From positions 1 to 64,000 of IMG/VR virus record IMGVR_UViG_3300005613_000002: DNA of 64,000 nt. One strand, given 5' to 3'. The notes beneath the pieces are model-generated. The model was not told the origin of the DNA. It was given only the letters and a program-made list of their open reading frames with translations, and did not search any database. This document shows, piece by piece, positions 1 through 64,000 of the stretch. Numbering within the stretch: the first letter of the stretch is position 1; the number at the start of each line of letters is the position of its first letter. The translations under genes were made by a program, and so were the position numbers.

Positions 1-333
1 CTCAACCGTTGTAGTTGGTTCAACTGTTGTAGTTGGTTCTAATGTAGTTGGTTCAACTGTTGTAGTTGGTTCTACCGTTGTAGTAGGTTCTAATGTAGTT
101 GGCTCAACCGTTGTAGTTGGTTCTACTGTAGTACTAGGTTCAACTGTAGTACTAGGTTCAACCGTAGTTGTTGGTTCAACTGTAGTACTAGGTTCAACCG
201 TAGTTGTTGGTTCTACTGTAGTACTAGGTTCAACTGTTGTAGTTGGTTCTAATGTAGTTGGTTCAACTGTAGTGGTTGGCTCTACTGTAGTACTAGGTTC
301 AACCGTAGTGGTTGGCTCTACTGTAGTCGTAGG
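1..333 (-). repeat. Degenerate 18-bp tandem repeat encoding the EP(T/S)TT(V/L) hexapeptide
   Basis: Units such as gttcaactgtagtactag / gttcaaccgtagttgttg recur with period 18. Confidence 0.92.
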
Positions 334-648
334 TGCAGGACCTATTTCACATTCTTCTGGGTCAAACTCAACACTACTATTTATCTCATAACTCTCAATT
401 GATTCATTTTCAATACTTTCAACATATAAAACAAAAACACTAAGTAATGCTTCATATTCAGAATCAGACATATATGACAACTCGTCTGGAGTTGGTATTG
501 GATATTGATTTCCATCATAAGTAAAATAACCATTTGCAGTATCTGCTGATGTTGGATACGTCTTAGGGTATCCAACATCAATTACACCACCACTGGTTTT
601 TGTTATTGTAATTGATAATGACCTTTTATATCCTGAATATTCTGACAT
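1..648 (-). CDS. Partial virion-type protein with mucin-like (E-P-T/S-T-T-V/L)n repeats; runs off the left edge
   Basis: Not in the ORF track (no stop in window). Hand translation from ATG at 648: MSEYSGYKRSLSITITK...EECEIGPAPTTTVEPTTTVEPSTTVEP..., open towards base 1; GTATTTATA motif upstream at 672-680. Confidence 0.85.
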   Translation of the reverse strand, partial: MSEYSGYKRSLSITITKTSGGVIDVGYPKTYPTSADTANGYFTYDGNQYPIPTPDELSYMSDSEYEALLSVFVLYVESIENESIESYEINSSVEFDPEECEIGPAPTTTVEPTTTVEPSTTVEPTTTVEPTTLEPTTTVEPSTTVEPTTTVEPSTTVEPTTTVEPSTTVEPSTTVEPTTTVEPTTLEPTTTVEPTTTVEPTTLEPTTTVEPTTTVE

Positions 649-713
649 ACTATATTTTTATTTTATTTTAATATAAATACTACCTAATTTAAGTTGTGTG
701 TATATTAATAATT

Positions 714-2240
714 CTATTTCATTCCTGCTAGATTCTCAACAGTAAATACATCATTTGTATCAAGATATGTTATTTTATAATTATTATTACTAGCTTTTAA
801 AATTTCACAATTATAATCCTCATAAGCATGTGCCATTGAAGTGAAATTAATTCCCACAACATCATCTTTTATTGTATTATTATGAAAATCATCAATAGTT
901 AATGAACTTTTAAAACCATTTGCTATTGTATTATTAGTAAATCCAGTCCCAACTTCAACACTTTGAAAATCATTACCAATTGAGTTATTAGTAAAATTAT
1001 CACCAATCGCATCATTTCCAACAAATTTATTACCAATCATATTATCTTGGAAACTATCAGGAATTACATTATTTTTAAAATCATTTCCAATAACATTTTT
1101 CTGTGCATTAGTATAGATCATATTAGTTTGAAAATCATTACCAACTAAATTATTATTATTATTATAACCAAAAATATTACCGTTAGAATTTTTCCCTATT
1201 ATATTATCAGTAAAAGTATTACCAATCACATTACTATTGAAGCCATAACCAAAACTATTTCTCTGTACATCACCACCAATTGTATTATTATTAAATGAAC
1301 TATCAATCACATTTTCTTGAAAACTAAAATTAATTATATTACTATTAAACCAATTTCTAATTGTGTTTTCCATAAAATAACTACCATCAATAGTATTACA
1401 TTGAAAATATCCACCAACATTATTATTAAAAACTGTTGGTAGACCATCATCATGTAAAATAATAATGTTATTAGGTAATATTGAACCAGTTGAACTATTA
1501 TCATCATCATTTCTACCTACAAAAAATGAATTTTGAAAAACACAATCATCATAAGCACCATCAGTAGAAACAAATGTTAATGAATCATCATAATCATTAA
1601 TATCTTGTGCATCATCAGAATTTAAACACCAATATTCTGTTGTTGTATAATCAATAATTTTCGCCCAATATGTTGTAGCACTGACTGCATTATCAGTATT
1701 GGAGTCAGCTATTGAAACATAAGCACCATCACCAGATACTTGAACATTATCACCAAAACTATATGTTGTTGTACCAGTCCAAATTGGATAATCAGTTTGA
1801 TTTAACACCCATCTACGATTCATTACATTACGGAAATCATATCCGAAAATATTATTATTTTTCGTATCTTCCCTATAATTAATTACACCAGTAAATCCAG
1901 TCACAACTTCTTCATCGCCACCACTAAAACCTATATCAGACAACCAATTATCAGGATTCCAATCATAATGAATAATATCATTTGGGTAATTTTCACTATA
2001 AGCTATTGTTGATATCCCACTAACGCTTATTGCACTTACTAGTAATGGTTCAGTATCTCCACTATGAACTGCTGTATCACCTGTTCCACCTTCTAAAACT
2101 ACATCAGCGTTATTTCCATCAATTAAATAATGAATTGTTTTAAAATCAGTGATTAAATAATTTAATCCTTGATTTAAACCGTTTGTTTGAATTAGTGTAA
2201 CTAATTCTGAATATGTTACATCTGTTGTTATCTTTGCCAT
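714..2240 (-). CDS. Putative tail fibre/spike protein with small carbohydrate-binding-like module and C-terminal beta-helix repeats
   Basis: Many NxIGNxF-type repeats in the C-terminal half; WTGTTTYSFGD...YW segment resembles CBM5/12-like modules; structural-gene context. Confidence 0.55.
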   Translation of the reverse strand: MAKITTDVTYSELVTLIQTNGLNQGLNYLITDFKTIHYLIDGNNADVVLEGGTGDTAVHSGDTEPLLVSAISVSGISTIAYSENYPNDIIHYDWNPDNWLSDIGFSGGDEEVVTGFTGVINYREDTKNNNIFGYDFRNVMNRRWVLNQTDYPIWTGTTTYSFGDNVQVSGDGAYVSIADSNTDNAVSATTYWAKIIDYTTTEYWCLNSDDAQDINDYDDSLTFVSTDGAYDDCVFQNSFFVGRNDDDNSSTGSILPNNIIILHDDGLPTVFNNNVGGYFQCNTIDGSYFMENTIRNWFNSNIINFSFQENVIDSSFNNNTIGGDVQRNSFGYGFNSNVIGNTFTDNIIGKNSNGNIFGYNNNNNLVGNDFQTNMIYTNAQKNVIGNDFKNNVIPDSFQDNMIGNKFVGNDAIGDNFTNNSIGNDFQSVEVGTGFTNNTIANGFKSSLTIDDFHNNTIKDDVVGINFTSMAHAYEDYNCEILKASNNNYKITYLDTNDVFTVENLAGMK

Positions 2241-2249
2241 AATTGTTTC

Positions 2250-2510
2250 TTAAATTGTTATTAATTCATTAATCTCTTTAGCATAAAGAGGCTCATTTGT
2301 TTCACTTAATACAACACTTGCTTGTGATACTGTTACATTAGTTTCACATCCTTGATTATCTAAAAAATTTAAGGTATATGTATCTTCGTATATATCATCA
2401 AAAGTATCTTCTGATGGTATTGTATTATGCACATTACTTAATCCAGTACCAACTAAAGTTACTGTAATTGGAACAAATCCACTTGTTACTATATATCTAA
2501 TACTAATCAT
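2250..2510 (-). CDS. Small beta-rich virion protein (SprB-repeat-like motif)
   Basis: YTLNFLDNQGCETNVTV resembles the Y-x-V-T-V-T-D-A-N-G-C repeat of Bacteroidota surface proteins; fills the gap between genes. Confidence 0.4.
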   Translation of the reverse strand: MISIRYIVTSGFVPITVTLVGTGLSNVHNTIPSEDTFDDIYEDTYTLNFLDNQGCETNVTVSQASVVLSETNEPLYAKEINELITI

Positions 2511-2628
2511 ATCTTATTATTCATTTAATAAATACATCACAACTTTCATTTTGATAAAATTATATTTTAATATAAATACTATTAATTTATAAAATCAATA
2601 TTATTAAAATATTGAAACCATTTTAGAT

Positions 2629-4359
2629 TTATTGTTGATAATATATCCCACCAATATCAATAACAGTATTGTCTGGGTCAAGAGGATAATTCGGATTCCC
2701 ATTATCGATACATGGTGATAATGGATTAAGTGAAAAATCTTCATTTTCAGCATCAAGAAATAGTGGGTCAGTATTTAATGAATTTGAATCTAGTCCACTA
2801 TATGATAGATATTCATTAAACTCATTATATTCAAAATTATTATTAGAGGGTAAATTTGCTATTCTACCCGAAGATTGTTGATAACAATTATAGTTAACAG
2901 TTAATTCTGATAATGTCCCATTATCAATATATATGATAGAATTTTTTGCTTCACAAAAAATATTATTTTCAATAATCATATTAGTTACATTACTATTAAC
3001 CGCCCAAGCACAGACATGTCTTCCTGATGGGTCAGAACGTTGACTATTCCCCCAACCATATCCAGCATTATAACAAGTATTATTAATAAATTGAATATTA
3101 TCGACTTCTGACTCATTATTATGATAAAAATATTCAAATGAATATTCACAATTCCAAACAATATTGTTTTTATAAATAATATTTGTTTGATTTCCAGTTG
3201 TTGTTGCTGCTCCTTGATTTGTAAGTGCGGCATCATATATTTCCCATAATTTACAACCTTCAACAAGATTATCATGAGAAGCAGCCCAGAATTCAACACC
3301 ATTACCACATCTCACAGTACCATCACCATATCCTACAAGATATTTTCCACCAAGCCATGAAAAATCACAATCCCTTATTGTAATATGATGTGTATTACCA
3401 CCAGCAATTCCATATCCACCACAATAGTTTAACCATAGATTTTCATAAGTTATATAATTTTCATTTGATTCATTAAAAATATAATTCCCATGTAATAATC
3501 TAATGTCACTATAATAATTTGCTGGATTACCATTAGAATACATTCTCATTCTATCAATTGAAAAATCAAACATAAAATCACCCTGAATTGTAAGATCAGT
3601 AGTATTTGGATATTTAACACCACATGTAGTACTATCATTAAATATAACATTACCCACATCATGACTAAATTCAATATAACTAGCAGTTTCCCATATATTA
3701 GTATCAACTTCTATCCAATCATCAGTACTATTTGCTAAAGTTGAAATATGTAACATTGGTTTAGTTCCTGAACCATAAGCACCATATGTTACATCACCAG
3801 ATAAATCACCACTACTTGATGTAATGCTACCAAAGAAACTATCACCTCTTTTAAATAGAACACTATACCCTGCTTCAATTGAAACTGAGTTTACTTTATC
3901 AATTGTTCTCCAAGGAAATTCTGGTGAAGTGCCTAAATTCGAATCATTTCCAGTATTACTTACATAATATGCATTTGTTATAGGTTCAATTGTGGTCGTA
4001 GTTGTTGGTTCAATTGTAGTTGTACCACTTATAGGTTCTAATGTTGTTGTGGTAGTTGTTGGTTCTAGTGTTGTAGTTGGCTCAATAGTTGTTGTCGTAC
4101 CAGTTATGGGTTCTAGTGTTGTTGTGGTAGTTATTGTGGGTTCTAATGTAGTTGTAGTAGTAGTTGCAGTATTACCTGTAACTACCTCCATTGAATCATA
4201 TGCATCGAAAAAACCAATATCATCAACAGTTGATTCTAAACCAATTTTCATATGATAAATTGCTGTTAAATCAGGTATTATAATATATTTAATACCTTCA
4301 GTTGTTGCAGTAGTACCTGTTGTTAATGACTGTAATATTGTTTTTTTTATGAACTCCAT
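2629..4359 (-). CDS. Thr-rich linker plus right-handed parallel beta-helix (pectate-lyase-like) protein; candidate depolymerase/adhesin
   Basis: TTTTLEP repeats, then YYVSNTGNDSNLG...PWRTI start, NIIYKNNIVWN / NIQFINNTCYN coils and a DPLF...DFSL...SPCID C-terminus. Confidence 0.7.
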   Translation of the reverse strand: MEFIKKTILQSLTTGTTATTEGIKYIIIPDLTAIYHMKIGLESTVDDIGFFDAYDSMEVVTGNTATTTTTTLEPTITTTTTLEPITGTTTTIEPTTTLEPTTTTTTLEPISGTTTIEPTTTTTIEPITNAYYVSNTGNDSNLGTSPEFPWRTIDKVNSVSIEAGYSVLFKRGDSFFGSITSSSGDLSGDVTYGAYGSGTKPMLHISTLANSTDDWIEVDTNIWETASYIEFSHDVGNVIFNDSTTCGVKYPNTTDLTIQGDFMFDFSIDRMRMYSNGNPANYYSDIRLLHGNYIFNESNENYITYENLWLNYCGGYGIAGGNTHHITIRDCDFSWLGGKYLVGYGDGTVRCGNGVEFWAASHDNLVEGCKLWEIYDAALTNQGAATTTGNQTNIIYKNNIVWNCEYSFEYFYHNNESEVDNIQFINNTCYNAGYGWGNSQRSDPSGRHVCAWAVNSNVTNMIIENNIFCEAKNSIIYIDNGTLSELTVNYNCYQQSSGRIANLPSNNNFEYNEFNEYLSYSGLDSNSLNTDPLFLDAENEDFSLNPLSPCIDNGNPNYPLDPDNTVIDIGGIYYQQ

Positions 4360-6209
4360 TGTACAGCTTTCTTTCTCATTGTAACACTAATGTCTTTTTC
4401 TGGATATTTAATTTCAAACATAGAATCTTCTGTTGAGTATATAGTATTATTTATTATATTAATCTCACCAGTTGTTGTATCAAGAATTTCCTGAGAAATT
4501 ACATTACTAGAGTATAATCCACCTGTTTTATTATATGCTTTAAGTTCAATAATATTAATAACTCCATTAGCTTCAAGAATTTCTTTTTCAAGTTTACCCA
4601 AGAAAATATCTTGATTCATTTCATAATTATCAATATCCATATAATCTTTTACAATATTTATTACACTATTAGCAATCTGATTATCTGATAAATTCTCAAT
4701 ATAAATATCAATATCGAATGCTAAATTAAATATTTTCCCATCTGTAACTTCAATATAATCATTCATCATTCTAAACTGACTCAAATATTCAGTAATATTT
4801 TCTTTCAATAAACTATTACTTGAATTAGATAATTTACCATCTGAATCAATATCAAGAACTGGTATCACTACTTTATTATGTAATTTAAGAGCATTACCAC
4901 GGAATGGTGAACCGAACTTCCCGGGCATCTTATAAATTTGCAATAAATAATCAGTTAATGTTACATCTCTTTCTTGTGATGAAAAATTATATTTAATTAA
5001 TTGTCTTATTTGTTCAACACTTAAACCATCATTACCACCAATTGCTGGAATTGGATTTGAAACACTTAAACTCCTAACAACATTTTGTTTATAATCCTGA
5101 CGTGAACCATTTGAAACTAAACTATGCCCACCCATTTGAGTTAATACCTCAGAACCAATATTTGAATTTGAACCACCACCAATTCTATATTTAATAAATA
5201 ACGTATAATTTGCTTTAAGTTTTTCACCTAATGCTGTATTATTTAAAAAGTTTTCAAGAAAATATTTATTAGTTACACCTTCACTTAAAAAACCATCTTT
5301 AAATGCATCAACATCAGAATCACCTGACCCAAATGTTAATTTACAATAACCATTTTGTGTGAATTCTTTAATAAATTTCTTAGTAATATCCATCCAACGA
5401 CCAACTTTAGCACCATTTGCAATTAAACTAGATGATGAACTTTGAGTGTTTTCAACAAAAATTCTCTGTTGTGCTAAATAATTTACTTCATAATATCTAT
5501 CATCTGACGAATTAAATTCATCATTTGTTGGATTTGAATTATTTGTTCCTTCAACCAAGATTACACTATCAATTTCTATTACATCTGGGTCTGGTAATAT
5601 TACACTATAAAAAGGAATAACATCACTACTTGATATAATTTTCTTATAAATATTTGAACTACCATTTATAACTACCTCTCTTTTAGTAACAGTATAACTA
5701 ACAATAATTCCATTTGAATCTAAATTAGGGATTATTGAACGATTAGGGTCACCTAAATTACTCATAGTTGAACTCCAATCAATAACATTCTGAGTTTCAA
5801 AAATTTTACCACCACCAACTACTTGTGCTCCAGAATTTAAAACTGGATAATATGATGCATCAGGACTATCACCAAGTACAGGTATTAAAACTGAAAAATC
5901 AACAACAGTTACCGAAGGTCTTTTAGCTGGAATATTAAATCCCATATTCTTAGCAATATTCAGTATTGATGCCTTTTTTTGTGCATATTCAATTTGTGTT
6001 TCTTGAAAAGTTCTATCAGTATTTACACTTAAATTATTACCAACACCAGCATTTAAATCAATTAACATAGCACCAACACTACTATCAGTAAAATCACTTA
6101 AAACCTCTGGATAAGTTTGTTTAATTAACGAGACTAAATCGGTTCTCATTTCTCCGAAAGTTCTCGAACCATATCTAATTATATTGCTTGCTGTATCTGT
6201 TGTTGCCAT
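4347..6209 (-). CDS. Baseplate wedge subunit (T4 gp6 / baseplate J-like)
   Basis: Y..R.F..(I/M)...L N-terminus, DF..SS.G.MLIDL, and GG...LSVEQIR...FSSQERDVTLTDY motif; adjacent to gp25-like gene. Confidence 0.85.
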   Translation of the reverse strand: MATTDTASNIIRYGSRTFGEMRTDLVSLIKQTYPEVLSDFTDSSVGAMLIDLNAGVGNNLSVNTDRTFQETQIEYAQKKASILNIAKNMGFNIPAKRPSVTVVDFSVLIPVLGDSPDASYYPVLNSGAQVVGGGKIFETQNVIDWSSTMSNLGDPNRSIIPNLDSNGIIVSYTVTKREVVINGSSNIYKKIISSSDVIPFYSVILPDPDVIEIDSVILVEGTNNSNPTNDEFNSSDDRYYEVNYLAQQRIFVENTQSSSSSLIANGAKVGRWMDITKKFIKEFTQNGYCKLTFGSGDSDVDAFKDGFLSEGVTNKYFLENFLNNTALGEKLKANYTLFIKYRIGGGSNSNIGSEVLTQMGGHSLVSNGSRQDYKQNVVRSLSVSNPIPAIGGNDGLSVEQIRQLIKYNFSSQERDVTLTDYLLQIYKMPGKFGSPFRGNALKLHNKVVIPVLDIDSDGKLSNSSNSLLKENITEYLSQFRMMNDYIEVTDGKIFNLAFDIDIYIENLSDNQIANSVINIVKDYMDIDNYEMNQDIFLGKLEKEILEANGVINIIELKAYNKTGGLYSSNVISQEILDTTTGEINIINNTIYSTEDSMFEIKYPEKDISVTMRKKAVQWSS

Positions 6210-6219
6210 ATTTTATATA

Positions 6220-6618
6220 TTAAAAATTCAAATCTAATTCACCACTTTCATTAAATACGTCTTCACTATAAGTAAATTTAATATTTACATTTAATTGTGT
6301 CTCAGGAATAGGAATTCCATCATCATCAAGATTCCAATTAAACGTAACTTTATCTATTGTAAGTGCTGGTATATATAATGAAACCGTTTTTTTGATTTCC
6401 TGTTCTACTTCTGATGATGTTAATCTATCATTTGGTTCAAAGATATATTTCAATAAATTAGTACCATAGTCTGGTTCATAATATCTTTCACCCTTCTGGG
6501 TTAATAATAATAACAACAAATCAGAACTAAGCGCATCTTTCGTAACACTAGTCATTTGAAACAACTTGTTTGTTGTTACGTCATCAACAATTGGAAATCT
6601 GATATTATATGAATTCAT
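6220..6618 (-). CDS. Baseplate wedge protein, gp25/GPW-like
   Basis: LLLT.KGER...P.YGTNL...IFEP signature; 132 aa. Confidence 0.88.
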   Translation of the reverse strand: MNSYNIRFPIVDDVTTNKLFQMTSVTKDALSSDLLLLLLTQKGERYYEPDYGTNLLKYIFEPNDRLTSSEVEQEIKKTVSLYIPALTIDKVTFNWNLDDDGIPIPETQLNVNIKFTYSEDVFNESGELDLNF

Positions 6619-6633
6619 TTATTAAGTATTTCA

Positions 6634-6642
6634 TATAAATAC
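6634..6642 (-). promoter_or_regulatory. GTATTTATA motif (candidate late promoter) upstream of gp25-like gene
   Basis: One of about 17 intergenic copies just upstream of minus-strand starts; follows a terminator. Confidence 0.6.
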
Positions 6643-6649
6643 TTATAAA

Positions 6650-6679
6650 CAAAAAAATCCAGACTAACAGTCTGGATTT
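6650..6679 (-). terminator. Intrinsic terminator
   Basis: Inverted repeat aatccagact-aac-agtctggatt followed by a U-tract on the minus strand. Confidence 0.75.
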
Positions 6680-6704
6680 CCTATATTATTATATTTAATA
6701 TTGT

Positions 6705-7169
6705 TTATGCTTTAGGTTTACGCCCACGCTTACCCTTTGTTAATGCTTTTATTGCATCTTCTTCTTCTTTTTGCTTAATATATAAACTTTCGATTGATTC
6801 TTTAAGTACAGTAAGTTCATCATAACCATATTTTTTTATTACTCCACTATGTGCAAAAAAATCTGGTTTTGTTATTGAAAGCGTATCACTTTCACTAATT
6901 TCAACACCTGCCAAACATTTATCAATTTCCATTCTCTGTAAATTATCTGGCATTACATCAAAAATACTTTCATTAATCGTAATAACGAAATTAATTCCCT
7001 CTGTTAATAATTCAATCACTTCATTTGCTTTGCTTAATTTACAAACATCTTTTTTTTGTTTGTTATTACACAAAACTTTAAATTCTACCCATTGTGGAAT
7101 TGTTGTTCCATCACGGACTTCATCAAAAATTTTAACTACATCTTCTGATGCTACTTCAAGTTTTCTCAT
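6705..7169 (-). CDS. Hypothetical protein (weak resemblance to putative phage metallopeptidase fold)
   Basis: Full-length ORF on coding strand; FVITINE.IF...Q...ID..L pattern but no HExxH. Confidence 0.6.
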   Translation of the reverse strand: MRKLEVASEDVVKIFDEVRDGTTIPQWVEFKVLCNNKQKKDVCKLSKANEVIELLTEGINFVITINESIFDVMPDNLQRMEIDKCLAGVEISESDTLSITKPDFFAHSGVIKKYGYDELTVLKESIESLYIKQKEEEDAIKALTKGKRGRKPKA

Positions 7170-7178
7170 AAAATAAAA

Positions 7179-7613
7179 TTATTTGTTAATAAATGTATTA
7201 TATTTTGTCCTAATTTTTGTTATTTTTTCTTCTAAATCAACAAATATAGGATTTTTTTCTTCGAATTCTTTTTTGAATTTAGATAAATTTTCATCTGTAA
7301 ACTCAATCATATCACTTATGGTTAACTCAACCATTTCTTCAATTTCAATAAGAGTTGCCAATTGTTTATTCATTAAATCAGTCAATTCTATATCTTTAAT
7401 TTTTTTCTCATATTCTGAATTTAATTCAGCAGCTTCTTCTTTAGAAACTGTTTTCACATTTTCACCAATACGTTTATTAATCAATTCACTAGCATTTGTT
7501 TTTGAATTAGCTAATTCATTAATTTCATTTATTTTCTTTGCTGCCTCTGAATTAAATTCACCAGTATCTACAGCATTTTTTAAATTATTTAAAAAACTAT
7601 TTTCATTCTTCAT
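7179..7613 (-). CDS. Hypothetical coiled-coil protein
   Basis: E/K-rich helical ORF, tightly packed in operon. Confidence 0.7.
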   Translation of the reverse strand: MKNENSFLNNLKNAVDTGEFNSEAAKKINEINELANSKTNASELINKRIGENVKTVSKEEAAELNSEYEKKIKDIELTDLMNKQLATLIEIEEMVELTISDMIEFTDENLSKFKKEFEEKNPIFVDLEEKITKIRTKYNTFINK

Positions 7614-7624
7614 AATTTCAATTT

Positions 7625-8605
7625 TTAACCCACTGTTTCCATTTCAATTCCTTTAAATTTCCAGACTTCATGGGTATCGTTATATTTTATTCTTTTTACA
7701 TATTCATCAATTCTGTAACCAATCATTTCACCATATTCATCACTAACAAAAATACTATTAATATTTATAATTTCATTAAAAATTTCAGAATTTTCTTCAA
7801 TTTCACCTGTTTTAAATTTTATTGGAATGAAAAACTCAAACCGTCTATGTTCAAAACCAACAATTTTAACATGTAGAAATTCAGTTAATTGTTCAATTTT
7901 ATTTAAAACAGTAATATCATCACGAGACACTTTAATTGGGAATTCAAATTGTTTTGATAACTTAGAAATATCCTTTACTTCAAGTTTATCATAATCGACA
8001 TTAATATCTGTTTTAGTATCCCCACTTATAACAACCTCATGTTGATTTGTTTCTCCACTAAACACAATTTCATCATTATCGACATTCTGTAAATAATCTA
8101 ATGCTTTAACAAAACCAACTTCAACAGGTTTATTATTAAATATATGTTGAAGTTCAAAATCATCATCATTTGTTCTTCGTTCTTTAATATCTAATTCAAT
8201 AGATTCTGCAATTGTTTTACCTGCATGTTTGTGTTTATCATCAAAAAAACCATAATGTTCAAATCTTCTACCATATATGTCTTTCTTCCCATAACTACTA
8301 CCATGTTTATCAGCAGCAATTGCCATTTTACGTGGAGTTGCTGTTTTTATGAACTTATCTGCTTTTTTTAAAACATCATAATAATCTTTAACATATTTTT
8401 CATCAGTTTTACCAGCATAAAATTTTTCAAGTAATTGATTACGACTACGCATTCTTTGAGTGTGTTTATTACTTTCACCCAAATTGTTAGGGTCTGCTTT
8501 TAAAATTTCATGTTCAGTGTTAAATAAAGCAATACTAATTGCTGTCATTACCATATGAAATTTTAAATAGAACCAAAGGAGTATGTTTTTTAAAAACTTT
8601 GGCAT
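7625..8605 (-). CDS. Hypothetical protein with N-terminal hydrophobic segment
   Basis: 326-aa ORF; start abuts the stop of the upstream gene. Confidence 0.7.
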   Translation of the reverse strand: MPKFLKNILLWFYLKFHMVMTAISIALFNTEHEILKADPNNLGESNKHTQRMRSRNQLLEKFYAGKTDEKYVKDYYDVLKKADKFIKTATPRKMAIAADKHGSSYGKKDIYGRRFEHYGFFDDKHKHAGKTIAESIELDIKERRTNDDDFELQHIFNNKPVEVGFVKALDYLQNVDNDEIVFSGETNQHEVVISGDTKTDINVDYDKLEVKDISKLSKQFEFPIKVSRDDITVLNKIEQLTEFLHVKIVGFEHRRFEFFIPIKFKTGEIEENSEIFNEIININSIFVSDEYGEMIGYRIDEYVKRIKYNDTHEVWKFKGIEMETVG

Positions 8606-10005
8606 TATTCAGATACTGTTTCTAATGATTTTTCTTTATTAGTTTTAACTGCATTTTTATAAAACTCTGCACGTTTTTTTGTTACATTAGCTAAATGATA
8701 ATCTTCTTTAAAATCTTCATGTAATTGTCCACCAATTCGTTTTCTTAAATCAGCATCAAGTATTAAACTTTTTAAACCTTTTTTCCAATATTTTTGTGGA
8801 CGTTTTACTGATGGAATTAGAATACAATTCTCCATATGTTTACCATGTACATTATATGGTGGAATATCTGAACAAACAATAGGTAATTTTCTTGTCCAAC
8901 ATTCAACTTGTTTTAGATTGGATTTCATCCTATTAAATGAATTATCAGCTAGTGGTGCGATAACTATATCTGTTTCATCTAATACGTTTGCATACATATT
9001 AGCTTTTTTTGTCCAACGTCTTCCAAAATTACCTTCATCTTCATAAGATACATTTCTTTCGAAATTCATTAACCATTCTAAATAATCAGTATTAGTAATA
9101 ATTTTATGATTATCAGTTAATATTTTCTCATATACTAAATATATACTTTCTTCAGATGTGATACTTCTTTTGTTTGTGTTAAATATTTTCCCTCTATATT
9201 TTTCTCTTATTTCATCATTAATATTTGGTATTGAATCAATATCTCCTTTTGACTTATTTATTGCTTTAATTACTTCATTCGTCCACAATCCTAAATCTTT
9301 TAATTCATCAGCAAATTCTTGATTAAATGTAATATCTGTAGTACTTCCCTCAGTATCCCAACCAGCAATAATTATTTTAAATTTACCTTTAGTTGCTATA
9401 TCAGTATCCAACATATTTACAACATTTTTTAATTGTGCAATATCAATCATGTGTGATGAACCTGCCATATATGTTATTCTAACTTTACCATCTGGGTCTG
9501 GTTTCCAATTATTTCTAAATTGTTTCATCCATGATTCATCAACTGAATTATATAACACTTCAATATTATCTTTACCTGTTACTTTTTTTATTTCTTCAGC
9601 AAAAATATCTGTAGTTGTAGTTACGTAATCGCAAAGTTGTAAGTTTTGTATGATTGGAACATACATCTTTTTCTGTAAATTCATTTCATAAAATGGGTGG
9701 TCTTTATGTAAAACCCAATAGTCATCAACATCAACCATTAATAATGTTCCAGATGATTTCAATTCTTCAGCCAACTTATACATCTCTCTAATTTCAGGAA
9801 CAAGCTGACGATGATAATGTATAATATCGAATGTTTTTAAATATTCAATAACTTCAGGGTCTTTAAAATCTAATGAAGGGTTAATTTCAACGTGGAATTC
9901 ATCTGAATGATTTCTTTCAAGTTCCATTGCTGGTGTTTGTGTTCTAAAATAATTTACACCTGCACCATCTAAATTGTAAAATAATATTCTAATTTTATCG
10001 TTCAT
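8605..10005 (-). CDS. GT-B fold glycosyltransferase (GT4-like)
   Basis: G..YFR...P start, VDVDDYW, VTTTT..FA, DIVIAPL....FN..KS.LK..E....LPIVCSD.PPY. Confidence 0.8.
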   Translation of the reverse strand: MNDKIRILFYNLDGAGVNYFRTQTPAMELERNHSDEFHVEINPSLDFKDPEVIEYLKTFDIIHYHRQLVPEIREMYKLAEELKSSGTLLMVDVDDYWVLHKDHPFYEMNLQKKMYVPIIQNLQLCDYVTTTTDIFAEEIKKVTGKDNIEVLYNSVDESWMKQFRNNWKPDPDGKVRITYMAGSSHMIDIAQLKNVVNMLDTDIATKGKFKIIIAGWDTEGSTTDITFNQEFADELKDLGLWTNEVIKAINKSKGDIDSIPNINDEIREKYRGKIFNTNKRSITSEESIYLVYEKILTDNHKIITNTDYLEWLMNFERNVSYEDEGNFGRRWTKKANMYANVLDETDIVIAPLADNSFNRMKSNLKQVECWTRKLPIVCSDIPPYNVHGKHMENCILIPSVKRPQKYWKKGLKSLILDADLRKRIGGQLHEDFKEDYHLANVTKKRAEFYKNAVKTNKEKSLETVSE

Positions 10006-10089
10006 GTTTCTTATAAAATTTTATAAATTTATGTAATTTATTATAAATACTAAAAATAATACAAAATAACCACATTTGAAAGAATAAGT

Positions 10090-10116
10090 AAAAAAAAGCC
10101 AACATATTGTTGGCTT
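10090..10116 (-). terminator. Intrinsic terminator
   Basis: aagccaaca-ta-tgttggctt inverted repeat with U-tract on minus strand. Confidence 0.7.
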
Positions 10117-10150
10117 AATTAAATCAATTGGTATTATTGTGTTATTAGGA

Positions 10151-10480
10151 TTATTCTTTATCTATCTTTTTCTTTATTTTTGTAGATTTAGTTGTTACTT
10201 TAGGTGGAGTTTTTTTTCTTACCTTAGATTTAGGTTCGTTATTCATCAGATTGGCAAATTCAGCATCACTAACTTCTACTACGGTGATTAAATTTTCAAC
10301 TCTTAATTTACGTACTGACATCGGTAATGATTTTACTGTTAAATAAATTGATTTACCTGCCTTAATTGTAATTTTTTTTAATGTTAGATTATCAACATAA
10401 CTAATTTCCAATGGTGAATTATGTTTAAAATCACGTTTAGCACTAAGATTTGTTATATTTGTTATTTTATATATATTCAT
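10151..10480 (-). CDS. Hypothetical protein with Lys-rich C-terminus
   Basis: 109-aa ORF in operon packing. Confidence 0.65.
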   Translation of the reverse strand: MNIYKITNITNLSAKRDFKHNSPLEISYVDNLTLKKITIKAGKSIYLTVKSLPMSVRKLRVENLITVVEVSDAEFANLMNNEPKSKVRKKTPPKVTTKSTKIKKKIDKE

Positions 10481-10487
10481 AATATTA

Positions 10488-11318
10488 TTATTTTAGACCT
10501 TGTATTAATGTATCGCCATATTTAATCCCATCAAATCCCATTTTCATTGCTTTTTCAGCTATTGCTTTATTTTTTAGATTTACTGATGGCATATTATATT
10601 GTTGACTTAATTGTTCGAAATTAACATTAGGAAACCATATTTTACTTAATATTTCAACTGGTTCTTGACTATCTTTATATGTTAAACCTAATGAGTTTGT
10701 ATCAAGAAGATTATTAAAATCAATTTGATATTTAGTAAAACCTTTAGCTGGATTTAATGTAAAAAAATTACCAACAACAGAATTTTCTTTAATTGGTTCT
10801 TTTCTATAAGCAATTATTGATTGTTGATTAATGCTTGGTTTTTCTATTTGAACATTAGCATTATCTTCTTCTAATGTATTCAAAAATTGGTTTTCATCAC
10901 CACCATAATTATTAATAGTGTCTTGAACTACTACTTCTTCTAATTCTCTCGATTTTTCATAATCAAAAATATCTTGAATTTTATTTAAAACTCTACAAGC
11001 ATCAGTAACTTCCAAATTAATATGAATTGCTTTTATTGGTTTTTTTACAAACATTGATTTGAAATATCTGTGATGTCCATCACAAATTCCCATTCCATCT
11101 TCTTTATTAGCAAGCCATATTGGGTCTTTATCATCAATTTCACAATTTCCAACTTCATCAGAATAAACAAAATTCTGTAATGGTTTAATATTATCGTCTT
11201 CTGTTGGTGTTATTTCAATTAATTTATAATTAATACCTTCATCATGCAATCCTTCCAATATTACACTGTAAGGTGCTCTTAATTGTGGTAAATGATATGG
11301 TCTTCCGTTCTTTAACAT
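10488..11318 (-). CDS. ParB/Srx-like N-terminal domain plus possible ADP-ribosyltransferase-like C-terminal domain
   Basis: ICDGHHRY (ParB DGHHR motif); C-terminal YR...G.FF...Y...LD...GFDGIKY pattern. Confidence 0.55.
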   Translation of the reverse strand: MLKNGRPYHLPQLRAPYSVILEGLHDEGINYKLIEITPTEDDNIKPLQNFVYSDEVGNCEIDDKDPIWLANKEDGMGICDGHHRYFKSMFVKKPIKAIHINLEVTDACRVLNKIQDIFDYEKSRELEEVVVQDTINNYGGDENQFLNTLEEDNANVQIEKPSINQQSIIAYRKEPIKENSVVGNFFTLNPAKGFTKYQIDFNNLLDTNSLGLTYKDSQEPVEILSKIWFPNVNFEQLSQQYNMPSVNLKNKAIAEKAMKMGFDGIKYGDTLIQGLK

Positions 11319-11339
11319 TAAATTATTTTTATATAAATA

Positions 11340-11912
11340 CTACACTATGAATTTTTCAATTTCTTCATTAATAATATTATTTAATTTCTTTGATGATTCC
11401 ATTAAGGAAATTTTATCATTATCAACTAAATATAAATTATACGATATTTCATCAGGTAGCATTGTTTTAATTTTTGTATATTCTGCAATCTTCTCAGGAT
11501 TTTTATCCATATAATCATCATAAACATTAATTTCTTCTAATTCTTGATTATATTGTTCAATCTTTAATATCACATCACCCTTACCTTCATTTCCTCTTTT
11601 TAAAATAATATCATCAACAACAATTCCATGCATATTAAGAATATTTGTAACTTGTGGACGTAATTTTTCCCTTCTCGATGTTAATATTATAACATGAGTA
11701 TCTGGAGTGTTTTTCTCCTTATTTAATTGTGCAAGCACAGTTGGAAATGGGTTAATTTCAAAAATGTCTGTGTTAAGACTTTCCTTACGACCCCACCATC
11801 CAATATGTGGGTATTTTTGTCCAGTTTTTTCACTCCAAATTCTAATTCCTTCTTCTTTAAGTGGACTATCAATTAAACATCCATCAAAATCGAATACTGC
11901 TAATCTTTTCAT
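11340..11912 (-). CDS. HAD-superfamily phosphatase, RNA-repair ('Swiss army knife') type
   Basis: VFDFDGCL motif I, ILTSR motif II, K motif III, VYDD motif IV. Confidence 0.8.
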   Translation of the reverse strand: MKRLAVFDFDGCLIDSPLKEEGIRIWSEKTGQKYPHIGWWGRKESLNTDIFEINPFPTVLAQLNKEKNTPDTHVIILTSRREKLRPQVTNILNMHGIVVDDIILKRGNEGKGDVILKIEQYNQELEEINVYDDYMDKNPEKIAEYTKIKTMLPDEISYNLYLVDNDKISLMESSKKLNNIINEEIEKFIV

Positions 11913-12430
11913 TATTTATAAATTCTTTTATATATTAATTTTTTAAAATCTTCAATAGGAACTTTCACTATAAGGTCTTTACGTCCCACTCTACTATATC
12001 TTCTATAATATTTCAAATTAATTTTACTACAAAATGTAATTGCTTCACCATCTTCTTCATCAGCTTTTTTTATTCCATTTTCAACTAATTCTAATAAATC
12101 AATTCGTTTAACAAATTCAAAACAATCTACATTTTCAAAAGCAATTGTATCCATATATTCAGAACGAATCCACCCTGTTCTACCTATAACGTTAACTAAT
12201 TCAATCCATGCATAACCTAAATTAGTTCCTTCCTTCAAACTTTTAACATCAAAACGTTCATACTTGTTATCCTTAACACACACAACATCCCAATGTTCTA
12301 TCATATTTTGATTTTTTGTTGATAAGAAAGACTTATAATTGTTATTCCCCATCAATTTACAAAATAAAAGTTCACTTTCAGTTCCCTTTCTAGTATCATT
12401 AACTATTTTATTACTTAACCAATTATTCAC
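11912..12430 (-). CDS. Putative PD-(D/E)XK nuclease-fold protein
   Basis: G...E...EHWDV...FDVKS pattern; GTG start overlapping the upstream stop. Confidence 0.5.
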   Translation of the reverse strand: MNNWLSNKIVNDTRKGTESELLFCKLMGNNNYKSFLSTKNQNMIEHWDVVCVKDNKYERFDVKSLKEGTNLGYAWIELVNVIGRTGWIRSEYMDTIAFENVDCFEFVKRIDLLELVENGIKKADEEDGEAITFCSKINLKYYRRYSRVGRKDLIVKVPIEDFKKLIYKRIYK

Positions 12431-15400
12431 TATCCAGTACTTTCAATAAATTCAATTGCTTTTACTGGTATATCTTCAGGAGAAGCATATCTTTTACATG
12501 CTGCTCTATGTGTATAACAATAAAAACCCTTTTTATCTGCACCTAATGATACACCAGCAGATTTTGATGTTTTTTCTGTGAAACCTTTTGGTTTACTTAA
12601 ACCATGAACTCTACCACCTTCATGATAACTTGAACCACCAGTAAGATATTTAGAAATTTTTTCCTTCATATCTTTACTAATGTTTTTTGATCTCATTAAG
12701 GACTCTTTAGTGTTTTTATATTTTGTTTTTTTCTTTGATTCTTGTAATGGTTGTGATTTCATTATTTCAGTCACAACACCTTTTAATTTAAATGAAAACT
12801 GAATCTTTCTCCAATCAGTTAATTTATTAGACATAAATGGTTTCCCACCATTTTTTGTGTTAACAGCTAATGTTACATGAGGTATTTTATTATTTGTTGG
12901 GTAACCTGAAACTCCAACTGCCATAACTTTATCATCTAATCCATAATTAATAACATTAAGTTCAACTTCCTTACCTAAATCTTGTTCATATTTTGGGTCA
13001 ATTCTACCCATATTTAATGTCATATGATGTGCATACTCTTTCCAACCTTCAGGAATCATTTTACCAAACACACTTAACAATTGTTTATGTGATGTTTCAT
13101 CAAGTAATACACAACTATATAAAACATCACCATCCCAATCAGATGATTCTAACATTGTTTCTTGTTTTGATTCATCAAGTTTTAAAATTGTTGCATTTTC
13201 TTCTTTTGTTGAAAAAATTAATTCATTACCAACCATTTCATATTTTTTTGTAAAATCTTTAACATATTTTTTACCTTTACCTTTTTTCACATAAGCAATA
13301 GTTATATGTGGATGATAATTTGGAAATGTTGAAACATTTGGCAATTTTTTCATCACACTATTGATTTTATTTAAAAGTTCAGATTCTACATCAAATTTAA
13401 CAACATCAAAATCTTCATTCTCAAAAATTGATATTTTATTAACTTTAATCTTAATTTCCTTTAAGTCAAAATTTTCCTTATATAAATTGAAAACATCATC
13501 ATTAGTTACATTATCTTTAAATCCATATAATGCAGTAACATGTGGTTCATTTTCAATACCAAATTCACCATTAACCTCATAAATATCATCCTTATCAATT
13601 TTTGATGTCAAGTTACTCCATTTAGGAATATCAAGTGACAACATTAATACACCATATTCAACCTTTTCAGTTTTTGATTCATTTAATGTGACACTAGTAG
13701 ATTCATTTTTATTGACTAAACTTAATAATTCTTCTTTATTATTCAAGACTTTATCATTGTAAACTTTCAATAATAAAGATTTTTGCATATCACCAATTTC
13801 TTTTCCTTTTAAACCAGCATTCATTAAATCATTACCGTTAACGGCTAATTCAGCAGTAGTTTTAGGGTATTTACCCTGTAATAATTCATTTGCTGCATTT
13901 TGTAATTCAGTTGGAATTATTTTACTTTGTAATGATTTTGGTGAAATGACGAACATATTATGAGCTATAGACCTTGCACTAACTTTATTAGTTACATCAT
14001 GACTAAGACCTAAATCTAATGCTCTAATTTCTTTATATGTATCAATATCACCCTTCAAATTATTTTTATAAAATTCAGCAGGATTTTCTAATAATCTAGT
14101 TAATAAATAAATAAACTCACCCATTGTTTTCACTAAATCAAATGGACTTCTATCTATTGTAGATTGTTTAATGTCAAAACCAAATATATTATTAAATAAT
14201 CCAGTATCTTTTAATAATTGTGCACCACTTCTAATATTTCCTTTAGTTACAATTTTATCAAATTCAGTAATAACTCTTTCTGGTGGAATTTCTTTAATTC
14301 TTTCAGAATTTTTTTGAATCATACCCATTGTATTTGGTTCAATCGTAAAATTGAAACGAGATGAAAATTGTACAGCACGTAACATTCTTAATGGGTCATC
14401 AGCAAATGCTTCAGGATTAACAACACGAATTATTTTATTTTTTAAATCTTCTTGACCACCATATGGGTCAATAATATCACCATTAACATCTTTAGCTATC
14501 GCATTAATGGTGAAATCTCTACGTTCTAAATCTTTCTCAATCGGTAATTCATGATCTGAACTAACTTCAAAACCTTTATGACCACCAACACCTGTTGCCT
14601 TTTCTGTTCTTGGAATGGCGATGTCTATATCTTCTGTCGAACCTTTAGGTTTAAATTTTAACACCCCAAACGATTTTCCAACAGCATCAACTCTACCATA
14701 TTTTGATAATAGTTGTTCTAATTTATCAAAAGCAACACCAGTTATTAAGATATCTAAATCTTTAGATTCTTTACCTAAAAAACCATCACGTACAGCACCA
14801 CCAACTGAAAATATTTTCCCACCAAGTTCTTCAACTTCACCCTTAAATGGTAAATCTTCTAATGACATTAAATCTGCTTCATCAATCGTTTTCATTTCAT
14901 TATTTTTTGCAAAGTTATCATTTTCTAAATAACTATCATTATCTTTTGATATTTTTTCATCAAATCTTGCTTCAAAACCTTCATTAATTAAAACATTTCT
15001 GAAATCATATTTAGGGTTTTTTTGTTTTGCTCTCCTTAAAAATTCCTCAAACACTGGCTTACCTTCTTCAATTTTTGGCACATCTTTCCAATATGGGTCT
15101 TCATCAAATCTATCTTCTGGGTCTTTCATCATTACATTAGATTCACCAAGAAAAAAAGCAGTAGAACTACCTAATCTTTGAACTGTGATAAATTCAGTAG
15201 GTAATTTTTTATCCCAACGTTCTACGAAATTTATTAATCCAAGTTTATCTAATTTATCTAATATTACATTATGAACAACATTTGCTGATTCTTCAATATA
15301 TAAATTCCCTTCTTTATCAATTACACCTCTCACATATTGACCAATATTATCCAATGTATTAGGATTTTTTATGATTGTAACATTTTCATCCTTATATACA

Positions 15401-17862
15401 ATCTTTTCACCATCTTCACGGTTTTTTTGTGATTTAAAATCTTTTTCAAAATCATCAAACTCTGGCTTCATTCCATGTCTTCTTTCAAGATATTTATCAC
15501 CAACACCTTCAATATTTAATTCAGGTTCAAGATTATATCGTTTATTAACATATTTTTGTATTGATTCTTCACTATAATCCAATAGTCTACCAATTTCGAT
15601 AGTTATCTCAGGTGATTCATTTTTAAAATAACCACCATAACTTTTTAAAATTTCAACTAATCTTTTAGCCTTTCTTTCTGCTTCTGGTGTATCACGATAA
15701 ATAATTCTTCTATCATCATTATGGTTTGTTTGTTCAATTGGTATATCTTTAAATTGATTATTTATTATCGCATATTTTAAATAAGTACTATTAATTCCCT
15801 TTAAATTAAAGAAACCAACATCTTTTTTACCATTAACCATTGCAGCCATTGCATCTTTAGCATGATATGCTTCCGAAGCATCTATTGTTTCTTTCAGTGG
15901 TTTAATATTAAGGTTACTAATATCTCCTTGATTACAAGCAACACTTGTATTACCAAGACCACCTAACTTACATTTATCTTTTACTTCAACACTACTACTA
16001 CCTTTCATTGAAGAAGTAATACGTTCACTCATAATAAAACTATCAGAAGTAGCATCATCAACATGGTTATATTCTAAATCTTCAGCATACATTGCAGAAT
16101 TTGCTTTTAAATCATTTTCAATTGAAGGTGATGTGTCAGTTATATCATATGATGGAAAACCATCATTACCAATATTACCATCTGTAGAATATAAAGCAGT
16201 CCCATCTTCATCAACATTTAATTGTTCTGGTTGTTTATCTGATGTATTATAATAATTTCCAAATCCAACATCAAAAAAACCAATACTACCATCTTTTTTA
16301 TAACCTAAATTTTTTGGACTATAAAAATCAGTACTTTCAGAACCATATTTTTGTAATTCCTCAAATATTTTCAACAAACTAAAAAAGAATGTACCATCTT
16401 CGGTATTCTTATTAAAATAATTATCAATATCACTTTTATTAACTTTACCAACATATTTAGTGTTATGAAAATATTCTTCAAGAGCAATTCTATAATTAAT
16501 ATTAAATATATTATCAAACACATAATTCAATCTGTTTAACATTTTTTCAAAATATGGTACGTCTGTTTTTAGCTTTTCTAAAATAATCACATAATAATCT
16601 TTATCACCTTCTGTTTTTATTGAATAAACTTTATATGGTTCTGCAATATATTTTAATTCTTTGCCAATCAATGATAAATTCTCATAAGCTTCACTTCTAT
16701 CTGATGTTACTTTTAAAACTAAATTATTTCCAATATCATATGCTGAACCAAATGAACCTGAATCCATATATTCAAGAGTTACACCATATTTTTCAGCAAC
16801 TACATTAGCTATTTTATCAGCTAAATTCCTTTCAATACCTTCATTAATTGATTTTTTCTTTTCAATTATTTCAATTTTATTTAATGGTTCTCTATTATAA
16901 AATCCTAATTTAATTAAATGATCTTGTAGTGTAATTAAATTATTATAAAACTTTTTCTTATCTTTCGCAACATTAAGATTTTCTTTAATATTATTTACAA
17001 CAGCATGTAAATTTTCAACCATATATGGGACAGCACCCAATGGTTGTGTAGTTAAATTATCATTGTTTGATACAAAATGTACAAAATCTTCATTAATCAC
17101 ACTATCATTATCACCATCATCAACACTATATGGTACTTGCGCCCACATTCCATGACGAACTTCCCAAGTATTCCCTATGTCTGAAAGTATATCATCATTA
17201 CCATCAGCAAAATTATATAATTCATACATTTGATTTTTTTTATTTCTTAATGGATTATAATGTGTATTATATACTTCATCATTTAAACCATAATCAGTTA
17301 ATACTATTGTTGGTTGACCATATCTTAATACTTCACCATATGTACTTGGTCTACCCATATCACCAACCTCTTGGCTATAGTTATTAACGAATTCTATAAG
17401 TTCCATAACAAACTCATTCTCATGCATTTCTTCTTCAACACCAGCATCAAGAGTAAATAAATCCTTATCTCTCCAATTTTTTTGGTCATTTCTTTTTAAA
17501 TAATAAAGTAACGAGTTTAAATCTGGAATACCTGTTAATTCTTTAATTCTACTTTGAGTAACTTTTTTTGCTTTTTCTGAAAGAATCCAAGTATATTGAT
17601 TTTCATCAAAATCAAATACTTTTGTAACTATATCTTGAGTATCTTGATATGTACCAGCACCAGATTCGGCTTCATTTTGTGCTTGACCTTTAGGGTTTTT
17701 TGCTAATTTTAACACTACCTTATCATCAATATCATAAACTGCTCTACCAGTACCACTACCAATTTTAGTTAATTTTGCATTAGCATGTTTTATCTTACCG
17801 TTAAACGATCTAATATTTTGGATTTCGTTGATAAAATTATCAACATATTCATTATATATCAT
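12430..17862 (-). CDS. 1810-aa multidomain protein: two kinase-like domains, class II CCA-adding/poly(A) polymerase domain, two 2H phosphoesterase domains, small C-terminal domain
   Basis: Kinase 1: IGSGTGR, VLK, GD, DYG. Kinase 2: DSGSFG, VLK, TDF..KN, FFDVG. NTase: GGAVRD, DLD, RRDFTINA, DDPLRMLRA. 2H: HVT/HIT and HMT/HVT pairs. Confidence 0.88.
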   Translation of the reverse strand: MIYNEYVDNFINEIQNIRSFNGKIKHANAKLTKIGSGTGRAVYDIDDKVVLKLAKNPKGQAQNEAESGAGTYQDTQDIVTKVFDFDENQYTWILSEKAKKVTQSRIKELTGIPDLNSLLYYLKRNDQKNWRDKDLFTLDAGVEEEMHENEFVMELIEFVNNYSQEVGDMGRPSTYGEVLRYGQPTIVLTDYGLNDEVYNTHYNPLRNKKNQMYELYNFADGNDDILSDIGNTWEVRHGMWAQVPYSVDDGDNDSVINEDFVHFVSNNDNLTTQPLGAVPYMVENLHAVVNNIKENLNVAKDKKKFYNNLITLQDHLIKLGFYNREPLNKIEIIEKKKSINEGIERNLADKIANVVAEKYGVTLEYMDSGSFGSAYDIGNNLVLKVTSDRSEAYENLSLIGKELKYIAEPYKVYSIKTEGDKDYYVIILEKLKTDVPYFEKMLNRLNYVFDNIFNINYRIALEEYFHNTKYVGKVNKSDIDNYFNKNTEDGTFFFSLLKIFEELQKYGSESTDFYSPKNLGYKKDGSIGFFDVGFGNYYNTSDKQPEQLNVDEDGTALYSTDGNIGNDGFPSYDITDTSPSIENDLKANSAMYAEDLEYNHVDDATSDSFIMSERITSSMKGSSSVEVKDKCKLGGLGNTSVACNQGDISNLNIKPLKETIDASEAYHAKDAMAAMVNGKKDVGFFNLKGINSTYLKYAIINNQFKDIPIEQTNHNDDRRIIYRDTPEAERKAKRLVEILKSYGGYFKNESPEITIEIGRLLDYSEESIQKYVNKRYNLEPELNIEGVGDKYLERRHGMKPEFDDFEKDFKSQKNREDGEKIVYKDENVTIIKNPNTLDNIGQYVRGVIDKEGNLYIEESANVVHNVILDKLDKLGLINFVERWDKKLPTEFITVQRLGSSTAFFLGESNVMMKDPEDRFDEDPYWKDVPKIEEGKPVFEEFLRRAKQKNPKYDFRNVLINEGFEARFDEKISKDNDSYLENDNFAKNNEMKTIDEADLMSLEDLPFKGEVEELGGKIFSVGGAVRDGFLGKESKDLDILITGVAFDKLEQLLSKYGRVDAVGKSFGVLKFKPKGSTEDIDIAIPRTEKATGVGGHKGFEVSSDHELPIEKDLERRDFTINAIAKDVNGDIIDPYGGQEDLKNKIIRVVNPEAFADDPLRMLRAVQFSSRFNFTIEPNTMGMIQKNSERIKEIPPERVITEFDKIVTKGNIRSGAQLLKDTGLFNNIFGFDIKQSTIDRSPFDLVKTMGEFIYLLTRLLENPAEFYKNNLKGDIDTYKEIRALDLGLSHDVTNKVSARSIAHNMFVISPKSLQSKIIPTELQNAANELLQGKYPKTTAELAVNGNDLMNAGLKGKEIGDMQKSLLLKVYNDKVLNNKEELLSLVNKNESTSVTLNESKTEKVEYGVLMLSLDIPKWSNLTSKIDKDDIYEVNGEFGIENEPHVTALYGFKDNVTNDDVFNLYKENFDLKEIKIKVNKISIFENEDFDVVKFDVESELLNKINSVMKKLPNVSTFPNYHPHITIAYVKKGKGKKYVKDFTKKYEMVGNELIFSTKEENATILKLDESKQETMLESSDWDGDVLYSCVLLDETSHKQLLSVFGKMIPEGWKEYAHHMTLNMGRIDPKYEQDLGKEVELNVINYGLDDKVMAVGVSGYPTNNKIPHVTLAVNTKNGGKPFMSNKLTDWRKIQFSFKLKGVVTEIMKSQPLQESKKKTKYKNTKESLMRSKNISKDMKEKISKYLTGGSSYHEGGRVHGLSKPKGFTEKTSKSAGVSLGADKKGFYCYTHRAACKRYASPEDIPVKAIEFIESTG

Positions 17863-17879
17863 ATTAAATGTATTATACA

Positions 17880-17888
17880 GATAAATAC
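17880..17888 (-). promoter_or_regulatory. GTATTTATC variant of the late-type motif upstream of the 1810-aa gene
   Basis: Lies between the terminator at 17914-17943 and the ATG at 17862. Confidence 0.5.
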
Positions 17889-17913
17889 ATTATTATAGAT
17901 AAAAAGAGAAATT

Positions 17914-17943
17914 AAAAAAGCCAGATAATTATCTGGCTTTTTT
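17914..17943. terminator. Intrinsic terminator, probably bidirectional
   Basis: aaaaaagccagata-at-tatctggctttttt. Confidence 0.8.
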
Positions 17944-17950
17944 AATTTTT

Positions 17951-18634
17951 TTATTTCTTTTTGTTTTTTGCTTGTATTTCTCGAATTGTTTCCATAACGA
18001 CTGATTTTATTAAGTCTTTATTTTCTTCTAACACTTCTTTAATCCTTTCAACTGCATACATTTCAAGTATGGTACTTTTTATTGCTTCCTCTACAACAGG
18101 ACCGAAATTTTCGATTAAATAATTATTCACAATACCTTTAACTACCGCCTCATTCATATTTGTTGGTTGTACCTGTTGTTGTGGTTGATTTGGATATTGT
18201 AAATTATTAGGTTGTTGTAAATTATTGGGTTGTTTATGGTTAAAACCATCAATACTTTCAGCTATTGTTTTTTTCCTACCTTTTTCAAATTCAGCAAATA
18301 ATAATTCATCTCTTTCTTGTGATGCACCAATATTATTATTAAATGGTGGAACTACTGTTGTTTTTTCAGGTATATTATTTGCCACTTTTTCATTTATTGG
18401 TAATTTTGTGTCTTCACCATTTTTTTCAGCAACTTTATTTTCAACACTTTTAACTAAAACACTAGATGCGGTATCTTTTCCAGTATTTAACGATTCTACT
18501 AATCCATGTAAAAAACTATCACGAGGTGCTGTATTAGTCACAGTTTCCCCTAATTTAGTCGATACAATATTTTTCCCCATTTTACGGGTATCTATTTCTT
18601 CCCTAAGTTTATTCAGATTGATTTTTTCAGTCAT
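17951..18634 (-). CDS. Hypothetical protein with Q/N/P-rich linker
   Basis: QPNNLQQPNNLQ short duplication; helical C-terminus. Confidence 0.7.
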   Translation of the reverse strand: MTEKINLNKLREEIDTRKMGKNIVSTKLGETVTNTAPRDSFLHGLVESLNTGKDTASSVLVKSVENKVAEKNGEDTKLPINEKVANNIPEKTTVVPPFNNNIGASQERDELLFAEFEKGRKKTIAESIDGFNHKQPNNLQQPNNLQYPNQPQQQVQPTNMNEAVVKGIVNNYLIENFGPVVEEAIKSTILEMYAVERIKEVLEENKDLIKSVVMETIREIQAKNKKK

Positions 18635-18669
18635 TTTATAATTTTTTACTATTTTTTATAAATACTTTA

Positions 18670-19572
18670 TTATTTGAAAAAAGTCTTTTTTTCATAAGGT
18701 ATTGTTGGTGATTCGTTTTCTTTTAGTTTATTTAATTCTTCTTGTCTTTGTTTTTTTGCTATTTCAGAACTATTTTTAAAGAAAGAATCCTCTTTAGGTG
18801 ATTTTTGTTTAACTAATGTATCAAATAAGTTCGTTAATGTACCCACAATTGCATTTTGAGGTACTTTAGTCTTATCTTTGATGTTTATAATATCGAAATC
18901 ATTTCTATTGTTAATAACAACTAAAAAGCTTCCTCTACTTTTCTTATAAACTCTACTTGCTATATCTCTAAGTTTTAATACATCATCAGCAGTTATTTTC
19001 CTATTATTTTTATTTCCACGGGTAAAATCATCCCATTTAGTTTTTCTAATTCCAGCTTGAGTTGGTTCTGTTGGGGCAGTTGGTTCTAAAACGGGTTCAT
19101 TTTTAGATGAAACATATGCAATAATACTTGACATACCTTTATCTGAACCTTCTTTATATTTTGGTGGAATCATTACTGAACCATCATTATTATGAAATCT
19201 TTTACCTGTTGGGTAAACTTTTTCAATTTTATCGATATTAAACATTCGCCACCCGGGTTTTGTCCCACCTTCATCAGTCCAATAATCATGACCATAACTA
19301 TCACTACGTGTTGGTCTTGTATCAAATGTGTGACTGTTTTTTTTATTGTCTTGCCATGCTCTGATTACTCTATTGCCAGACGTTGACACACCAAGGACAT
19401 ACGGTCTAATTGTTCTATACCCTTTTTTATTTTCACCATCACCTGAATAATAAATATACAAATACTCGTGGTTTTCAATATATTTAATAATATCGGCATC
19501 ACTAACACTCTCAGTTAGTAATTTACGAAAATTTTTAATGTTGTCAAATAGTATTTTTACCTCTGTTAACAT
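18670..19572 (-). CDS. WYL-domain protein
   Basis: IYY.G...R.I.PY.LG...RAWQ...WRMF.IDKI pattern. Confidence 0.75.
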   Translation of the reverse strand: MLTEVKILFDNIKNFRKLLTESVSDADIIKYIENHEYLYIYYSGDGENKKGYRTIRPYVLGVSTSGNRVIRAWQDNKKNSHTFDTRPTRSDSYGHDYWTDEGGTKPGWRMFNIDKIEKVYPTGKRFHNNDGSVMIPPKYKEGSDKGMSSIIAYVSSKNEPVLEPTAPTEPTQAGIRKTKWDDFTRGNKNNRKITADDVLKLRDIASRVYKKSRGSFLVVINNRNDFDIINIKDKTKVPQNAIVGTLTNLFDTLVKQKSPKEDSFFKNSSEIAKKQRQEELNKLKENESPTIPYEKKTFFK

Positions 19573-19811
19573 TATGCAGTACCTGCGTTATATTCTCTAT
19601 TTTTATTATATTTATTTTTCGTTATTGATGATTGTCTGGTTTTAATGTCAGTTGCACCACCTACTTGCCCATTAACTTCACCCTTTCCTGCTTCATCACC
19701 AGTAGATAAAGCATCATCATGACCTGACACATAAACATCTTCTTTATCATAATCATTTCTAGCTACTTCTCTTTCTCTGTATTGTGTACTAATTTCTTCT
19801 AAATTGCTCAT
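19572..19811 (-). CDS. Small hypothetical protein
   Basis: 79-aa ORF with GTATTTATA motif upstream. Confidence 0.65.
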   Translation of the reverse strand: MSNLEEISTQYREREVARNDYDKEDVYVSGHDDALSTGDEAGKGEVNGQVGGATDIKTRQSSITKNKYNKNREYNAGTA

Positions 19812-19855
19812 GTTTTATTGTTTTAGTTTAATATTATCTAATTATAAATACAAAA

Positions 19856-20644
19856 CTATTCATATTTTACAAAAACCAGCGTGATATATTCTATTAAATG
19901 TGGTACTGTATCTAAATAATCAATTTCACTAATGTCATACCAACCATAATTGGTGTTCTCTTTATCTAAATTTATATCAGAATCATCACCATCAAATCTA
20001 CAAGCAAAAATATGTTCAATACTATCAGAATTTCGTTGTATAGTGAAAGATTTAACAAATTTATTTATTTCTAAATCAGTTTCTTCTTTAATTTCTCTAG
20101 CACATGCTTTTTCTGGTCTTTCACCTTTATCAATCCCACCTCCAACTAATGACCATTTTTTCGGCATCCAACTTTTAGGATAATCTGACCTTTTTAAAAG
20201 AAGAATTTTATTATCCTTATTCATTATAACTGCAACCACATTTTTTGTTGGTTCTTTTTTCTTTTTCTTCTTTGTTGTTTCAGTTAATCTTGGTGTTTGA
20301 TGTGGTTTTAAATCAGTATTCGGATTTCTAGTTATCTGTCTTTTAGTATCTTTAGACCTATCCACAGCATCTCTATCAGCATTTAATGTTCTATCAATAA
20401 ATGATTTCATTAATTCACCACCAGCTAAATTATATTGAGCATTATTATCATTATCTGAATTATAATAATCAAAAAAGTTTTTCAATCTTTTCATTGATTG
20501 ATAAGTAATTTCACCATTTTTTAACATAAATTTAGCACGTTTAACGCCCTCACCATTTGGATTTGATACTAATGTGGTTTGAATTAAATTCAATATTTCA
20601 GGTGGAATCTTATATGTGTTATTATATAGTTCTTTATTAGCCAT
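19856..20644 (-). CDS. Nudix hydrolase with extra N-terminal domain
   Basis: Nudix box GGIDKGE-RPEKACA-REIKEETDL (GX5EX7REUXEE). Confidence 0.9.
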   Translation of the reverse strand: MANKELYNNTYKIPPEILNLIQTTLVSNPNGEGVKRAKFMLKNGEITYQSMKRLKNFFDYYNSDNDNNAQYNLAGGELMKSFIDRTLNADRDAVDRSKDTKRQITRNPNTDLKPHQTPRLTETTKKKKKKEPTKNVVAVIMNKDNKILLLKRSDYPKSWMPKKWSLVGGGIDKGERPEKACAREIKEETDLEINKFVKSFTIQRNSDSIEHIFACRFDGDDSDINLDKENTNYGWYDISEIDYLDTVPHLIEYITLVFVKYE

Positions 20645-21263
20645 TACTATTATTTTCTAATAAGTTAATTATTTTATCTGCATCTTTTTTATCCAACTTT
20701 TTAATCCAACCAGCAATTTTTTCCAATTTTTTATCACGAACATCATTAGATTTACTTTTTTTTGTGATTTCGTTTTCTTTCTTTTTATCAACTAAACTAT
20801 CTTCACTAACAACAGTTTCATCTATTTGCTTTGGTGCTTTAAATGCTTTCTCAAAATGACTTTCAACAATTTTTATTATTTTTTTAGCATACGTAACATT
20901 CATTTCTTTACGTGGGTCAATACCGTCAGCAGATATTTTTCGATAATCTGATTTTAATTTCTTTGGGTTTTTATAGTAGAATTTAAGAATCTCAAGATAT
21001 CTATCATACATTAATTCACCTAAATCATTAAGTAAATTAGTTTGTTCTTCATTTTCTTTACCTTCCATAAAAGGCATTAAACTAAATCCAAATCGACCCA
21101 ACATATCATACCTAAATGGTTGTTGTCCAATTTTTGCATTCTTATCTGTTGTCCCACCTGCTTGACTTTCCAAATCTGAACCATTTTTAGGTATAGCATC
21201 ATTACCAATTAATTCACCATTACCATCTATTATTTCTTTTATCTTTTTCTTTTTTATTTCCAT
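20637..21263 (-). CDS. Hypothetical charged protein
   Basis: 208-aa ORF with GTATTTATA motif upstream. Confidence 0.7.
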   Translation of the reverse strand: MEIKKKKIKEIIDGNGELIGNDAIPKNGSDLESQAGGTTDKNAKIGQQPFRYDMLGRFGFSLMPFMEGKENEEQTNLLNDLGELMYDRYLEILKFYYKNPKKLKSDYRKISADGIDPRKEMNVTYAKKIIKIVESHFEKAFKAPKQIDETVVSEDSLVDKKKENEITKKSKSNDVRDKKLEKIAGWIKKLDKKDADKIINLLENNSNG

Positions 21264-21287
21264 TTCGAAATTTTATTATAAATACTA

Positions 21288-24200
21288 TTAAATTCCGTAA
21301 TCAACTTCAAAATCAGAATTATCTGGTTCATTTGCTTTTTCAACTTTATCAATATACATTTCAATCGTTTTAATTACTTCATCACCCATTGCTACTTTTA
21401 ATTTATCAAAAGTGTCATATTCTTTTGGTATATTAAATGCTTCAACAAATTCATTATAGAATTTATCATAATCATAGACATAGGGTTTCTCTACCTCAAC
21501 ATCTGGAAGCACATTATCAATTTCAACTGTTTTTATTTCTTTTAATTCTTCAATATTTTCATCATTCTTAATATATTTCTTATCTAATTCAATCTCAATA
21601 TCGCTTTTAGGTATTTCTATATCTGACCTAACTATTTCCATAAATATCCCATTATACGCACCAACATGATAAGCACTACCTTTTTTAATTAAAACTAAAT
21701 CACCCTTAGTGTAATCATCATTTATTGATTTAATACTAGGCTTCTTCAATTTTATCATCTTTTCATTAAGAAATTTTAACGCATTATCATAAACTTCATA
21801 ATGAACTTTATAATCATCATACATTTTAAAACCATCCCACACTTTTCTTGGGTCATAACCACTTTTATTCCAAAAATCAACTTCAACATGTTCTAAATGT
21901 AATGATTCATCAACACTATCTAAATCATAATTTTTCAATTGTAATTGATCTGAAGTAAATAATTCTTTAATTAAATCACCTTTATTTTTACCCTTTTTTT
22001 CAGTTCTAATTAATATTTTTTCAGCAATTTCAGGGTCAAATCCTGAAATCAACGAACCAATTTTCTTCGAAGTATAACCAACTCTACTATTAAATGCATC
22101 AAGATATTTCTCATAATTATAAGTGCCAGTCATATTTGGGTTTTCCAGTAAATCTTCAGCACTAATTAAAGCTGATGCAAATCTCATTTCGCCAGTTTCT
22201 TTGTCTTTAATCATTTTCGAATCACCATGTGATTTAACATAGCCTGTATTAATATAGTAAACAGTAGAATCTAATTCTGGTTCAGGTGGCATATAATTAA
22301 TGATTAATTTCATTTTATCATCAGGACTTAGTTCACTATCATCAGCATTGAATCCAATATCACCTTTATGTTTTTCAAATAATTCAACCGCTTGTTTTTC
22401 ACGTTGTTGGATTAATAGTTCCATATGAGCTTGCATCCCTTTTTCTCTACCATTTTTATCTTTTCCCCTATGCTTATATGCTGTTAATGTTTGTTTTACT
22501 TTACTCTTACTTGCGATTTTTTTCAATGGAATTTGCATGTATCTTATATCCTCAACATACTTATGATAATAATCAACAAATTCCTTTCCTTTACCATGTA
22601 AAATTAAATCAAAACCATTATCAAGAAATTCTTCAATATATTCCGACATAGTTTTAGATTTAATGGTATTACCAGTTAATTTGATTTTCTCCTTCATTTC
22701 ACCAGTTTTTTTATCCTTATATTCTGAAAGTAAGGCATAATTAATTCTAGCAAGATTCAAACAACTAATAAATTCACCATCATCATCAACTGCCATATAT
22801 GGTTTAGGCATTTCTTCCTCGTTAAATTTTTCAATAAGTGCTTGAATACCTGTTTCACCTTTATATTGCCACATTTCATCAATAGGTCTTTCATTTTCTT
22901 CTATTACTGTTTTATCATCTCTAACTCTAATATTTGATAATTCAGGAATTTGGAAATTTACACCATCAGTTACCGCCAATAATGGAATACAACCATAATC
23001 ATTAAACCATTTAATTGCATGTCTCAATTGAATTCGTGCAACACAAGTAATTCTACCAGCACAAATATTATCAGACCAGTTAAAACTTATGTGAGAACCT
23101 AACGCACCAAATAATGAGTTATTCAAAATTTTAATCGGTAATTGTTTAACTTTAAATTTTGCTCTATCTTCTGGAGTAAGCGTACCTTCTTTAAATTTAA
23201 TATATGCTTCATGGTCAATCTCTGCCAATAATTTTATTTCTTCCTCATTAAGTTCAAGATATGCTGCTAATTTCTTATAAATATTACGAGTTGTTGTCAT
23301 ATATAACAACATTTTTTCCATAACAGCAGTAATATCAAACATTGGGAATACCCTATCGGTTAATTGAATCATTGGATACAATGATGCATAATCAATCTTG
23401 ATAATTCTTTCTGAATAACCCTTTTTAAATGTTCTAGCTAAACCACCACTAAAATGTTCATAAGTATCAGGTATTGGTACAGCTAAATCATTCTCATAAC
23501 TCCATGCAGTCAACAATAAATTCCAAATAGATGCAGTACCCATCGTACATACACGATGAAAATTGGTAGGAACTATTTTAGCCAACATAAATGATGATTG
23601 ATTATATAATTCATCAACCTGTTCAGTTTCCCATAAATCATCAAGTAGGTATTGTCTAAGTAATATTTTACCACTAATAAACGTAATTTTTTTATTTGGT
23701 AGTGCTTCTTTTCTAAACCACTCAACAAATTCTTTATCAGCAGAAAGATATTTCTTTTTAAATTCTAAATGCTTTTCATCACTTAAAATCTTTTTATTAG
23801 CTTGAAGCTTATACATTTTCCTGCCTGTTTCTTGGAATTCATCAGGAATTTGTATGTACTCATTATTACTTTCATTAACCAAAAAAACTTTATTTTCAGA
23901 ATAAAACTTACCAATTGAATTATCTTCTCCTTTTATGTAAGTCCTATTTGGTTTAGCAATTTTTTCATATTTTGCGATATTTTTTAAGCCAACTGATTTA
24001 ATTTCAGTATTCATAGCAGCAGTTTTTTTTGCTGCGTGCATAATATCAATAATTGAATAACCCCACATTTCTGTAGCAGTATATTTATCAGCATTATTTC
24101 CGTACTTAACAGAAGTATTTCCTTTTCTACGTAATTTTGCTTTTGGGTTTAATCCAACAGGTAATGCGTTAATATCCATTCCTAGAATTTCTGCTCTACC

Positions 24201-24983
24201 CAAAATATAATCAAAATCAAAATTTTCTGAGTTATATCCTGCAATAATTGCAGGTCTTTTCAATTCGATTAAATTAAAAAAATCTTGAATTAATCTGATT
24301 TCTGATTCATCATCATCAATTTTATCGACCTCTAACACAATATTCAAATCTCGATTATCTTTAACACCAATAGCAAACATTCTCGAAATTTGATATCTTA
24401 AACCAGTTGTTTCAATATCAAAAGTAATTCTATGTACATCTTTATATTCCTCTAAACCTTTAAATAATCTTGATTTAGTTGAAATAAAAAATTGGTCAGT
24501 TGTTTTTAGTGTATGAAATAAATCACGATTTGGATAAACGAAATCACCATTATTCTTTTTCAGAAATTTACCACGTTCATCTTTAGCTTTTTCATATGGA
24601 TTTATCCCACCATTTTTAATGAAATCAAGAATATGTTTATATGATTTATTTGATGTTAATTTATAACAATATCCATCAGTTAATCTTTGCTGATTACCTG
24701 TTTTTAATTTAGTGATAGTAACACCAAACAAATTCTGCATACTCTTAAAACGTTCATCAGAATATCCATCATAGAATTTATGACCAGTTTTGGATAAATC
24801 TTTCATATACATGAAAGGTTCATATCTAACATCTATAATTTTCTTTTCTTTATTAGGTTCATGAATGACGCATTTTGCAACATTAGTCCTAGAATCAGTT
24901 TCTACATTAACTAAATATTTTAAGTCATCATTATAACCTTCAAGAAAACCTTTTATTTCACCTAATACATTTAATTTATCCAT
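21288..24983 (-). CDS. Family B DNA polymerase with 3'-5' exonuclease
   Basis: ExoI FDIETTG, ExoII YNSENFD, ExoIII YLLDD, motif A DYASLYP, motif B K...NSLFG, motif C AVTDG. Confidence 0.93.
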   Translation of the reverse strand: MDKLNVLGEIKGFLEGYNDDLKYLVNVETDSRTNVAKCVIHEPNKEKKIIDVRYEPFMYMKDLSKTGHKFYDGYSDERFKSMQNLFGVTITKLKTGNQQRLTDGYCYKLTSNKSYKHILDFIKNGGINPYEKAKDERGKFLKKNNGDFVYPNRDLFHTLKTTDQFFISTKSRLFKGLEEYKDVHRITFDIETTGLRYQISRMFAIGVKDNRDLNIVLEVDKIDDDESEIRLIQDFFNLIELKRPAIIAGYNSENFDFDYILGRAEILGMDINALPVGLNPKAKLRRKGNTSVKYGNNADKYTATEMWGYSIIDIMHAAKKTAAMNTEIKSVGLKNIAKYEKIAKPNRTYIKGEDNSIGKFYSENKVFLVNESNNEYIQIPDEFQETGRKMYKLQANKKILSDEKHLEFKKKYLSADKEFVEWFRKEALPNKKITFISGKILLRQYLLDDLWETEQVDELYNQSSFMLAKIVPTNFHRVCTMGTASIWNLLLTAWSYENDLAVPIPDTYEHFSGGLARTFKKGYSERIIKIDYASLYPMIQLTDRVFPMFDITAVMEKMLLYMTTTRNIYKKLAAYLELNEEEIKLLAEIDHEAYIKFKEGTLTPEDRAKFKVKQLPIKILNNSLFGALGSHISFNWSDNICAGRITCVARIQLRHAIKWFNDYGCIPLLAVTDGVNFQIPELSNIRVRDDKTVIEENERPIDEMWQYKGETGIQALIEKFNEEEMPKPYMAVDDDGEFISCLNLARINYALLSEYKDKKTGEMKEKIKLTGNTIKSKTMSEYIEEFLDNGFDLILHGKGKEFVDYYHKYVEDIRYMQIPLKKIASKSKVKQTLTAYKHRGKDKNGREKGMQAHMELLIQQREKQAVELFEKHKGDIGFNADDSELSPDDKMKLIINYMPPEPELDSTVYYINTGYVKSHGDSKMIKDKETGEMRFASALISAEDLLENPNMTGTYNYEKYLDAFNSRVGYTSKKIGSLISGFDPEIAEKILIRTEKKGKNKGDLIKELFTSDQLQLKNYDLDSVDESLHLEHVEVDFWNKSGYDPRKVWDGFKMYDDYKVHYEVYDNALKFLNEKMIKLKKPSIKSINDDYTKGDLVLIKKGSAYHVGAYNGIFMEIVRSDIEIPKSDIEIELDKKYIKNDENIEELKEIKTVEIDNVLPDVEVEKPYVYDYDKFYNEFVEAFNIPKEYDTFDKLKVAMGDEVIKTIEMYIDKVEKANEPDNSDFEVDYGI

Positions 24984-24988
24984 TTATT

Positions 24989-25912
24989 TTATATATAATT
25001 TTCACTACCAATTAGACATTCTGAATTACTTAATGAAATTGAAATCTTATCCGACTTTATTTCAACACTAGCATCACCATCATTTGATGGCATTGGGTCT
25101 GAATTATATTTTGATGATTCTTTATTCAACATTTCTTCTTCAGCCATTATTTGTTCTCTTTTTTTCATATAGTCCTCACCATTTTCATCGACAACCCTAT
25201 AACCATGTCTATGTATTTCATTAACTTTGTCATGTAACATTTGTTCCTTGTAATTTTCAGGATAATTATTAGACTCATAATAATTAGTGGAAATTATTGT
25301 TTTACATGGAATACAACAACAACACGGTTTATATTCAATAAATTCATTATCTTTTGTTGATTCAATAATACGTGGATTTTCACAAGTATATATTAAATCC
25401 ATATATTTTTTCGGTAAATCTTTAGCCATTTGCCATTTTTTCATTTTTGATAATGGAAACACCAAAGGTATCATTTTATCACAAATAGATTGATATGATT
25501 TATAAATTTTTTTTATATCATTTAAATATGGAATTGCGTCATCATTGGAAACGTATCCAATTTGTATTTCATCCACCTTTAAACTTTGTAAAAAAACAAC
25601 ACCAAACATCCAAATTGGTATCTGTTTAAAATATAAACTATCTTCACAAATATTAACATTCACACTTGCAGCATATTCAACATCATGTAGCAACTTTTCA
25701 TCACATTTATATGTATCATCATTAGAATTGAATTCATCTTGAAATTCTTTCATTAATAAACCAACACGATTCTTTTCCATCATGACTTTATTATAATTGT
25801 TTTGAATTTCAATATAAATCGGAATTACAGTATTTCCATCCTTTAAATTTTTCCATACCAAATAGGTAGAATCTAACCCACTTGAAAATAAAATAGCAAC
25901 TCTTTTACTCAT
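24989..25912 (-). CDS. queC: 7-cyano-7-deazaguanine synthase-like PP-loop ATPase
   Basis: ILFSSGLDST PP-loop; FPL..MKK; TC...PCCCCIPC Zn-binding motif. Confidence 0.72.
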   Translation of the reverse strand: MSKRVAILFSSGLDSTYLVWKNLKDGNTVIPIYIEIQNNYNKVMMEKNRVGLLMKEFQDEFNSNDDTYKCDEKLLHDVEYAASVNVNICEDSLYFKQIPIWMFGVVFLQSLKVDEIQIGYVSNDDAIPYLNDIKKIYKSYQSICDKMIPLVFPLSKMKKWQMAKDLPKKYMDLIYTCENPRIIESTKDNEFIEYKPCCCCIPCKTIISTNYYESNNYPENYKEQMLHDKVNEIHRHGYRVVDENGEDYMKKREQIMAEEEMLNKESSKYNSDPMPSNDGDASVEIKSDKISISLSNSECLIGSENYI

Positions 25913-25924
25913 TTATTTAAATAT

Positions 25925-28750
25925 TTATTTATTATTGTGTTTTTCTTTAATTATTTTGATTACATCACTGAGTACTGATTCATTCACATTAGATTCATAA
26001 TCTTCATTGTCCATTACTTTAACTATTTCTTTTCTTTTACCTTCTATTGATGAATAAACATAATCATCAATAGTATCTGGAAAAATTGGGACATATATAT
26101 TAACAGCATTCTTTTGACCAATTCTATGTAAACGATCACTAACTTGGTCATATTCACCAACTGAATATGGTAATGTTGTTACAAATAATTTACTTGCTGC
26201 TGTAAGGGTTAATCCATAATTACAAGTCTGAATACTACCAAAAAATGCTTTAATTACACTATATAAATCTTGAAATTGTTCTACGAGAATTGCACGTTCT
26301 TCAACAGTTTGGTCACCAGTATGTAATGCTGACATTTCACCAAATTTTTCAGCTAATTGATGTAAACTATCTTTAAAATAATCTACCACAACAACCTTTT
26401 CCCCTGTTTCAATAATATTTTCAATTAAATCAATTAAATGTTTAACCTTTATGGATGCCAAATATTGTCTTAATCTAATCATTATTGTTAGTGGATTCCT
26501 TGTAGGGTGTTCAACAAATTCATTAGCTATTCCAGATTCAATTTCATCATATATTCTTTGTTCATTATCAGTCATTTCTAAAATTACTCGCTGATATGTT
26601 TTATCTGGTAAATCAGTTAATACCTCAGATTTTCTTACTCTATGTGTAAATGGTGCAATTTTATGGAATAATTCTTCAAATCTTGTCTCTAACTCATTAG
26701 TAACATAACCCCAACCACCTTCAATATCATATGTCATACCACAATAATACTCATTGAAGTATTTCTTTGTTGCAAAATCTGTTGGTGATATTTGATTTAA
26801 AACAGTATATAACTCATGTGCTCTATTTGGTGCAGGAGTTCCACTTAAAAATATTTTACTTATTTCATTATTTTTAAATATTGTTTTTTTAAACGTTCTA
26901 TTGAAATTCTTAAATGTGTTAGTTTTACCATTTTTTAATTTTTGTGATTCATCACAAATAACAGCATCAATTTTACCAATATTTAATTCTTTCCATTTTT
27001 TATCAAATTTATCTTTATCTTTAGGATTAAAATAATCGTAATTTAATATAATATATTTAGCATCATCAATACTACATTTATTTTTTCTCCATTTTACAAT
27101 ATGTGAATTACTTTTTGTGAATTTAATTACTTCACCATAAAAATTAAATTTTAATGAATTTGGTGTAATTACTACTACTTTCCTAAAATTATTCATTTCA
27201 GCATAAAGTATTGCGCTAAGAGTATTATGAGTTAAAACACAATTATCCATCACATATAAATGGTCGTCAGAGTCAATTGAAATACATTGTGCTTCTTTTT
27301 TACCGACATATTTAACATCAACAATTGCTCGATTTGGTAAATATTTTGTTGGTGCTACAAATGTTTCGATTTTTCTTTTTAATTTAAATGGGATAAATTG
27401 TTGTGGTAACTTTATTGTGATTCTCCAATAAAGTTTTCGTTCATTATTATAATTAACATATTTAGGTTTAATTCTACCAATACCACCCAATGATTGTACT
27501 ATAAATTGTACATCATTAATCAATTGTTTTGATGCTAAAGTTAATTCAATAATTGAATCTTTTCTTGAATGTCCATCAGTATCTAATATCCCTTGTAGTA
27601 TTTCAAGTCTTTGTTCTATTGATGAAAACTTATAATCATCAGGAATAAATTTTGTGTATGAATTACAACCTTTTAAATTATATTTTTTTAATGCTTGATT
27701 AATATAGTTATTTTTACCATCAGCAGTTAAATAATAATCCTTCACTGATTCACCACTTAAAACCAAATTATGTTTTTCTGGAAGTCTTAATTTTATTTCA
27801 TTAATTATTCCTTCATCAATTGATGAAAAACCAATACCATTTTTCACACAAATACAACCATCACCTAACAAACAACCTAAAACATATGGATTTATCTTTA
27901 AAACACGTTCTTCTAACTCAATTGGTTTAACAATTGGTATATACCATTTATTATTGCCATTTTTAAATTGTAACCCACCATCAATTATATCACGTAGCGT
28001 TTTAGTTAAATATGGATTTTTTCTCCAATTACGAATATATGTATTAACATTCCACAAATGTTCATCACATGATTGTGCAGTAGTTCCATCATTAAATGTA
28101 AGTTCATAAATATCTTTTAAACCTTGCGGATAAACACCATTTACTTTTTTTACTTTCCCATCACTACCAATAACTAAATCACCAACATTAACATCACCCA
28201 TTCTAATCCATCCTTTTGGTGACAGTATTTTAGAATCAATCGGATTTGCTTTACCCAATCCCATTTCGTGAGAAATAAGTGTGCTACGAGTGATATTCAT
28301 AAACATTGCAGCAACAATTTGATGTGGATATAGAACAATACCTTCGTTCACAAACGAATGCATTTTTTCAGTATATTTTAGATAATTTGTTTCTAATTCT
28401 AATTTATACTTTACCCAATTTTCTTTTTTTATGTTTAATTCAGCAATAAATTTACGCTTTTCATCTTCATCTTTTTCAATCTTTTTAATTTGATTGATGA
28501 AAATCTTTCGACTATCTTCATTACCAAAATCAAAATGAATTTTGGTTGAATTCTTATATTTTCTAATTAAAAGATATAGCGATGAAGTACTAACTTCCCA
28601 TGCCATATTTATGGGACTCCATTTACGGGTATCCTCTGGTAGGTCTTTTATTCTATTTATTAATTGGTCGTTTATTTGAAATCGTAGAAAATAGTATTTT
28701 CTTCTTCTTATTCTTTCACAATGAACAACAAAAATAGGTGTTTGTTTCAT
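25925..28750 (-). CDS. SNF2/SWI2-family helicase interrupted by an intein
   Basis: HEMGLGK|T Walker A split by the intein; DESQ, SGTP and QxxDRLHRIGQ motifs. Confidence 0.92.
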   Translation of the reverse strand: MKQTPIFVVHCERIRRRKYYFLRFQINDQLINRIKDLPEDTRKWSPINMAWEVSTSSLYLLIRKYKNSTKIHFDFGNEDSRKIFINQIKKIEKDEDEKRKFIAELNIKKENWVKYKLELETNYLKYTEKMHSFVNEGIVLYPHQIVAAMFMNITRSTLISHEMGLGKANPIDSKILSPKGWIRMGDVNVGDLVIGSDGKVKKVNGVYPQGLKDIYELTFNDGTTAQSCDEHLWNVNTYIRNWRKNPYLTKTLRDIIDGGLQFKNGNNKWYIPIVKPIELEERVLKINPYVLGCLLGDGCICVKNGIGFSSIDEGIINEIKLRLPEKHNLVLSGESVKDYYLTADGKNNYINQALKKYNLKGCNSYTKFIPDDYKFSSIEQRLEILQGILDTDGHSRKDSIIELTLASKQLINDVQFIVQSLGGIGRIKPKYVNYNNERKLYWRITIKLPQQFIPFKLKRKIETFVAPTKYLPNRAIVDVKYVGKKEAQCISIDSDDHLYVMDNCVLTHNTLSAILYAEMNNFRKVVVITPNSLKFNFYGEVIKFTKSNSHIVKWRKNKCSIDDAKYIILNYDYFNPKDKDKFDKKWKELNIGKIDAVICDESQKLKNGKTNTFKNFNRTFKKTIFKNNEISKIFLSGTPAPNRAHELYTVLNQISPTDFATKKYFNEYYCGMTYDIEGGWGYVTNELETRFEELFHKIAPFTHRVRKSEVLTDLPDKTYQRVILEMTDNEQRIYDEIESGIANEFVEHPTRNPLTIMIRLRQYLASIKVKHLIDLIENIIETGEKVVVVDYFKDSLHQLAEKFGEMSALHTGDQTVEERAILVEQFQDLYSVIKAFFGSIQTCNYGLTLTAASKLFVTTLPYSVGEYDQVSDRLHRIGQKNAVNIYVPIFPDTIDDYVYSSIEGKRKEIVKVMDNEDYESNVNESVLSDVIKIIKEKHNNK
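27224..28249 (-). mobile_element. 342-aa intein with LAGLIDADG homing endonuclease, class 3 (Ala1, WCT)
   Basis: Begins ANPIDSKIL after GLGK and ends LTHN before Thr+1; block B CDEHLW, block F AQCISI, block G THN; LGCLLGDG and LQGILDTDG helices. Confidence 0.9.
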
Positions 28751-28772
28751 CTTAATTACTCATATTAAGTAA

Positions 28773-28802
28773 CAAAGATAATAAATTCTAATTAAATGTC
28801 AA
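28773..28802 (-). promoter_or_regulatory. Bacteroidota-type sigma70 promoter TTG-N19-TATCTTTG
   Basis: Exact match to the -33/-7 consensus, just upstream of the helicase gene. Confidence 0.65.
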
Positions 28803-29219
28803 TCAAATTACAGTAGTTTTGGTAATACTATCTGAAATAATAATATCAACATATCCGTTTATTGGTAGTTTTATTTTACCACACCCCTGTTCACCTAAAA
28901 AATCGATAACGAATTCACCATTAAAAATTCCTGATTTTTTTGTATCTTTAAGTTTAAATTTATATGTTAACGTATATAATTCTTCATTAGGAAATTTTGC
29001 TCTATCATCATTCAATACAAGATTAGCAGGAATATTTGCAATACGATACAAACCAGTATCGCTATCAAACATTGAAAATGTTACCGCAACATTTTCAAGC
29101 ATATCATCAGTAATCTCATATTCCTCTCTTATTTTTTGAATAAGTGGATATTTTAATATTGGATATGTACTATCTTTTTTTATAAAGAATTTTTTTATAT
29201 TAAATGTTGAATAATTCAT
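28803..29219 (-). CDS. Small structural protein (BppU N-terminal-like)
   Basis: FFIKKDSTYP.L...V.F.M...L.Y.F...DT...G.F.GEF pattern. Confidence 0.5.
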   Translation of the reverse strand: MNYSTFNIKKFFIKKDSTYPILKYPLIQKIREEYEITDDMLENVAVTFSMFDSDTGLYRIANIPANLVLNDDRAKFPNEELYTLTYKFKLKDTKKSGIFNGEFVIDFLGEQGCGKIKLPINGYVDIIISDSITKTTVI

Positions 29220-29268
29220 TAGTTACTTTCCTCCATATTATTTAAATATAAATAGTAATTTATTGTTT

Positions 29269-29826
29269 TTATAAAAATGATTTAAGTTGACTAATATAAT
29301 TAACAATACCTTCTCCACGTACTACATAATTATTTGCTTCTTCTATAGTAGTAAAACTATCAATTTCTAAATATGCTTGAGTCCTCATTAAATTAAGTGA
29401 ATTAACTAATATAATAAAATCAGATGGAAAAGAAACTTCACCAGTACGTAATGGGTCATATATATTTTTTACTGCGCTTACTATAATTGATACTTCTTGT
29501 ATTATTTCCGAAACCTCTAATTTATAATTTGCTTGTATTTCTTCTAATGTTGGAAATATTATATCAACAATTCTGTATGAAAATATTTTATTTATTTCAT
29601 CCCAATACAAACTACCTAAATATTGTGTGTCAGCACTATATGATGGAATTATTAAATCATAGTAACCATATAATTCCCATAATTCAGGTAGTTGATTTAA
29701 ACCATGAATTATCTTACCATATGTTACCCCATTATATGTGAACTGTTTAAATTCTTTTATTATTTTAGGTGTTCTAGGTATTATTTCAAATGTATTTATA
29801 ATACCGTTCTCTAATCTTGCTTTCAT
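29269..29826 (-). CDS. Hypothetical protein, possible tail-fibre assembly chaperone
   Basis: Follows fibre-like genes; beta N-terminus, helical C-terminus. Confidence 0.5.
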   Translation of the reverse strand: MKARLENGIINTFEIIPRTPKIIKEFKQFTYNGVTYGKIIHGLNQLPELWELYGYYDLIIPSYSADTQYLGSLYWDEINKIFSYRIVDIIFPTLEEIQANYKLEVSEIIQEVSIIVSAVKNIYDPLRTGEVSFPSDFIILVNSLNLMRTQAYLEIDSFTTIEEANNYVVRGEGIVNYISQLKSFL

Positions 29827-29830
29827 AATA

Positions 29831-30520
29831 TTATGGTTTTAAATTTAATACAATTGCTGTTCCTCTATACCAATTAGCATAATATATATCATCAGTAGGT
29901 ACTGTACCAGCAGTAATTTTTAAATTATCAGCACAAACGAAATTAGCTTTACCAACTGGAATAATATTAGAATTAACTGAATATTCATCAATACCAGTAA
30001 CTGCATTACTATTATTTGGAAAAGCGTTGATAAATAATGTTACTAAATTATTTGATAAGGTAGTGGTTGTTGCTGGTACAGTAAAAAAACTATTAAAATT
30101 GCTTGATATAGTTGTCGTATTACTTATATCAAAAGGTACTCCAGAAGTCGCACACCCTGAAAATCTATACATAATACCTGCTGTGGCAGATTTTGCTGAA
30201 GGTGTATTAAATGACACCAAACCTGATTCATTTCCAGTAGCTCGTTTCCAAAATAATCCTCTACCCCATAATGAATCATATGTATTATATATGTGATTCC
30301 AACCTGTTGGTGGAGTAGATGATATTGCACCACTATATTGACCAACTAATGCTATTAGTATTTCATCCTTATATAATTCAGTTGGATAAGTCGCACTCAT
30401 ATTATAAAATAAATTAGTATATACACCACTCCCTCTATAAACTGGATATGCTGTTGGTATATAGGGAGGTTGTTTCTCACTTATCACCATTAACATTTGA
30501 CCTATACTTGGAATACTCAT
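29831..30520 (-). CDS. Beta-rich virion/fibre-associated protein
   Basis: TPPTGW...FWKRATG.E pattern seen in phage fibre accessory proteins. Confidence 0.5.
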   Translation of the reverse strand: MSIPSIGQMLMVISEKQPPYIPTAYPVYRGSGVYTNLFYNMSATYPTELYKDEILIALVGQYSGAISSTPPTGWNHIYNTYDSLWGRGLFWKRATGNESGLVSFNTPSAKSATAGIMYRFSGCATSGVPFDISNTTTISSNFNSFFTVPATTTTLSNNLVTLFINAFPNNSNAVTGIDEYSVNSNIIPVGKANFVCADNLKITAGTVPTDDIYYANWYRGTAIVLNLKP

Positions 30521-30546
30521 ATTGTTTAGTTTTTTCTCTGAAAATT

Positions 30547-31830
30547 TTATATCTTTTCTGATGCAGTTAAAAACACGTCTTCTGTCCCAGAACTAGCATT
30601 CCATATATCAAAATATAAATAATATAATCCTGCTGCTGAATAATCAACAATATTACTTGATTCATGAACAAAACTACTTGAAACACCAATTGTATAACCA
30701 CTTAGGTTAACAAGAAATACTTTCTGTGTTTTATTTTGTTTTAAATTTGTAACCACAAAATTTATTGGTCCTGTTGGTGTACATGAAATAATCCCCGAAG
30801 TTGAACAATCAATTGTTCCCGTATTATCTATTGTTATTTCTGTTAAATCAGTTCCAATTTTATTGTATGTTACTGAACTATCAATTGGTGTAGCTGTTGT
30901 TGCAGTATCAGCACTTAATGCATGAGTTGCAGTATTAGCACTAGATGCCGTACCAGTTAAATCACCAATAAATGTCGGTGCTGTAACATCACCAGTAAAT
31001 GTATCCCCAGATAAATTAGCTTTTGAAGATAAATCATTAGTTAAATCAGTTACTTGATTTTGTGTTATTGTTATAGCAGACTGAGCATAATGAATATCTG
31101 TATTACCAGTATGACCATCAATTGATTCGGTGTTACCTGTTATTCCATTATTTAATATTCCTAAATCATTACTTAAATCAGTTACTTGATTTTGTGTTAT
31201 TGTTATAGCTGATTGTACATAATGAATATCAGTATCACCAGTGTGATTACTAACCGTTTCTGTTAAACCAGTAACATCACTAGTTTTAGTAAATCCAGTA
31301 ATGTCTGACATTTCAAAGTGAATGTTTGTATTACCAGTATGAGTTTCAATAGTTTGAGTTAATCCAGTAACATCAGAACCTAAATCATATGTAATAAATT
31401 TAGATGTTGCAGCATCCCAATAAGCATAACCACCATCTAATGGTGTATCTTCTCTACCAGCTATAGCAACTAATGTATCACCACTCCAACCAACTCTCAA
31501 CATCCCATCATATGTTGCACCAAAAACTGCTGTTTTACCAGAACCATCAACATTAAGCACAGCTAGTCCTGAAACCTCACCAATTGCAATTGGTAGTGTA
31601 TTTCCACTACGCATAAAAATAAAATCATTTTCAGAATAAATAAACTCACTATTCACAACATTTATCATTCCATCAACATTTAAGTTGCCTGATAAGTCCA
31701 TTGATGTACCATTAATTTGACCAGTAAATGTTGCACCAGATAAATCAGCTTTACCTGATACATCAGCACTAAAATCACCTGTAAGTAAATATTGTTTTCC
31801 CGTAATTAAATCAGTTGTAAGTATTGACAT
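30547..31830 (-). CDS. Tail fibre protein with HTGxTxIH repeats
   Basis: KADLSGATFTG and GDLTGTAS.A..A fibre motifs; three HTGxTxIH units. Confidence 0.75.
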   Translation of the reverse strand: MSILTTDLITGKQYLLTGDFSADVSGKADLSGATFTGQINGTSMDLSGNLNVDGMINVVNSEFIYSENDFIFMRSGNTLPIAIGEVSGLAVLNVDGSGKTAVFGATYDGMLRVGWSGDTLVAIAGREDTPLDGGYAYWDAATSKFITYDLGSDVTGLTQTIETHTGNTNIHFEMSDITGFTKTSDVTGLTETVSNHTGDTDIHYVQSAITITQNQVTDLSNDLGILNNGITGNTESIDGHTGNTDIHYAQSAITITQNQVTDLTNDLSSKANLSGDTFTGDVTAPTFIGDLTGTASSANTATHALSADTATTATPIDSSVTYNKIGTDLTEITIDNTGTIDCSTSGIISCTPTGPINFVVTNLKQNKTQKVFLVNLSGYTIGVSSSFVHESSNIVDYSAAGLYYLYFDIWNASSGTEDVFLTASEKI

Positions 31831-31839
31831 AATTTTATT

Positions 31840-32094
31840 TTAAATATAAGTATATATTGCTCTATTATTCCAAACAAATGTTGATGTTTGAAGTCCATTT
31901 GGAAATAATGTAATATTCCAAACATTACCAGTTTTTTTTATTTTTTTTATACTCCAAACTGGTCTACTCTGGGAATTACCATTATTAGAAACACCAATAT
32001 AATATTCTGTTGATGATACTTCATCTATTAATGTTATTGGGTCATAAGTTTGAATTACTGAACCTGAATCTGATATATCTGTCATGTCTGCCAT
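31840..32094 (-). CDS. Small hypothetical virion protein
   Basis: 84-aa ORF in fibre cluster. Confidence 0.6.
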   Translation of the reverse strand: MADMTDISDSGSVIQTYDPITLIDEVSSTEYYIGVSNNGNSQSRPVWSIKKIKKTGNVWNITLFPNGLQTSTFVWNNRAIYTYI

Positions 32095-32114
32095 TTTGAA
32101 TATTTTTTTATTTG

Positions 32115-32591
32115 TTAACCTCTTTCATCCATATGATAATTTTCATCATAACATTCATCATGAGTTTCCTCATAACATTCATCATTATAATTATCGTAAT
32201 TTTCAGACATATATTCATGTCTATGTTGATTATTTCCTAACCCTTTTACTCTTTTTTTAAGAGTGGCACTTATTCCATCACCAAGTAATCCTAAAGTTAC
32301 TGCATCAAAATTACCAAAAGGATGACCACTTATTTCAGTGTAAAATCTAAATAATATGTATGTACATAATACCGTAGTTAAATATCTACGCCAATTATCC
32401 CTAAACCAAAATCTCCAACTCCATTTTTTTGGTGTTTTTCTGCTTTCTTTATCTCTACCACTTGTTTCAGTTAATCCATAAATGAAATAACCTATAATAA
32501 AAAACCACATATAACCAAACATTACAATCATTGTAACACCTTCACCAAACATTATTTGAAATAATTCATTTATTTCATCGTTATTAAACAT
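32115..32591 (-). CDS. Membrane protein, possible holin
   Basis: Two to three hydrophobic segments and a highly charged acidic C-terminal tail. Confidence 0.5.
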   Translation of the reverse strand: MFNNDEINELFQIMFGEGVTMIVMFGYMWFFIIGYFIYGLTETSGRDKESRKTPKKWSWRFWFRDNWRRYLTTVLCTYILFRFYTEISGHPFGNFDAVTLGLLGDGISATLKKRVKGLGNNQHRHEYMSENYDNYNDECYEETHDECYDENYHMDERG

Positions 32592-32628
32592 TTTATTTAA
32601 ATTTAATTATAAATACTAATTTATATTA

Positions 32629-33075
32629 TTATTTTGATTTATTTTCCAAATAAATCACACCATTCGAACTATCTATTAATGCTTGATGTTCAGATTCAAC
32701 ATAATTACAATAAATAAACATATTATCACCAAACTGTTCAATTTGAAGTTTAAGTGTAACTGTTAAATCGAATAATAATTGTGGATATGAATTAATTAAT
32801 GAAATTGGTGCAACAATTCTCATTTCACATTCATCATTATGCCACTTACATACATCAAATTCACCATTTTCTAAAGCACTTTGAGCATCTTCTTCATTAT
32901 CAAACCAATACCACCCATCTATAGGAAAATCATATGTATCTTTTAATTCTTTACTTAATTCATAATCTCGTGCTATAATAAAATTAGCACCATAAATTAA
33001 ATTAATTCCATCTTCTGTTTTATAAAATCCATCTGTCATAATATTCAATTTAAATGTTATCCAGCTATTGTCCAA
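32629..33075 (-). CDS. Hypothetical protein
   Basis: GFYK...L.YGANF...FPIDGWYWFD; in operon. Confidence 0.6.
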   Translation of the reverse strand: MDNSWITFKLNIMTDGFYKTEDGINLIYGANFIIARDYELSKELKDTYDFPIDGWYWFDNEEDAQSALENGEFDVCKWHNDECEMRIVAPISLINSYPQLLFDLTVTLKLQIEQFGDNMFIYCNYVESEHQALIDSSNGVIYLENKSK

Positions 33076-34151
33076 CCCTTATCTGTTGCAATTTGTCTTT
33101 CAGCAGCAGTTAATAATGCTGCCCCATAATTTCCAGTTATTGTAATTGTTTGTGATGTTACACCTGATGCTAACCCATTAAATATATCCACCAATGCTTC
33201 TTGACCTAATAAACAATTATTATAACTTATACTGATTGATGTCCCACTTAACACACCAGCAGATAATGAGAAATTATAATAAAACATATTTGTAAAACTA
33301 GTACCTCCTGATGTATTTAACATTGGTATTGTTTGTAATGAAGTACAATATTGAAACATCGAATAAAATGTTGTTGCCCCTGATGTATTTAAATATGGTA
33401 TGGTTCTTAATGTTTGGCAATATGTAAACATATTACCAAAATATTGAACATTTGATGTATCTAATAATGGTATTGTTTCTAATGAATTACAATACATAAA
33501 CATATATGTTAAATCAGTACCTTTTGATGTATCTAATGATACTAACTTTTGTAATTTATAACAATAATAAAACATATATTCAAAATCTGAAATATTATTA
33601 GTACCAATAAATTCGAATTGTTCTAATAGACCAGTTTTAGTATCATCATCAGATATTAAAATTTGAGTAAAACCAGTACCTGCCATTCTAATATCTAACC
33701 AACCATTACAATAATCAACAGTATCTTGTTTAACATTTAAATAACAATTTGTTAAAGTTTCACCAGATTGTGGTGTTACAACAACAATTGCCTGTCTATA
33801 TCCTTTTGAGCTTTCAGTAGTTACATCATAATCACCATAATTTAAATAGTCATCATATTGTACACCACTAGCAACATCAGTATCTGACACTAAGGAAGAT
33901 TTATTATAAACTTTTACATTATATGCACCACTAAAATCTAATGTTAAAAAAGTACCATTTTCATAAACAGCATGTAATCCAACAAATATTTCATTTCCTT
34001 CAACTATCGTATAACCAGTTGTAATATCTAACCAATCAGTTGGTCTAGTATATGAATTATCATATATGTCTTGCCAATATTGCTCAGTCCATTCTGGTGT
34101 TGTATCTCCACCACTTCCTATCATTGGTAATTTAAAAGTTCCTATTGCCAT
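33057..34151 (-). CDS. DUF285/BspA-type leucine-rich repeat protein
   Basis: Four to five repeats of (L/D)TS.G..F..MF.YC.SL.TIP.L. Confidence 0.8.
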   Translation of the reverse strand: MAIGTFKLPMIGSGGDTTPEWTEQYWQDIYDNSYTRPTDWLDITTGYTIVEGNEIFVGLHAVYENGTFLTLDFSGAYNVKVYNKSSLVSDTDVASGVQYDDYLNYGDYDVTTESSKGYRQAIVVVTPQSGETLTNCYLNVKQDTVDYCNGWLDIRMAGTGFTQILISDDDTKTGLLEQFEFIGTNNISDFEYMFYYCYKLQKLVSLDTSKGTDLTYMFMYCNSLETIPLLDTSNVQYFGNMFTYCQTLRTIPYLNTSGATTFYSMFQYCTSLQTIPMLNTSGGTSFTNMFYYNFSLSAGVLSGTSISISYNNCLLGQEALVDIFNGLASGVTSQTITITGNYGAALLTAAERQIATDKGWTIAG

Positions 34152-34152
34152 T

Positions 34153-37100
34153 TTATTTAAATATATTTATTGTTACTGAAATATCATCTGTTGGTTCATT
34201 CATTGCATAAAGTTTAACACTACCACTACTTGAAACTGTTTTAGGTAACACATTAGCTGTTTGAATAATTGTAACACTATCATTATCAGGAATTACATCA
34301 ACAATACTACTTGATGTAATATTTCCATTAGATAAATCATATTCCCAATATCCTGAAACTAAACTCCAAGATGTTGATGTTAATGTTAATCCTGTAACTT
34401 GGGTTGTAGTAGTAAAACCTGTAATTTGATTCATTTCAAAGTGAATAGATGTATCACCAGAATGTGAATTAAAATTAGTTTCATTACTAGTTATAGCATT
34501 CGCATATTCAACACTTTGTGCTTGTAAATCTGTTGAAGTATATGGCACTGTTGGTACAACCGAAACATTACCAGCAGTTGTTGCTGCTCCTACTGCCCCA
34601 ATTATCTGACTGAAACGTGTTCCAGAAATTATTTTAACTGCATTAATTCGATATTTCCCTGTAGTACCATACGATGCTGAAGTACGAATTGTAATTCTTT
34701 CAACAATTACCATTTCAGCAAATAATGATGTTATATCACCAAAATATAATGACTGTGGTTCTTCAGCTAATGCTGCTGTTGCTGTTGCATATGAAAATTG
34801 TGGACTAACAACAATAGCTCGATAATTTTGACTACCAACATCACTAGATACTGGCACTCTAATCACATAATAATTTGCATATCTATTGTTTAACATTTCT
34901 GTTTCAGTAAAACCACTACCATCCCAAGTATAATAATTAGGATAAGTACCTGTAACTATAGCATAATTTGATTGTGTTGTTTGGAAATTAGTTTCACCAC
35001 TTCCTGTAAAATATAATGTAGTATAACTATCTTGTATCCAAGCATCAATATTAGATTTTAAGTCTTCATCAGCAATAATTCCTGCTTCTAATCCAAATGT
35101 ATTATTAGCGTTAGTTGGACTTGATGGTTGAATTTCATATGTGCCATCAGTAAATCCAAATCCTGAAACTTTATATGTACCAGTAGTTCGATGACTTTCC
35201 TCATGCGAATTCCAATCCATTGTACCATGTATCTCTCTAGTACCAATTGTAGTGTTTTTGGGACGTATACTTACCATTAAATCAGTGAAATTCCAAACAG
35301 TATTACTCCATACAAAATTTAATCCATCAGTACTATAAAGATACCAATCTAATGTATTTGCTGTGTGTCCTGATGAAGTCCAACTTGTACCTAAAGAATA
35401 TCTAACTCCTTTCCAATAATAAACGATTTCAGTTCCATGAGTTAAAGTTATTGTTCTATTTGTACTATTATAACTAACATCAATATTTTGATTATCAATA
35501 AAACCTGTCAACAAATTAGCTTCATCATTAGCTGTTTCTGTTGCACCAGTAATTGTGTTTATTAATTCAGTATTCCCTGTTATACCATCATTTAAATTTG
35601 ATAAATCAGATTCTAAACCAGTCACTTGTGATTGAGTTATTGTTATAGCTGATTGCACATAATGAATATCAGTATCACCTGTGTGATTACTAACTGTTTC
35701 AGTTAAACCACTTAAATCATTATTTAATGAATTAATACTTTCAGTATTTCCAGTTGTTTGTCCAGATAATGTGTAAATTAATTCAGTATTTCCAGTAGTT
35801 CCAGTATGTGTATGACCCAATGCAAACTCTTGTGCTGTATCACCAGTAATCCACGCAGGTTTATTAGTTAACTCATTCCAATCATGGATTGTCGTTCCAC
35901 CACCTTTTGGCATTGAGCCGAACTTATCAACTTCAATAAATTGTGCTTCAAGAGTATTACTTAAATCAGTAATTCCACCTTTAACAATTATAAATGCCCT
36001 AAATAAACCATTGCTAGACATATTATTTTCCCATTGGAAGTTCTCACTATACATTCCATCAATTGCGTCACTCATAGTACCATACTCACCCTGTCCATAT
36101 TGGATTCTTATGAGATTAGATGAAAACAATACTGCTCTTTGCACATAAAAACTATTTGTTTTTGTAACAATACGACTCCCTAAAGGATTTTCCCAATAAT
36201 TAGTGTCAATTGAATTAGTATCACCATATTCAGTACCATCACTAAGTCTATATCTTAAATTTGATGGTGCTGTTAATGATGACATCATTTTCTGGTGAGG
36301 ATTAAAACCATCATCAAGATAGAAATTAACACCACGCTGAAAAAGTATTCCAGCATTTTTATCAATTTGTAAATTACTACCATTTGAATTAATAATATTT
36401 CCATCAACATTAAAACTCTTTAAACCATCCAATAAATCATTAAATTGCGATTGTCCATCTGTAATAACATCAGGAAGATTATTCACTGCATTAACATATG
36501 TTAAATCTGAATGTATTACTGCACCAATTATAATATGAGTTCGTCTTTGTATTGGAGTAAATTGTGTTGTTTGTTGAGCAATTGTACCACCCGTTGTTAA
36601 TCCAATATATGTGATAATGCTTGAAGCAATATAAGTTAAAGTAATCCCAGTTTCACCACTATAATTAATAATATTTTGAGTTGGGTTATTTGGGTCAGTA
36701 TGATTATCGACAAGCAATCCTTTACCTTCACTAAGATTAAAAGTAGTTCCACTTGCCCCATTCATTGATAAGGTAAATCCAGATATTACACCATTTGCAC
36801 CAAATAATTTAATTTTGTTTATTTCTGATGTATTATCAATAGTAACACCACTTACTATATTTAAGTCTGATTGTAATTGTGCTGTAGTACCTGTATCAGT
36901 CTTTCCAGCTAAATCATTAGTTAAATCAGTTACTTGTGATTGAGTTAATGTTATAGCAGACTGAGCATAATGAATATCAGTATCACCAGTATGCGTTTCA
37001 ACTGTTTCAGTTAAACCAGTTAAATCTAATAAATCTGCTTTACTCGCTAATGCAGATTCTAAACCAGTCACTTGTGATTGAGTTATTGTGATAGCTGATT

Positions 37101-37350
37101 GTGCATAATGAATATCAGTATCGCCTGTGTGATTAGTTACAGTCTCAACTAAATTAGCCGAAGTACTACCTGTAAATTGTTCTAAATTTAATGTTTCTCC
37201 AGATAATTTATAATCAGCAAATGAATCAATAGTTCCCTCTTGTTCAATTATTAAATCACCAGATATTCGAGTTGTTCCCGATAAATTTAATGTATCGCCT
37301 GTAGTTTGTTCAAACTTACTATTATCTAAATTTCTTTTAGTATCAATCAT
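34153..37350 (-). CDS. Large tail fibre protein with HTGDTDIH repeats
   Basis: 1065 aa, T/G/N-rich; three HTGDTDIHY.QSAIT.TQSQV repeats plus HSGDTSIH. Confidence 0.75.
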   Translation of the reverse strand: MIDTKRNLDNSKFEQTTGDTLNLSGTTRISGDLIIEQEGTIDSFADYKLSGETLNLEQFTGSTSANLVETVTNHTGDTDIHYAQSAITITQSQVTGLESALASKADLLDLTGLTETVETHTGDTDIHYAQSAITLTQSQVTDLTNDLAGKTDTGTTAQLQSDLNIVSGVTIDNTSEINKIKLFGANGVISGFTLSMNGASGTTFNLSEGKGLLVDNHTDPNNPTQNIINYSGETGITLTYIASSIITYIGLTTGGTIAQQTTQFTPIQRRTHIIIGAVIHSDLTYVNAVNNLPDVITDGQSQFNDLLDGLKSFNVDGNIINSNGSNLQIDKNAGILFQRGVNFYLDDGFNPHQKMMSSLTAPSNLRYRLSDGTEYGDTNSIDTNYWENPLGSRIVTKTNSFYVQRAVLFSSNLIRIQYGQGEYGTMSDAIDGMYSENFQWENNMSSNGLFRAFIIVKGGITDLSNTLEAQFIEVDKFGSMPKGGGTTIHDWNELTNKPAWITGDTAQEFALGHTHTGTTGNTELIYTLSGQTTGNTESINSLNNDLSGLTETVSNHTGDTDIHYVQSAITITQSQVTGLESDLSNLNDGITGNTELINTITGATETANDEANLLTGFIDNQNIDVSYNSTNRTITLTHGTEIVYYWKGVRYSLGTSWTSSGHTANTLDWYLYSTDGLNFVWSNTVWNFTDLMVSIRPKNTTIGTREIHGTMDWNSHEESHRTTGTYKVSGFGFTDGTYEIQPSSPTNANNTFGLEAGIIADEDLKSNIDAWIQDSYTTLYFTGSGETNFQTTQSNYAIVTGTYPNYYTWDGSGFTETEMLNNRYANYYVIRVPVSSDVGSQNYRAIVVSPQFSYATATAALAEEPQSLYFGDITSLFAEMVIVERITIRTSASYGTTGKYRINAVKIISGTRFSQIIGAVGAATTAGNVSVVPTVPYTSTDLQAQSVEYANAITSNETNFNSHSGDTSIHFEMNQITGFTTTTQVTGLTLTSTSWSLVSGYWEYDLSNGNITSSSIVDVIPDNDSVTIIQTANVLPKTVSSSGSVKLYAMNEPTDDISVTINIFK

Positions 37351-37385
37351 TTTATCAAAATATTATATAAATAAATACTTAACAA

Positions 37386-38669
37386 TTATAGTGGGTTTAC
37401 GATATTCCAAAAATAATTATTATATATAAATGTAAATGAACCATAATCAGTATTAATTACCCCAGATGTTTCATTATTAATCAAATTACCATTACCATGA
37501 ACAGTTATTGGGTATGTTCCAGCATTACCGCTTATATCTGCCACCACTACTCTTTTCTGACCAGATTCTGGTGTATCATAGAGATACACATTAGTAGAAC
37601 CAGTAGTACCAGAAACACCACTAATTCCTACATATTCATCATATTGTGCCACATAAAATGTTGACCCAGATGTAACACCAGTAACATTTTTCACTGTTAG
37701 ACTTGTTGCACCAGAAGCAGCACTAGTATGAACAACCACATTATCACCAACAACACATACATTTGTATCACCACTTCCAATAATTTTTCTATATTGAAAT
37801 GTGTTTCCATCCATACCACTATACACACCAACACCTAAAGACCCAATATTTTCACCTTGATATGTTGAAGCTGATAGGTAAATAAATGCTTCATCTTCTC
37901 TAAAATTAACTAAATTAGGTGTTTCACTTTTAAATGATCTAAATTTCAATAAATTATCTTCAGTAAAGGAATATGGTCTTACACCTATTGTAATTGTATC
38001 ACCTGTAGTTATTGAACCTTCAACAGCATTAACTACTGCATTTGTCCCATTATTATATACTGTACTATCAGTCCAACTCGTATTTGCATAAGGTAATGAT
38101 GTACCACCAGTATAATAACGAGGTAAATCAGTAGTTTGAAAAGTACCTATCAATTCAGATACATCACCATCAATAAATGTCCAACCAAGTAAATCAGACC
38201 CTGAAACATATTCACTCCAAATCCAAGATTTACTAGTGCCAGTACTATAATATGCACGTTTATTTATACCATCAGAAGGTGTACCAACATGAATAATCCC
38301 ATCACTACCCCTATAATAATTATTATATAAACAAACATAATCCCCATCAAAACTATCATCAGCCAATTGGTCAATAGGTAATGATTGTAAACCATTAAAA
38401 CCACTAAAATATCCAAGATTAGTAGCACCACTAATATAATCACAAATAATACCAAATTTCACAACAAGATCAACATCATCAACACCATCTTTATACCAAT
38501 ACTCGATATTATTAACTAAAACAGTTAACCCAACATATCTTTCACTTATTGGTAATTCAGCATTTGCTGCACTTGCTGATAAATATGAGGTATTACCACT
38601 ACTTAAATACTTAGAATCAATTGGTTTACCTGCTTTTATTTTTATATTGTCATTTAAAATTATTCCCAT
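37386..38669 (-). CDS. Virion structural/fibre protein
   Basis: PIDSKY...RYVGLTVLV N-terminus; C-terminal DISGNA...ITVHGN...YGSFTF.Y...WNI module. Confidence 0.6.
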   Translation of the reverse strand: MGIILNDNIKIKAGKPIDSKYLSSGNTSYLSASAANAELPISERYVGLTVLVNNIEYWYKDGVDDVDLVVKFGIICDYISGATNLGYFSGFNGLQSLPIDQLADDSFDGDYVCLYNNYYRGSDGIIHVGTPSDGINKRAYYSTGTSKSWIWSEYVSGSDLLGWTFIDGDVSELIGTFQTTDLPRYYTGGTSLPYANTSWTDSTVYNNGTNAVVNAVEGSITTGDTITIGVRPYSFTEDNLLKFRSFKSETPNLVNFREDEAFIYLSASTYQGENIGSLGVGVYSGMDGNTFQYRKIIGSGDTNVCVVGDNVVVHTSAASGATSLTVKNVTGVTSGSTFYVAQYDEYVGISGVSGTTGSTNVYLYDTPESGQKRVVVADISGNAGTYPITVHGNGNLINNETSGVINTDYGSFTFIYNNYFWNIVNPL

Positions 38670-38674
38670 TTTGT

Positions 38675-39814
38675 TTAAGTATTTCTAAATTCAATTATTT
38701 CGGTTAATTCAGTTTGATAATTACTAATGTATAATTGATATGTTTGACCACTCCAATATGTGGTAGACACACCAGTAACAGAATCTAAATCAGGAAATAA
38801 ATTACCACCAGAAGACACCGAACCACCAATATTACCATTATTTATTGTATCAACATACCATTTAGTTTTAAACGTACTAGCAGTTGGAATTGCAAACCAT
38901 ATATAATCATCATTAGTACTATTATAATCAATACTAATTGTTCCATCGCTTGTTTCAAGAACACTTGTTCCACCAGTAATTAATGCTGCTGTAGATGATG
39001 GTCGATTAAGACCTGCACCAACACCACCACTTGCTACCTTACCATAAAAATATGGATAAATACCAGTAATTGTCAGTGTTGACCCTGTTGTAACACCAGA
39101 TGGTAATGCAGTACTATATGTACCACCAGTACTATTCAATGGTTGTTCACCTTGACTATAATAAACATTATTTAAAATAGTATTACTACCACCAGTAATA
39201 CTAAATGAAATATCATATACTGAATTTCCAGTATATGTAATACCTTGTATTATGTATTCATAAGTAATCGCCTCACCACTCGTAAAACCACTTGTTCCAT
39301 ATGGTGGTGTTATTGAACCTCTATCAAATACCGAAGTACCCGTTATATTTATAATATCACCAACCTGATAAATTAATGTTGTTGGGTCAATACTAAATGT
39401 GCTTGATGGTTGTGTTATTGTTGGATATAATGTAGGAACTAACATATCATGAAGAATATCAACAATTTGTTGATTATATAAATAATAACCAGTTCCAGTA
39501 ACACCACTTACATTACCAGTAATACCACCAACATCAACACTAGCATGTTCATCATAAGGATAAAATCCACTACCACCAGCAGTTGCTCCAGAAGCTAAAA
39601 CAATTTTTTGTAGATCATGTCTGTAAGTTAAAACATACATATTGGTTGATGAACTTGCACCACTTGCCGTAACAATAATATTACCACCAGCATCATTTGA
39701 TAATGTAAACCCACTAGTTGACAGTATTTGAGTCTGACCAGATAATCCTAATAATACATCTGTTGTTTGTTTAAACTGTAAGTTCTCCAAATTTGGACGA
39801 CTAAAAAAACTCAT
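38675..39814 (-). CDS. Virion structural protein (T/G/S-rich beta)
   Basis: Beta-rich ORF heading the fibre transcription unit. Confidence 0.6.
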   Translation of the reverse strand: MSFFSRPNLENLQFKQTTDVLLGLSGQTQILSTSGFTLSNDAGGNIIVTASGASSSTNMYVLTYRHDLQKIVLASGATAGGSGFYPYDEHASVDVGGITGNVSGVTGTGYYLYNQQIVDILHDMLVPTLYPTITQPSSTFSIDPTTLIYQVGDIINITGTSVFDRGSITPPYGTSGFTSGEAITYEYIIQGITYTGNSVYDISFSITGGSNTILNNVYYSQGEQPLNSTGGTYSTALPSGVTTGSTLTITGIYPYFYGKVASGGVGAGLNRPSSTAALITGGTSVLETSDGTISIDYNSTNDDYIWFAIPTASTFKTKWYVDTINNGNIGGSVSSGGNLFPDLDSVTGVSTTYWSGQTYQLYISNYQTELTEIIEFRNT

Positions 39815-39952
39815 ATATTTATTATTTTTTGTTAAATTTATTTAAATTTCCTTGTAACTAACTGACCGTACCCCTAGTTACCAAATTCAAACTTTTTAGT
39901 TTGAATTCATTTATAATAAATACAAAAGTTTTAAATTAAAATCATCATTAAC

Positions 39953-39986
39953 AAAAAAAACCCGTAAGAAATTTCCTACGGGTTTT
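39953..39986 (-). terminator. Intrinsic terminator closing the TROVE-like/ARPP-like unit
   Basis: aaacccgta...tacgggttt hairpin with U-tract on minus strand. Confidence 0.8.
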
Positions 39987-40036
39987 CATAAAACAAAATA
40001 TGTTTTACTAATTCATTATAATATGTGAAATTTAAT

Positions 40037-41131
40037 TTACATACTAAATTTATCTTGTTTCCTAGCTTTACGTCTTAATTCATTTACTTCTCTAAAAGCA
40101 TTTGGATTAAACGTTTCTTTTTTTACAATCGATACCAAATGATTAAATTCGTTTTCAGTAATAACCTGACCAACATAACCATCATTCTTTAACACATAAC
40201 TTTTTGCTCTTGAAGTACTACTATTCCCCTCAGAATCTAATGTAGCATCAAATGTAAATTCAAGAAGTTCTTGAACTTTTTCATGTACACTTAAAGTAAT
40301 ATTTTCTTTAGTTTTCTTTAATGCTTTTTCCATTAAATCAAGAAAATGTTCACGATTACTTTTTTTCAAGTTATTATATGTATCAGTAAATTCTTGTTTC
40401 GATGTTTTATCTTTCACTTCAGATATAATTGCAAGCGAACCATAACAATCACGAATCATCATATCCCATACTTGTTCGGCATAACTAAACGATGGGAATT
40501 TATCAATAGCAACAATTTCTTCATCAATTAATACTATAATACCAATCAAATTTTTTGGTCTTTCAAAATGAGCAATAAATTGTTCAAGTTTTTCATCATA
40601 CTTTTCGAAATATTTATTCAAATAATTACCAGTACTAGAAACAGTGTCTTTACCCAATTTTTCAATAGCTGGATAAATTCTTGAATAATCACCATTTTCA
40701 CCAATATTATCGAACAACATTTCACGCATACTAACTGGTATCATACGAAATTCTTGAGAATTTCTAAAATGACCTGTTTCAGAACCTTGAACACATCCAG
40801 CATCATGATAAGTAACAGTTTTATTCTTATCAATATAACCACCTTTAATCATTGCATGATTTTGCGCTTTTTGTTTTGTGATAACTGCCATTTGTGTTGG
40901 AACTATCACTTCCTTATTTTCTTTATTAGTCAAATCCATTTGACCATAAGAACTATTACTTGATACCAACGCAGTCAATGGATTAGCAAAACGAGTATCC
41001 AATGAATATTCAGCGTCTGTTGTTAAACAAACAATCTGCATGTTCATAATTGATTGAACAATTATATTTCCATCCACATCCTTAACTGGACGACAACCTT
41101 TTAATAGTTCTGTAAAATCTCTTGTATTCAT
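40037..41131 (-). CDS. ARPP-1 (DUF6569)-like protein
   Basis: Q-N-H...G-C-V-Q-G resembles the ARPP-1 QNR...SCVEQG pattern (from recall); 12-nt gap to the TROVE-like gene. Confidence 0.5.
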   Translation of the reverse strand: MNTRDFTELLKGCRPVKDVDGNIIVQSIMNMQIVCLTTDAEYSLDTRFANPLTALVSSNSSYGQMDLTNKENKEVIVPTQMAVITKQKAQNHAMIKGGYIDKNKTVTYHDAGCVQGSETGHFRNSQEFRMIPVSMREMLFDNIGENGDYSRIYPAIEKLGKDTVSSTGNYLNKYFEKYDEKLEQFIAHFERPKNLIGIIVLIDEEIVAIDKFPSFSYAEQVWDMMIRDCYGSLAIISEVKDKTSKQEFTDTYNNLKKSNREHFLDLMEKALKKTKENITLSVHEKVQELLEFTFDATLDSEGNSSTSRAKSYVLKNDGYVGQVITENEFNHLVSIVKKETFNPNAFREVNELRRKARKQDKFSM

Positions 41132-41143
41132 ATCGCTAAATTT

Positions 41144-42772
41144 TTATGCGTTTACACTTATTTTATTATTTCTCTTAACTGATGATGTTGAAATACTCAA
41201 CACTTGATTTTCCAACCAACGTTTTGTATCAATTTCAAGTAGTCTTGCTTGAATTTGTGGTTGTATTGCTACTGGATTATTAACTGCCATTGTAACAACA
41301 TCTGAACCTAATTTCCTAACATCAGCACCCATTTCAGCACTAGTTATTGGTGAAATTTGATATATTGGGATATTGCTTCCAGATTCATTTCTCCAAATAG
41401 AAATTACCTCATTAGTTAAACCATCATATGAATTTTCATATCCATCAGTTAAGATAAAAATTGCATCATATGGTTTTGTTGCATCTTCTTTCTTCAACAA
41501 CCAAATAAATGTGCTTGCCAAATCAGTAGTCTCACCCTCAGTTTCACAAAAATTAATATTCTTTGTTGACTTAGTTAATACCCTTGCAGTAAAATCTGCA
41601 ATTGCTCTTGGTGTATTTTTTGATTCTACCTTGTTCCCATTCATTGAATTACTTCTATCTACAATAACACCAATATTTTTATAATAGAAATCTTTAATTT
41701 TTTTCTTTTCAGCAAGATTATCAATAGCTATTTTTAATTCTTCTGTCCAACCATTTTCATAACCTGTTTTATATAATGCAAGAAAATCAGTAGCTTTTTC
41801 AACATTTACATGTTTTTCAACACCCAATTTTGCTGTTGATTTAGTTTGACGAACTTGTTGATTAATTGATGTCACTTCAACATTTTTTCTGATTAAAGCC
41901 TTTGTTGCTTCTCTCTGAATTTTTGTTGACCACATTGAATGATATTGTGGGTGTTTCGTGCTTGAAACCAAACCTATCAATATTTCTTCAGGAACTGTTT
42001 TAATTCCATTAATATCGGTTTTTGCTTTTTGATAATCACTTAATAATGGAAAATCAGCCACATTATAATTTAAATTATTATCCATTTTAAATAAAAACAT
42101 CAATAATTTAAATGCACGAAGTGAATCGCCATTAAAATATTTCAAAATTAAATTATTTGCAATAGACATTTCTTTAGCATCACTAAACAAACCATTATTA
42201 ACTGCTTGTTTACTAGCAATTGAAATTAAAATGCTTGTCTTTTTTTGACCATAGACATGTTTTAATATTTCAGCAATTTTATTACGATATTTCAATGAAT
42301 AAAATTCAATATTTGATTGACCCCAAATATATCCAAGTATAATTTTCCTTGTTCTTTCGTTGTTAACTTTTAATTTTTTCAAATCCATAAACAAACGAAG
42401 CACATATGGAATACCATTTTCACCAAGATTATTCAATGCAGTTAGAACTGCTTTATCACAAACCCCATTATCATACCAATCAATTGGATTAACAATATTA
42501 CATGCACCACCTTTTAACGTGTTTTTAAACTCATTTAACAACACTTCAGATATATAACGACCAGTTGCACCCTTTTGAGTTGCAATAATCAATGGTAGCT
42601 CCTTTGAGAGATTATATTGACTATTAATCTGTGCACGTATAGCATTCAATTGTTCATCTCTACTGTGATAGTAAGTGGCACTACTCTTAGCACCAGAAGC
42701 AATTGTTAAGCCGTCTATCAAAGACTGTTTGATAGAACTAAGCATTCTCTGTGTTAATACCAAATTTTCCAT
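41144..42772 (-). CDS. TROVE/Ro60-like protein (helical N-terminal region plus C-terminal vWA domain)
   Basis: vWA MIDAS: VIVDRSNSM, TDLA, ILTDG; about 380-aa helical N-terminal region; size and architecture fit Ro60-like proteins. Confidence 0.65.
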   Translation of the reverse strand: MENLVLTQRMLSSIKQSLIDGLTIASGAKSSATYYHSRDEQLNAIRAQINSQYNLSKELPLIIATQKGATGRYISEVLLNEFKNTLKGGACNIVNPIDWYDNGVCDKAVLTALNNLGENGIPYVLRLFMDLKKLKVNNERTRKIILGYIWGQSNIEFYSLKYRNKIAEILKHVYGQKKTSILISIASKQAVNNGLFSDAKEMSIANNLILKYFNGDSLRAFKLLMFLFKMDNNLNYNVADFPLLSDYQKAKTDINGIKTVPEEILIGLVSSTKHPQYHSMWSTKIQREATKALIRKNVEVTSINQQVRQTKSTAKLGVEKHVNVEKATDFLALYKTGYENGWTEELKIAIDNLAEKKKIKDFYYKNIGVIVDRSNSMNGNKVESKNTPRAIADFTARVLTKSTKNINFCETEGETTDLASTFIWLLKKEDATKPYDAIFILTDGYENSYDGLTNEVISIWRNESGSNIPIYQISPITSAEMGADVRKLGSDVVTMAVNNPVAIQPQIQARLLEIDTKRWLENQVLSISTSSVKRNNKISVNA

Positions 42773-42859
42773 AGTTACATTTTAAACTTTAATTATTAAT
42801 AAAAATAACATTTACGAACAGTATTATACGTATTCGATTAAATAATGTTACAAAAATTC

Positions 42860-42920
42860 AAAAAAAAAAATGAGCAAAAATTTCAACGTAATTAAACATC
42901 AAATTTCCCGCCCATTGCTC
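42860..42920 (-). terminator. Long hairpin plus U11 tract between the ncRNA array and the TROVE-like gene
   Basis: Minus strand GAGCAA...AAAUUUGAUG/CGUUGAAAUUU...UUGCUC then AUUUUUUUUUUU. Confidence 0.55.
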
Positions 42921-42956
42921 TTTGTTTAAAAAAAACATTACTTCCTTACAAATAAA

Positions 42957-43047
42957 GGAAAGAAGTGTGATTGTATTTTTTGTACGTTTGTGTCGCCACT
43001 ATCTGGGCGACAAATTTCAATTTACTGTAAACACAATAAGTTCTTCC
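42957..43047 (-). ncRNA. Y-RNA-like element D (conserved stem plus GC hairpin, no tRNA fold)
   Basis: GGAAGAAC.UAUUGUGUUUACAGUAA...; AUUGUGUUU pairs with AAAUACAAU; inner UGUCGCC/GGCGACA hairpin. Confidence 0.6.
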
Positions 43048-43176
43048 ATAAAACAAATTTTTTGAAAAAAATCAATATTTTACTATTGATAAAAACCATT
43101 TTTAACCTACACATCATTTTACTGATGATTCAAATGTTAGGTGGGGTGATGTTTTTATAAACATCCAAAAAACTTT

Positions 43177-43329
43177 GGGAATATTTTTAAAGTATTTGTT
43201 GCTTTTTGTGTGCAAGTTTTAACGACTTGTGACTTTACCGTTTGTCTATATCCCCAATTTTATTTTTTATTGGTGGGGATAGAAGGATTCGAACCTTCAA
43301 TAATTACTGTAAACACTTATAGTTTTCCC
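43177..43329 (-). ncRNA. Y-RNA-like element C: circularly permuted tRNA (T arm-acceptor 3'-CCA-spacer-acceptor 5'-D arm-anticodon arm) inside the conserved stem
   Basis: GAAGG-UUCGAAU-CCUUC-UAUCCCC-ACCA (43298-43271) precedes GGGGAUA-UA-GAC...GUC-A-CAAGU-CGUUAAA-ACUUG (43255-43213). Confidence 0.8.
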
Positions 43330-43467
43330 TTAATATCTTTAACCTATTGAACTGTGTGTTTATGTGAGGCACTACTTGGAATGTAATTTATCAGTTTTAC
43401 TAGCCTTTTCATGTTCATTCAATTTAGGAATCCGTTTCCATTTTGTTTGGATTCTTAGGTCAAATTG

Positions 43468-43602
43468 TGGGGAGAATCGGATTCGAACCGATAATCTATT
43501 GATTTCAACTCAATTGCTTTAACCTATTACTGTAAACACTAATAGTTCTCTTTTAAAGAGTAATGAGATAGTATTATTTGTTTTTGTTTTTGCTATCTCC
43601 CC
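43468..43602 (-). ncRNA. tRNA-like element B with the conserved stem inserted in the D-arm (anticodon-loop triplet UGA)
   Basis: 7-bp GGGGAGA/UCUCCCC acceptor, AUUGA/UCAAU anticodon stem, AUCGG-UUCGAAU-CCGAU T arm; about 62-nt insertion after C11. Confidence 0.75.
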
Positions 43603-43835
43603 ATTTATTAAATCCTGTAATTTTAATTAATACTTTATGTTTCTCTCTTTTCAGTAGCGTACATATCTCGTTAATCCTAAATTACAGAATTATTTTTTTA
43701 AATCTAAGCACCATGCCATTTCATAGGTATTAAAACCGCCAAAATTGGGGGTCTGCTTAAATTTATTTCATTATTTTAAAGAACTTTAAGCCAGTTACGT
43801 TTACATAAAGTAAAGAGGCTTTACTGACTATCATG

Positions 43836-43923
43836 TAGCGGGAGAGGGATTCGAACCCCCGTTAAACCTTATTCAGGACTCCGTGCTTATGAGACAGGTG
43901 AGATACCGCTTCTCCATCCCGCA
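43836..43923 (-). tRNA. tRNA with CAU anticodon (Met or Ile2) and a 20-nt variable arm; no encoded CCA
   Basis: UGCGGGA/UCCCGCU acceptor, GAG/CUC D stem, CUCAUAA loop, GGGGG-UUCGAAU-CCCUC T arm. Confidence 0.75.
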
Positions 43924-43937
43924 ATATATTTTTTATA

Positions 43938-44064
43938 AAAGGATAGTTTATTTGTTATATGTTGTTTTTACAAAGTTGGATTTGAACCAACGGCATACTG
44001 CTTATAAGGCAATCACTCTAACCGACTGAGTTATTTGTTACTGTAATAACAATTAGTTTCCTTT
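43938..44064 (-). ncRNA. Element A: tRNA-Ile(UAU)-like cloverleaf (43967-44040) whose acceptor stem is extended by the conserved stem
   Basis: ACUC/GAGU D stem, AUUGC-CUUAUAA-GCAGU, GUUGG-UUCAAAU-CCAAC; outer AAAGGA/UCCUUU and UUGUUAU/AUAACAA pairs. Confidence 0.8.
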
Positions 44065-44108
44065 AATATTTTCATCATTTTATATGAACGTTTTGTCCTA
44101 AGACGATA

Positions 44109-44138
44109 CAAATGTAAACATTATTTTTTAATATACAA
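44109..44138 (-). promoter_or_regulatory. Bacteroidota-type promoter TTG-N19-TACATTTG upstream of the ncRNA array
   Basis: Exact consensus and spacing about 45 nt before element A; a GTATTTATA motif also lies at 44177-44185. Confidence 0.65.
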
Positions 44139-44224
44139 CACTTTTTATAAAAAAATTTAAATTATACGTCTGGGATTATAAATACATAAATAATTTCAAA
44201 AAGTTTATAAATTTTAATAAATTT

Positions 44225-46018
44225 TTATTCTTTTTTTGTAACCACTTGATTCTTACGTTCTTCGATTAGTCTATCTCTAATACTAATCTGTTTTGAATAT
44301 ATATCATCAGGGTCAATAAAATCATCTTCGGAAACCTCAACAATTGGTTCAGTATTGTTTTTTAGTTCTACTTTCTCATTTTCAATATTAATTGACTCAA
44401 CATCTGACTTAACAGTTTCATCCTTAATAAGATTAGCACCTTCTTTAATTGGTTCATTTTCTTTTTTTATCTTATTATATTGCTCCAACATATCATTTAG
44501 AGGCTCATTTACTGGTTCATTTACAGTATCATTATTTGCTTTACCAATAATTTCACCTTCAGTAATTTGACTTGCAGCAACATGTACTTTACTCATATTA
44601 CTTTCTAATTTATCAATATCTGTAGAATCATGATGTTTTTTACCTTGATTTAATTTATCGTATTTATATCTATCATCTTCAATTCTAATTTCCATTGTAT
44701 CATTATTGAATATACAATTTTCAAAAGTCTGTCCATCAGCAGCAAACCTAGCTTTAATAATTCTAATATTAGCTAATTGTGATACTTTTTGGTCTGGAGT
44801 TTTTGCAACACTCATAAAAAAGTGAGCTTTTTGTATTCTTTTAATACTACCACCACTTTGATGTGCTTCAACATATTCAGCATCAAAACCTGAACGATTA
44901 GATTGTATTGCAGTCCATGCTGGAATATCGAAATCAGAAGATAATGTCTCAAAACCTTTAATAATGGCAAGTTCAGCTTCATTCCTGTCTGCGGTTTTTT
45001 TATGTGATTCAAGACAATCAAGATAATCTAACACCAACATATCGAATTTATAACCAAATTTTTTCTCATGCGATAACATCCAATTACGTACATCAGTAAT
45101 TGTTGTATTTTCTTGACTAAATTTCTTGATTATTAATTTACCTCTGTTTGTTTCTTTAGCAACACCATGTATGATTTCTTTAATTTTAGCATTTTCAATA
45201 TCATCATCCATTTTACTTAATGCGACTTTTGACCATATTGTATAATGCTTACGTTTTACCTGATCTTTAGTATCTTCAAATATGATTTGTGCAACATTAT
45301 ATTCACCAAGATATGCTGTATTTGCAATTTTCGTTAAAATTGTTGTTTTACCAACACCACTAGGTGTAAGTATTACACCAATTTCACCTTTACCTAATCC
45401 ACCACCAGTTAATGAATCTATAACTTCAATACCTGTTGGTATTGTTTTCCTAAATTCTTTTCTCAATGTTCTATCAATATTATCGAAAATTTCCTCACAA
45501 TCATCACCAACTTCACCAATTAATGATACTTTTTGAAATTTTTCTTCAATTGTAGTTACTGTATGTTTATTTTTTATTTCACCAGATTTGGTTTTATCGA
45601 TAATAAATTCACCTAATTTTCTATATTCTTGTTGTTTAATGAAATTATTGGTAGCTTTTTGTACTACATCACCATCATTTAATGTTTTTCTATTAATAAC
45701 ATTTTCATTCCATAATTCAACCTGTTTTAAAACACCAAACAATACTTCACTTTCAATTTCATTATTTGGTGCTTTATATCTATTTATTGCTTGGCGTATA
45801 CTCTTATTTTGATAATTTGGGACTTTTTCAAATTCTCTATAAAATTCAATAATTATAATAAAAAATCTTTTAATGTTTGGGTCATCGAAATATTCAATTG
45901 CTAATGATGGTAATACTCTTTCAGCGAATTCTGGTTCAACCAATAATTGCCAAATAAGTTTCAATTGAAATTCATGCCCTAAATATGAAGTAATTGTATT
46001 TTCTGATGTTTTACTCAT
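44225..46018 (-). CDS. Replicative DnaB-like helicase (T4 gp41-like)
   Basis: TG...D.LTGGG...GEI.VI..PSGVGKTT, VLDYLD, WTAIQSNR, K.RF. Confidence 0.92.
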   Translation of the reverse strand: MSKTSENTITSYLGHEFQLKLIWQLLVEPEFAERVLPSLAIEYFDDPNIKRFFIIIIEFYREFEKVPNYQNKSIRQAINRYKAPNNEIESEVLFGVLKQVELWNENVINRKTLNDGDVVQKATNNFIKQQEYRKLGEFIIDKTKSGEIKNKHTVTTIEEKFQKVSLIGEVGDDCEEIFDNIDRTLRKEFRKTIPTGIEVIDSLTGGGLGKGEIGVILTPSGVGKTTILTKIANTAYLGEYNVAQIIFEDTKDQVKRKHYTIWSKVALSKMDDDIENAKIKEIIHGVAKETNRGKLIIKKFSQENTTITDVRNWMLSHEKKFGYKFDMLVLDYLDCLESHKKTADRNEAELAIIKGFETLSSDFDIPAWTAIQSNRSGFDAEYVEAHQSGGSIKRIQKAHFFMSVAKTPDQKVSQLANIRIIKARFAADGQTFENCIFNNDTMEIRIEDDRYKYDKLNQGKKHHDSTDIDKLESNMSKVHVAASQITEGEIIGKANNDTVNEPVNEPLNDMLEQYNKIKKENEPIKEGANLIKDETVKSDVESINIENEKVELKNNTEPIVEVSEDDFIDPDDIYSKQISIRDRLIEERKNQVVTKKE

Positions 46019-46092
46019 GTTATTAATAAATTATGTATGAAAGTGACTGCTGATATAATTAAAATATCAACAGTTACAACTGAATCTTAAAA

Positions 46093-46707
46093 CTAGTACG
46101 TTTTAAGATTTTTCAAAACATTTTGTCGTCTTGAAAATTGGAATTCTCTAATTTCACCAATTGAAAAACCACCATAATTTATCAAATCGTAATCATCCCA
46201 AATGTTTTTTAAATCGCTTGTTTTAATTTTAATAAAAATTTCATCAACAATATCATCAACCACATCAAGAACATCTAATGAATATCTTGCAACAGGATTA
46301 AAACCATCAACATAAAAAATTCTCTCAACTATTGGTTTTTGATTAATATATAAACCAATTTTACATTCAACACCCCTAATCACCTTATTATTACCATTTG
46401 AATCTAAAACCTTATATGTGATAGATTGTGGATTGTATCTCATACTACGTCTTTGTTCGTATGGATACAATTTAATCATATTTTGATTATATTGATAGAA
46501 ATCCAATTCATCAGAAAATACTGTCTCATAACTATTTTTTGATAATATTTTTTGTAATCGAGTTATTGCGCTTGGTAAAATGTCCCTAATATCAATCGAA
46601 TATCTAGTAAGTGGGTTAAAGTTATCAGCATTAAAAGCACACTCACATAATAACACACCCTTTTGATGAAGGGTAAACCTAAATTTATTGTTATCTCTCT
46701 CTGTCAT
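46093..46707 (-). CDS. Hypothetical protein with internal duplication
   Basis: FNADNFNPLTRYSIDI and FYVDGFNPVARYSLDV are two copies of one motif. Confidence 0.7.
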   Translation of the reverse strand: MTERDNNKFRFTLHQKGVLLCECAFNADNFNPLTRYSIDIRDILPSAITRLQKILSKNSYETVFSDELDFYQYNQNMIKLYPYEQRRSMRYNPQSITYKVLDSNGNNKVIRGVECKIGLYINQKPIVERIFYVDGFNPVARYSLDVLDVVDDIVDEIFIKIKTSDLKNIWDDYDLINYGGFSIGEIREFQFSRRQNVLKNLKTY

Positions 46708-46774
46708 TATTAAAAATTGATTATTAATATCTATTACAAATATACCTTAGAATTTTATTAAAAGAAAGTCTTTT

Positions 46775-47827
46775 TTATAAAGTAACTTTATTATTTTTCA
46801 GATATTCCATAAGTAATTGTTTCTCATGTGATATGACTGTATAGAATGGTTCAACATATTGTACAAAAGTACTACCATACACACTTAAAAAGTCATCTTC
46901 CATCATCATTTTATATAAATTCTTACTTCCCCTATCTTCAGGAGATAATGGTAATTCTAATGATAGTAATGCTTCATCAGCATTTTCATCAAGTAATGGC
47001 TCACGTAAATTAACTAATTTAAAATTAGTTTTTAATTGTGGTACACCATTTATTAAATTTTCAAAAACTTTTAATGGTTTCTTTTTATTTAAAACTCTTT
47101 CTTTATTCAAAGAATCTGCCTTTTGACAAATTTCTCTAACAGTCATAGTTTTAAACTTTAACTCTGGGAAATGTTTTAAAAGTGTATTTTCACCCATTCC
47201 TTTTATTCCATGCACATTATCAGCGGTATCACCACAAAGAATTTTCATAATTAATGCATTAGTATAATGGTGATTAAAATGCATAATATAATTTATTTTA
47301 GTCACAGGTTGACTAATATTTGGAAATATGATTGTAATATTTAAATCAAGTAATTGTGCAAAATCTCTATCATTTGAAAATAAAAATATTTCCTCAATAT
47401 TATTATATTTTAAACAATATGCAGCAATTAAATCATCACCTTCAATATTATCAACTTCAATTTGTCTTAAAAATAATTCTTCAACATATGCTTGAACTCT
47501 TAATCTTTGTTTTAATATTGATTCTTCCTTCTCTTTTTCCTTGCGTATTTCAGCAGCAGTTAATTCAATTTTCTTATGCCAATCCTTATTTTTTCGATTT
47601 GCTTTATAATCTCTATCAATACGATATCTATAAACACCACCACCTTCACCATCCCAAGCAACAACGACTTTATTAATCATATGTTCCTTAATTAACTTAC
47701 GTGTTGTGGTTATGAATTGATATAACCCACCAATATGTCCAAATTTCTCAGTGTGTATATCTTTAGCACCATGATATGAACGTTTAAGTAAATAAGAACC
47801 ATCAATTAATAAAGTACGTATTTTCAT
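46775..47827 (-). CDS. 5'-3' exonuclease / flap endonuclease (T4 RNase H-like)
   Basis: LLIDG, VAWDG, EGDDLI, SNDRDFAQL, GDTADN..GIKG.G. Confidence 0.92.
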   Translation of the reverse strand: MKIRTLLIDGSYLLKRSYHGAKDIHTEKFGHIGGLYQFITTTRKLIKEHMINKVVVAWDGEGGGVYRYRIDRDYKANRKNKDWHKKIELTAAEIRKEKEKEESILKQRLRVQAYVEELFLRQIEVDNIEGDDLIAAYCLKYNNIEEIFLFSNDRDFAQLLDLNITIIFPNISQPVTKINYIMHFNHHYTNALIMKILCGDTADNVHGIKGMGENTLLKHFPELKFKTMTVREICQKADSLNKERVLNKKKPLKVFENLINGVPQLKTNFKLVNLREPLLDENADEALLSLELPLSPEDRGSKNLYKMMMEDDFLSVYGSTFVQYVEPFYTVISHEKQLLMEYLKNNKVTL

Positions 47828-47830
47828 TGT

Positions 47831-48982
47831 TTATTCTTCAGATTTATCTGTTGGTTCTCTATCAATAAGACTTTCACTAAATGTTTCCTCTATAACATTA
47901 CCATCTTCATCCATTGGCTTTGACTTAAATTCAATATCATCAATAGTTAATGAATCATTATTAAATTTCTTACGGAAAAAAAGTATATGTTCTTTCTTAT
48001 AAGCATTTTCATTATCCTTATCACCATAAATAAAACCATGTGGTGTTGAAATAATTTTACCTTCTAAAGAAATACCACCCCAATCACCATCAACATGGTT
48101 CTTAGCAATATTAACTTTATTTTCAAAACCATAATTTAATTCACGTTTTAATGATGTTGCTGTTACTCTACGAGTTCCATGAGTTAAAATACCACCAAAA
48201 TGATAACTAAGTCTTGAACCAAAATAAGATACTTCACCACCTTTATGTTTAACAACCTTATTCATTGAATCATACCATATCTTCTGAACTGCTGCAAGTG
48301 TTGCTGTATATTCAGAATCAACTTTTCTAGTGCTTGGAATTGCGTGATTAAGTAATGACATAAATGTTTTCTCAAATGCTCCAGCATTCCACATATTATT
48401 ATCTGAGGTATCTTTTTCTAATGCATCAATTGTTTTTATACAATTTAATGTTCCGAATGAATCAATTGCGATAAATATGTTTCGAGGTAATTCCCCACTT
48501 TTTTGCATATCAAGAAAATCATAAATCGCTTTAGATAAATCTTCTATACTTGCCTCTTTTCTATCTTTATTTTGTTTAATTCCGTAATTATCAAGCAAAT
48601 ATTTATTATTAACTAAAAGATATTCACCATCCCAATCAAAACCCATTAATGTTAATCTTTTGTTACCTTCATCAATATTGTTTTCAGTATCAATTATGAT
48701 TGGGAAATCACCCATTTTCTGTGCATTTACAATTGATTTCATTAATGCTGTTGACTTACCAGTATTGGAATATCCACGAAAAAGTGTTACATATCCTCTT
48801 GGAACTCCGGGCATTCCAGTTGCCTCACGTAATCCATCATCAATCGGAATCCAAACTAATGGTTTAGATGGAACTTTATCAGCACCAATTTTTTTCTTAA
48901 AATTATCTAATGAGAATTTTTTTTTGGGTGTTGGTTTGCGCACCTTATCATTTGTAGGCACAGTAATTGTTTTTTTTGCCAT
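47831..48982 (-). CDS. RecA/UvsX-like recombinase
   Basis: GVPRG.VT...GYSNTGKST Walker A, IIDTE, IAIDS, KHKGG. Confidence 0.85.
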   Translation of the reverse strand: MAKKTITVPTNDKVRKPTPKKKFSLDNFKKKIGADKVPSKPLVWIPIDDGLREATGMPGVPRGYVTLFRGYSNTGKSTALMKSIVNAQKMGDFPIIIDTENNIDEGNKRLTLMGFDWDGEYLLVNNKYLLDNYGIKQNKDRKEASIEDLSKAIYDFLDMQKSGELPRNIFIAIDSFGTLNCIKTIDALEKDTSDNNMWNAGAFEKTFMSLLNHAIPSTRKVDSEYTATLAAVQKIWYDSMNKVVKHKGGEVSYFGSRLSYHFGGILTHGTRRVTATSLKRELNYGFENKVNIAKNHVDGDWGGISLEGKIISTPHGFIYGDKDNENAYKKEHILFFRKKFNNDSLTIDDIEFKSKPMDEDGNVIEETFSESLIDREPTDKSEE

Positions 48983-49002
48983 ATAATTCTTTTTATATTA
49001 TT

Positions 49003-49030
49003 AAAAAAGGGAAAATAAATCCCCTTTTTT
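49003..49030 (-). terminator. Possible intrinsic terminator
   Basis: aaaaaaggg...ccccttttttt imperfect inverted repeat. Confidence 0.45.
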
Positions 49031-49045
49031 AATTATCATTATTTT

Positions 49046-50326
49046 TTAAAATGGTAAGTCATCATAATTATCTGAATCGTTATCAGATGTATCATCAGCA
49101 GGTACAGTATCTATAGGTGTAGTAGCAACTGGCTCAGTTTCCGCTAATACTTGCGCTTTAGGTTTAGTTTCCGCTAAAGCTTGTGCTCCAACATCCATTG
49201 CATCATCCTTATATTCAGTCACTTTAGATTCAGTAATTGTACCAATAGTAACATTATTATTAGTATGTGTTGCAGTAAGATCAGATGCTTGCTCAAAATT
49301 CTTATCAGTATCAGCATCAAGATTACGACTACGATTATTTGCTAATTCTTCCAAATCTGGACGACCCGGGAATACCCAACGTTTATTATTTTGGTCAGAA
49401 TCATCCCAATATGGACTTGTACCACTAACAAGCATCTCTAAATACTCATGAGGTGTAACATTAGGTGCTTTTTTTGGTAAAAACACATCTCTCCAACTAA
49501 TATCATCATCCAACCATTCTCTTGCGATTATTGGGTCTGTATGTAGCTTAGATTTACCTCGATATGTGATAGCTGAAATGGTTTTATATACATGACCATT
49601 AAATTCACTGTCAGCCATCATAATAGTTAAATCAGTTCCATTTTCAGGGTCAGAAAAATCTGCCTTTTGAGTAGAATAATATTCTTCTAAAATTGGAAGT
49701 AACTTATCTAATGAACCTTGATTTCTATAATTGTGTTTAAATCTCCAGAATTTAACACCATCTTTTTCTAATCCTTTATCAATTCCACGAACAATATAAA
49801 ATTTCTTAGCATCCCATTTAATTGCTTCTTTATAAATTTCATCATTTTTCGCTTTAACTTTAAGTTGTGCATCATTCATATTTTCTTTCTTAATTCCCTT
49901 CAATGATGGGTCTTGTTTTGAAAGAAGTTCTTTATGTTTTGCACATGCTGGACATGGTGCTGGCACTAATACTTGATTACCATTCATATCCAAAATAGGT
50001 TTACCTTCACCATCAAGTTTTGGTACTTTTGGGTCATTATGTGCTGGACAATAAACTATTGTCCCATGTTTTTTCTTTCCACCTGATGCATTAGATGTTA
50101 CCACATGGAAAAATGCTTCTTCAATGTGTCGTTTACCTGCTTTAGGTGGTAAAATTCTAAAAATTTCTTTTGGTTTTCGAGGAACAAAATATTTAGCTAA
50201 TAAGTCCTCTCGTGATTTTCTTCCACCGCCTTGAGTTTGTTTTTTTTGAAATTCGGTGAACATTTTTTTCAATTGAGATAAATCACCACCTTGGGTGTTC
50301 ATCTGGTTTCCATTTTGATTTTCCAT
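49046..50326 (-). CDS. Single-stranded DNA-binding protein (T4 gp32-like)
   Basis: FRILP...FFH...CP...CPAC Zn motif, D..NG.DL.I, acidic C-terminus ending DDLPF. Confidence 0.8.
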   Translation of the reverse strand: MENQNGNQMNTQGGDLSQLKKMFTEFQKKQTQGGGRKSREDLLAKYFVPRKPKEIFRILPPKAGKRHIEEAFFHVVTSNASGGKKKHGTIVYCPAHNDPKVPKLDGEGKPILDMNGNQVLVPAPCPACAKHKELLSKQDPSLKGIKKENMNDAQLKVKAKNDEIYKEAIKWDAKKFYIVRGIDKGLEKDGVKFWRFKHNYRNQGSLDKLLPILEEYYSTQKADFSDPENGTDLTIMMADSEFNGHVYKTISAITYRGKSKLHTDPIIAREWLDDDISWRDVFLPKKAPNVTPHEYLEMLVSGTSPYWDDSDQNNKRWVFPGRPDLEELANNRSRNLDADTDKNFEQASDLTATHTNNNVTIGTITESKVTEYKDDAMDVGAQALAETKPKAQVLAETEPVATTPIDTVPADDTSDNDSDNYDDLPF

Positions 50327-50372
50327 AATTAATATATTTCAGTATTATTATTTCAGTAATTAAACATTGCTA

Positions 50373-50403
50373 CAAATATAGCCTTCATTTTATATAAATA
50401 CAA
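50373..50403 (-). promoter_or_regulatory. Bacteroidota-type promoter TTG-N20-TATATTTG overlapping a GTATTTATA motif
   Basis: Heads the replication operon. Confidence 0.55.
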
Positions 50404-50441
50404 GTGTTTTTAAAAAAATACTTTGTTTTTTTTATTCGGTT

Positions 50442-51857
50442 TTAAACATTTAAAATCCCATCGTTAACGACTGTAAATGAGAGGGTTTCTTTATTTTCAT
50501 AATAGTCACCATTTTTTAATCTAATCTGTAATTTATAGTCTTGTGGTATTAACCACGAAGTATCAAGATTAAAATAATAACCACTATTTGTTCTGTTAAC
50601 TTGTGTAAATGGAATGATATCTACCTCATATTTACTACCAACTGTCATAAACAATCGATATTCAATATCTAAAGGTAAAAAAATATTTTGATTTGGATAT
50701 AATTCTTTAATAGTTAATTTTATCTTTCTTATTCCACCATTTCTAATTTTTTCTCTTTCTCCAATCCCCCAAAAATAAAAATAATAATTATCCATTACAA
50801 TTTGATTAGATTGGTCGAATGTTAAATATTTATCTTGTGAAATTAAATAAAATTCACCATCATGTGTTGTTTCTCTATTATTGTTAGTAATTGACCATTC
50901 ATCTCTAAATATTACTGCATCTGGATATGAATCAGAATCAACATTAATAGTAACTTTATAAACACCTTTTTGAACATTAACAATTGAATCACCAGTTATT
51001 GTTGTTAACAAATTATCTTCATTATCATAAATCTTCACACTATTAACTGTAACATTTTGTTTAATACCACCAGAATTAACATATAAATATAAATCATTAT
51101 CTTTATCTAAATAAAAATAATTTCTATCATCAACAATTGTATCATCAATTGTTGTTTCCAAATATGGTTCATATGCAGTATTAGTTTCTTTCGCATGGAA
51201 TCCAACAGCTTGTCTAAATTCAGTTTCTATTTCTTCATAAGCATCAGGAAATTTAATTCCAACACCATATGAAGTTCCAGTAAATATTGTTGTTCCAGTA
51301 TATCCAGTACCAAATAATCTTTGATTAACATAATCAGTTATATCAATATCAATATTCTCATTTCCCTTTTCAAATCTTTCAGTCCCTAAAATTTTAGTAA
51401 CTCCTGAACTATATAAACCATCAACATCCCAAGAAACACCAGTTTTTCCTGAATACCAGTTCGGTACTTGTTCTTCTAATCCAGTTGTTAAATAATCATC
51501 ATAAACAAAATCATAACCACTACCTTCATCCCAATCTTGATTGACATTAAATAACTCTAAATCAAAACTTGATGCCCTTTCAATAGTATCTGAATATGAT
51601 TTTTGACCAATATATTGAGAAGCATAGCTAATTGTATTTGTTAAGTGTAAAACATGTTTTTCAATATTATTTGGATTAATTAATCCTTGTATAATTCTTT
51701 CCCTAAGATTATCGAAATCAATATCTAAGATAAATCTACTAACCTGCTCATTTAGTGTACCGTATGATATCTCAGTAACTGGATTCTGAGAATTGTTCGT
51801 GATATTATTTTCTATCAGCGTAGCATTTTTTGAAAAATATGACCTAAATATTGACAT
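50442..51857 (-). CDS. Virion structural protein (beta-rich, baseplate/tail-associated)
   Basis: W.EG.GYD, Ig-like C-terminal segments; late-type motif upstream. Confidence 0.6.
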   Translation of the reverse strand: MSIFRSYFSKNATLIENNITNNSQNPVTEISYGTLNEQVSRFILDIDFDNLRERIIQGLINPNNIEKHVLHLTNTISYASQYIGQKSYSDTIERASSFDLELFNVNQDWDEGSGYDFVYDDYLTTGLEEQVPNWYSGKTGVSWDVDGLYSSGVTKILGTERFEKGNENIDIDITDYVNQRLFGTGYTGTTIFTGTSYGVGIKFPDAYEEIETEFRQAVGFHAKETNTAYEPYLETTIDDTIVDDRNYFYLDKDNDLYLYVNSGGIKQNVTVNSVKIYDNEDNLLTTITGDSIVNVQKGVYKVTINVDSDSYPDAVIFRDEWSITNNNRETTHDGEFYLISQDKYLTFDQSNQIVMDNYYFYFWGIGEREKIRNGGIRKIKLTIKELYPNQNIFLPLDIEYRLFMTVGSKYEVDIIPFTQVNRTNSGYYFNLDTSWLIPQDYKLQIRLKNGDYYENKETLSFTVVNDGILNV

Positions 51858-51886
51858 CTTCTTTTTTCATATAAATACGATAAAAC

Positions 51887-51914
51887 AAAAAAGACTACAC
51901 TTGGTAGTCTTTTT
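51887..51914. terminator. Intrinsic terminator
   Basis: aaaaagactac-acttg-gtagtcttttt. Confidence 0.78.
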
Positions 51915-51933
51915 AATATGATATTTTTAGATT

Positions 51934-53892
51934 TTATTTAATATTATTTTTAATTAAAATTTGAACTGCTTCTTTTTTTGACATACCATCATTAAAACCT
52001 CTATTATTTAATACCTGTCTTGCAGTCTTTATTTCTTCTTCATTAATTAATGGTTTATCATCATTTTTTTCTTCGGTTAATTTTCTCATAAAACCTAAAC
52101 TTCTAGTATCAGTTTCTTTTGTACCTCCTTGACCCCTAAGAGTGACACCACCTTTTACTTTCCCATCAACAGAAAATTCATTTCCGTTAGCATCTTCATA
52201 TCTATCACCAACATTACCTTGATATTCCTCATAATTATCATCTTCATCTATTGCTTTATTAACACCCTTTTCATCAGTATTTAATTTAGATAAATCATCT
52301 TCAGTTCCATCATTATCTAATATATCACTCAATGGATGGTCATCACCTACGTTTTTTGGTGAATATCCAAGTAAAACATCTTCCATTTCTTCTTGTGATT
52401 TATCTGAATCATTACTAATTTCATTTTTATCAGGTTCATCACATTGACCACTTTCCATTTTATCTAACTTAGTATAATAATCTGGAATTTCAGTTAAATG
52501 GTCAATTGCTATCTCCATTGCAATCAATGGGTCATCAGTATGTTCTAATTCTACAGCTAGACCCCTAATTATTTGTCCTGTATCAAATTCTTTAGCAGAT
52601 TTATTATCACCCAAACCACCACTTAATTCATCACCAGTTTCTTCTTTCTCTTTTTCAATTTGATTAACTTCTGGCTCACTAATTTGAACTTCTAGCTCAT
52701 TTTCAGTATCTTTTTGAGCTACATCATCATCTTCACTGATATTAACACTAGTTTGTGTTTTTTTCTTTAGTGTTGGATATTTTGTTTTTGATTTAAATTT
52801 TTGTCCGATTGGGTCAGGGTAATCACTTTTTTGTCCAGTTTCATTTAATCCTGTACCACCCTCATTTCCTGTCGCTAAAAAATTCTCGTATATTTTAATT
52901 GATTCTTCTTTAATTTTTTTTAGAAATTCTTCATGAGTAAAATTTTTACTAGTCATACCATATTTACTCAATTCATCATTAATATTATGAATTGCTGTTT
53001 TTATCACATATTGTTTTTGTTCTTTAGTTAAATTACTCATATGTTTTCTAGCACTATAACCAATAATATTATTATCATCTTGAGTAGCTACATTATCTAA
53101 ATTTTCATTAGTTGACGATATTCTTTTAATTTCATCATTTATTTCAGAAGTTGTTAAAGAACCATGTGGTCTACCTTTTTTTCTGGTTAAATTATCAATT
53201 GCATTATTTATAATTGCTCTCTTATTCTCAGGTAAACTATCAACTGGTGAATTATTGTTTTCATCAACATATTTATTTAATTCAGGTGCTTGTACTCTAA
53301 CATCAGGATTTGTTGGTTTTTCATCAGCATATGCTTTACCAGTTTGTAATCTATCTGAACCACCACCAAATGGATATGAATCAATCTTTTTTACAGCATT
53401 CACATATTCTTCATCAATTTCTGGTTCTTTTTCATCATAATCAATATAATCATCAATTATATCAAATAACTGACTACCATATTTAGCATTAAAATCTTTC
53501 AAATCATTTTCTTCCATATCAACAGATTCACCACTAGCAATATCATCAAAACTAAAACTAGTTAATATTACATCATTAACATTATATACACCATCTTGAT
53601 CTCCCTCTGTAGCATTTGATTTAAATGTAAATGTTATATTATTACCATTATTATCTAAACATAATAATTCTACAAATGTATCATCATCATTTGTTTGTGT
53701 ATTACTTTGTTTAACCTTTATTTTTTTTGATAACAATCCATTAAATGCAAAATCTAAAACGCTTTTAGAATTTAAATTATTAGTAGTGTTACCCATGAAT
53801 TCATTAACACTTATTTTATTAACTCTTTCCATCATTTCGAAAAGACGTTCTTTACCATTATTATTTTTTTTATGTGTTTTCATTTTATTCAA
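51934..53892 (-). CDS. Acidic head-associated protein with DUF5661-like motif
   Basis: GLAVELEHT...AMEIAIDHLTEIPDYYTKL; D/E-rich. Confidence 0.55.
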   Translation of the reverse strand: MNKMKTHKKNNNGKERLFEMMERVNKISVNEFMGNTTNNLNSKSVLDFAFNGLLSKKIKVKQSNTQTNDDDTFVELLCLDNNGNNITFTFKSNATEGDQDGVYNVNDVILTSFSFDDIASGESVDMEENDLKDFNAKYGSQLFDIIDDYIDYDEKEPEIDEEYVNAVKKIDSYPFGGGSDRLQTGKAYADEKPTNPDVRVQAPELNKYVDENNNSPVDSLPENKRAIINNAIDNLTRKKGRPHGSLTTSEINDEIKRISSTNENLDNVATQDDNNIIGYSARKHMSNLTKEQKQYVIKTAIHNINDELSKYGMTSKNFTHEEFLKKIKEESIKIYENFLATGNEGGTGLNETGQKSDYPDPIGQKFKSKTKYPTLKKKTQTSVNISEDDDVAQKDTENELEVQISEPEVNQIEKEKEETGDELSGGLGDNKSAKEFDTGQIIRGLAVELEHTDDPLIAMEIAIDHLTEIPDYYTKLDKMESGQCDEPDKNEISNDSDKSQEEMEDVLLGYSPKNVGDDHPLSDILDNDGTEDDLSKLNTDEKGVNKAIDEDDNYEEYQGNVGDRYEDANGNEFSVDGKVKGGVTLRGQGGTKETDTRSLGFMRKLTEEKNDDKPLINEEEIKTARQVLNNRGFNDGMSKKEAVQILIKNNIK

Positions 53893-54331
53893 ATATTATA
53901 GGATTATTTTTACCAAAATCTCTCATTAATACTCCTGCAAGAGCATTTGCTTCATTTTCTTCATCACTACCCGTTTCTCCTGAATTCGGATTTAATTTAC
54001 CTTCTTTATCTTGTTTATTGTGAATGAATTCATGTGCAATTGTTCTTAAAATATCAGCTAAGTTTCTATTTATTGCAATAACAATAATTTTATTATCTTC
54101 AACCTGATATTGCCCAAACGATTTCATTTCTTGAGCTAATTTTTTATCATAGGAAAGTTCAACGCTTGGAAAATCACCATTTAATTCGAGTCTATCATTA
54201 AGAAATTTAACAAATTCAGTAACAATTTCATCTCTTTTTTCAGTTGATAATACTTCTTCGTTTAATTTATTAACTCTTTTCATCATTTGAAAGAGTCTTT
54301 CCTTAGAACCATGTGAATGATTGATTTTCAT
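53885..54331 (-). CDS. Zincin-like HExxH metallopeptidase
   Basis: LRTIAHEFIH..Q followed by E.EANA.AG. Confidence 0.7.
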   Translation of the reverse strand: MKINHSHGSKERLFQMMKRVNKLNEEVLSTEKRDEIVTEFVKFLNDRLELNGDFPSVELSYDKKLAQEMKSFGQYQVEDNKIIVIAINRNLADILRTIAHEFIHNKQDKEGKLNPNSGETGSDEENEANALAGVLMRDFGKNNPIIFE

Positions 54332-54333
54332 TA

Positions 54334-55041
54334 TTAAACATCATTAAAACTATTCTGTACATCACCTTTTGATTTTAATGGTAATTCATCAAAATCAGCA
54401 ATATATGTACCATCAGGTAATTCTCTAATTCCTTTACTTGCTTCTTTTTCACGTTGTTCATTAAACCAATTCCCAGACCAAAAATCATTCAAATTATAAT
54501 AATATGGATGTGAAACATTTTTCTTATCTACAAGTTTTTCAGTGTTTGTTGGTTCACGAACTTCTTCCACTTCAGCACTTAAATTAGTTAATTTACTATC
54601 TAATGCTGTTGTCATACTATTAAGACTTTCTAATTGGTCACTAATGCCCTTCATTGCCTCAATATTATGTTTAATTATTTCGTTTTGAATATCATCAACT
54701 TCTTCTGCTGGTTCAGCGTCTGGTATTGCTTCAACTGGTGGTTCTTCACCTGTTGATTGTTCTTCACTACCTTGGTCAAATTCAGGAACAGGAGGTTCAG
54801 CACCAATTGGTTTATCAGTACCTATAGGTTGGTCATTAGATGGTTCAGGGGGTTGTTTTCCACCATCTGGTTTAGGTGCATCTTCTTGGTCACCAACTTC
54901 AGTTAATGGTACATCATCAAATTCATCACCATCTTCAACTAATGGTTGATATTTAGGTGATTCATTAATTTTATAATCATAATTATATTTAATCTTTCTA
55001 AGATGTTCTTCGAAAAGATTTGATTTTTTTTCAGCTTCCAT
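54334..55041 (-). CDS. Acidic Pro/Glu-rich protein, scaffold-like
   Basis: P/E-rich linker and coiled-coil segment. Confidence 0.55.
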   Translation of the reverse strand: MEAEKKSNLFEEHLRKIKYNYDYKINESPKYQPLVEDGDEFDDVPLTEVGDQEDAPKPDGGKQPPEPSNDQPIGTDKPIGAEPPVPEFDQGSEEQSTGEEPPVEAIPDAEPAEEVDDIQNEIIKHNIEAMKGISDQLESLNSMTTALDSKLTNLSAEVEEVREPTNTEKLVDKKNVSHPYYYNLNDFWSGNWFNEQREKEASKGIRELPDGTYIADFDELPLKSKGDVQNSFNDV

Positions 55042-55051
55042 TTAGTGAATA

Positions 55052-55228
55052 TTAATAATGTTCTCTTAATAATTGTTTACCGTTTTTTGTAACGTAAATT
55101 TTATCAACACGCTCAATTAATCCTTCTCTTTCGTCAAGAATTACTTTTTTTGGATTAACTGTTTCTGTTTTTTTACCTTCAGGAACACCAATAAAATCAC
55201 TAAGTGCTTTATCTACATTTTTTTCCAT
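55052..55228 (-). CDS. 58-aa hypothetical protein not in the ORF track
   Basis: Hand translation MEKNVDKALSDFIGVPEG...GKQLLREHY*; GTATTTATA motif at 55246-55254. Confidence 0.7.
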   Translation of the reverse strand: MEKNVDKALSDFIGVPEGKKTETVNPKKVILDEREGLIERVDKIYVTKNGKQLLREHY

Positions 55229-55264
55229 AGTACTTATTATTTTAATATAAATACTATGTTATAA

Positions 55265-55945
55265 TCATTTTGTCAAAAATGTGATTATATATCTTTTAAG
55301 TTGTTGGAATTTTGGAAGTTTTTTGTAGTAATTTTGATATGTTTCACCTTCCAAATCATCATATATATCTGTGGTTCTTTCACCGATTCTAGTTAATATT
55401 TCATCAATATTAAACTTAAAAAATTCATACATTTTAAGATTAATACCAGATATTTGATTCCCCTCTTTAAGGTCAATACTAGATGTTTGACCACCTTTTT
55501 CATGTTTTGATAAAATATAAAGCATTTCATTTTTATAATTATATATTGTATCAATTTTTTTAGGGAGAACATCCATAAGGTCTTCAATATATCCTAACTG
55601 AAAAAAAACTGGGTCTAAATTAACGTATGTATATTTTGGAGTAAAATAAAATTGAGGTATGAATTTAGTAAAATTATCTATCCCTTTAACATGTGATGAT
55701 CTATTTTCATCATAACTAAACTCCCAATATAACTCATTACCTACAATTTTGTTGTGTAATATGTTTGCATTTTGAATAATATCATTATCAGGATTACATT
55801 TTTTCATAAACAACCATCCAACATACAAAGTTGGTAGTGTTTTATCGATTTTATCATATTCAATTGGCTCATTATAGTAATTAATATAATCAACTTTAGT
55901 ATGATTAACTAAATCCTTTTCGTAAATAATATTAGCTATTTTCAT
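55265..55945 (-). CDS. Hypothetical protein
   Basis: 226-aa ORF; PTLYVGW motif; near-consensus Bacteroidota promoter upstream. Confidence 0.65.
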   Translation of the reverse strand: MKIANIIYEKDLVNHTKVDYINYYNEPIEYDKIDKTLPTLYVGWLFMKKCNPDNDIIQNANILHNKIVGNELYWEFSYDENRSSHVKGIDNFTKFIPQFYFTPKYTYVNLDPVFFQLGYIEDLMDVLPKKIDTIYNYKNEMLYILSKHEKGGQTSSIDLKEGNQISGINLKMYEFFKFNIDEILTRIGERTTDIYDDLEGETYQNYYKKLPKFQQLKRYIITFLTK

Positions 55946-56001
55946 ATTTTTCGATATATGGGTGACAAGATAATTATTTTTTAGTTAAAATACAAGGTTT
56001 A

Positions 56002-56604
56002 TTATTTTGTTTCAAACTTATAACCATATTTATCAATTATTAGTTTATCTCTTTCCATAATAATTTCAATTGTTTTATCGTTATGATATTCACTATAATG
56101 TGAATGTTGTGAAGTATTTATCTTTTTAGTGTTATATAAAATTTCCTTTTGTTCTTCATTTAATGGAAAATTATTTTCATCAAAACATTTAATTAAATCT
56201 TCTTCTAAATTTTCAAATCTACATATAAAATCAGGATATATATTAAAGACTTTATTATGTCGAAAAGTATAGACACCAATATTGTCTCTATTACAAATAT
56301 TCATATTTATATCATGTAACATTCCCTTTTGTTCATACAATAATTCCATAAATTCTGGGAATGTTTTATTTTTTGAAAATTTACCATGAACATTAACACC
56401 AAATATATACCATGAAACATACCAATCAAACGGATTTCTTATTGTTCCGAAAATAAATTTATTTTTCGGTCTAACATTTAATCCTAAATGCTTTTGATGT
56501 GGATTCCACTTTGTTTTTGAAATATTATCATCTAAATATGTGCTAACAAACGTACCAGCACATTTTTGTAAATGAACATATATGAATTTTGGATGTCTAA
56601 CCAT
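56002..56604 (-). CDS. Sulfotransferase family 2-like protein
   Basis: FIYVHLQKCAGT (5'-PSB loop), F.TIRNPFDWYVS (3'-PB), RFENLEED. Confidence 0.8.
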   Translation of the reverse strand: MVRHPKFIYVHLQKCAGTFVSTYLDDNISKTKWNPHQKHLGLNVRPKNKFIFGTIRNPFDWYVSWYIFGVNVHGKFSKNKTFPEFMELLYEQKGMLHDINMNICNRDNIGVYTFRHNKVFNIYPDFICRFENLEEDLIKCFDENNFPLNEEQKEILYNTKKINTSQHSHYSEYHNDKTIEIIMERDKLIIDKYGYKFETK

Positions 56605-56607
56605 AAT

Positions 56608-57606
56608 TTATTTTTCTCTTAATATTTTACAAATTCTTTCAGCACTATGTCCATCACCAAATGGACTGTTATAATTAATCTCATAATCATTAATATGAGT
56701 TTGAAAAGTATCAAACAAATCTTCAGGTTTATCTATCATAAATGTACTTTGTCCTATCGCTTCTGGTCTTTCAGTTACTTTTCGACATGTTAAACATTTT
56801 TTATTAAAAAATGAACATTCTTCTTGAATCCCACCACTATCTGTAATAACTAATCTTGTTTTAACTAATAGTTTTAATAATTTATCATGTGACATTGGTT
56901 CAACCACTTTCACATATTTAAACATTTCTTTATATTTTTGTACATTAGGATTTGGATGTAATGGTAGGATGAATTCATAAGCAATATAATGTTCAGCTAT
57001 TTTTTCTAATTCCTTAAACCATTTTTCCATTTCAACATGATTTTCACGTCTATGCATTGTGATTAATATTTTATTCTTATATTCACAATCTTTTTTATAT
57101 GGTAATAAATTATCAAGAACTGTGTTACCAACATCATATTTTAATCCACCAATTCTTTCGTTATTTAAAACTTTTACTGCATTAAATGTTGGACATAGAT
57201 GAATATCAGTGATTTGTGATACTAATCTACGATTTTGTTCCTCTGGATATGGATTTGAGTTATCATATGTTCTTAAACCTGCTTCAAGATGAATTACTTT
57301 TATTCTATGATGAAATGCTGATAATGCGACAGCTAGTACTGATGTTGTATCACCCTGAACTAAAACATAATCAATGTCTTCTAAAATATTAGAAAATATT
57401 GACATTATAGATTTTACTATATTATCTAACCTATTATTATTATCATCAATAATATCGATATGATAATCTGCTTTCTTTTCTTTTAATAAATCTTTATGTT
57501 GTCCAGTAAATAGTGTAATATATTTAATATTATTTGAATCAAACTCATGCATTATTGATTTCAGTTTAATATATTCTGGTCTTGTTCCGTATGCTATTAA
57601 TATCAT
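56608..57606 (-). CDS. wecB: UDP-N-acetylglucosamine 2-epimerase
   Basis: GTRPEYIK, TGQH, VQGDTTS, HLEAGLR, T.HRREN, TDSGGIQEE, FGDG.SAERI. Confidence 0.93.
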   Translation of the reverse strand: MILIAYGTRPEYIKLKSIMHEFDSNNIKYITLFTGQHKDLLKEKKADYHIDIIDDNNNRLDNIVKSIMSIFSNILEDIDYVLVQGDTTSVLAVALSAFHHRIKVIHLEAGLRTYDNSNPYPEEQNRRLVSQITDIHLCPTFNAVKVLNNERIGGLKYDVGNTVLDNLLPYKKDCEYKNKILITMHRRENHVEMEKWFKELEKIAEHYIAYEFILPLHPNPNVQKYKEMFKYVKVVEPMSHDKLLKLLVKTRLVITDSGGIQEECSFFNKKCLTCRKVTERPEAIGQSTFMIDKPEDLFDTFQTHINDYEINYNSPFGDGHSAERICKILREK

Positions 57607-58178
57607 AATTTGATTTTTAATTCTTTTATTTGATTATATAAATCACCCAAGTCAATTTCTGATTTATTATTTAAATTATATTTTTTATCTGTTGTTCCAC
57701 AACCACCACTTCTATTCATTATCAAGTCAGTTGTTATAATTTCATTAGATAATTTATCAATATTAAATTTTTTGGAAACCAAATCGATAAACTTTTCTTC
57801 ATTACCTAATATGTCTTCATGAAAAACAATTATTACTTTTGATTCAAATTTATTAAAAAATTTAATATAATCAGCAATACCTCTTAAATAAATATCTATT
57901 ATTTCATTTTCTGAAAATCTTCTCCATTTTTTAAATGATGAAATAAAATTTCCACTTTCTTTTAAAACAATAATAAAATTTTCACCTAATTCTATATTTG
58001 GTTTACAATGTTTAGTTGCAATGAAACTGGTTTTAATGTATGAATCTTCAACATTTTTTGGTTTTTGAACTTTAGAATGCATTGATTTATAATTATTATC
58101 TAAATTATTTTTAATTAAAAACTCAACATAATTTGTTCCAGTTCTAGGTAACCCATATATTTGTATCTTATTCATCAT
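57603..58178 (-). CDS. Sulfotransferase-like P-loop protein
   Basis: IYGLPRTGTNY motif. Confidence 0.55.
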   Translation of the reverse strand: MMNKIQIYGLPRTGTNYVEFLIKNNLDNNYKSMHSKVQKPKNVEDSYIKTSFIATKHCKPNIELGENFIIVLKESGNFISSFKKWRRFSENEIIDIYLRGIADYIKFFNKFESKVIIVFHEDILGNEEKFIDLVSKKFNIDKLSNEIITTDLIMNRSGGCGTTDKKYNLNNKSEIDLGDLYNQIKELKIKL

Positions 58179-58791
58179 TCAATTTCTTTAATATTAAATA
58201 AACAATATTTAAACCACTATATGTTTCATTCACTGCAACAGAATTACTTCCATTCAATATACTCTCAACACGAACACATTTTTCATTCACTAATTCTTCT
58301 ATTTCAGGAAGATTTACCCTTGGATAATCAAAAGTAAGAATTAAATAGCCATTAGTTTTTACCTGTTTAAATAAATTATTAATTGCTTTTTTTCTTTCTT
58401 CTTCTTTTGGTATATGTTCTATTGTTGACACATTTAAAACAAAATCAAAAGTGTTTTCAAATTCTTTATTTTCTGTTGTAATATCATAATAGAAAGTATC
58501 TCTAACCTTTGATTCAGAAATATCAGAATGAACACATTCACCAATTTCAGTTAACATATCTCTAAATATAACATGCACTCCTTCAAAACCCCAAGAACTA
58601 TTATGTATTTTTGGTTTTATCCCATTTTTATTTTCATTAATGAAATCATTCACATATCTATATTCATATGGTCTTGACCACATTTTAGGTCTCACAAACT
58701 TTTCATCATAGACATCATTATTTGATGCAAATCTAAAATCTATTACTTTAAAATTATTCATCTTTTTATATTTTATAATCCAATATGCCAC
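58168..58791 (-). CDS. Class I SAM-dependent methyltransferase-like protein
   Basis: WSR.YEY, FDFVLNVSTIEHI, GYLILTFD. Confidence 0.65.
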   Translation of the reverse strand: MAYWIIKYKKMNNFKVIDFRFASNNDVYDEKFVRPKMWSRPYEYRYVNDFINENKNGIKPKIHNSSWGFEGVHVIFRDMLTEIGECVHSDISESKVRDTFYYDITTENKEFENTFDFVLNVSTIEHIPKEEERKKAINNLFKQVKTNGYLILTFDYPRVNLPEIEELVNEKCVRVESILNGSNSVAVNETYSGLNIVYLILKKLNDE

Positions 58792-59534
58792 AAAAATTTT
58801 TTATTTGTGTCAAATTTTATTTTTTCTTGCCAAACTCTTTGAGGTGGAAATGCTTCCCAATTATCAGCTATTGGTATTACTTCATCATTTAATGGAATTC
58901 TAACCTCATAACCCAAACCTAAATAACAATTAGTAAAAAGTGTTTCAGATTGACCAACTCCTGCATAATTTATTAAATTATTTCTTTCATCATATGGTAA
59001 TTTACCAAATTTCTTTTTCACTTTTTTCAATATTTCTTTAGTTGAAACACCAACACCACCTGAAACATGTTTTCTATTTAAATTATTCTCGAAATTTATA
59101 GATGTCAATGCTAAAAACCCTAATTTTTCATCAGAAAACTCATTAATTGCAATTTCGTAATATCTTGGGTATATTGTAATTAAATCATCTTCACAAAAAA
59201 ACCAAAAATCATAATCATTTTCAAAAAGATCAAAAGCATAGCTATATGCACCTAATGAACCACCTTTATTTTCTCTATTAAATACCATTATTTTTCCGCT
59301 TGGTATTTTTTTATTGTTAAGGGATTTAAGATATTCTTCACATTCATTAGTAATTTCATTTGATTGATTATTAATAATTATAACATCCATATTCTCAACA
59401 CCAGAATTCATTATTATATCATTATTAATATTTAACTTTAAAACAGAAAGTGTTTCATCAGCATTTGCTGGACTAGCTGAAGCAATCCCCCTTCTCGTCC
59501 CAAAATAAGTACAATAAATTTTACATGTTTTCAT
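58773..59534 (-). CDS. GT-A fold glycosyltransferase
   Basis: NRENKGGS.GAY, FFCEDD (DxD-like). Confidence 0.6.
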   Translation of the reverse strand: MKTCKIYCTYFGTRRGIASASPANADETLSVLKLNINNDIIMNSGVENMDVIIINNQSNEITNECEEYLKSLNNKKIPSGKIMVFNRENKGGSLGAYSYAFDLFENDYDFWFFCEDDLITIYPRYYEIAINEFSDEKLGFLALTSINFENNLNRKHVSGGVGVSTKEILKKVKKKFGKLPYDERNNLINYAGVGQSETLFTNCYLGLGYEVRIPLNDEVIPIADNWEAFPPQRVWQEKIKFDTNKKFLWHIGL

Positions 59535-60012
59535 AATCGCTCACTAATATTGACATTATTTTTGAATTAATCCACTCACCATTCTTTAATACTTCATCCC
59601 TTTTAATACCTTCATCAACAAATCCAAATTTTTTATATAATCTAATTGCTCTTTTATTTGTTTCCAGAACCTCTAGTGATATTTTATGTAGATTACATTC
59701 ATTAATAATTATAGGAATAAATTGACGATATGCTTCACTAGCATATCCTTTTCCTCTATAATCTTTATGGATATCAGCACCAATATAAATATTTTTATTT
59801 TCTTTAGACCAATTGCTTGTTCTGAAATAACCAATTGATTCACCATTTAACATTATAATAAAAAATAATGGCTTTGTATTAAAAAACCAATCGTAAGTTT
59901 CTTCTAATGAAAATTGACAAGAATTGTGTAAATATTCTTCACAACATTCGTTTCTAACCTCATTAAAAAATGGTATATCTTTATATGTTAATCTTCTAAT
60001 TCCTATTTTCAT
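59521..60012 (-). CDS. GNAT N-acetyltransferase (PseH-like)
   Basis: IH.DYRGKGYA, LEVLETNKRAI.LY.K.GF..EG. Confidence 0.88.
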   Translation of the reverse strand: MKIGIRRLTYKDIPFFNEVRNECCEEYLHNSCQFSLEETYDWFFNTKPLFFIIMLNGESIGYFRTSNWSKENKNIYIGADIHKDYRGKGYASEAYRQFIPIIINECNLHKISLEVLETNKRAIRLYKKFGFVDEGIKRDEVLKNGEWINSKIMSILVSDYENM

Positions 60013-60680
60013 TTTACTATATTTTGAATCGGTGTTATTAATTCATAATTATTTTCACTATCACAACTATAATCAATAATATTTCCTAAACTAAAAAAAG
60101 TTACACGATATTCATCTTTATAATCTTTAAGTCCAATATTATTATCTAATAAATATTTTGAAAAATTTAATTGATAATTACTATCAAACCAATCATTAAA
60201 ATCAACAGTTTTAATGATTTTTTTTATTGTCTTACTTGAAATAATTCCATTGGATATCCTACAATGGAATGGTAAATTAAAAGATTTATCATCACCAGCT
60301 AATGAACATAAATATGTACCTTCTTCATATAAATCAATCAATTTTTCATCAAAATTATCACAAGCTGGAACATAATCATCTTCAATTAAAATATGATAAT
60401 CAAAATCATCAACATAACGCTTTAATGCTGTTAACCATTGTCCATATGAAAAATATTTATTTTCACAATCAACAATTTGTATTCTATTATCTTCAGGAAT
60501 ATCATAATAAGAATTATTTACTTTTGATAATGGTTTCATTATAGTTATTTGTGAAATATTATTTCTCACATTATTTATCTGTTTAATATGATTATTCAAT
60601 ACTTTTTTATAATAAATCATATCAACAGCAGGTTTCACCCTTCTACCATTCCAAGTTGCAATAATATAATTAATTCTCAT
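60009..60680 (-). CDS. Putative GT-A glycosyltransferase
   Basis: N.YFSYG, HILIEDDY. Confidence 0.55.
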   Translation of the reverse strand: MRINYIIATWNGRRVKPAVDMIYYKKVLNNHIKQINNVRNNISQITIMKPLSKVNNSYYDIPEDNRIQIVDCENKYFSYGQWLTALKRYVDDFDYHILIEDDYVPACDNFDEKLIDLYEEGTYLCSLAGDDKSFNLPFHCRISNGIISSKTIKKIIKTVDFNDWFDSNYQLNFSKYLLDNNIGLKDYKDEYRVTFFSLGNIIDYSCDSENNYELITPIQNIVK

Positions 60681-60689
60681 ATGTATTAT

Positions 60690-61874
60690 TTACCACCCCT
60701 TTTTTATACAATCAACAATATATTCTCTTTCTTCTTTAGTTACCCACCAACCAACAGGAATACTTATTAATCTTGGAGTAATTTTATCGAGATTAGGAAG
60801 GATTGTCTTATAATCCCTAACACATGTATGAATATCATTTCTTTCATGAACCTGACTAACCATGATGTTACATTCTTTCATCCAATCCATGAATTCTTGT
60901 TTTCTATCAACATACATGGAGTAAATCCAAAATGCTGAATCCATTCTTGTGTCTCTTTCAAGTAATTCAACACCATTCACACCTTTCAATGCATCATCAT
61001 AATATTTAGCGTTTTCTTTATGTTTATTAATAACATTAATATCTACTTCTTTCAAATTCTCCATACCAATTGCAGCATTCACATCATTCATATGAAATTT
61101 ATAACCCCATTCTTCTATGTCTGCTTCACATCTAAAGTCTTTTTTATTATTATCCCTATCAATACCATACCAACGTAATAATTTTGCCCTTTTATATAGA
61201 TTATTATGTGGCAGTACTAATGCTCCACCATCTACGCTTGTAAAGTGTTTAATGGCTTGAAAACTGAAAGTACAGATGTTTCCATGACTACCAATTGGTT
61301 GTCCCTTAAATTGACTTCCAAATGCATGTGCGCAATCCTCTATAACACTTGGTTTAAACCCAAAATTAAATTCTGACCAATTTTGTATCTCTTTAATTCT
61401 ATCAAGATCAACAGGGTAACCACCCCAATGAACAAGCATAATTGCTTTAGTTTTAGATGTTATTTTTCTTGCAAGATCATCTAAATCCATATTTAATGTT
61501 TTAGGGTCAACATCTACCCATTTAATATTTAAATTATTTGCAAGAATTGGAAAATTACTAGCAGTGCATGTTAATGGTGTCGCAAGTACTTCATCACCAT
61601 CATTAATACCATCCCAATTATGATTAGTTTGATAATTATCATGTACCTGCATTCCTTTAAATGGTTTTTTTAATAAATGTAATGCTAGATGTTCAGCAGA
61701 TGTTGCTGAATTAGTTGTTACAACATAATCATTTTTAAATCTATCTTTTAGTTTTTCTTCAAATTCATCTACTTTCGGTCCTTGACCTATGTAACCTGAA
61801 TCTAAAACTGCCCCTGCAACATCTTTTGCAGTATTTGACATATAAACCTTAAACAATGGAATTATCTTTTTCAT
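60690..61874 (-). CDS. DegT/DnrJ/EryC1/StrS PLP-dependent sugar aminotransferase
   Basis: NSATSA.HLAL, VHWGG, IEDCAHAFG, FSFQAIKHFTSVDGG (PLP Lys), GYKFHM. Confidence 0.93.
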   Translation of the reverse strand: MKKIIPLFKVYMSNTAKDVAGAVLDSGYIGQGPKVDEFEEKLKDRFKNDYVVTTNSATSAEHLALHLLKKPFKGMQVHDNYQTNHNWDGINDGDEVLATPLTCTASNFPILANNLNIKWVDVDPKTLNMDLDDLARKITSKTKAIMLVHWGGYPVDLDRIKEIQNWSEFNFGFKPSVIEDCAHAFGSQFKGQPIGSHGNICTFSFQAIKHFTSVDGGALVLPHNNLYKRAKLLRWYGIDRDNNKKDFRCEADIEEWGYKFHMNDVNAAIGMENLKEVDINVINKHKENAKYYDDALKGVNGVELLERDTRMDSAFWIYSMYVDRKQEFMDWMKECNIMVSQVHERNDIHTCVRDYKTILPNLDKITPRLISIPVGWWVTKEEREYIVDCIKKGW

Positions 61875-61885
61875 CTTATTTTATT

Positions 61886-62605
61886 TTACCAAACACATAT
61901 TTTATTTAATGTTTTTGCACCTACATGATATCCTCTTGTTGGTTTCATTCCCATTTGAGTATCTAATGTAGAACCGATATCAATATAAGTATTATTTTTA
62001 TTCATAAAAACCCATAACTCATAAGTTAAGATATTAGCAAGAGGTCCTGCTGCAAAAAGAAATATTTTATCTTTAGAATTTTCATAATCTTTCATTATTT
62101 CACTAAACACATTATAATCCTTTAACCATGCATCAGTACCAACATGATATGTTTTTTCAACATTAAATGGTAATAATGAAGTATCTGCCTTATCATTTAC
62201 AACCATTACAATATCATGATTATTCATTTCTGGAACAAATTCAGATAAAAAACGTTTATAATTTGAATTAACATAAATATTTGCCCAAGTCAAATGTTCT
62301 TCATCTTGACATGACTTAGTTTTCATATATTTATATTTTTCCTGACCAACACAACAAGGACATGCAATACCAATATAATATCCATCATCAGTTGTCGTAT
62401 ATGAATATTCTAGTTTATTTCTAACACCAACATATTCATTCATATTTGGGTCATATCTAAATTCACCATTTTTTTGATTCCGTAAATCAATAAATTTATT
62501 TTCTAATATCATTAATTCACCATCACCCCATCGTGACAATGAAAAATGTTCATTAGACTTAATTTTATTTAAAAACTTATCAAAATCACCACCAAATGTT
62601 TTCAT
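61886..62605 (-). CDS. GT-D fold (DUF1792-like) glycosyltransferase
   Basis: FSLSRWGDGEL; FLFAAGPLA; IDIGS. Confidence 0.6.
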   Translation of the reverse strand: MKTFGGDFDKFLNKIKSNEHFSLSRWGDGELMILENKFIDLRNQKNGEFRYDPNMNEYVGVRNKLEYSYTTTDDGYYIGIACPCCVGQEKYKYMKTKSCQDEEHLTWANIYVNSNYKRFLSEFVPEMNNHDIVMVVNDKADTSLLPFNVEKTYHVGTDAWLKDYNVFSEIMKDYENSKDKIFLFAAGPLANILTYELWVFMNKNNTYIDIGSTLDTQMGMKPTRGYHVGAKTLNKICVW

Positions 62606-62606
62606 C

Positions 62607-63341
62607 TTATTTAATTTTATTTACAGTATCCCAACCACAATCAATACAATGAAAACAAACCTTATCTCTAACACCATAATGTGCGTTTTTTGTCCAAGAA
62701 GCATTTTCATCATTACCAAATTTCATCCCAACTTTAAAATCTGAACTCCACAAATTTTTATTACTAATTGGATGTGGTGGGACAAATGTATTAATACCTC
62801 CATACTTTTGTGCTAAATATGAAAACATAATATCTTCACCATTATCCCAAGTAAAAGGTTCTTCATACCATAAATATTTTGCCCATTCTTGTCTAAAAAA
62901 CCAAGCATGACCAACTAAATCTACACGTTTTGTTTTATTTAATTGTTCACCATTCCATCCAATTTTATCGAAAGGTAAATATGATTTCCCTTTAATAATA
63001 ACACCACTACCACCAAGAATACCATTTGTTTCAGGATTTTCAATTGTTTCAAGACAATTCTTTAACCAATCTTTTTGTGGTATTGTATCATCATCAAACA
63101 TCGCAACATATGGAGTTTTCAATAATAATGGAACTGTAAATCTTCCAAAAAATTTAGTATTCCAATTACACGTATATGTTTTTATTTCTTTATCTTTTGG
63201 AAGATATTGTCCAACATCACTTTTATTATACCAAACATGAATATTTTCACTCTTTACTTCAATTGATTGATCTTTAATTGCTTGAATCTGTTGTTCAAGT
63301 GTGTGTGGTCTTTTATAAACATTTAATATTACACTTACCAT
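62607..63341 (-). CDS. GT2-family glycosyltransferase
   Basis: VILNVYKR, MFDDDTIP, VDLVGHAW, GEDI.FS. Confidence 0.8.
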   Translation of the reverse strand: MVSVILNVYKRPHTLEQQIQAIKDQSIEVKSENIHVWYNKSDVGQYLPKDKEIKTYTCNWNTKFFGRFTVPLLLKTPYVAMFDDDTIPQKDWLKNCLETIENPETNGILGGSGVIIKGKSYLPFDKIGWNGEQLNKTKRVDLVGHAWFFRQEWAKYLWYEEPFTWDNGEDIMFSYLAQKYGGINTFVPPHPISNKNLWSSDFKVGMKFGNDENASWTKNAHYGVRDKVCFHCIDCGWDTVNKIK

Positions 63342-64000
63342 AATTTACCTATATATTTTTGAGTATATACACCACCTTGCCCATCAATTCTAACATCACC
63401 ATGTAATTTTGAATCACCATTACCATCATGATAAACTAACGAATTTTCAGTTCTATATATCTCGTTATTTAAATAACCAATTGCGTCACCAATTTGAGTC
63501 CAAGCACGAACAGGGACTCCAGCTTTACAAACTTCATCAGCATTAACCTCAAGCATTTTATATTCCATAAACTCAATTACATCAATATCAATTAATGCAA
63601 TTCCATCAACAAAATGCTTATTTGACCACCAACTTTCGAATTCAGATGTTTCATTAAATGACCATAAATGTGGTGCTATCGCCATTATATTGCTGTTTTT
63701 TTCTTTTTTATTAAAAAATAAATCTGTTAATACATTTAAGAAATCTTTTGATAATATAAAATCATCATCCATCTGTAATACAGCATGACATTTTACTTCT
63801 TTTAAAATTTCCCACATCTGATTATAACAATACCAATGCAATACTTTTCCATTTGGTTTTTCATTTTTTATATAATGAATATTAGGATAAATATTAAGTA
63901 AATTATCATATCTTTCATCATCAGAACCATCATTTAATAATACTAATTTAAATGTATATTTTGTTGGTTCATTATATAATTGTGAAATAATTCTTTCTAC
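63335..64000 (-). CDS. Partial GT2-family glycosyltransferase; true start lies beyond the window
   Basis: The frame stays open upstream of the track's 63841 start: VERIISQL...LLNDGSDD...; QMDDDF DxD motif. Confidence 0.78.
   Translation of the reverse strand, partial: VERIISQLYNEPTKYTFKLVLLNDGSDDERYDNLLNIYPNIHYIKNEKPNGKVLHWYCYNQMWEILKEVKCHAVLQMDDDFILSKDFLNVLTDLFFNKKEKNSNIMAIAPHLWSFNETSEFESWWSNKHFVDGIALIDIDVIEFMEYKMLEVNADEVCKAGVPVRAWTQIGDAIGYLNNEIYRTENSLVYHDGNGDSKLHGDVRIDGQGGVYTQKYIGKLW

What the first reader, a model, noticed from the sequence alone, without database searches (positions are those of the whole stretch)
56002..64000. Phage-encoded glycan synthesis and decoration island
At least 11 contiguous genes: WecB epimerase, DegT aminotransferase, GNAT acetyltransferase, a methyltransferase-like protein, two sulfotransferase-like proteins and about 5 glycosyltransferases. 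DegT+GNAT pairs make N-acetylated amino-deoxy sugars, and WecB interconverts UDP-GlcNAc/ManNAc. Inference: a sulfated or methylated glycan is built on virion proteins or on the host surface (superinfection exclusion). No flippase or polymerase is visible in the window.
Basis: partly seen in the sequence, partly recalled or inferred. Interest (0 to 1): 0.6.

Follow-up and report, generated by a model that had tools for sequence, protein, structure and literature searches.

The report
Variable glycan-building locus of a huge phage
A 322-kb uncultured tailed phage carries a 13-gene block of soluble sugar-modifying and sugar-transferring enzymes, two of them sulfotransferase-like, next to its baseplate genes; sister phages hold different enzyme sets at the same place, which suggests that each phage makes its own glycan, most likely on its virion.

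Summary
Window 56002-64000 (minus strand) has 11 tightly packed genes: a Sulfotransfer_2 protein, WecB, a second short sulfotransferase-fold protein, a class I methyltransferase-fold protein, a GNAT, a DegT aminotransferase and five glycosyltransferase-like proteins. The block runs past the window end to about 65673 of the 321,624-base phage genome, adding two more GT2-type genes (13 enzymes, 7 GT-like).

No island protein has a membrane segment. The whole phage has no flippase- or polymerase-sized membrane protein, phosphoglycosyl transferase, SDR dehydratase or nucleotidyltransferase. The only strong copy of the motif that precedes portal, terminase, tail-fibre and baseplate genes lies upstream at 69261, ahead of a 1058-aa baseplate-neighbour gene. 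No other strong copy follows until 55254.

Four sister huge phages share both flanks but differ inside: the DegT-GNAT-GT module is in 3 of 5, a heptose-like module in 3 of 5, and the sulfotransferases only here.

Best reading (about 0.45): late cytoplasmic assembly of an N-acetyl-amino-sugar-containing, methylated and sulfated oligosaccharide on virion proteins, using host precursors. Host-surface remodelling remains possible. DNA glycosylation is unlikely, because the ThyA homologue has canonical residues. This is a new member of a known kind, and its target is untested.

The parts
56002..56604 (-). Sulfotransferase-like protein ST1 (200 aa). It is the last enzyme gene of the block and is absent from all four sister phages.
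   Evidence: Pfam Sulfotransfer_2 scores 26.8 bits against a cut-off of 22, and phrog_3347 gives E 1.4e-7. A KCAGT motif sits at residue 13. There is no orthologue in L014, L022, L034 or L035 and no tblastn match in 50,697 deposited phage records.
56608..57606 (-). WecB-type non-hydrolysing UDP-GlcNAc 2-epimerase homologue (332 aa).
   Evidence: TIGR00236 scores 236.2 bits against a cut-off of 210.15, while NeuC scores only 52.9. Pfam Epimerase_2 gives E 1.9e-70. The best PDB matches are 6vlb and 5enz. Orthologues are present in 3 of the 4 sister phages.
57603..58178 (-). Short sulfotransferase-fold protein U1 (191 aa).
   Evidence: The protein has a PRTGTN loop at residues 11-16. G14, T15, K56 and H57 are invariant in 52 aligned sequences. 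22 of 52 match PF13469. The family profile hits the CurM sulfotransferase 4gbm at E 2.8e-4 and TPST1 at E 7e-4. An AF2 model has pLDDT 94.3, and nearly all its top Foldseek neighbours are PAPS sulfotransferases at probability 0.9-0.99, although E is only 5e-3 and TM about 0.45. Relatives lie inside similar islands in L016 and L024.
58168..58791 (-). Class I SAM-methyltransferase-fold protein (207-aa ORF; probably 197 aa from the ATG at 58761).
   Evidence: Methyltransf_11 scores 21.2 bits, exactly the cut-off. 93 homologues were found, several named SAM-dependent methyltransferase by JGI. The AF2 model has pLDDT 96.5 and matches methyltransferases at probability 1.0, including the sugar O-methyltransferases RebM and AtmM. 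Motif I is non-canonical (IHNSSWGFEG), so activity is not shown.
58773..59534 (-). Glycosyltransferase U2 (253 aa): GT-A-like, with an EDD motif at residues 115-117, and so far found only on phage DNA.
   Evidence: 15 of 25 family members match PF00535 and 9 of 25 match PF13712. The protein is fused to the GNAT as a single 437-aa ORF in L009. One genome for each of 185,579 species gave only two hits, both on MAG contigs that look like phage DNA.
59521..60012 (-). GNAT N-acetyltransferase (163 aa).
   Evidence: Acetyltransf_1 gives E 7e-17. The best NCBIfam match is PseH at 48.9 bits, below its cut-off of 93.1.
60009..60680 (-). GT-A-like protein U3 (223 aa), a distant paralogue of U2 with an EDD motif at residues 100-102.
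   Evidence: hhalign against the U2 family gives probability 64% and E 6.7e-5 across the motif region. Atlas structure neighbours are GT2 and RgpF clusters and the viral GNAT-fusion cluster, with TM 0.6-0.8. Orthologues occur in L016 and L022.
60690..61874 (-). DegT/DnrJ/EryC1/StrS sugar aminotransferase (394 aa).
   Evidence: Pfam scores 252 bits. The PLP-binding lysine K209 is present. The closest solved structures are 4zwv and 4xau at 398 bits and CalS13 (4zas) at 367 bits, far above ArnB at 115 bits. PseC scores 210.7 bits, below its cut-off of 423.5. The protein is 55% identical to the aminotransferase of the cultured Flavobacterium phage vB_FspM_immuto.
61886..62605 (-). GT-D-like (DUF1792-type) glycosyltransferase (239 aa).
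   Evidence: GT-D-like scores 26.3 bits and GT-D 25.2 bits, both just under the cut-off of 27. TIGR03728 gives E 9e-8. A four-sequence profile hits only the DUF1792 structures 4phr/4pfx (E 2.2e-4) and 5v4a. The GDGE motif is invariant.
62607..63341 (-). GT2 glycosyltransferase (244 aa) with DDD at residue 83; among the better-conserved enzymes of the locus (70-80% identity in 3 of the 4 sister phages; absent from L022).
   Evidence: PF00535 scores 30.2 bits against a cut-off of 23.3. Identity to the orthologues in L014, L034 and L035 is 70-80%.
63335..64000 (-). 3' two-thirds of a GT2 gene that is cut by the window end. The full gene is genome 63335-64336 (333 aa).
   Evidence: PF00535 scores 41.9 bits on the full protein. 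See also the genome search.

Best explanation
The block (genome 56002-65673, 13 genes) is a self-contained set of cytoplasmic enzymes.

**Proposed steps**
1. WecB converts UDP-GlcNAc to UDP-ManNAc.
2. DegT aminates a host-made NDP-4-keto-sugar, most plausibly a 4-keto-6-deoxyhexose.
3. The GNAT acetylates the resulting amino group.
4. The phage-restricted GT-A enzyme U2 is the likely transferase for that N-acetyl-amino sugar, because it always lies beside these two genes and is fused to the GNAT in other phages.
5. Up to six further transferases (four GT2-type, one GT-D-like and U3) extend an oligosaccharide.
6. A methyltransferase-fold protein and two PAPS-type sulfotransferase-fold proteins decorate it, using host SAM and host PAPS.

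The genes appear to be co-transcribed late with a 1058-aa baseplate-neighbour protein. The most likely acceptor is one or more virion proteins glycosylated in the cytoplasm before or during assembly. Sister phages swap modules at this fixed locus, so each would display a different glycan.

**Shown:** the gene content, the protein folds and families, the lack of membrane segments, the absence of export machinery, the conserved position of the locus, and its variable content.

**Inferred:** the substrates, the order of steps, the timing of expression, and the acceptor.
For: **Enzyme identities:**

**Soluble, with no export machinery**
- No hydrophobic 19-mer in the 13 enzymes exceeds 1.51 on the Kyte-Doolittle scale.
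- No phage protein has more than 5 hydrophobic segments.
- Bac_transf has no hit.

**Dependence on host precursors**
- PF01370 and PF02719 (SDR dehydratases and epimerases) have no hits.
- NTP_transferase has no hit.
- The only APS_kinase signal is a 20.8-bit hit on a generic 141-aa phage 'kinase'.

**Late unit**
- The motif AGTATTTATA lies about 22-25 nt before start codons. 55 of its 92 genomic copies are upstream of genes and in the sense orientation.
- It precedes the portal, large terminase, tail fibre and baseplate hub genes.
- On the minus strand, strong copies lie at 73359, 72205 and 69261, and then none until 55254.
- Gaps between genes across the unit are -14 to +66 nt.
- No convincing minus-strand terminator lies inside the block.

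**Link between the GNAT and U2:** a single-ORF fusion in L009 and a 102-member viral cluster of such fusions in the Atlas.

**GT-D family:** its only solved relatives are DUF1792 enzymes. From my own knowledge, these extend O-glycans on serine-rich bacterial adhesins in the cytoplasm.

**Fixed locus, variable content:** the locus is bounded by the same flanking genes in L014, L022, L034 and L035 (104-aa gene 73-80% identical; 226-aa gene 50-63% identical), but the content differs.

**Precedents:** virion glycosylation in mycobacteriophages (Freeman 2023, as cited in PMC12619734) and autonomous glycosylation in giant viruses (PMC10117803, PMC4691112).
Against: - No glycan, glycoprotein or transcript has been observed. 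No sequencing run could be listed.
- In more distant phages the same core genes sit among replication and nucleotide-metabolism genes rather than structural genes (L016 near dUTPase and PhoH; L017 near gp32, MazG and RecA). Linkage to the baseplate is therefore not general.
- Peripheral O-antigen glycosyltransferases also lack membrane segments, so solubility does not exclude action on host lipid-linked intermediates.
- The 'late' label of the promoter motif rests on a handful of recognisable structural genes. The motif also precedes genes of unknown role.
- The GT-D match is just under Pfam's cut-off.
- The methyltransferase-fold protein has a non-canonical SAM motif I.
Confidence: 0.45

Rival explanations
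1. The enzymes remodel the host cell surface. The soluble phage transferases would act at the inner face of the membrane on host undecaprenyl-phosphate-linked O-antigen, capsule or cell-wall glycan intermediates. The host's own flippase, polymerase and ligase would then export the altered glycan. The result could block adsorption of competing phages, or of progeny to lysing cells, or change recognition by grazers.
For: This is the customary reading of similar clusters in marine myoviruses, where they are called 'cell wall synthesis and modification' genes (PMC12801897). The WecB + DegT + GNAT combination resembles the sugar-nucleotide part of enterobacterial common antigen and O-antigen loci (plus my own knowledge). 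Most bacterial O-unit glycosyltransferases are also free of membrane segments. In L016 and L017 the cluster is not next to structural genes.
Against: The complete 322-kb genome has no initiating phosphoglycosyl transferase, flippase, polymerase, ligase or any protein with more than 5 hydrophobic segments. A 7-transferase product would therefore have to be accepted by host export enzymes that are usually substrate-selective. The block appears to lie in a late unit behind baseplate genes, which leaves little time for surface turnover in a lytic cycle. The U2 glycosyltransferase family was not found in any bona fide bacterial genome.
Confidence: 0.25
2. The enzymes hypermodify the phage DNA. The transferases would build an oligosaccharide on a hydroxylated pyrimidine in phage DNA to block host nucleases, as in the T-even phages, RB69, DLP3 and RL38J1.
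For: Phage glycosyltransferases that build mono- to tri-saccharides on DNA, together with phage-encoded sugar-nucleotide enzymes, are established (PMC13326640). In L016, L017 and L009 the core genes lie next to nucleotide-metabolism genes: dUTPase/DCD, MazG, and QueF-like plus GMP-reductase-like proteins. The phage has one thymidylate-synthase homologue with an unusual insertion.
Against: That homologue keeps Leu143, Asp169 and Asn177 (E. coli numbering), as seen in LPSCH and RSNDFFLGQPYNMASY. This is the signature of an ordinary dTMP synthase. It is not the signature of dCMP hydroxymethylases (N177D, L143D/E) or of 5-hydroxy-dCMP synthases (D169N), according to PMC13326640. No C5 cytosine methylase was found. 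No TET/JBP hit was found either, but the control for that search was silent, so it counts as weak evidence. Amino-sugar, sulfate and GT-D chemistry are not known on DNA.
Confidence: 0.07
3. The target is another soluble acceptor, or the block has a purely metabolic role. The enzymes might glycosylate or sulfate a small molecule or a non-virion phage or host protein, or they might only divert host sugar-nucleotide pools.
For: The closest solved relatives of the DegT come from natural-product sugar pathways (CalS13 and 4xau). The nearest sequence matches of U1 include the CurM polyketide sulfotransferase. No acceptor has been identified.
Against: Seven transferases in series, at a locus that is conserved in position but varies in modules between sister phages, fit a displayed and diversifying glycan better than a metabolite. 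No polyketide, NRPS or aglycone genes lie nearby.
Confidence: 0.1

Closest known systems
Glycan ('LPS' or cell-wall synthesis) gene clusters of marine T4-like cyanophages (P-SSM2, S-SCSM1, S-SCSM2R)
   Same: These are large lytic marine myoviruses that carry many glycosyltransferases together with sugar-nucleotide enzymes in clusters. The function has never been tested. The same three hypotheses are discussed for them: host surface, DNA and virion (PMC12801897).
   Different: The cyanophage clusters include SDR epimerases or dehydratases, KdsA/B and RmlC. This phage has no SDR enzyme at all. It has instead a DegT-GNAT-GT module, a GT-D-like enzyme and two sulfotransferase-fold proteins. Its locus lies in an apparent late unit next to baseplate genes and behaves as a swappable cassette among sister phages.
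Autonomous fibril and capsid glycosylation of giant viruses (Mimivirus/Megavirinae, chloroviruses)
   Same: These viruses encode cytoplasmic pathways for bacterial-type amino sugars, using an aminotransferase, an N-acetyltransferase and a WecB-like 2-epimerase. They also encode several glycosyltransferases and methyltransferases. The clusters are clade-specific and variable (PMC10117803, PMC4691112; details of viosamine and the Mg534-536 genes are from my own knowledge).
   Different: Those are eukaryote-infecting viruses that encode their own 4,6-dehydratases, and their glycans are chemically proven. Here the virus is a tailed phage, the dehydratase is missing, sulfotransferase-like genes are added, and nothing has been shown chemically.
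Mycobacteriophage virion glycosylation (Freeman et al. 2023, cited in PMC12619734)
   Same: The glycosyltransferases are phage-encoded, lie beside structural genes, and modify virion proteins in the cytoplasm.
   Different: Those phages have one or two transferases and no sugar-nucleotide tailoring, methylation or sulfation genes. No sequence relationship to them was tested here.
Glycan island of the cultured Flavobacterium phage vB_FspM_immuto (NC_055915.1)
   Same: It is an aquatic myovirus with an 11-kb run of glycosyltransferases, a methyltransferase, an epimerase and an aminotransferase that is 55% identical to this DegT.
   Different: Only the DegT is shared at the BLAST level. That island follows the lysis genes, encodes its own nucleotide-sugar epimerase, and has no sulfotransferase, WecB, U2 or GT-D.
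Enterobacterial common antigen sugar-nucleotide genes (WecB, WecE, WecD)
   Same: The same trio of enzyme families is present: a 2-epimerase, a DegT-type 4-aminotransferase and a GNAT acetyltransferase. In that system they make UDP-ManNAc-derived and dTDP-4-acetamido-4,6-dideoxyhexose donors (my own knowledge).
   Different: WecE-type models score far below their cut-offs (TIGR02379 scores 117 against 435). There is no WecA, WecC, RffG/H, WzxE or WzyE.

Membership tests
WecB non-hydrolysing UDP-GlcNAc 2-epimerase (TIGR00236) | A full-length match above the curated equivalog cut-off, and a better match than to the hydrolysing NeuC type. | tested here: met
   TIGR00236 scores 236.2 bits against a cut-off of 210.15 over residues 2-331. 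NeuC scores 52.9 against 235.9. The cut-off does not separate WecB from 2-epimerases that act on other UDP-2-acetamido sugars (my own knowledge).
WecB non-hydrolysing UDP-GlcNAc 2-epimerase (TIGR00236) | Catalytic interconversion of UDP-GlcNAc and UDP-ManNAc. | not testable with these tools
   This needs an enzyme assay. The protein is about 40 residues shorter than the solved WecBs.
DegT/DnrJ/EryC1/StrS NDP-sugar aminotransferase | The Pfam domain above its cut-off, and a PLP-binding lysine rather than the histidine of the dehydrase branch. | tested here: met
   PF01041 scores 252.3 bits. K209 lies in FSFQAIKHF. The nearest solved structures are the aminotransferases 4zwv, 4xau and CalS13 at 367-398 bits.
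Pseudaminic acid pathway (PseB, C, H, G, I, F) | PseC and PseH at equivalog level, together with the PseB dehydratase. | tested here: not met
   PseC scores 210.7 against 423.5 and PseH 48.9 against 93.1. The genome has no PF02719 or PF01370 protein. NeuB-type synthase and CMP-transferase were not searched.
PAPS-dependent sulfotransferases | Sulfotransferase family membership with a 5'-phosphosulfate-binding loop. | tested here: met
   ST1: PF03567 scores 26.8 bits against a cut-off of 22, with a KCAGT loop. U1: family-level PF13469 matches in 22 of 52 sequences, profile hits to CurM and TPST1, a sulfotransferase-like model, and an invariant PRxGT loop. U1's own Pfam scan was negative, and its Foldseek E-values are weak (5e-3).
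PAPS-dependent sulfotransferases | Transfer of sulfate from PAPS to a sugar acceptor, and a PAPS supply. | not testable with these tools
The phage has no convincing APS kinase: a 20.8-bit P-loop hit whose phage homologues are labelled 'kinase'. ATP sulfurylase was not searched.
GT-D (DUF1792) glycosyltransferases | A Pfam GT-D or GT-D-like match above the cut-off, and the Asp-x-Glu metal motif. | tested here: inconclusive
   The scores of 26.3 and 25.2 bits fall just under the cut-off of 27. The four-sequence profile's only significant matches are the DUF1792 structures (E 2.2e-4), and GDGE is invariant.
Wzx/Wzy- or ABC-dependent surface-polysaccharide loci | An initiating phosphoglycosyl transferase, a flippase or transporter, and a polymerase or ligase. 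| tested here: not met
   PF02397 has no hit. No phage protein has more than 5 hydrophobic segments, and the one with 5 is only 160 aa. WecA-type PF00953 and ABC transporters were not searched by profile.
Phage DNA glycosyl-hypermodification systems | A route to a hydroxylated pyrimidine: a ThyA homologue with N177D plus L143D/E or D169N, or TET plus a C5 methylase. | tested here: not met
   The single ThyA homologue keeps L143, D169 and N177 (criteria from PMC13326640). PF00145 has no hit. PF12851 has no hit, but its control did not ring.
Virion glycosylation systems (mycobacteriophage type, giant-virus type) | A glycan covalently attached to virion proteins and dependent on the viral transferases. 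| not testable with these tools
   Only context is available: soluble enzymes, an apparent late unit with baseplate genes, and variable content at a fixed locus.
'Moraphage' lineage of large aquatic phages (PMC12619734) | Shared core orthologous groups, including four glycosyltransferase groups; some members carry DnaK/DnaJ. | not tested
   No HSP70 was found in this genome, but only 8 of 25 moraphages have one. No sequence comparison with moraphage genomes was possible.

The most novel reading that the evidence does not exclude
A clade of 320-360-kb aquatic phages keeps a serotype-like locus at a fixed place in a late baseplate operon. Modules are swapped at this locus: an amino-sugar module, a heptose-like module and a sulfation module. 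Each phage would therefore coat its virion (tail, baseplate or capsid proteins) with a different complex glycan. In this phage that glycan would be sulfated, which would be the first sulfated virion glycan of a bacteriophage. The glycan would affect adsorption, stickiness to marine polysaccharides, or evasion of host and grazer recognition.
Probability: 0.2. Interest if true: 0.8.

Novelty: new member of a known kind. Interest (0 to 1): 0.5.

Why it matters
Clusters of glycan genes in large marine phages have been noted for about twenty years, but their target has never been identified. This locus gives a sharper handle on the question.

- All 13 enzymes are soluble, and the complete genome lacks any export machinery.
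- The block sits behind baseplate genes, downstream of a promoter-like motif that is shared with the portal, terminase and tail-fibre genes.
- Five sister genomes show module swapping between identical flanks. That pattern is expected for a displayed glycan under diversifying selection.

The analysis also yields concrete experimental material. One item is a phage-restricted glycosyltransferase family that is tied, and sometimes fused, to the acetyltransferase of an amino-sugar pathway. Another is a family of minimal 160-190-aa sulfotransferase-fold proteins that recurs in phage glycan islands. A third is a cultured Flavobacterium phage with a related aminotransferase island, in which the question of virion, host surface or DNA could be settled.

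If virions are the target, glycan coats, possibly sulfated ones, would have to be considered in phage adsorption, in particle behaviour in seawater, and in the design of viral-fraction proteomics.

Tried and rejected
- **Cultured relatives.** tblastn of WecB, ST1, U1 and U2 against 50,697 deposited phage records gave only distant WecB hits and nothing for the other three.
- **U1 word search.** The word-based protein search found only U1 itself. The exhaustive search was needed to find relatives.
- **Single-sequence PDB searches** for U1, U2 and U3 found nothing useful. The U2 family profile also found nothing in the PDB.
- **U3 as an FkbM methyltransferase.** I suspected this because a same-length FkbM gene occupies a similar place in L009. 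BLASTP showed no similarity, so I dropped the idea. The two methyltransferase-like genes of L009 and of this phage are likewise unrelated at the BLAST level.
- **Pseudaminic or legionaminic acid pathway.** I considered this because the best NCBIfam hits were PseC and PseH. I rejected it because both score under half their cut-offs and the genome has no dehydratase.
- **Phage-encoded PAPS synthesis.** The only APS_kinase signal is a marginal P-loop hit on a protein whose phage homologues are generic 'kinases'.
- **Sigma-70-type promoter scan.** The count was no higher than in shuffled sequence, so I did not use it.
- **Expression evidence.** No sequencing run was listed for the stretch.
- **The 226-aa downstream gene (55265-55945).** PHROGs, Pfam and the Atlas gave nothing, and the Atlas model is poor, with pLDDT 0.32.
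- **Complex prediction** was not used, because there is no specific enzyme-acceptor pair to justify it.
- **Literature search for the immuto phage** found nothing relevant.

Full report
**What the replicon is.** The window is bases 1-64000 of a 321,624-base IMG/VR virus record with direct terminal repeats and an estimated completeness of 100%. The same contig exists in ENA assembly ERZ27256772. G+C is 27.5%, the standard genetic code fits, and about 523 ORFs cover 92% of the sequence. It is a tailed phage.
- The portal, large terminase and a tail-fibre protein are recognisable, as is a baseplate hub protein.
- The terminase is about 25% identical to T4-type gp17 of cyanophages.
- The genome carries about 45 tRNA genes.

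**The observation.** Searches show 11 minus-strand ORFs packed between 56002 and 64000, with gaps of -14 to +24 nt. In transcription order (high to low coordinates) they are as follows.
- **GT2, 63335-64336:** cut by the window end; PF00535 scores 41.9 bits on the full protein.
- **GT2, 62607-63341:**
- **GT-D-like, 61886-62605:** scores just under Pfam's cut-off. A four-sequence profile has the DUF1792 structures as its only significant PDB matches (E 2.2e-4), and the GDGE motif is invariant.
- **DegT, 60690-61874:** 252 bits, with Lys209 present.
- **U3, 60009-60680:** no Pfam hit. hhalign to the U2 family gives probability 64% and E 7e-5 over the EDD region. The Atlas structure neighbours are GT2 and RgpF clusters.
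- **GNAT, 59521-60012:**
- **U2, 58773-59534:** no Pfam hit of its own, but 15 of 25 family members match PF00535.
- **Methyltransferase-fold protein, 58168-58791:** Methyltransf_11 exactly at the cut-off. An AF2 model with pLDDT 96.5 matches class I SAM methyltransferases, including sugar O-methyltransferases, at probability 1.0.
- **U1, 57603-58178:** no Pfam hit. It has 66 relatives in the exhaustive search, and 22 of 52 aligned sequences match Sulfotransfer_3. Its profile hits the CurM and TPST1 sulfotransferases. Its model has pLDDT 94.3 and nearly all its top neighbours are PAPS sulfotransferases, although the Foldseek E-values are weak. The PRxGT loop is invariant.
- **WecB, 56608-57606:** TIGR00236 scores 236 bits against a cut-off of 210.
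- **ST1, 56002-56604:** Sulfotransfer_2 scores 26.8 bits against 22; phrog_3347.

**True extent.** The block continues beyond the window. A GT2 gene lies at 64361-64987 and a Glyco_tranf_2_5 gene (86 bits) at 64984-65673. Beyond these come:
- a 104-aa gene with a weak baseplate-wedge match;
- a large gene annotated as 1084 aa, more probably 1058 aa starting from the ATG at 69234;
- an 825-aa protein with four hydrophobic segments;
- a baseplate hub gene.

The locus therefore holds 13 enzymes, 7 of them glycosyltransferase-like, over 56002-65673.

**What the phage lacks.**
- Searches of the complete genome found no SDR epimerase or dehydratase (PF01370, PF02719).
- They found no sugar nucleotidyltransferase, no Bac_transf phosphoglycosyl transferase and no GT4.
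- The only APS-kinase-like signal is a 20.8-bit P-loop hit on a 141-aa protein whose phage homologues are labelled simply 'kinase'.
- None of the 13 enzymes has a hydrophobic 19-mer above 1.51 on the Kyte-Doolittle scale.
- No phage protein has more than five hydrophobic segments, so nothing resembles a flippase, polymerase, ligase or oligosaccharyltransferase.

The pathway must therefore take its NDP-keto-sugar, UDP-GlcNAc, SAM and PAPS from the host. All of its own steps are cytoplasmic.

**Chemistry that can be inferred.**
- The DegT is far closer to the solved aminotransferases 4zwv, 4xau and CalS13 (367-398 bits) than to ArnB (115 bits). It scores below the PseC cut-off. From my own knowledge, that subgroup aminates C4 of NDP-4-keto-6-deoxyhexoses or NDP-4-keto-pentoses.
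- With the adjacent GNAT, the expected product is an NDP-4-acetamido-4-deoxy sugar.
- U2 always lies next to these genes. In another viral contig (L009) it is fused to the GNAT in one 437-aa ORF. The Atlas holds a 102-member viral cluster of such fusions. I therefore propose U2 as the transferase for that sugar. This is an inference.
- WecB should supply UDP-ManNAc.
- The methyltransferase-fold and sulfotransferase-fold proteins are candidate decorating enzymes. Motif I of the methyltransferase-fold protein is non-canonical, so its activity is open.

**Expression context.**
- An 8-mer enrichment analysis of upstream regions found two motif classes. TTGTAACA followed by ACGTATAAT clusters before small genes at 186-272 kb. 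AGTATTTATA lies 22-25 nt before start codons.
- 55 of the 92 genomic copies of the GTATTTAT core lie within 80 nt upstream of a gene and in the sense orientation.
- AGTATTTATA precedes the portal, large terminase, tail-fibre and baseplate-hub genes and the 825-aa gene. I treat it as a late-type promoter. This is an inference.
- On the minus strand, strong copies lie at 73359, 72205 and 69261. The last is 24 nt before the ATG at 69234. The next strong copy is at 55254.
- The block contains no convincing minus-strand terminator.
- The large baseplate-neighbour gene, the 104-aa gene, the 13 enzymes and a 226-aa gene thus look like one late unit of about 14 kb.

**Comparative evidence.** U2 and the methyltransferase-fold protein led to four sister genomes:

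| Locus | Record | Length (bp) |
|---|---|---|
| L014 | ENA ERZ773360 | 326,016 |
| L022 | JBAZIW010000001.1, labelled a Candidatus Paceibacterota MAG | 362,763 |
| L034 | JGI 3300042261 | 339,914 |
| L035 | LR756498.1 | 331,854 |

All four share both flanks with this phage. On one side are the large protein (46-52% identical) and the 104-aa gene (73-80%). On the other are the 226-aa, 58-aa, 235-aa and 148-aa genes. Between the flanks the content differs.
- A backbone of Glyco_tranf_2_5, GT2 genes, GT-D, the methyltransferase-fold gene and WecB is common.
- The DegT-GNAT-U2 module is in 3 of the 5 genomes.
- A PfkB kinase + cytidylyltransferase-like + SDR epimerase module, which looks like ADP-heptose synthesis, is in L014, L022 and L034.
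- L022 carries GIY-YIG and HNH endonuclease genes inside the locus.
- The two sulfotransferase-fold genes occur only in this phage.

More distant phages (L016, L017/L018, L024, L009; G+C 28-41%) keep the core genes in other neighbourhoods, some among replication and nucleotide-metabolism genes. U1-type short sulfotransferases recur inside such islands in L016 and L024. In one genome for each of 185,579 prokaryote species, U2 was found only on two MAG contigs that are evidently phage DNA.

**Weighing the targets.**

*For virion proteins:*
- The enzymes are soluble and the phage encodes no export machinery.
- The block lies in an apparent late unit with baseplate genes.
- A GT-D-type enzyme is present. 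From my own knowledge, its solved relatives extend protein O-glycans.
- A further glycosyltransferase (window 8605-10005, phrog_7162, E 3e-32) lies in the tail-fibre block behind the same motif.
- The cassette-like variation suits a displayed structure.

*For host-surface remodelling:*
- This is the customary reading of similar cyanophage clusters (PMC12801897).
- O-unit transferases are generally soluble too.
- The core genes are not linked to structural genes in distant relatives.

*Against DNA glycosylation:*
- The only thymidylate-synthase homologue (92550-93674) keeps Leu143, Asp169 and Asn177. PMC13326640 shows that dCMP hydroxymethylases and 5-hydroxy-dCMP synthases differ at exactly these positions.
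- No C5 methylase was found.
- The TET/JBP search was negative, but its control was silent.

My estimates are virion proteins 0.45, host surface 0.25, another soluble acceptor 0.1, and DNA 0.07. The remainder is unassigned.

**Comparison with what is known.** The kind of feature is known. Glycan gene clusters occur in marine T4-like cyanophages (PMC12801897). Core glycosyltransferases occur in large aquatic 'moraphages' (PMC12619734). The cultured Flavobacterium phage vB_FspM_immuto has an annotated 11-kb glycosyltransferase island whose aminotransferase is 55% identical to this DegT. Virion glycosylation is proven in mycobacteriophages. Autonomous amino-sugar glycosylation is proven in giant viruses (PMC10117803, PMC4691112).

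Four things are particular here:
- the sulfotransferase pair;
- the phage-restricted U2 family and its fusion to the GNAT;
- the complete dependence on host keto-sugar;
- the fixed-locus, swappable-module architecture in a clade of 320-360-kb phages.

I file it as a new member of a known kind, with moderate interest. The interest would rise sharply if a sulfated virion glycan were demonstrated.

**Limits.** Nothing here shows that any enzyme is active, that the block is transcribed as proposed, or that any glycan exists. No sequencing run was listed, so no read-level evidence was obtained.

Noticed in passing
window 8605-10005 (-): This 466-aa protein matches phrog_7162 'glycosyltransferase' (E 2.9e-32). 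It lies inside the tail-fibre and structural block and is preceded by the late-type AGTATTTATA motif. Homologues lie beside glycan islands in other viral contigs (L024, L023).
   Followed up: partly
window 43835-44040 (-), and genome 122-160 kb: Two tRNA genes (Met-CAT, Ile-TAT) lie in the window. ARAGORN finds about 45 tRNA genes and a tmRNA-like gene in the whole phage genome, mostly at 122-160 kb. One is called tRNA-Pyl (CTA) at 159544-159617.
   Followed up: no
whole genome; examples at window 55254, 50401, 34153 upstream: There are two classes of upstream motif. AGTATTTATA lies 22-25 nt before start codons of structural and other genes, and 55 of its 92 copies are upstream and in the sense orientation. 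TTGTAACA, a spacer and ACGTATAAT lie before small genes clustered at 186-272 kb. They are probably late-type and early-type promoters.
   Followed up: partly
genome 92550-93674 (+) (L003 16550-17674): This thymidylate synthase homologue is 374 aa long and has an insertion of about 45 residues between the catalytic Cys region and the RS.D motif. It lies next to a dUTPase. The active-site signature is canonical (L143, D169, N177 in E. coli numbering).
   Followed up: partly
L009 9533-10846 (+): This is a single 437-aa ORF that fuses the GNAT to the U2-type GT-A domain, on a 42.6-kb viral contig (IMGVR_UViG_3300045738_001693). It lies next to a DegT (59% identical to the one here), an FkbM methyltransferase, a polysaccharide deacetylase, and QueF-like and GMP-reductase-like genes.
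   Followed up: partly
L022 (JBAZIW010000001.1, 362,763 bp); L023 and L017 ('Altibacter sp.' MAG contigs): These contigs are deposited as parts of bacterial MAGs (Candidatus Paceibacterota; Altibacter). They carry phage genes syntenic with this phage, or T4-like genes (gp32, RecA/UvsX, MazG). They look like phage genomes binned with bacteria.
   Followed up: partly
L022 5551-6099 and 14652-15788: GIY-YIG and HNH homing-endonuclease-like genes are inserted inside the glycan locus of a sister phage. One of them lies between the PfkB and cytidylyltransferase-like genes.
   Followed up: no
genome 69235-69703 (L002 13235-13703): A non-coding stretch of about 450 nt lies between the 825-aa gene and the large baseplate-neighbour gene. 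It contains a 10-bp-stem hairpin and the promoter-like motif at 69261. The 1084-aa ORF from TTG 69312 probably starts at ATG 69234 instead, giving 1058 aa.
   Followed up: partly
window 54334-55041 (-): This is a 235-aa acidic protein with a Pro/Glu/Asp-rich low-complexity N-terminal half. It is conserved (51-64% identical) just downstream of the glycan locus in all four sister phages. It has no family match.
   Followed up: no
window 53885-54331 (-) and 51934-53892 (-): A 148-aa protein has a weak IrrE/Peptidase_M78 match (E 5.5e-4). A 652-aa protein carries DUF5661 in the precomputed annotation. Both are conserved downstream of the locus in the sister phages.
   Followed up: no
genome 75635-76468 (+) and 299975-300775 (-): Two further GT2-like genes lie outside the island (PF00535 scores 22 and 45.9 bits). 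The phage therefore has at least 10 glycosyltransferase-like genes in all.
   Followed up: no
genome 148487-148912 (+) (L012 1498-1923): This 141-aa P-loop protein has a marginal APS_kinase match (20.8 bits). It is 42-48% identical to small 'kinase' genes of Xylella, Stenotrophomonas and Xanthomonas siphoviruses. One of those is annotated as adenylylsulfate kinase.
   Followed up: partly
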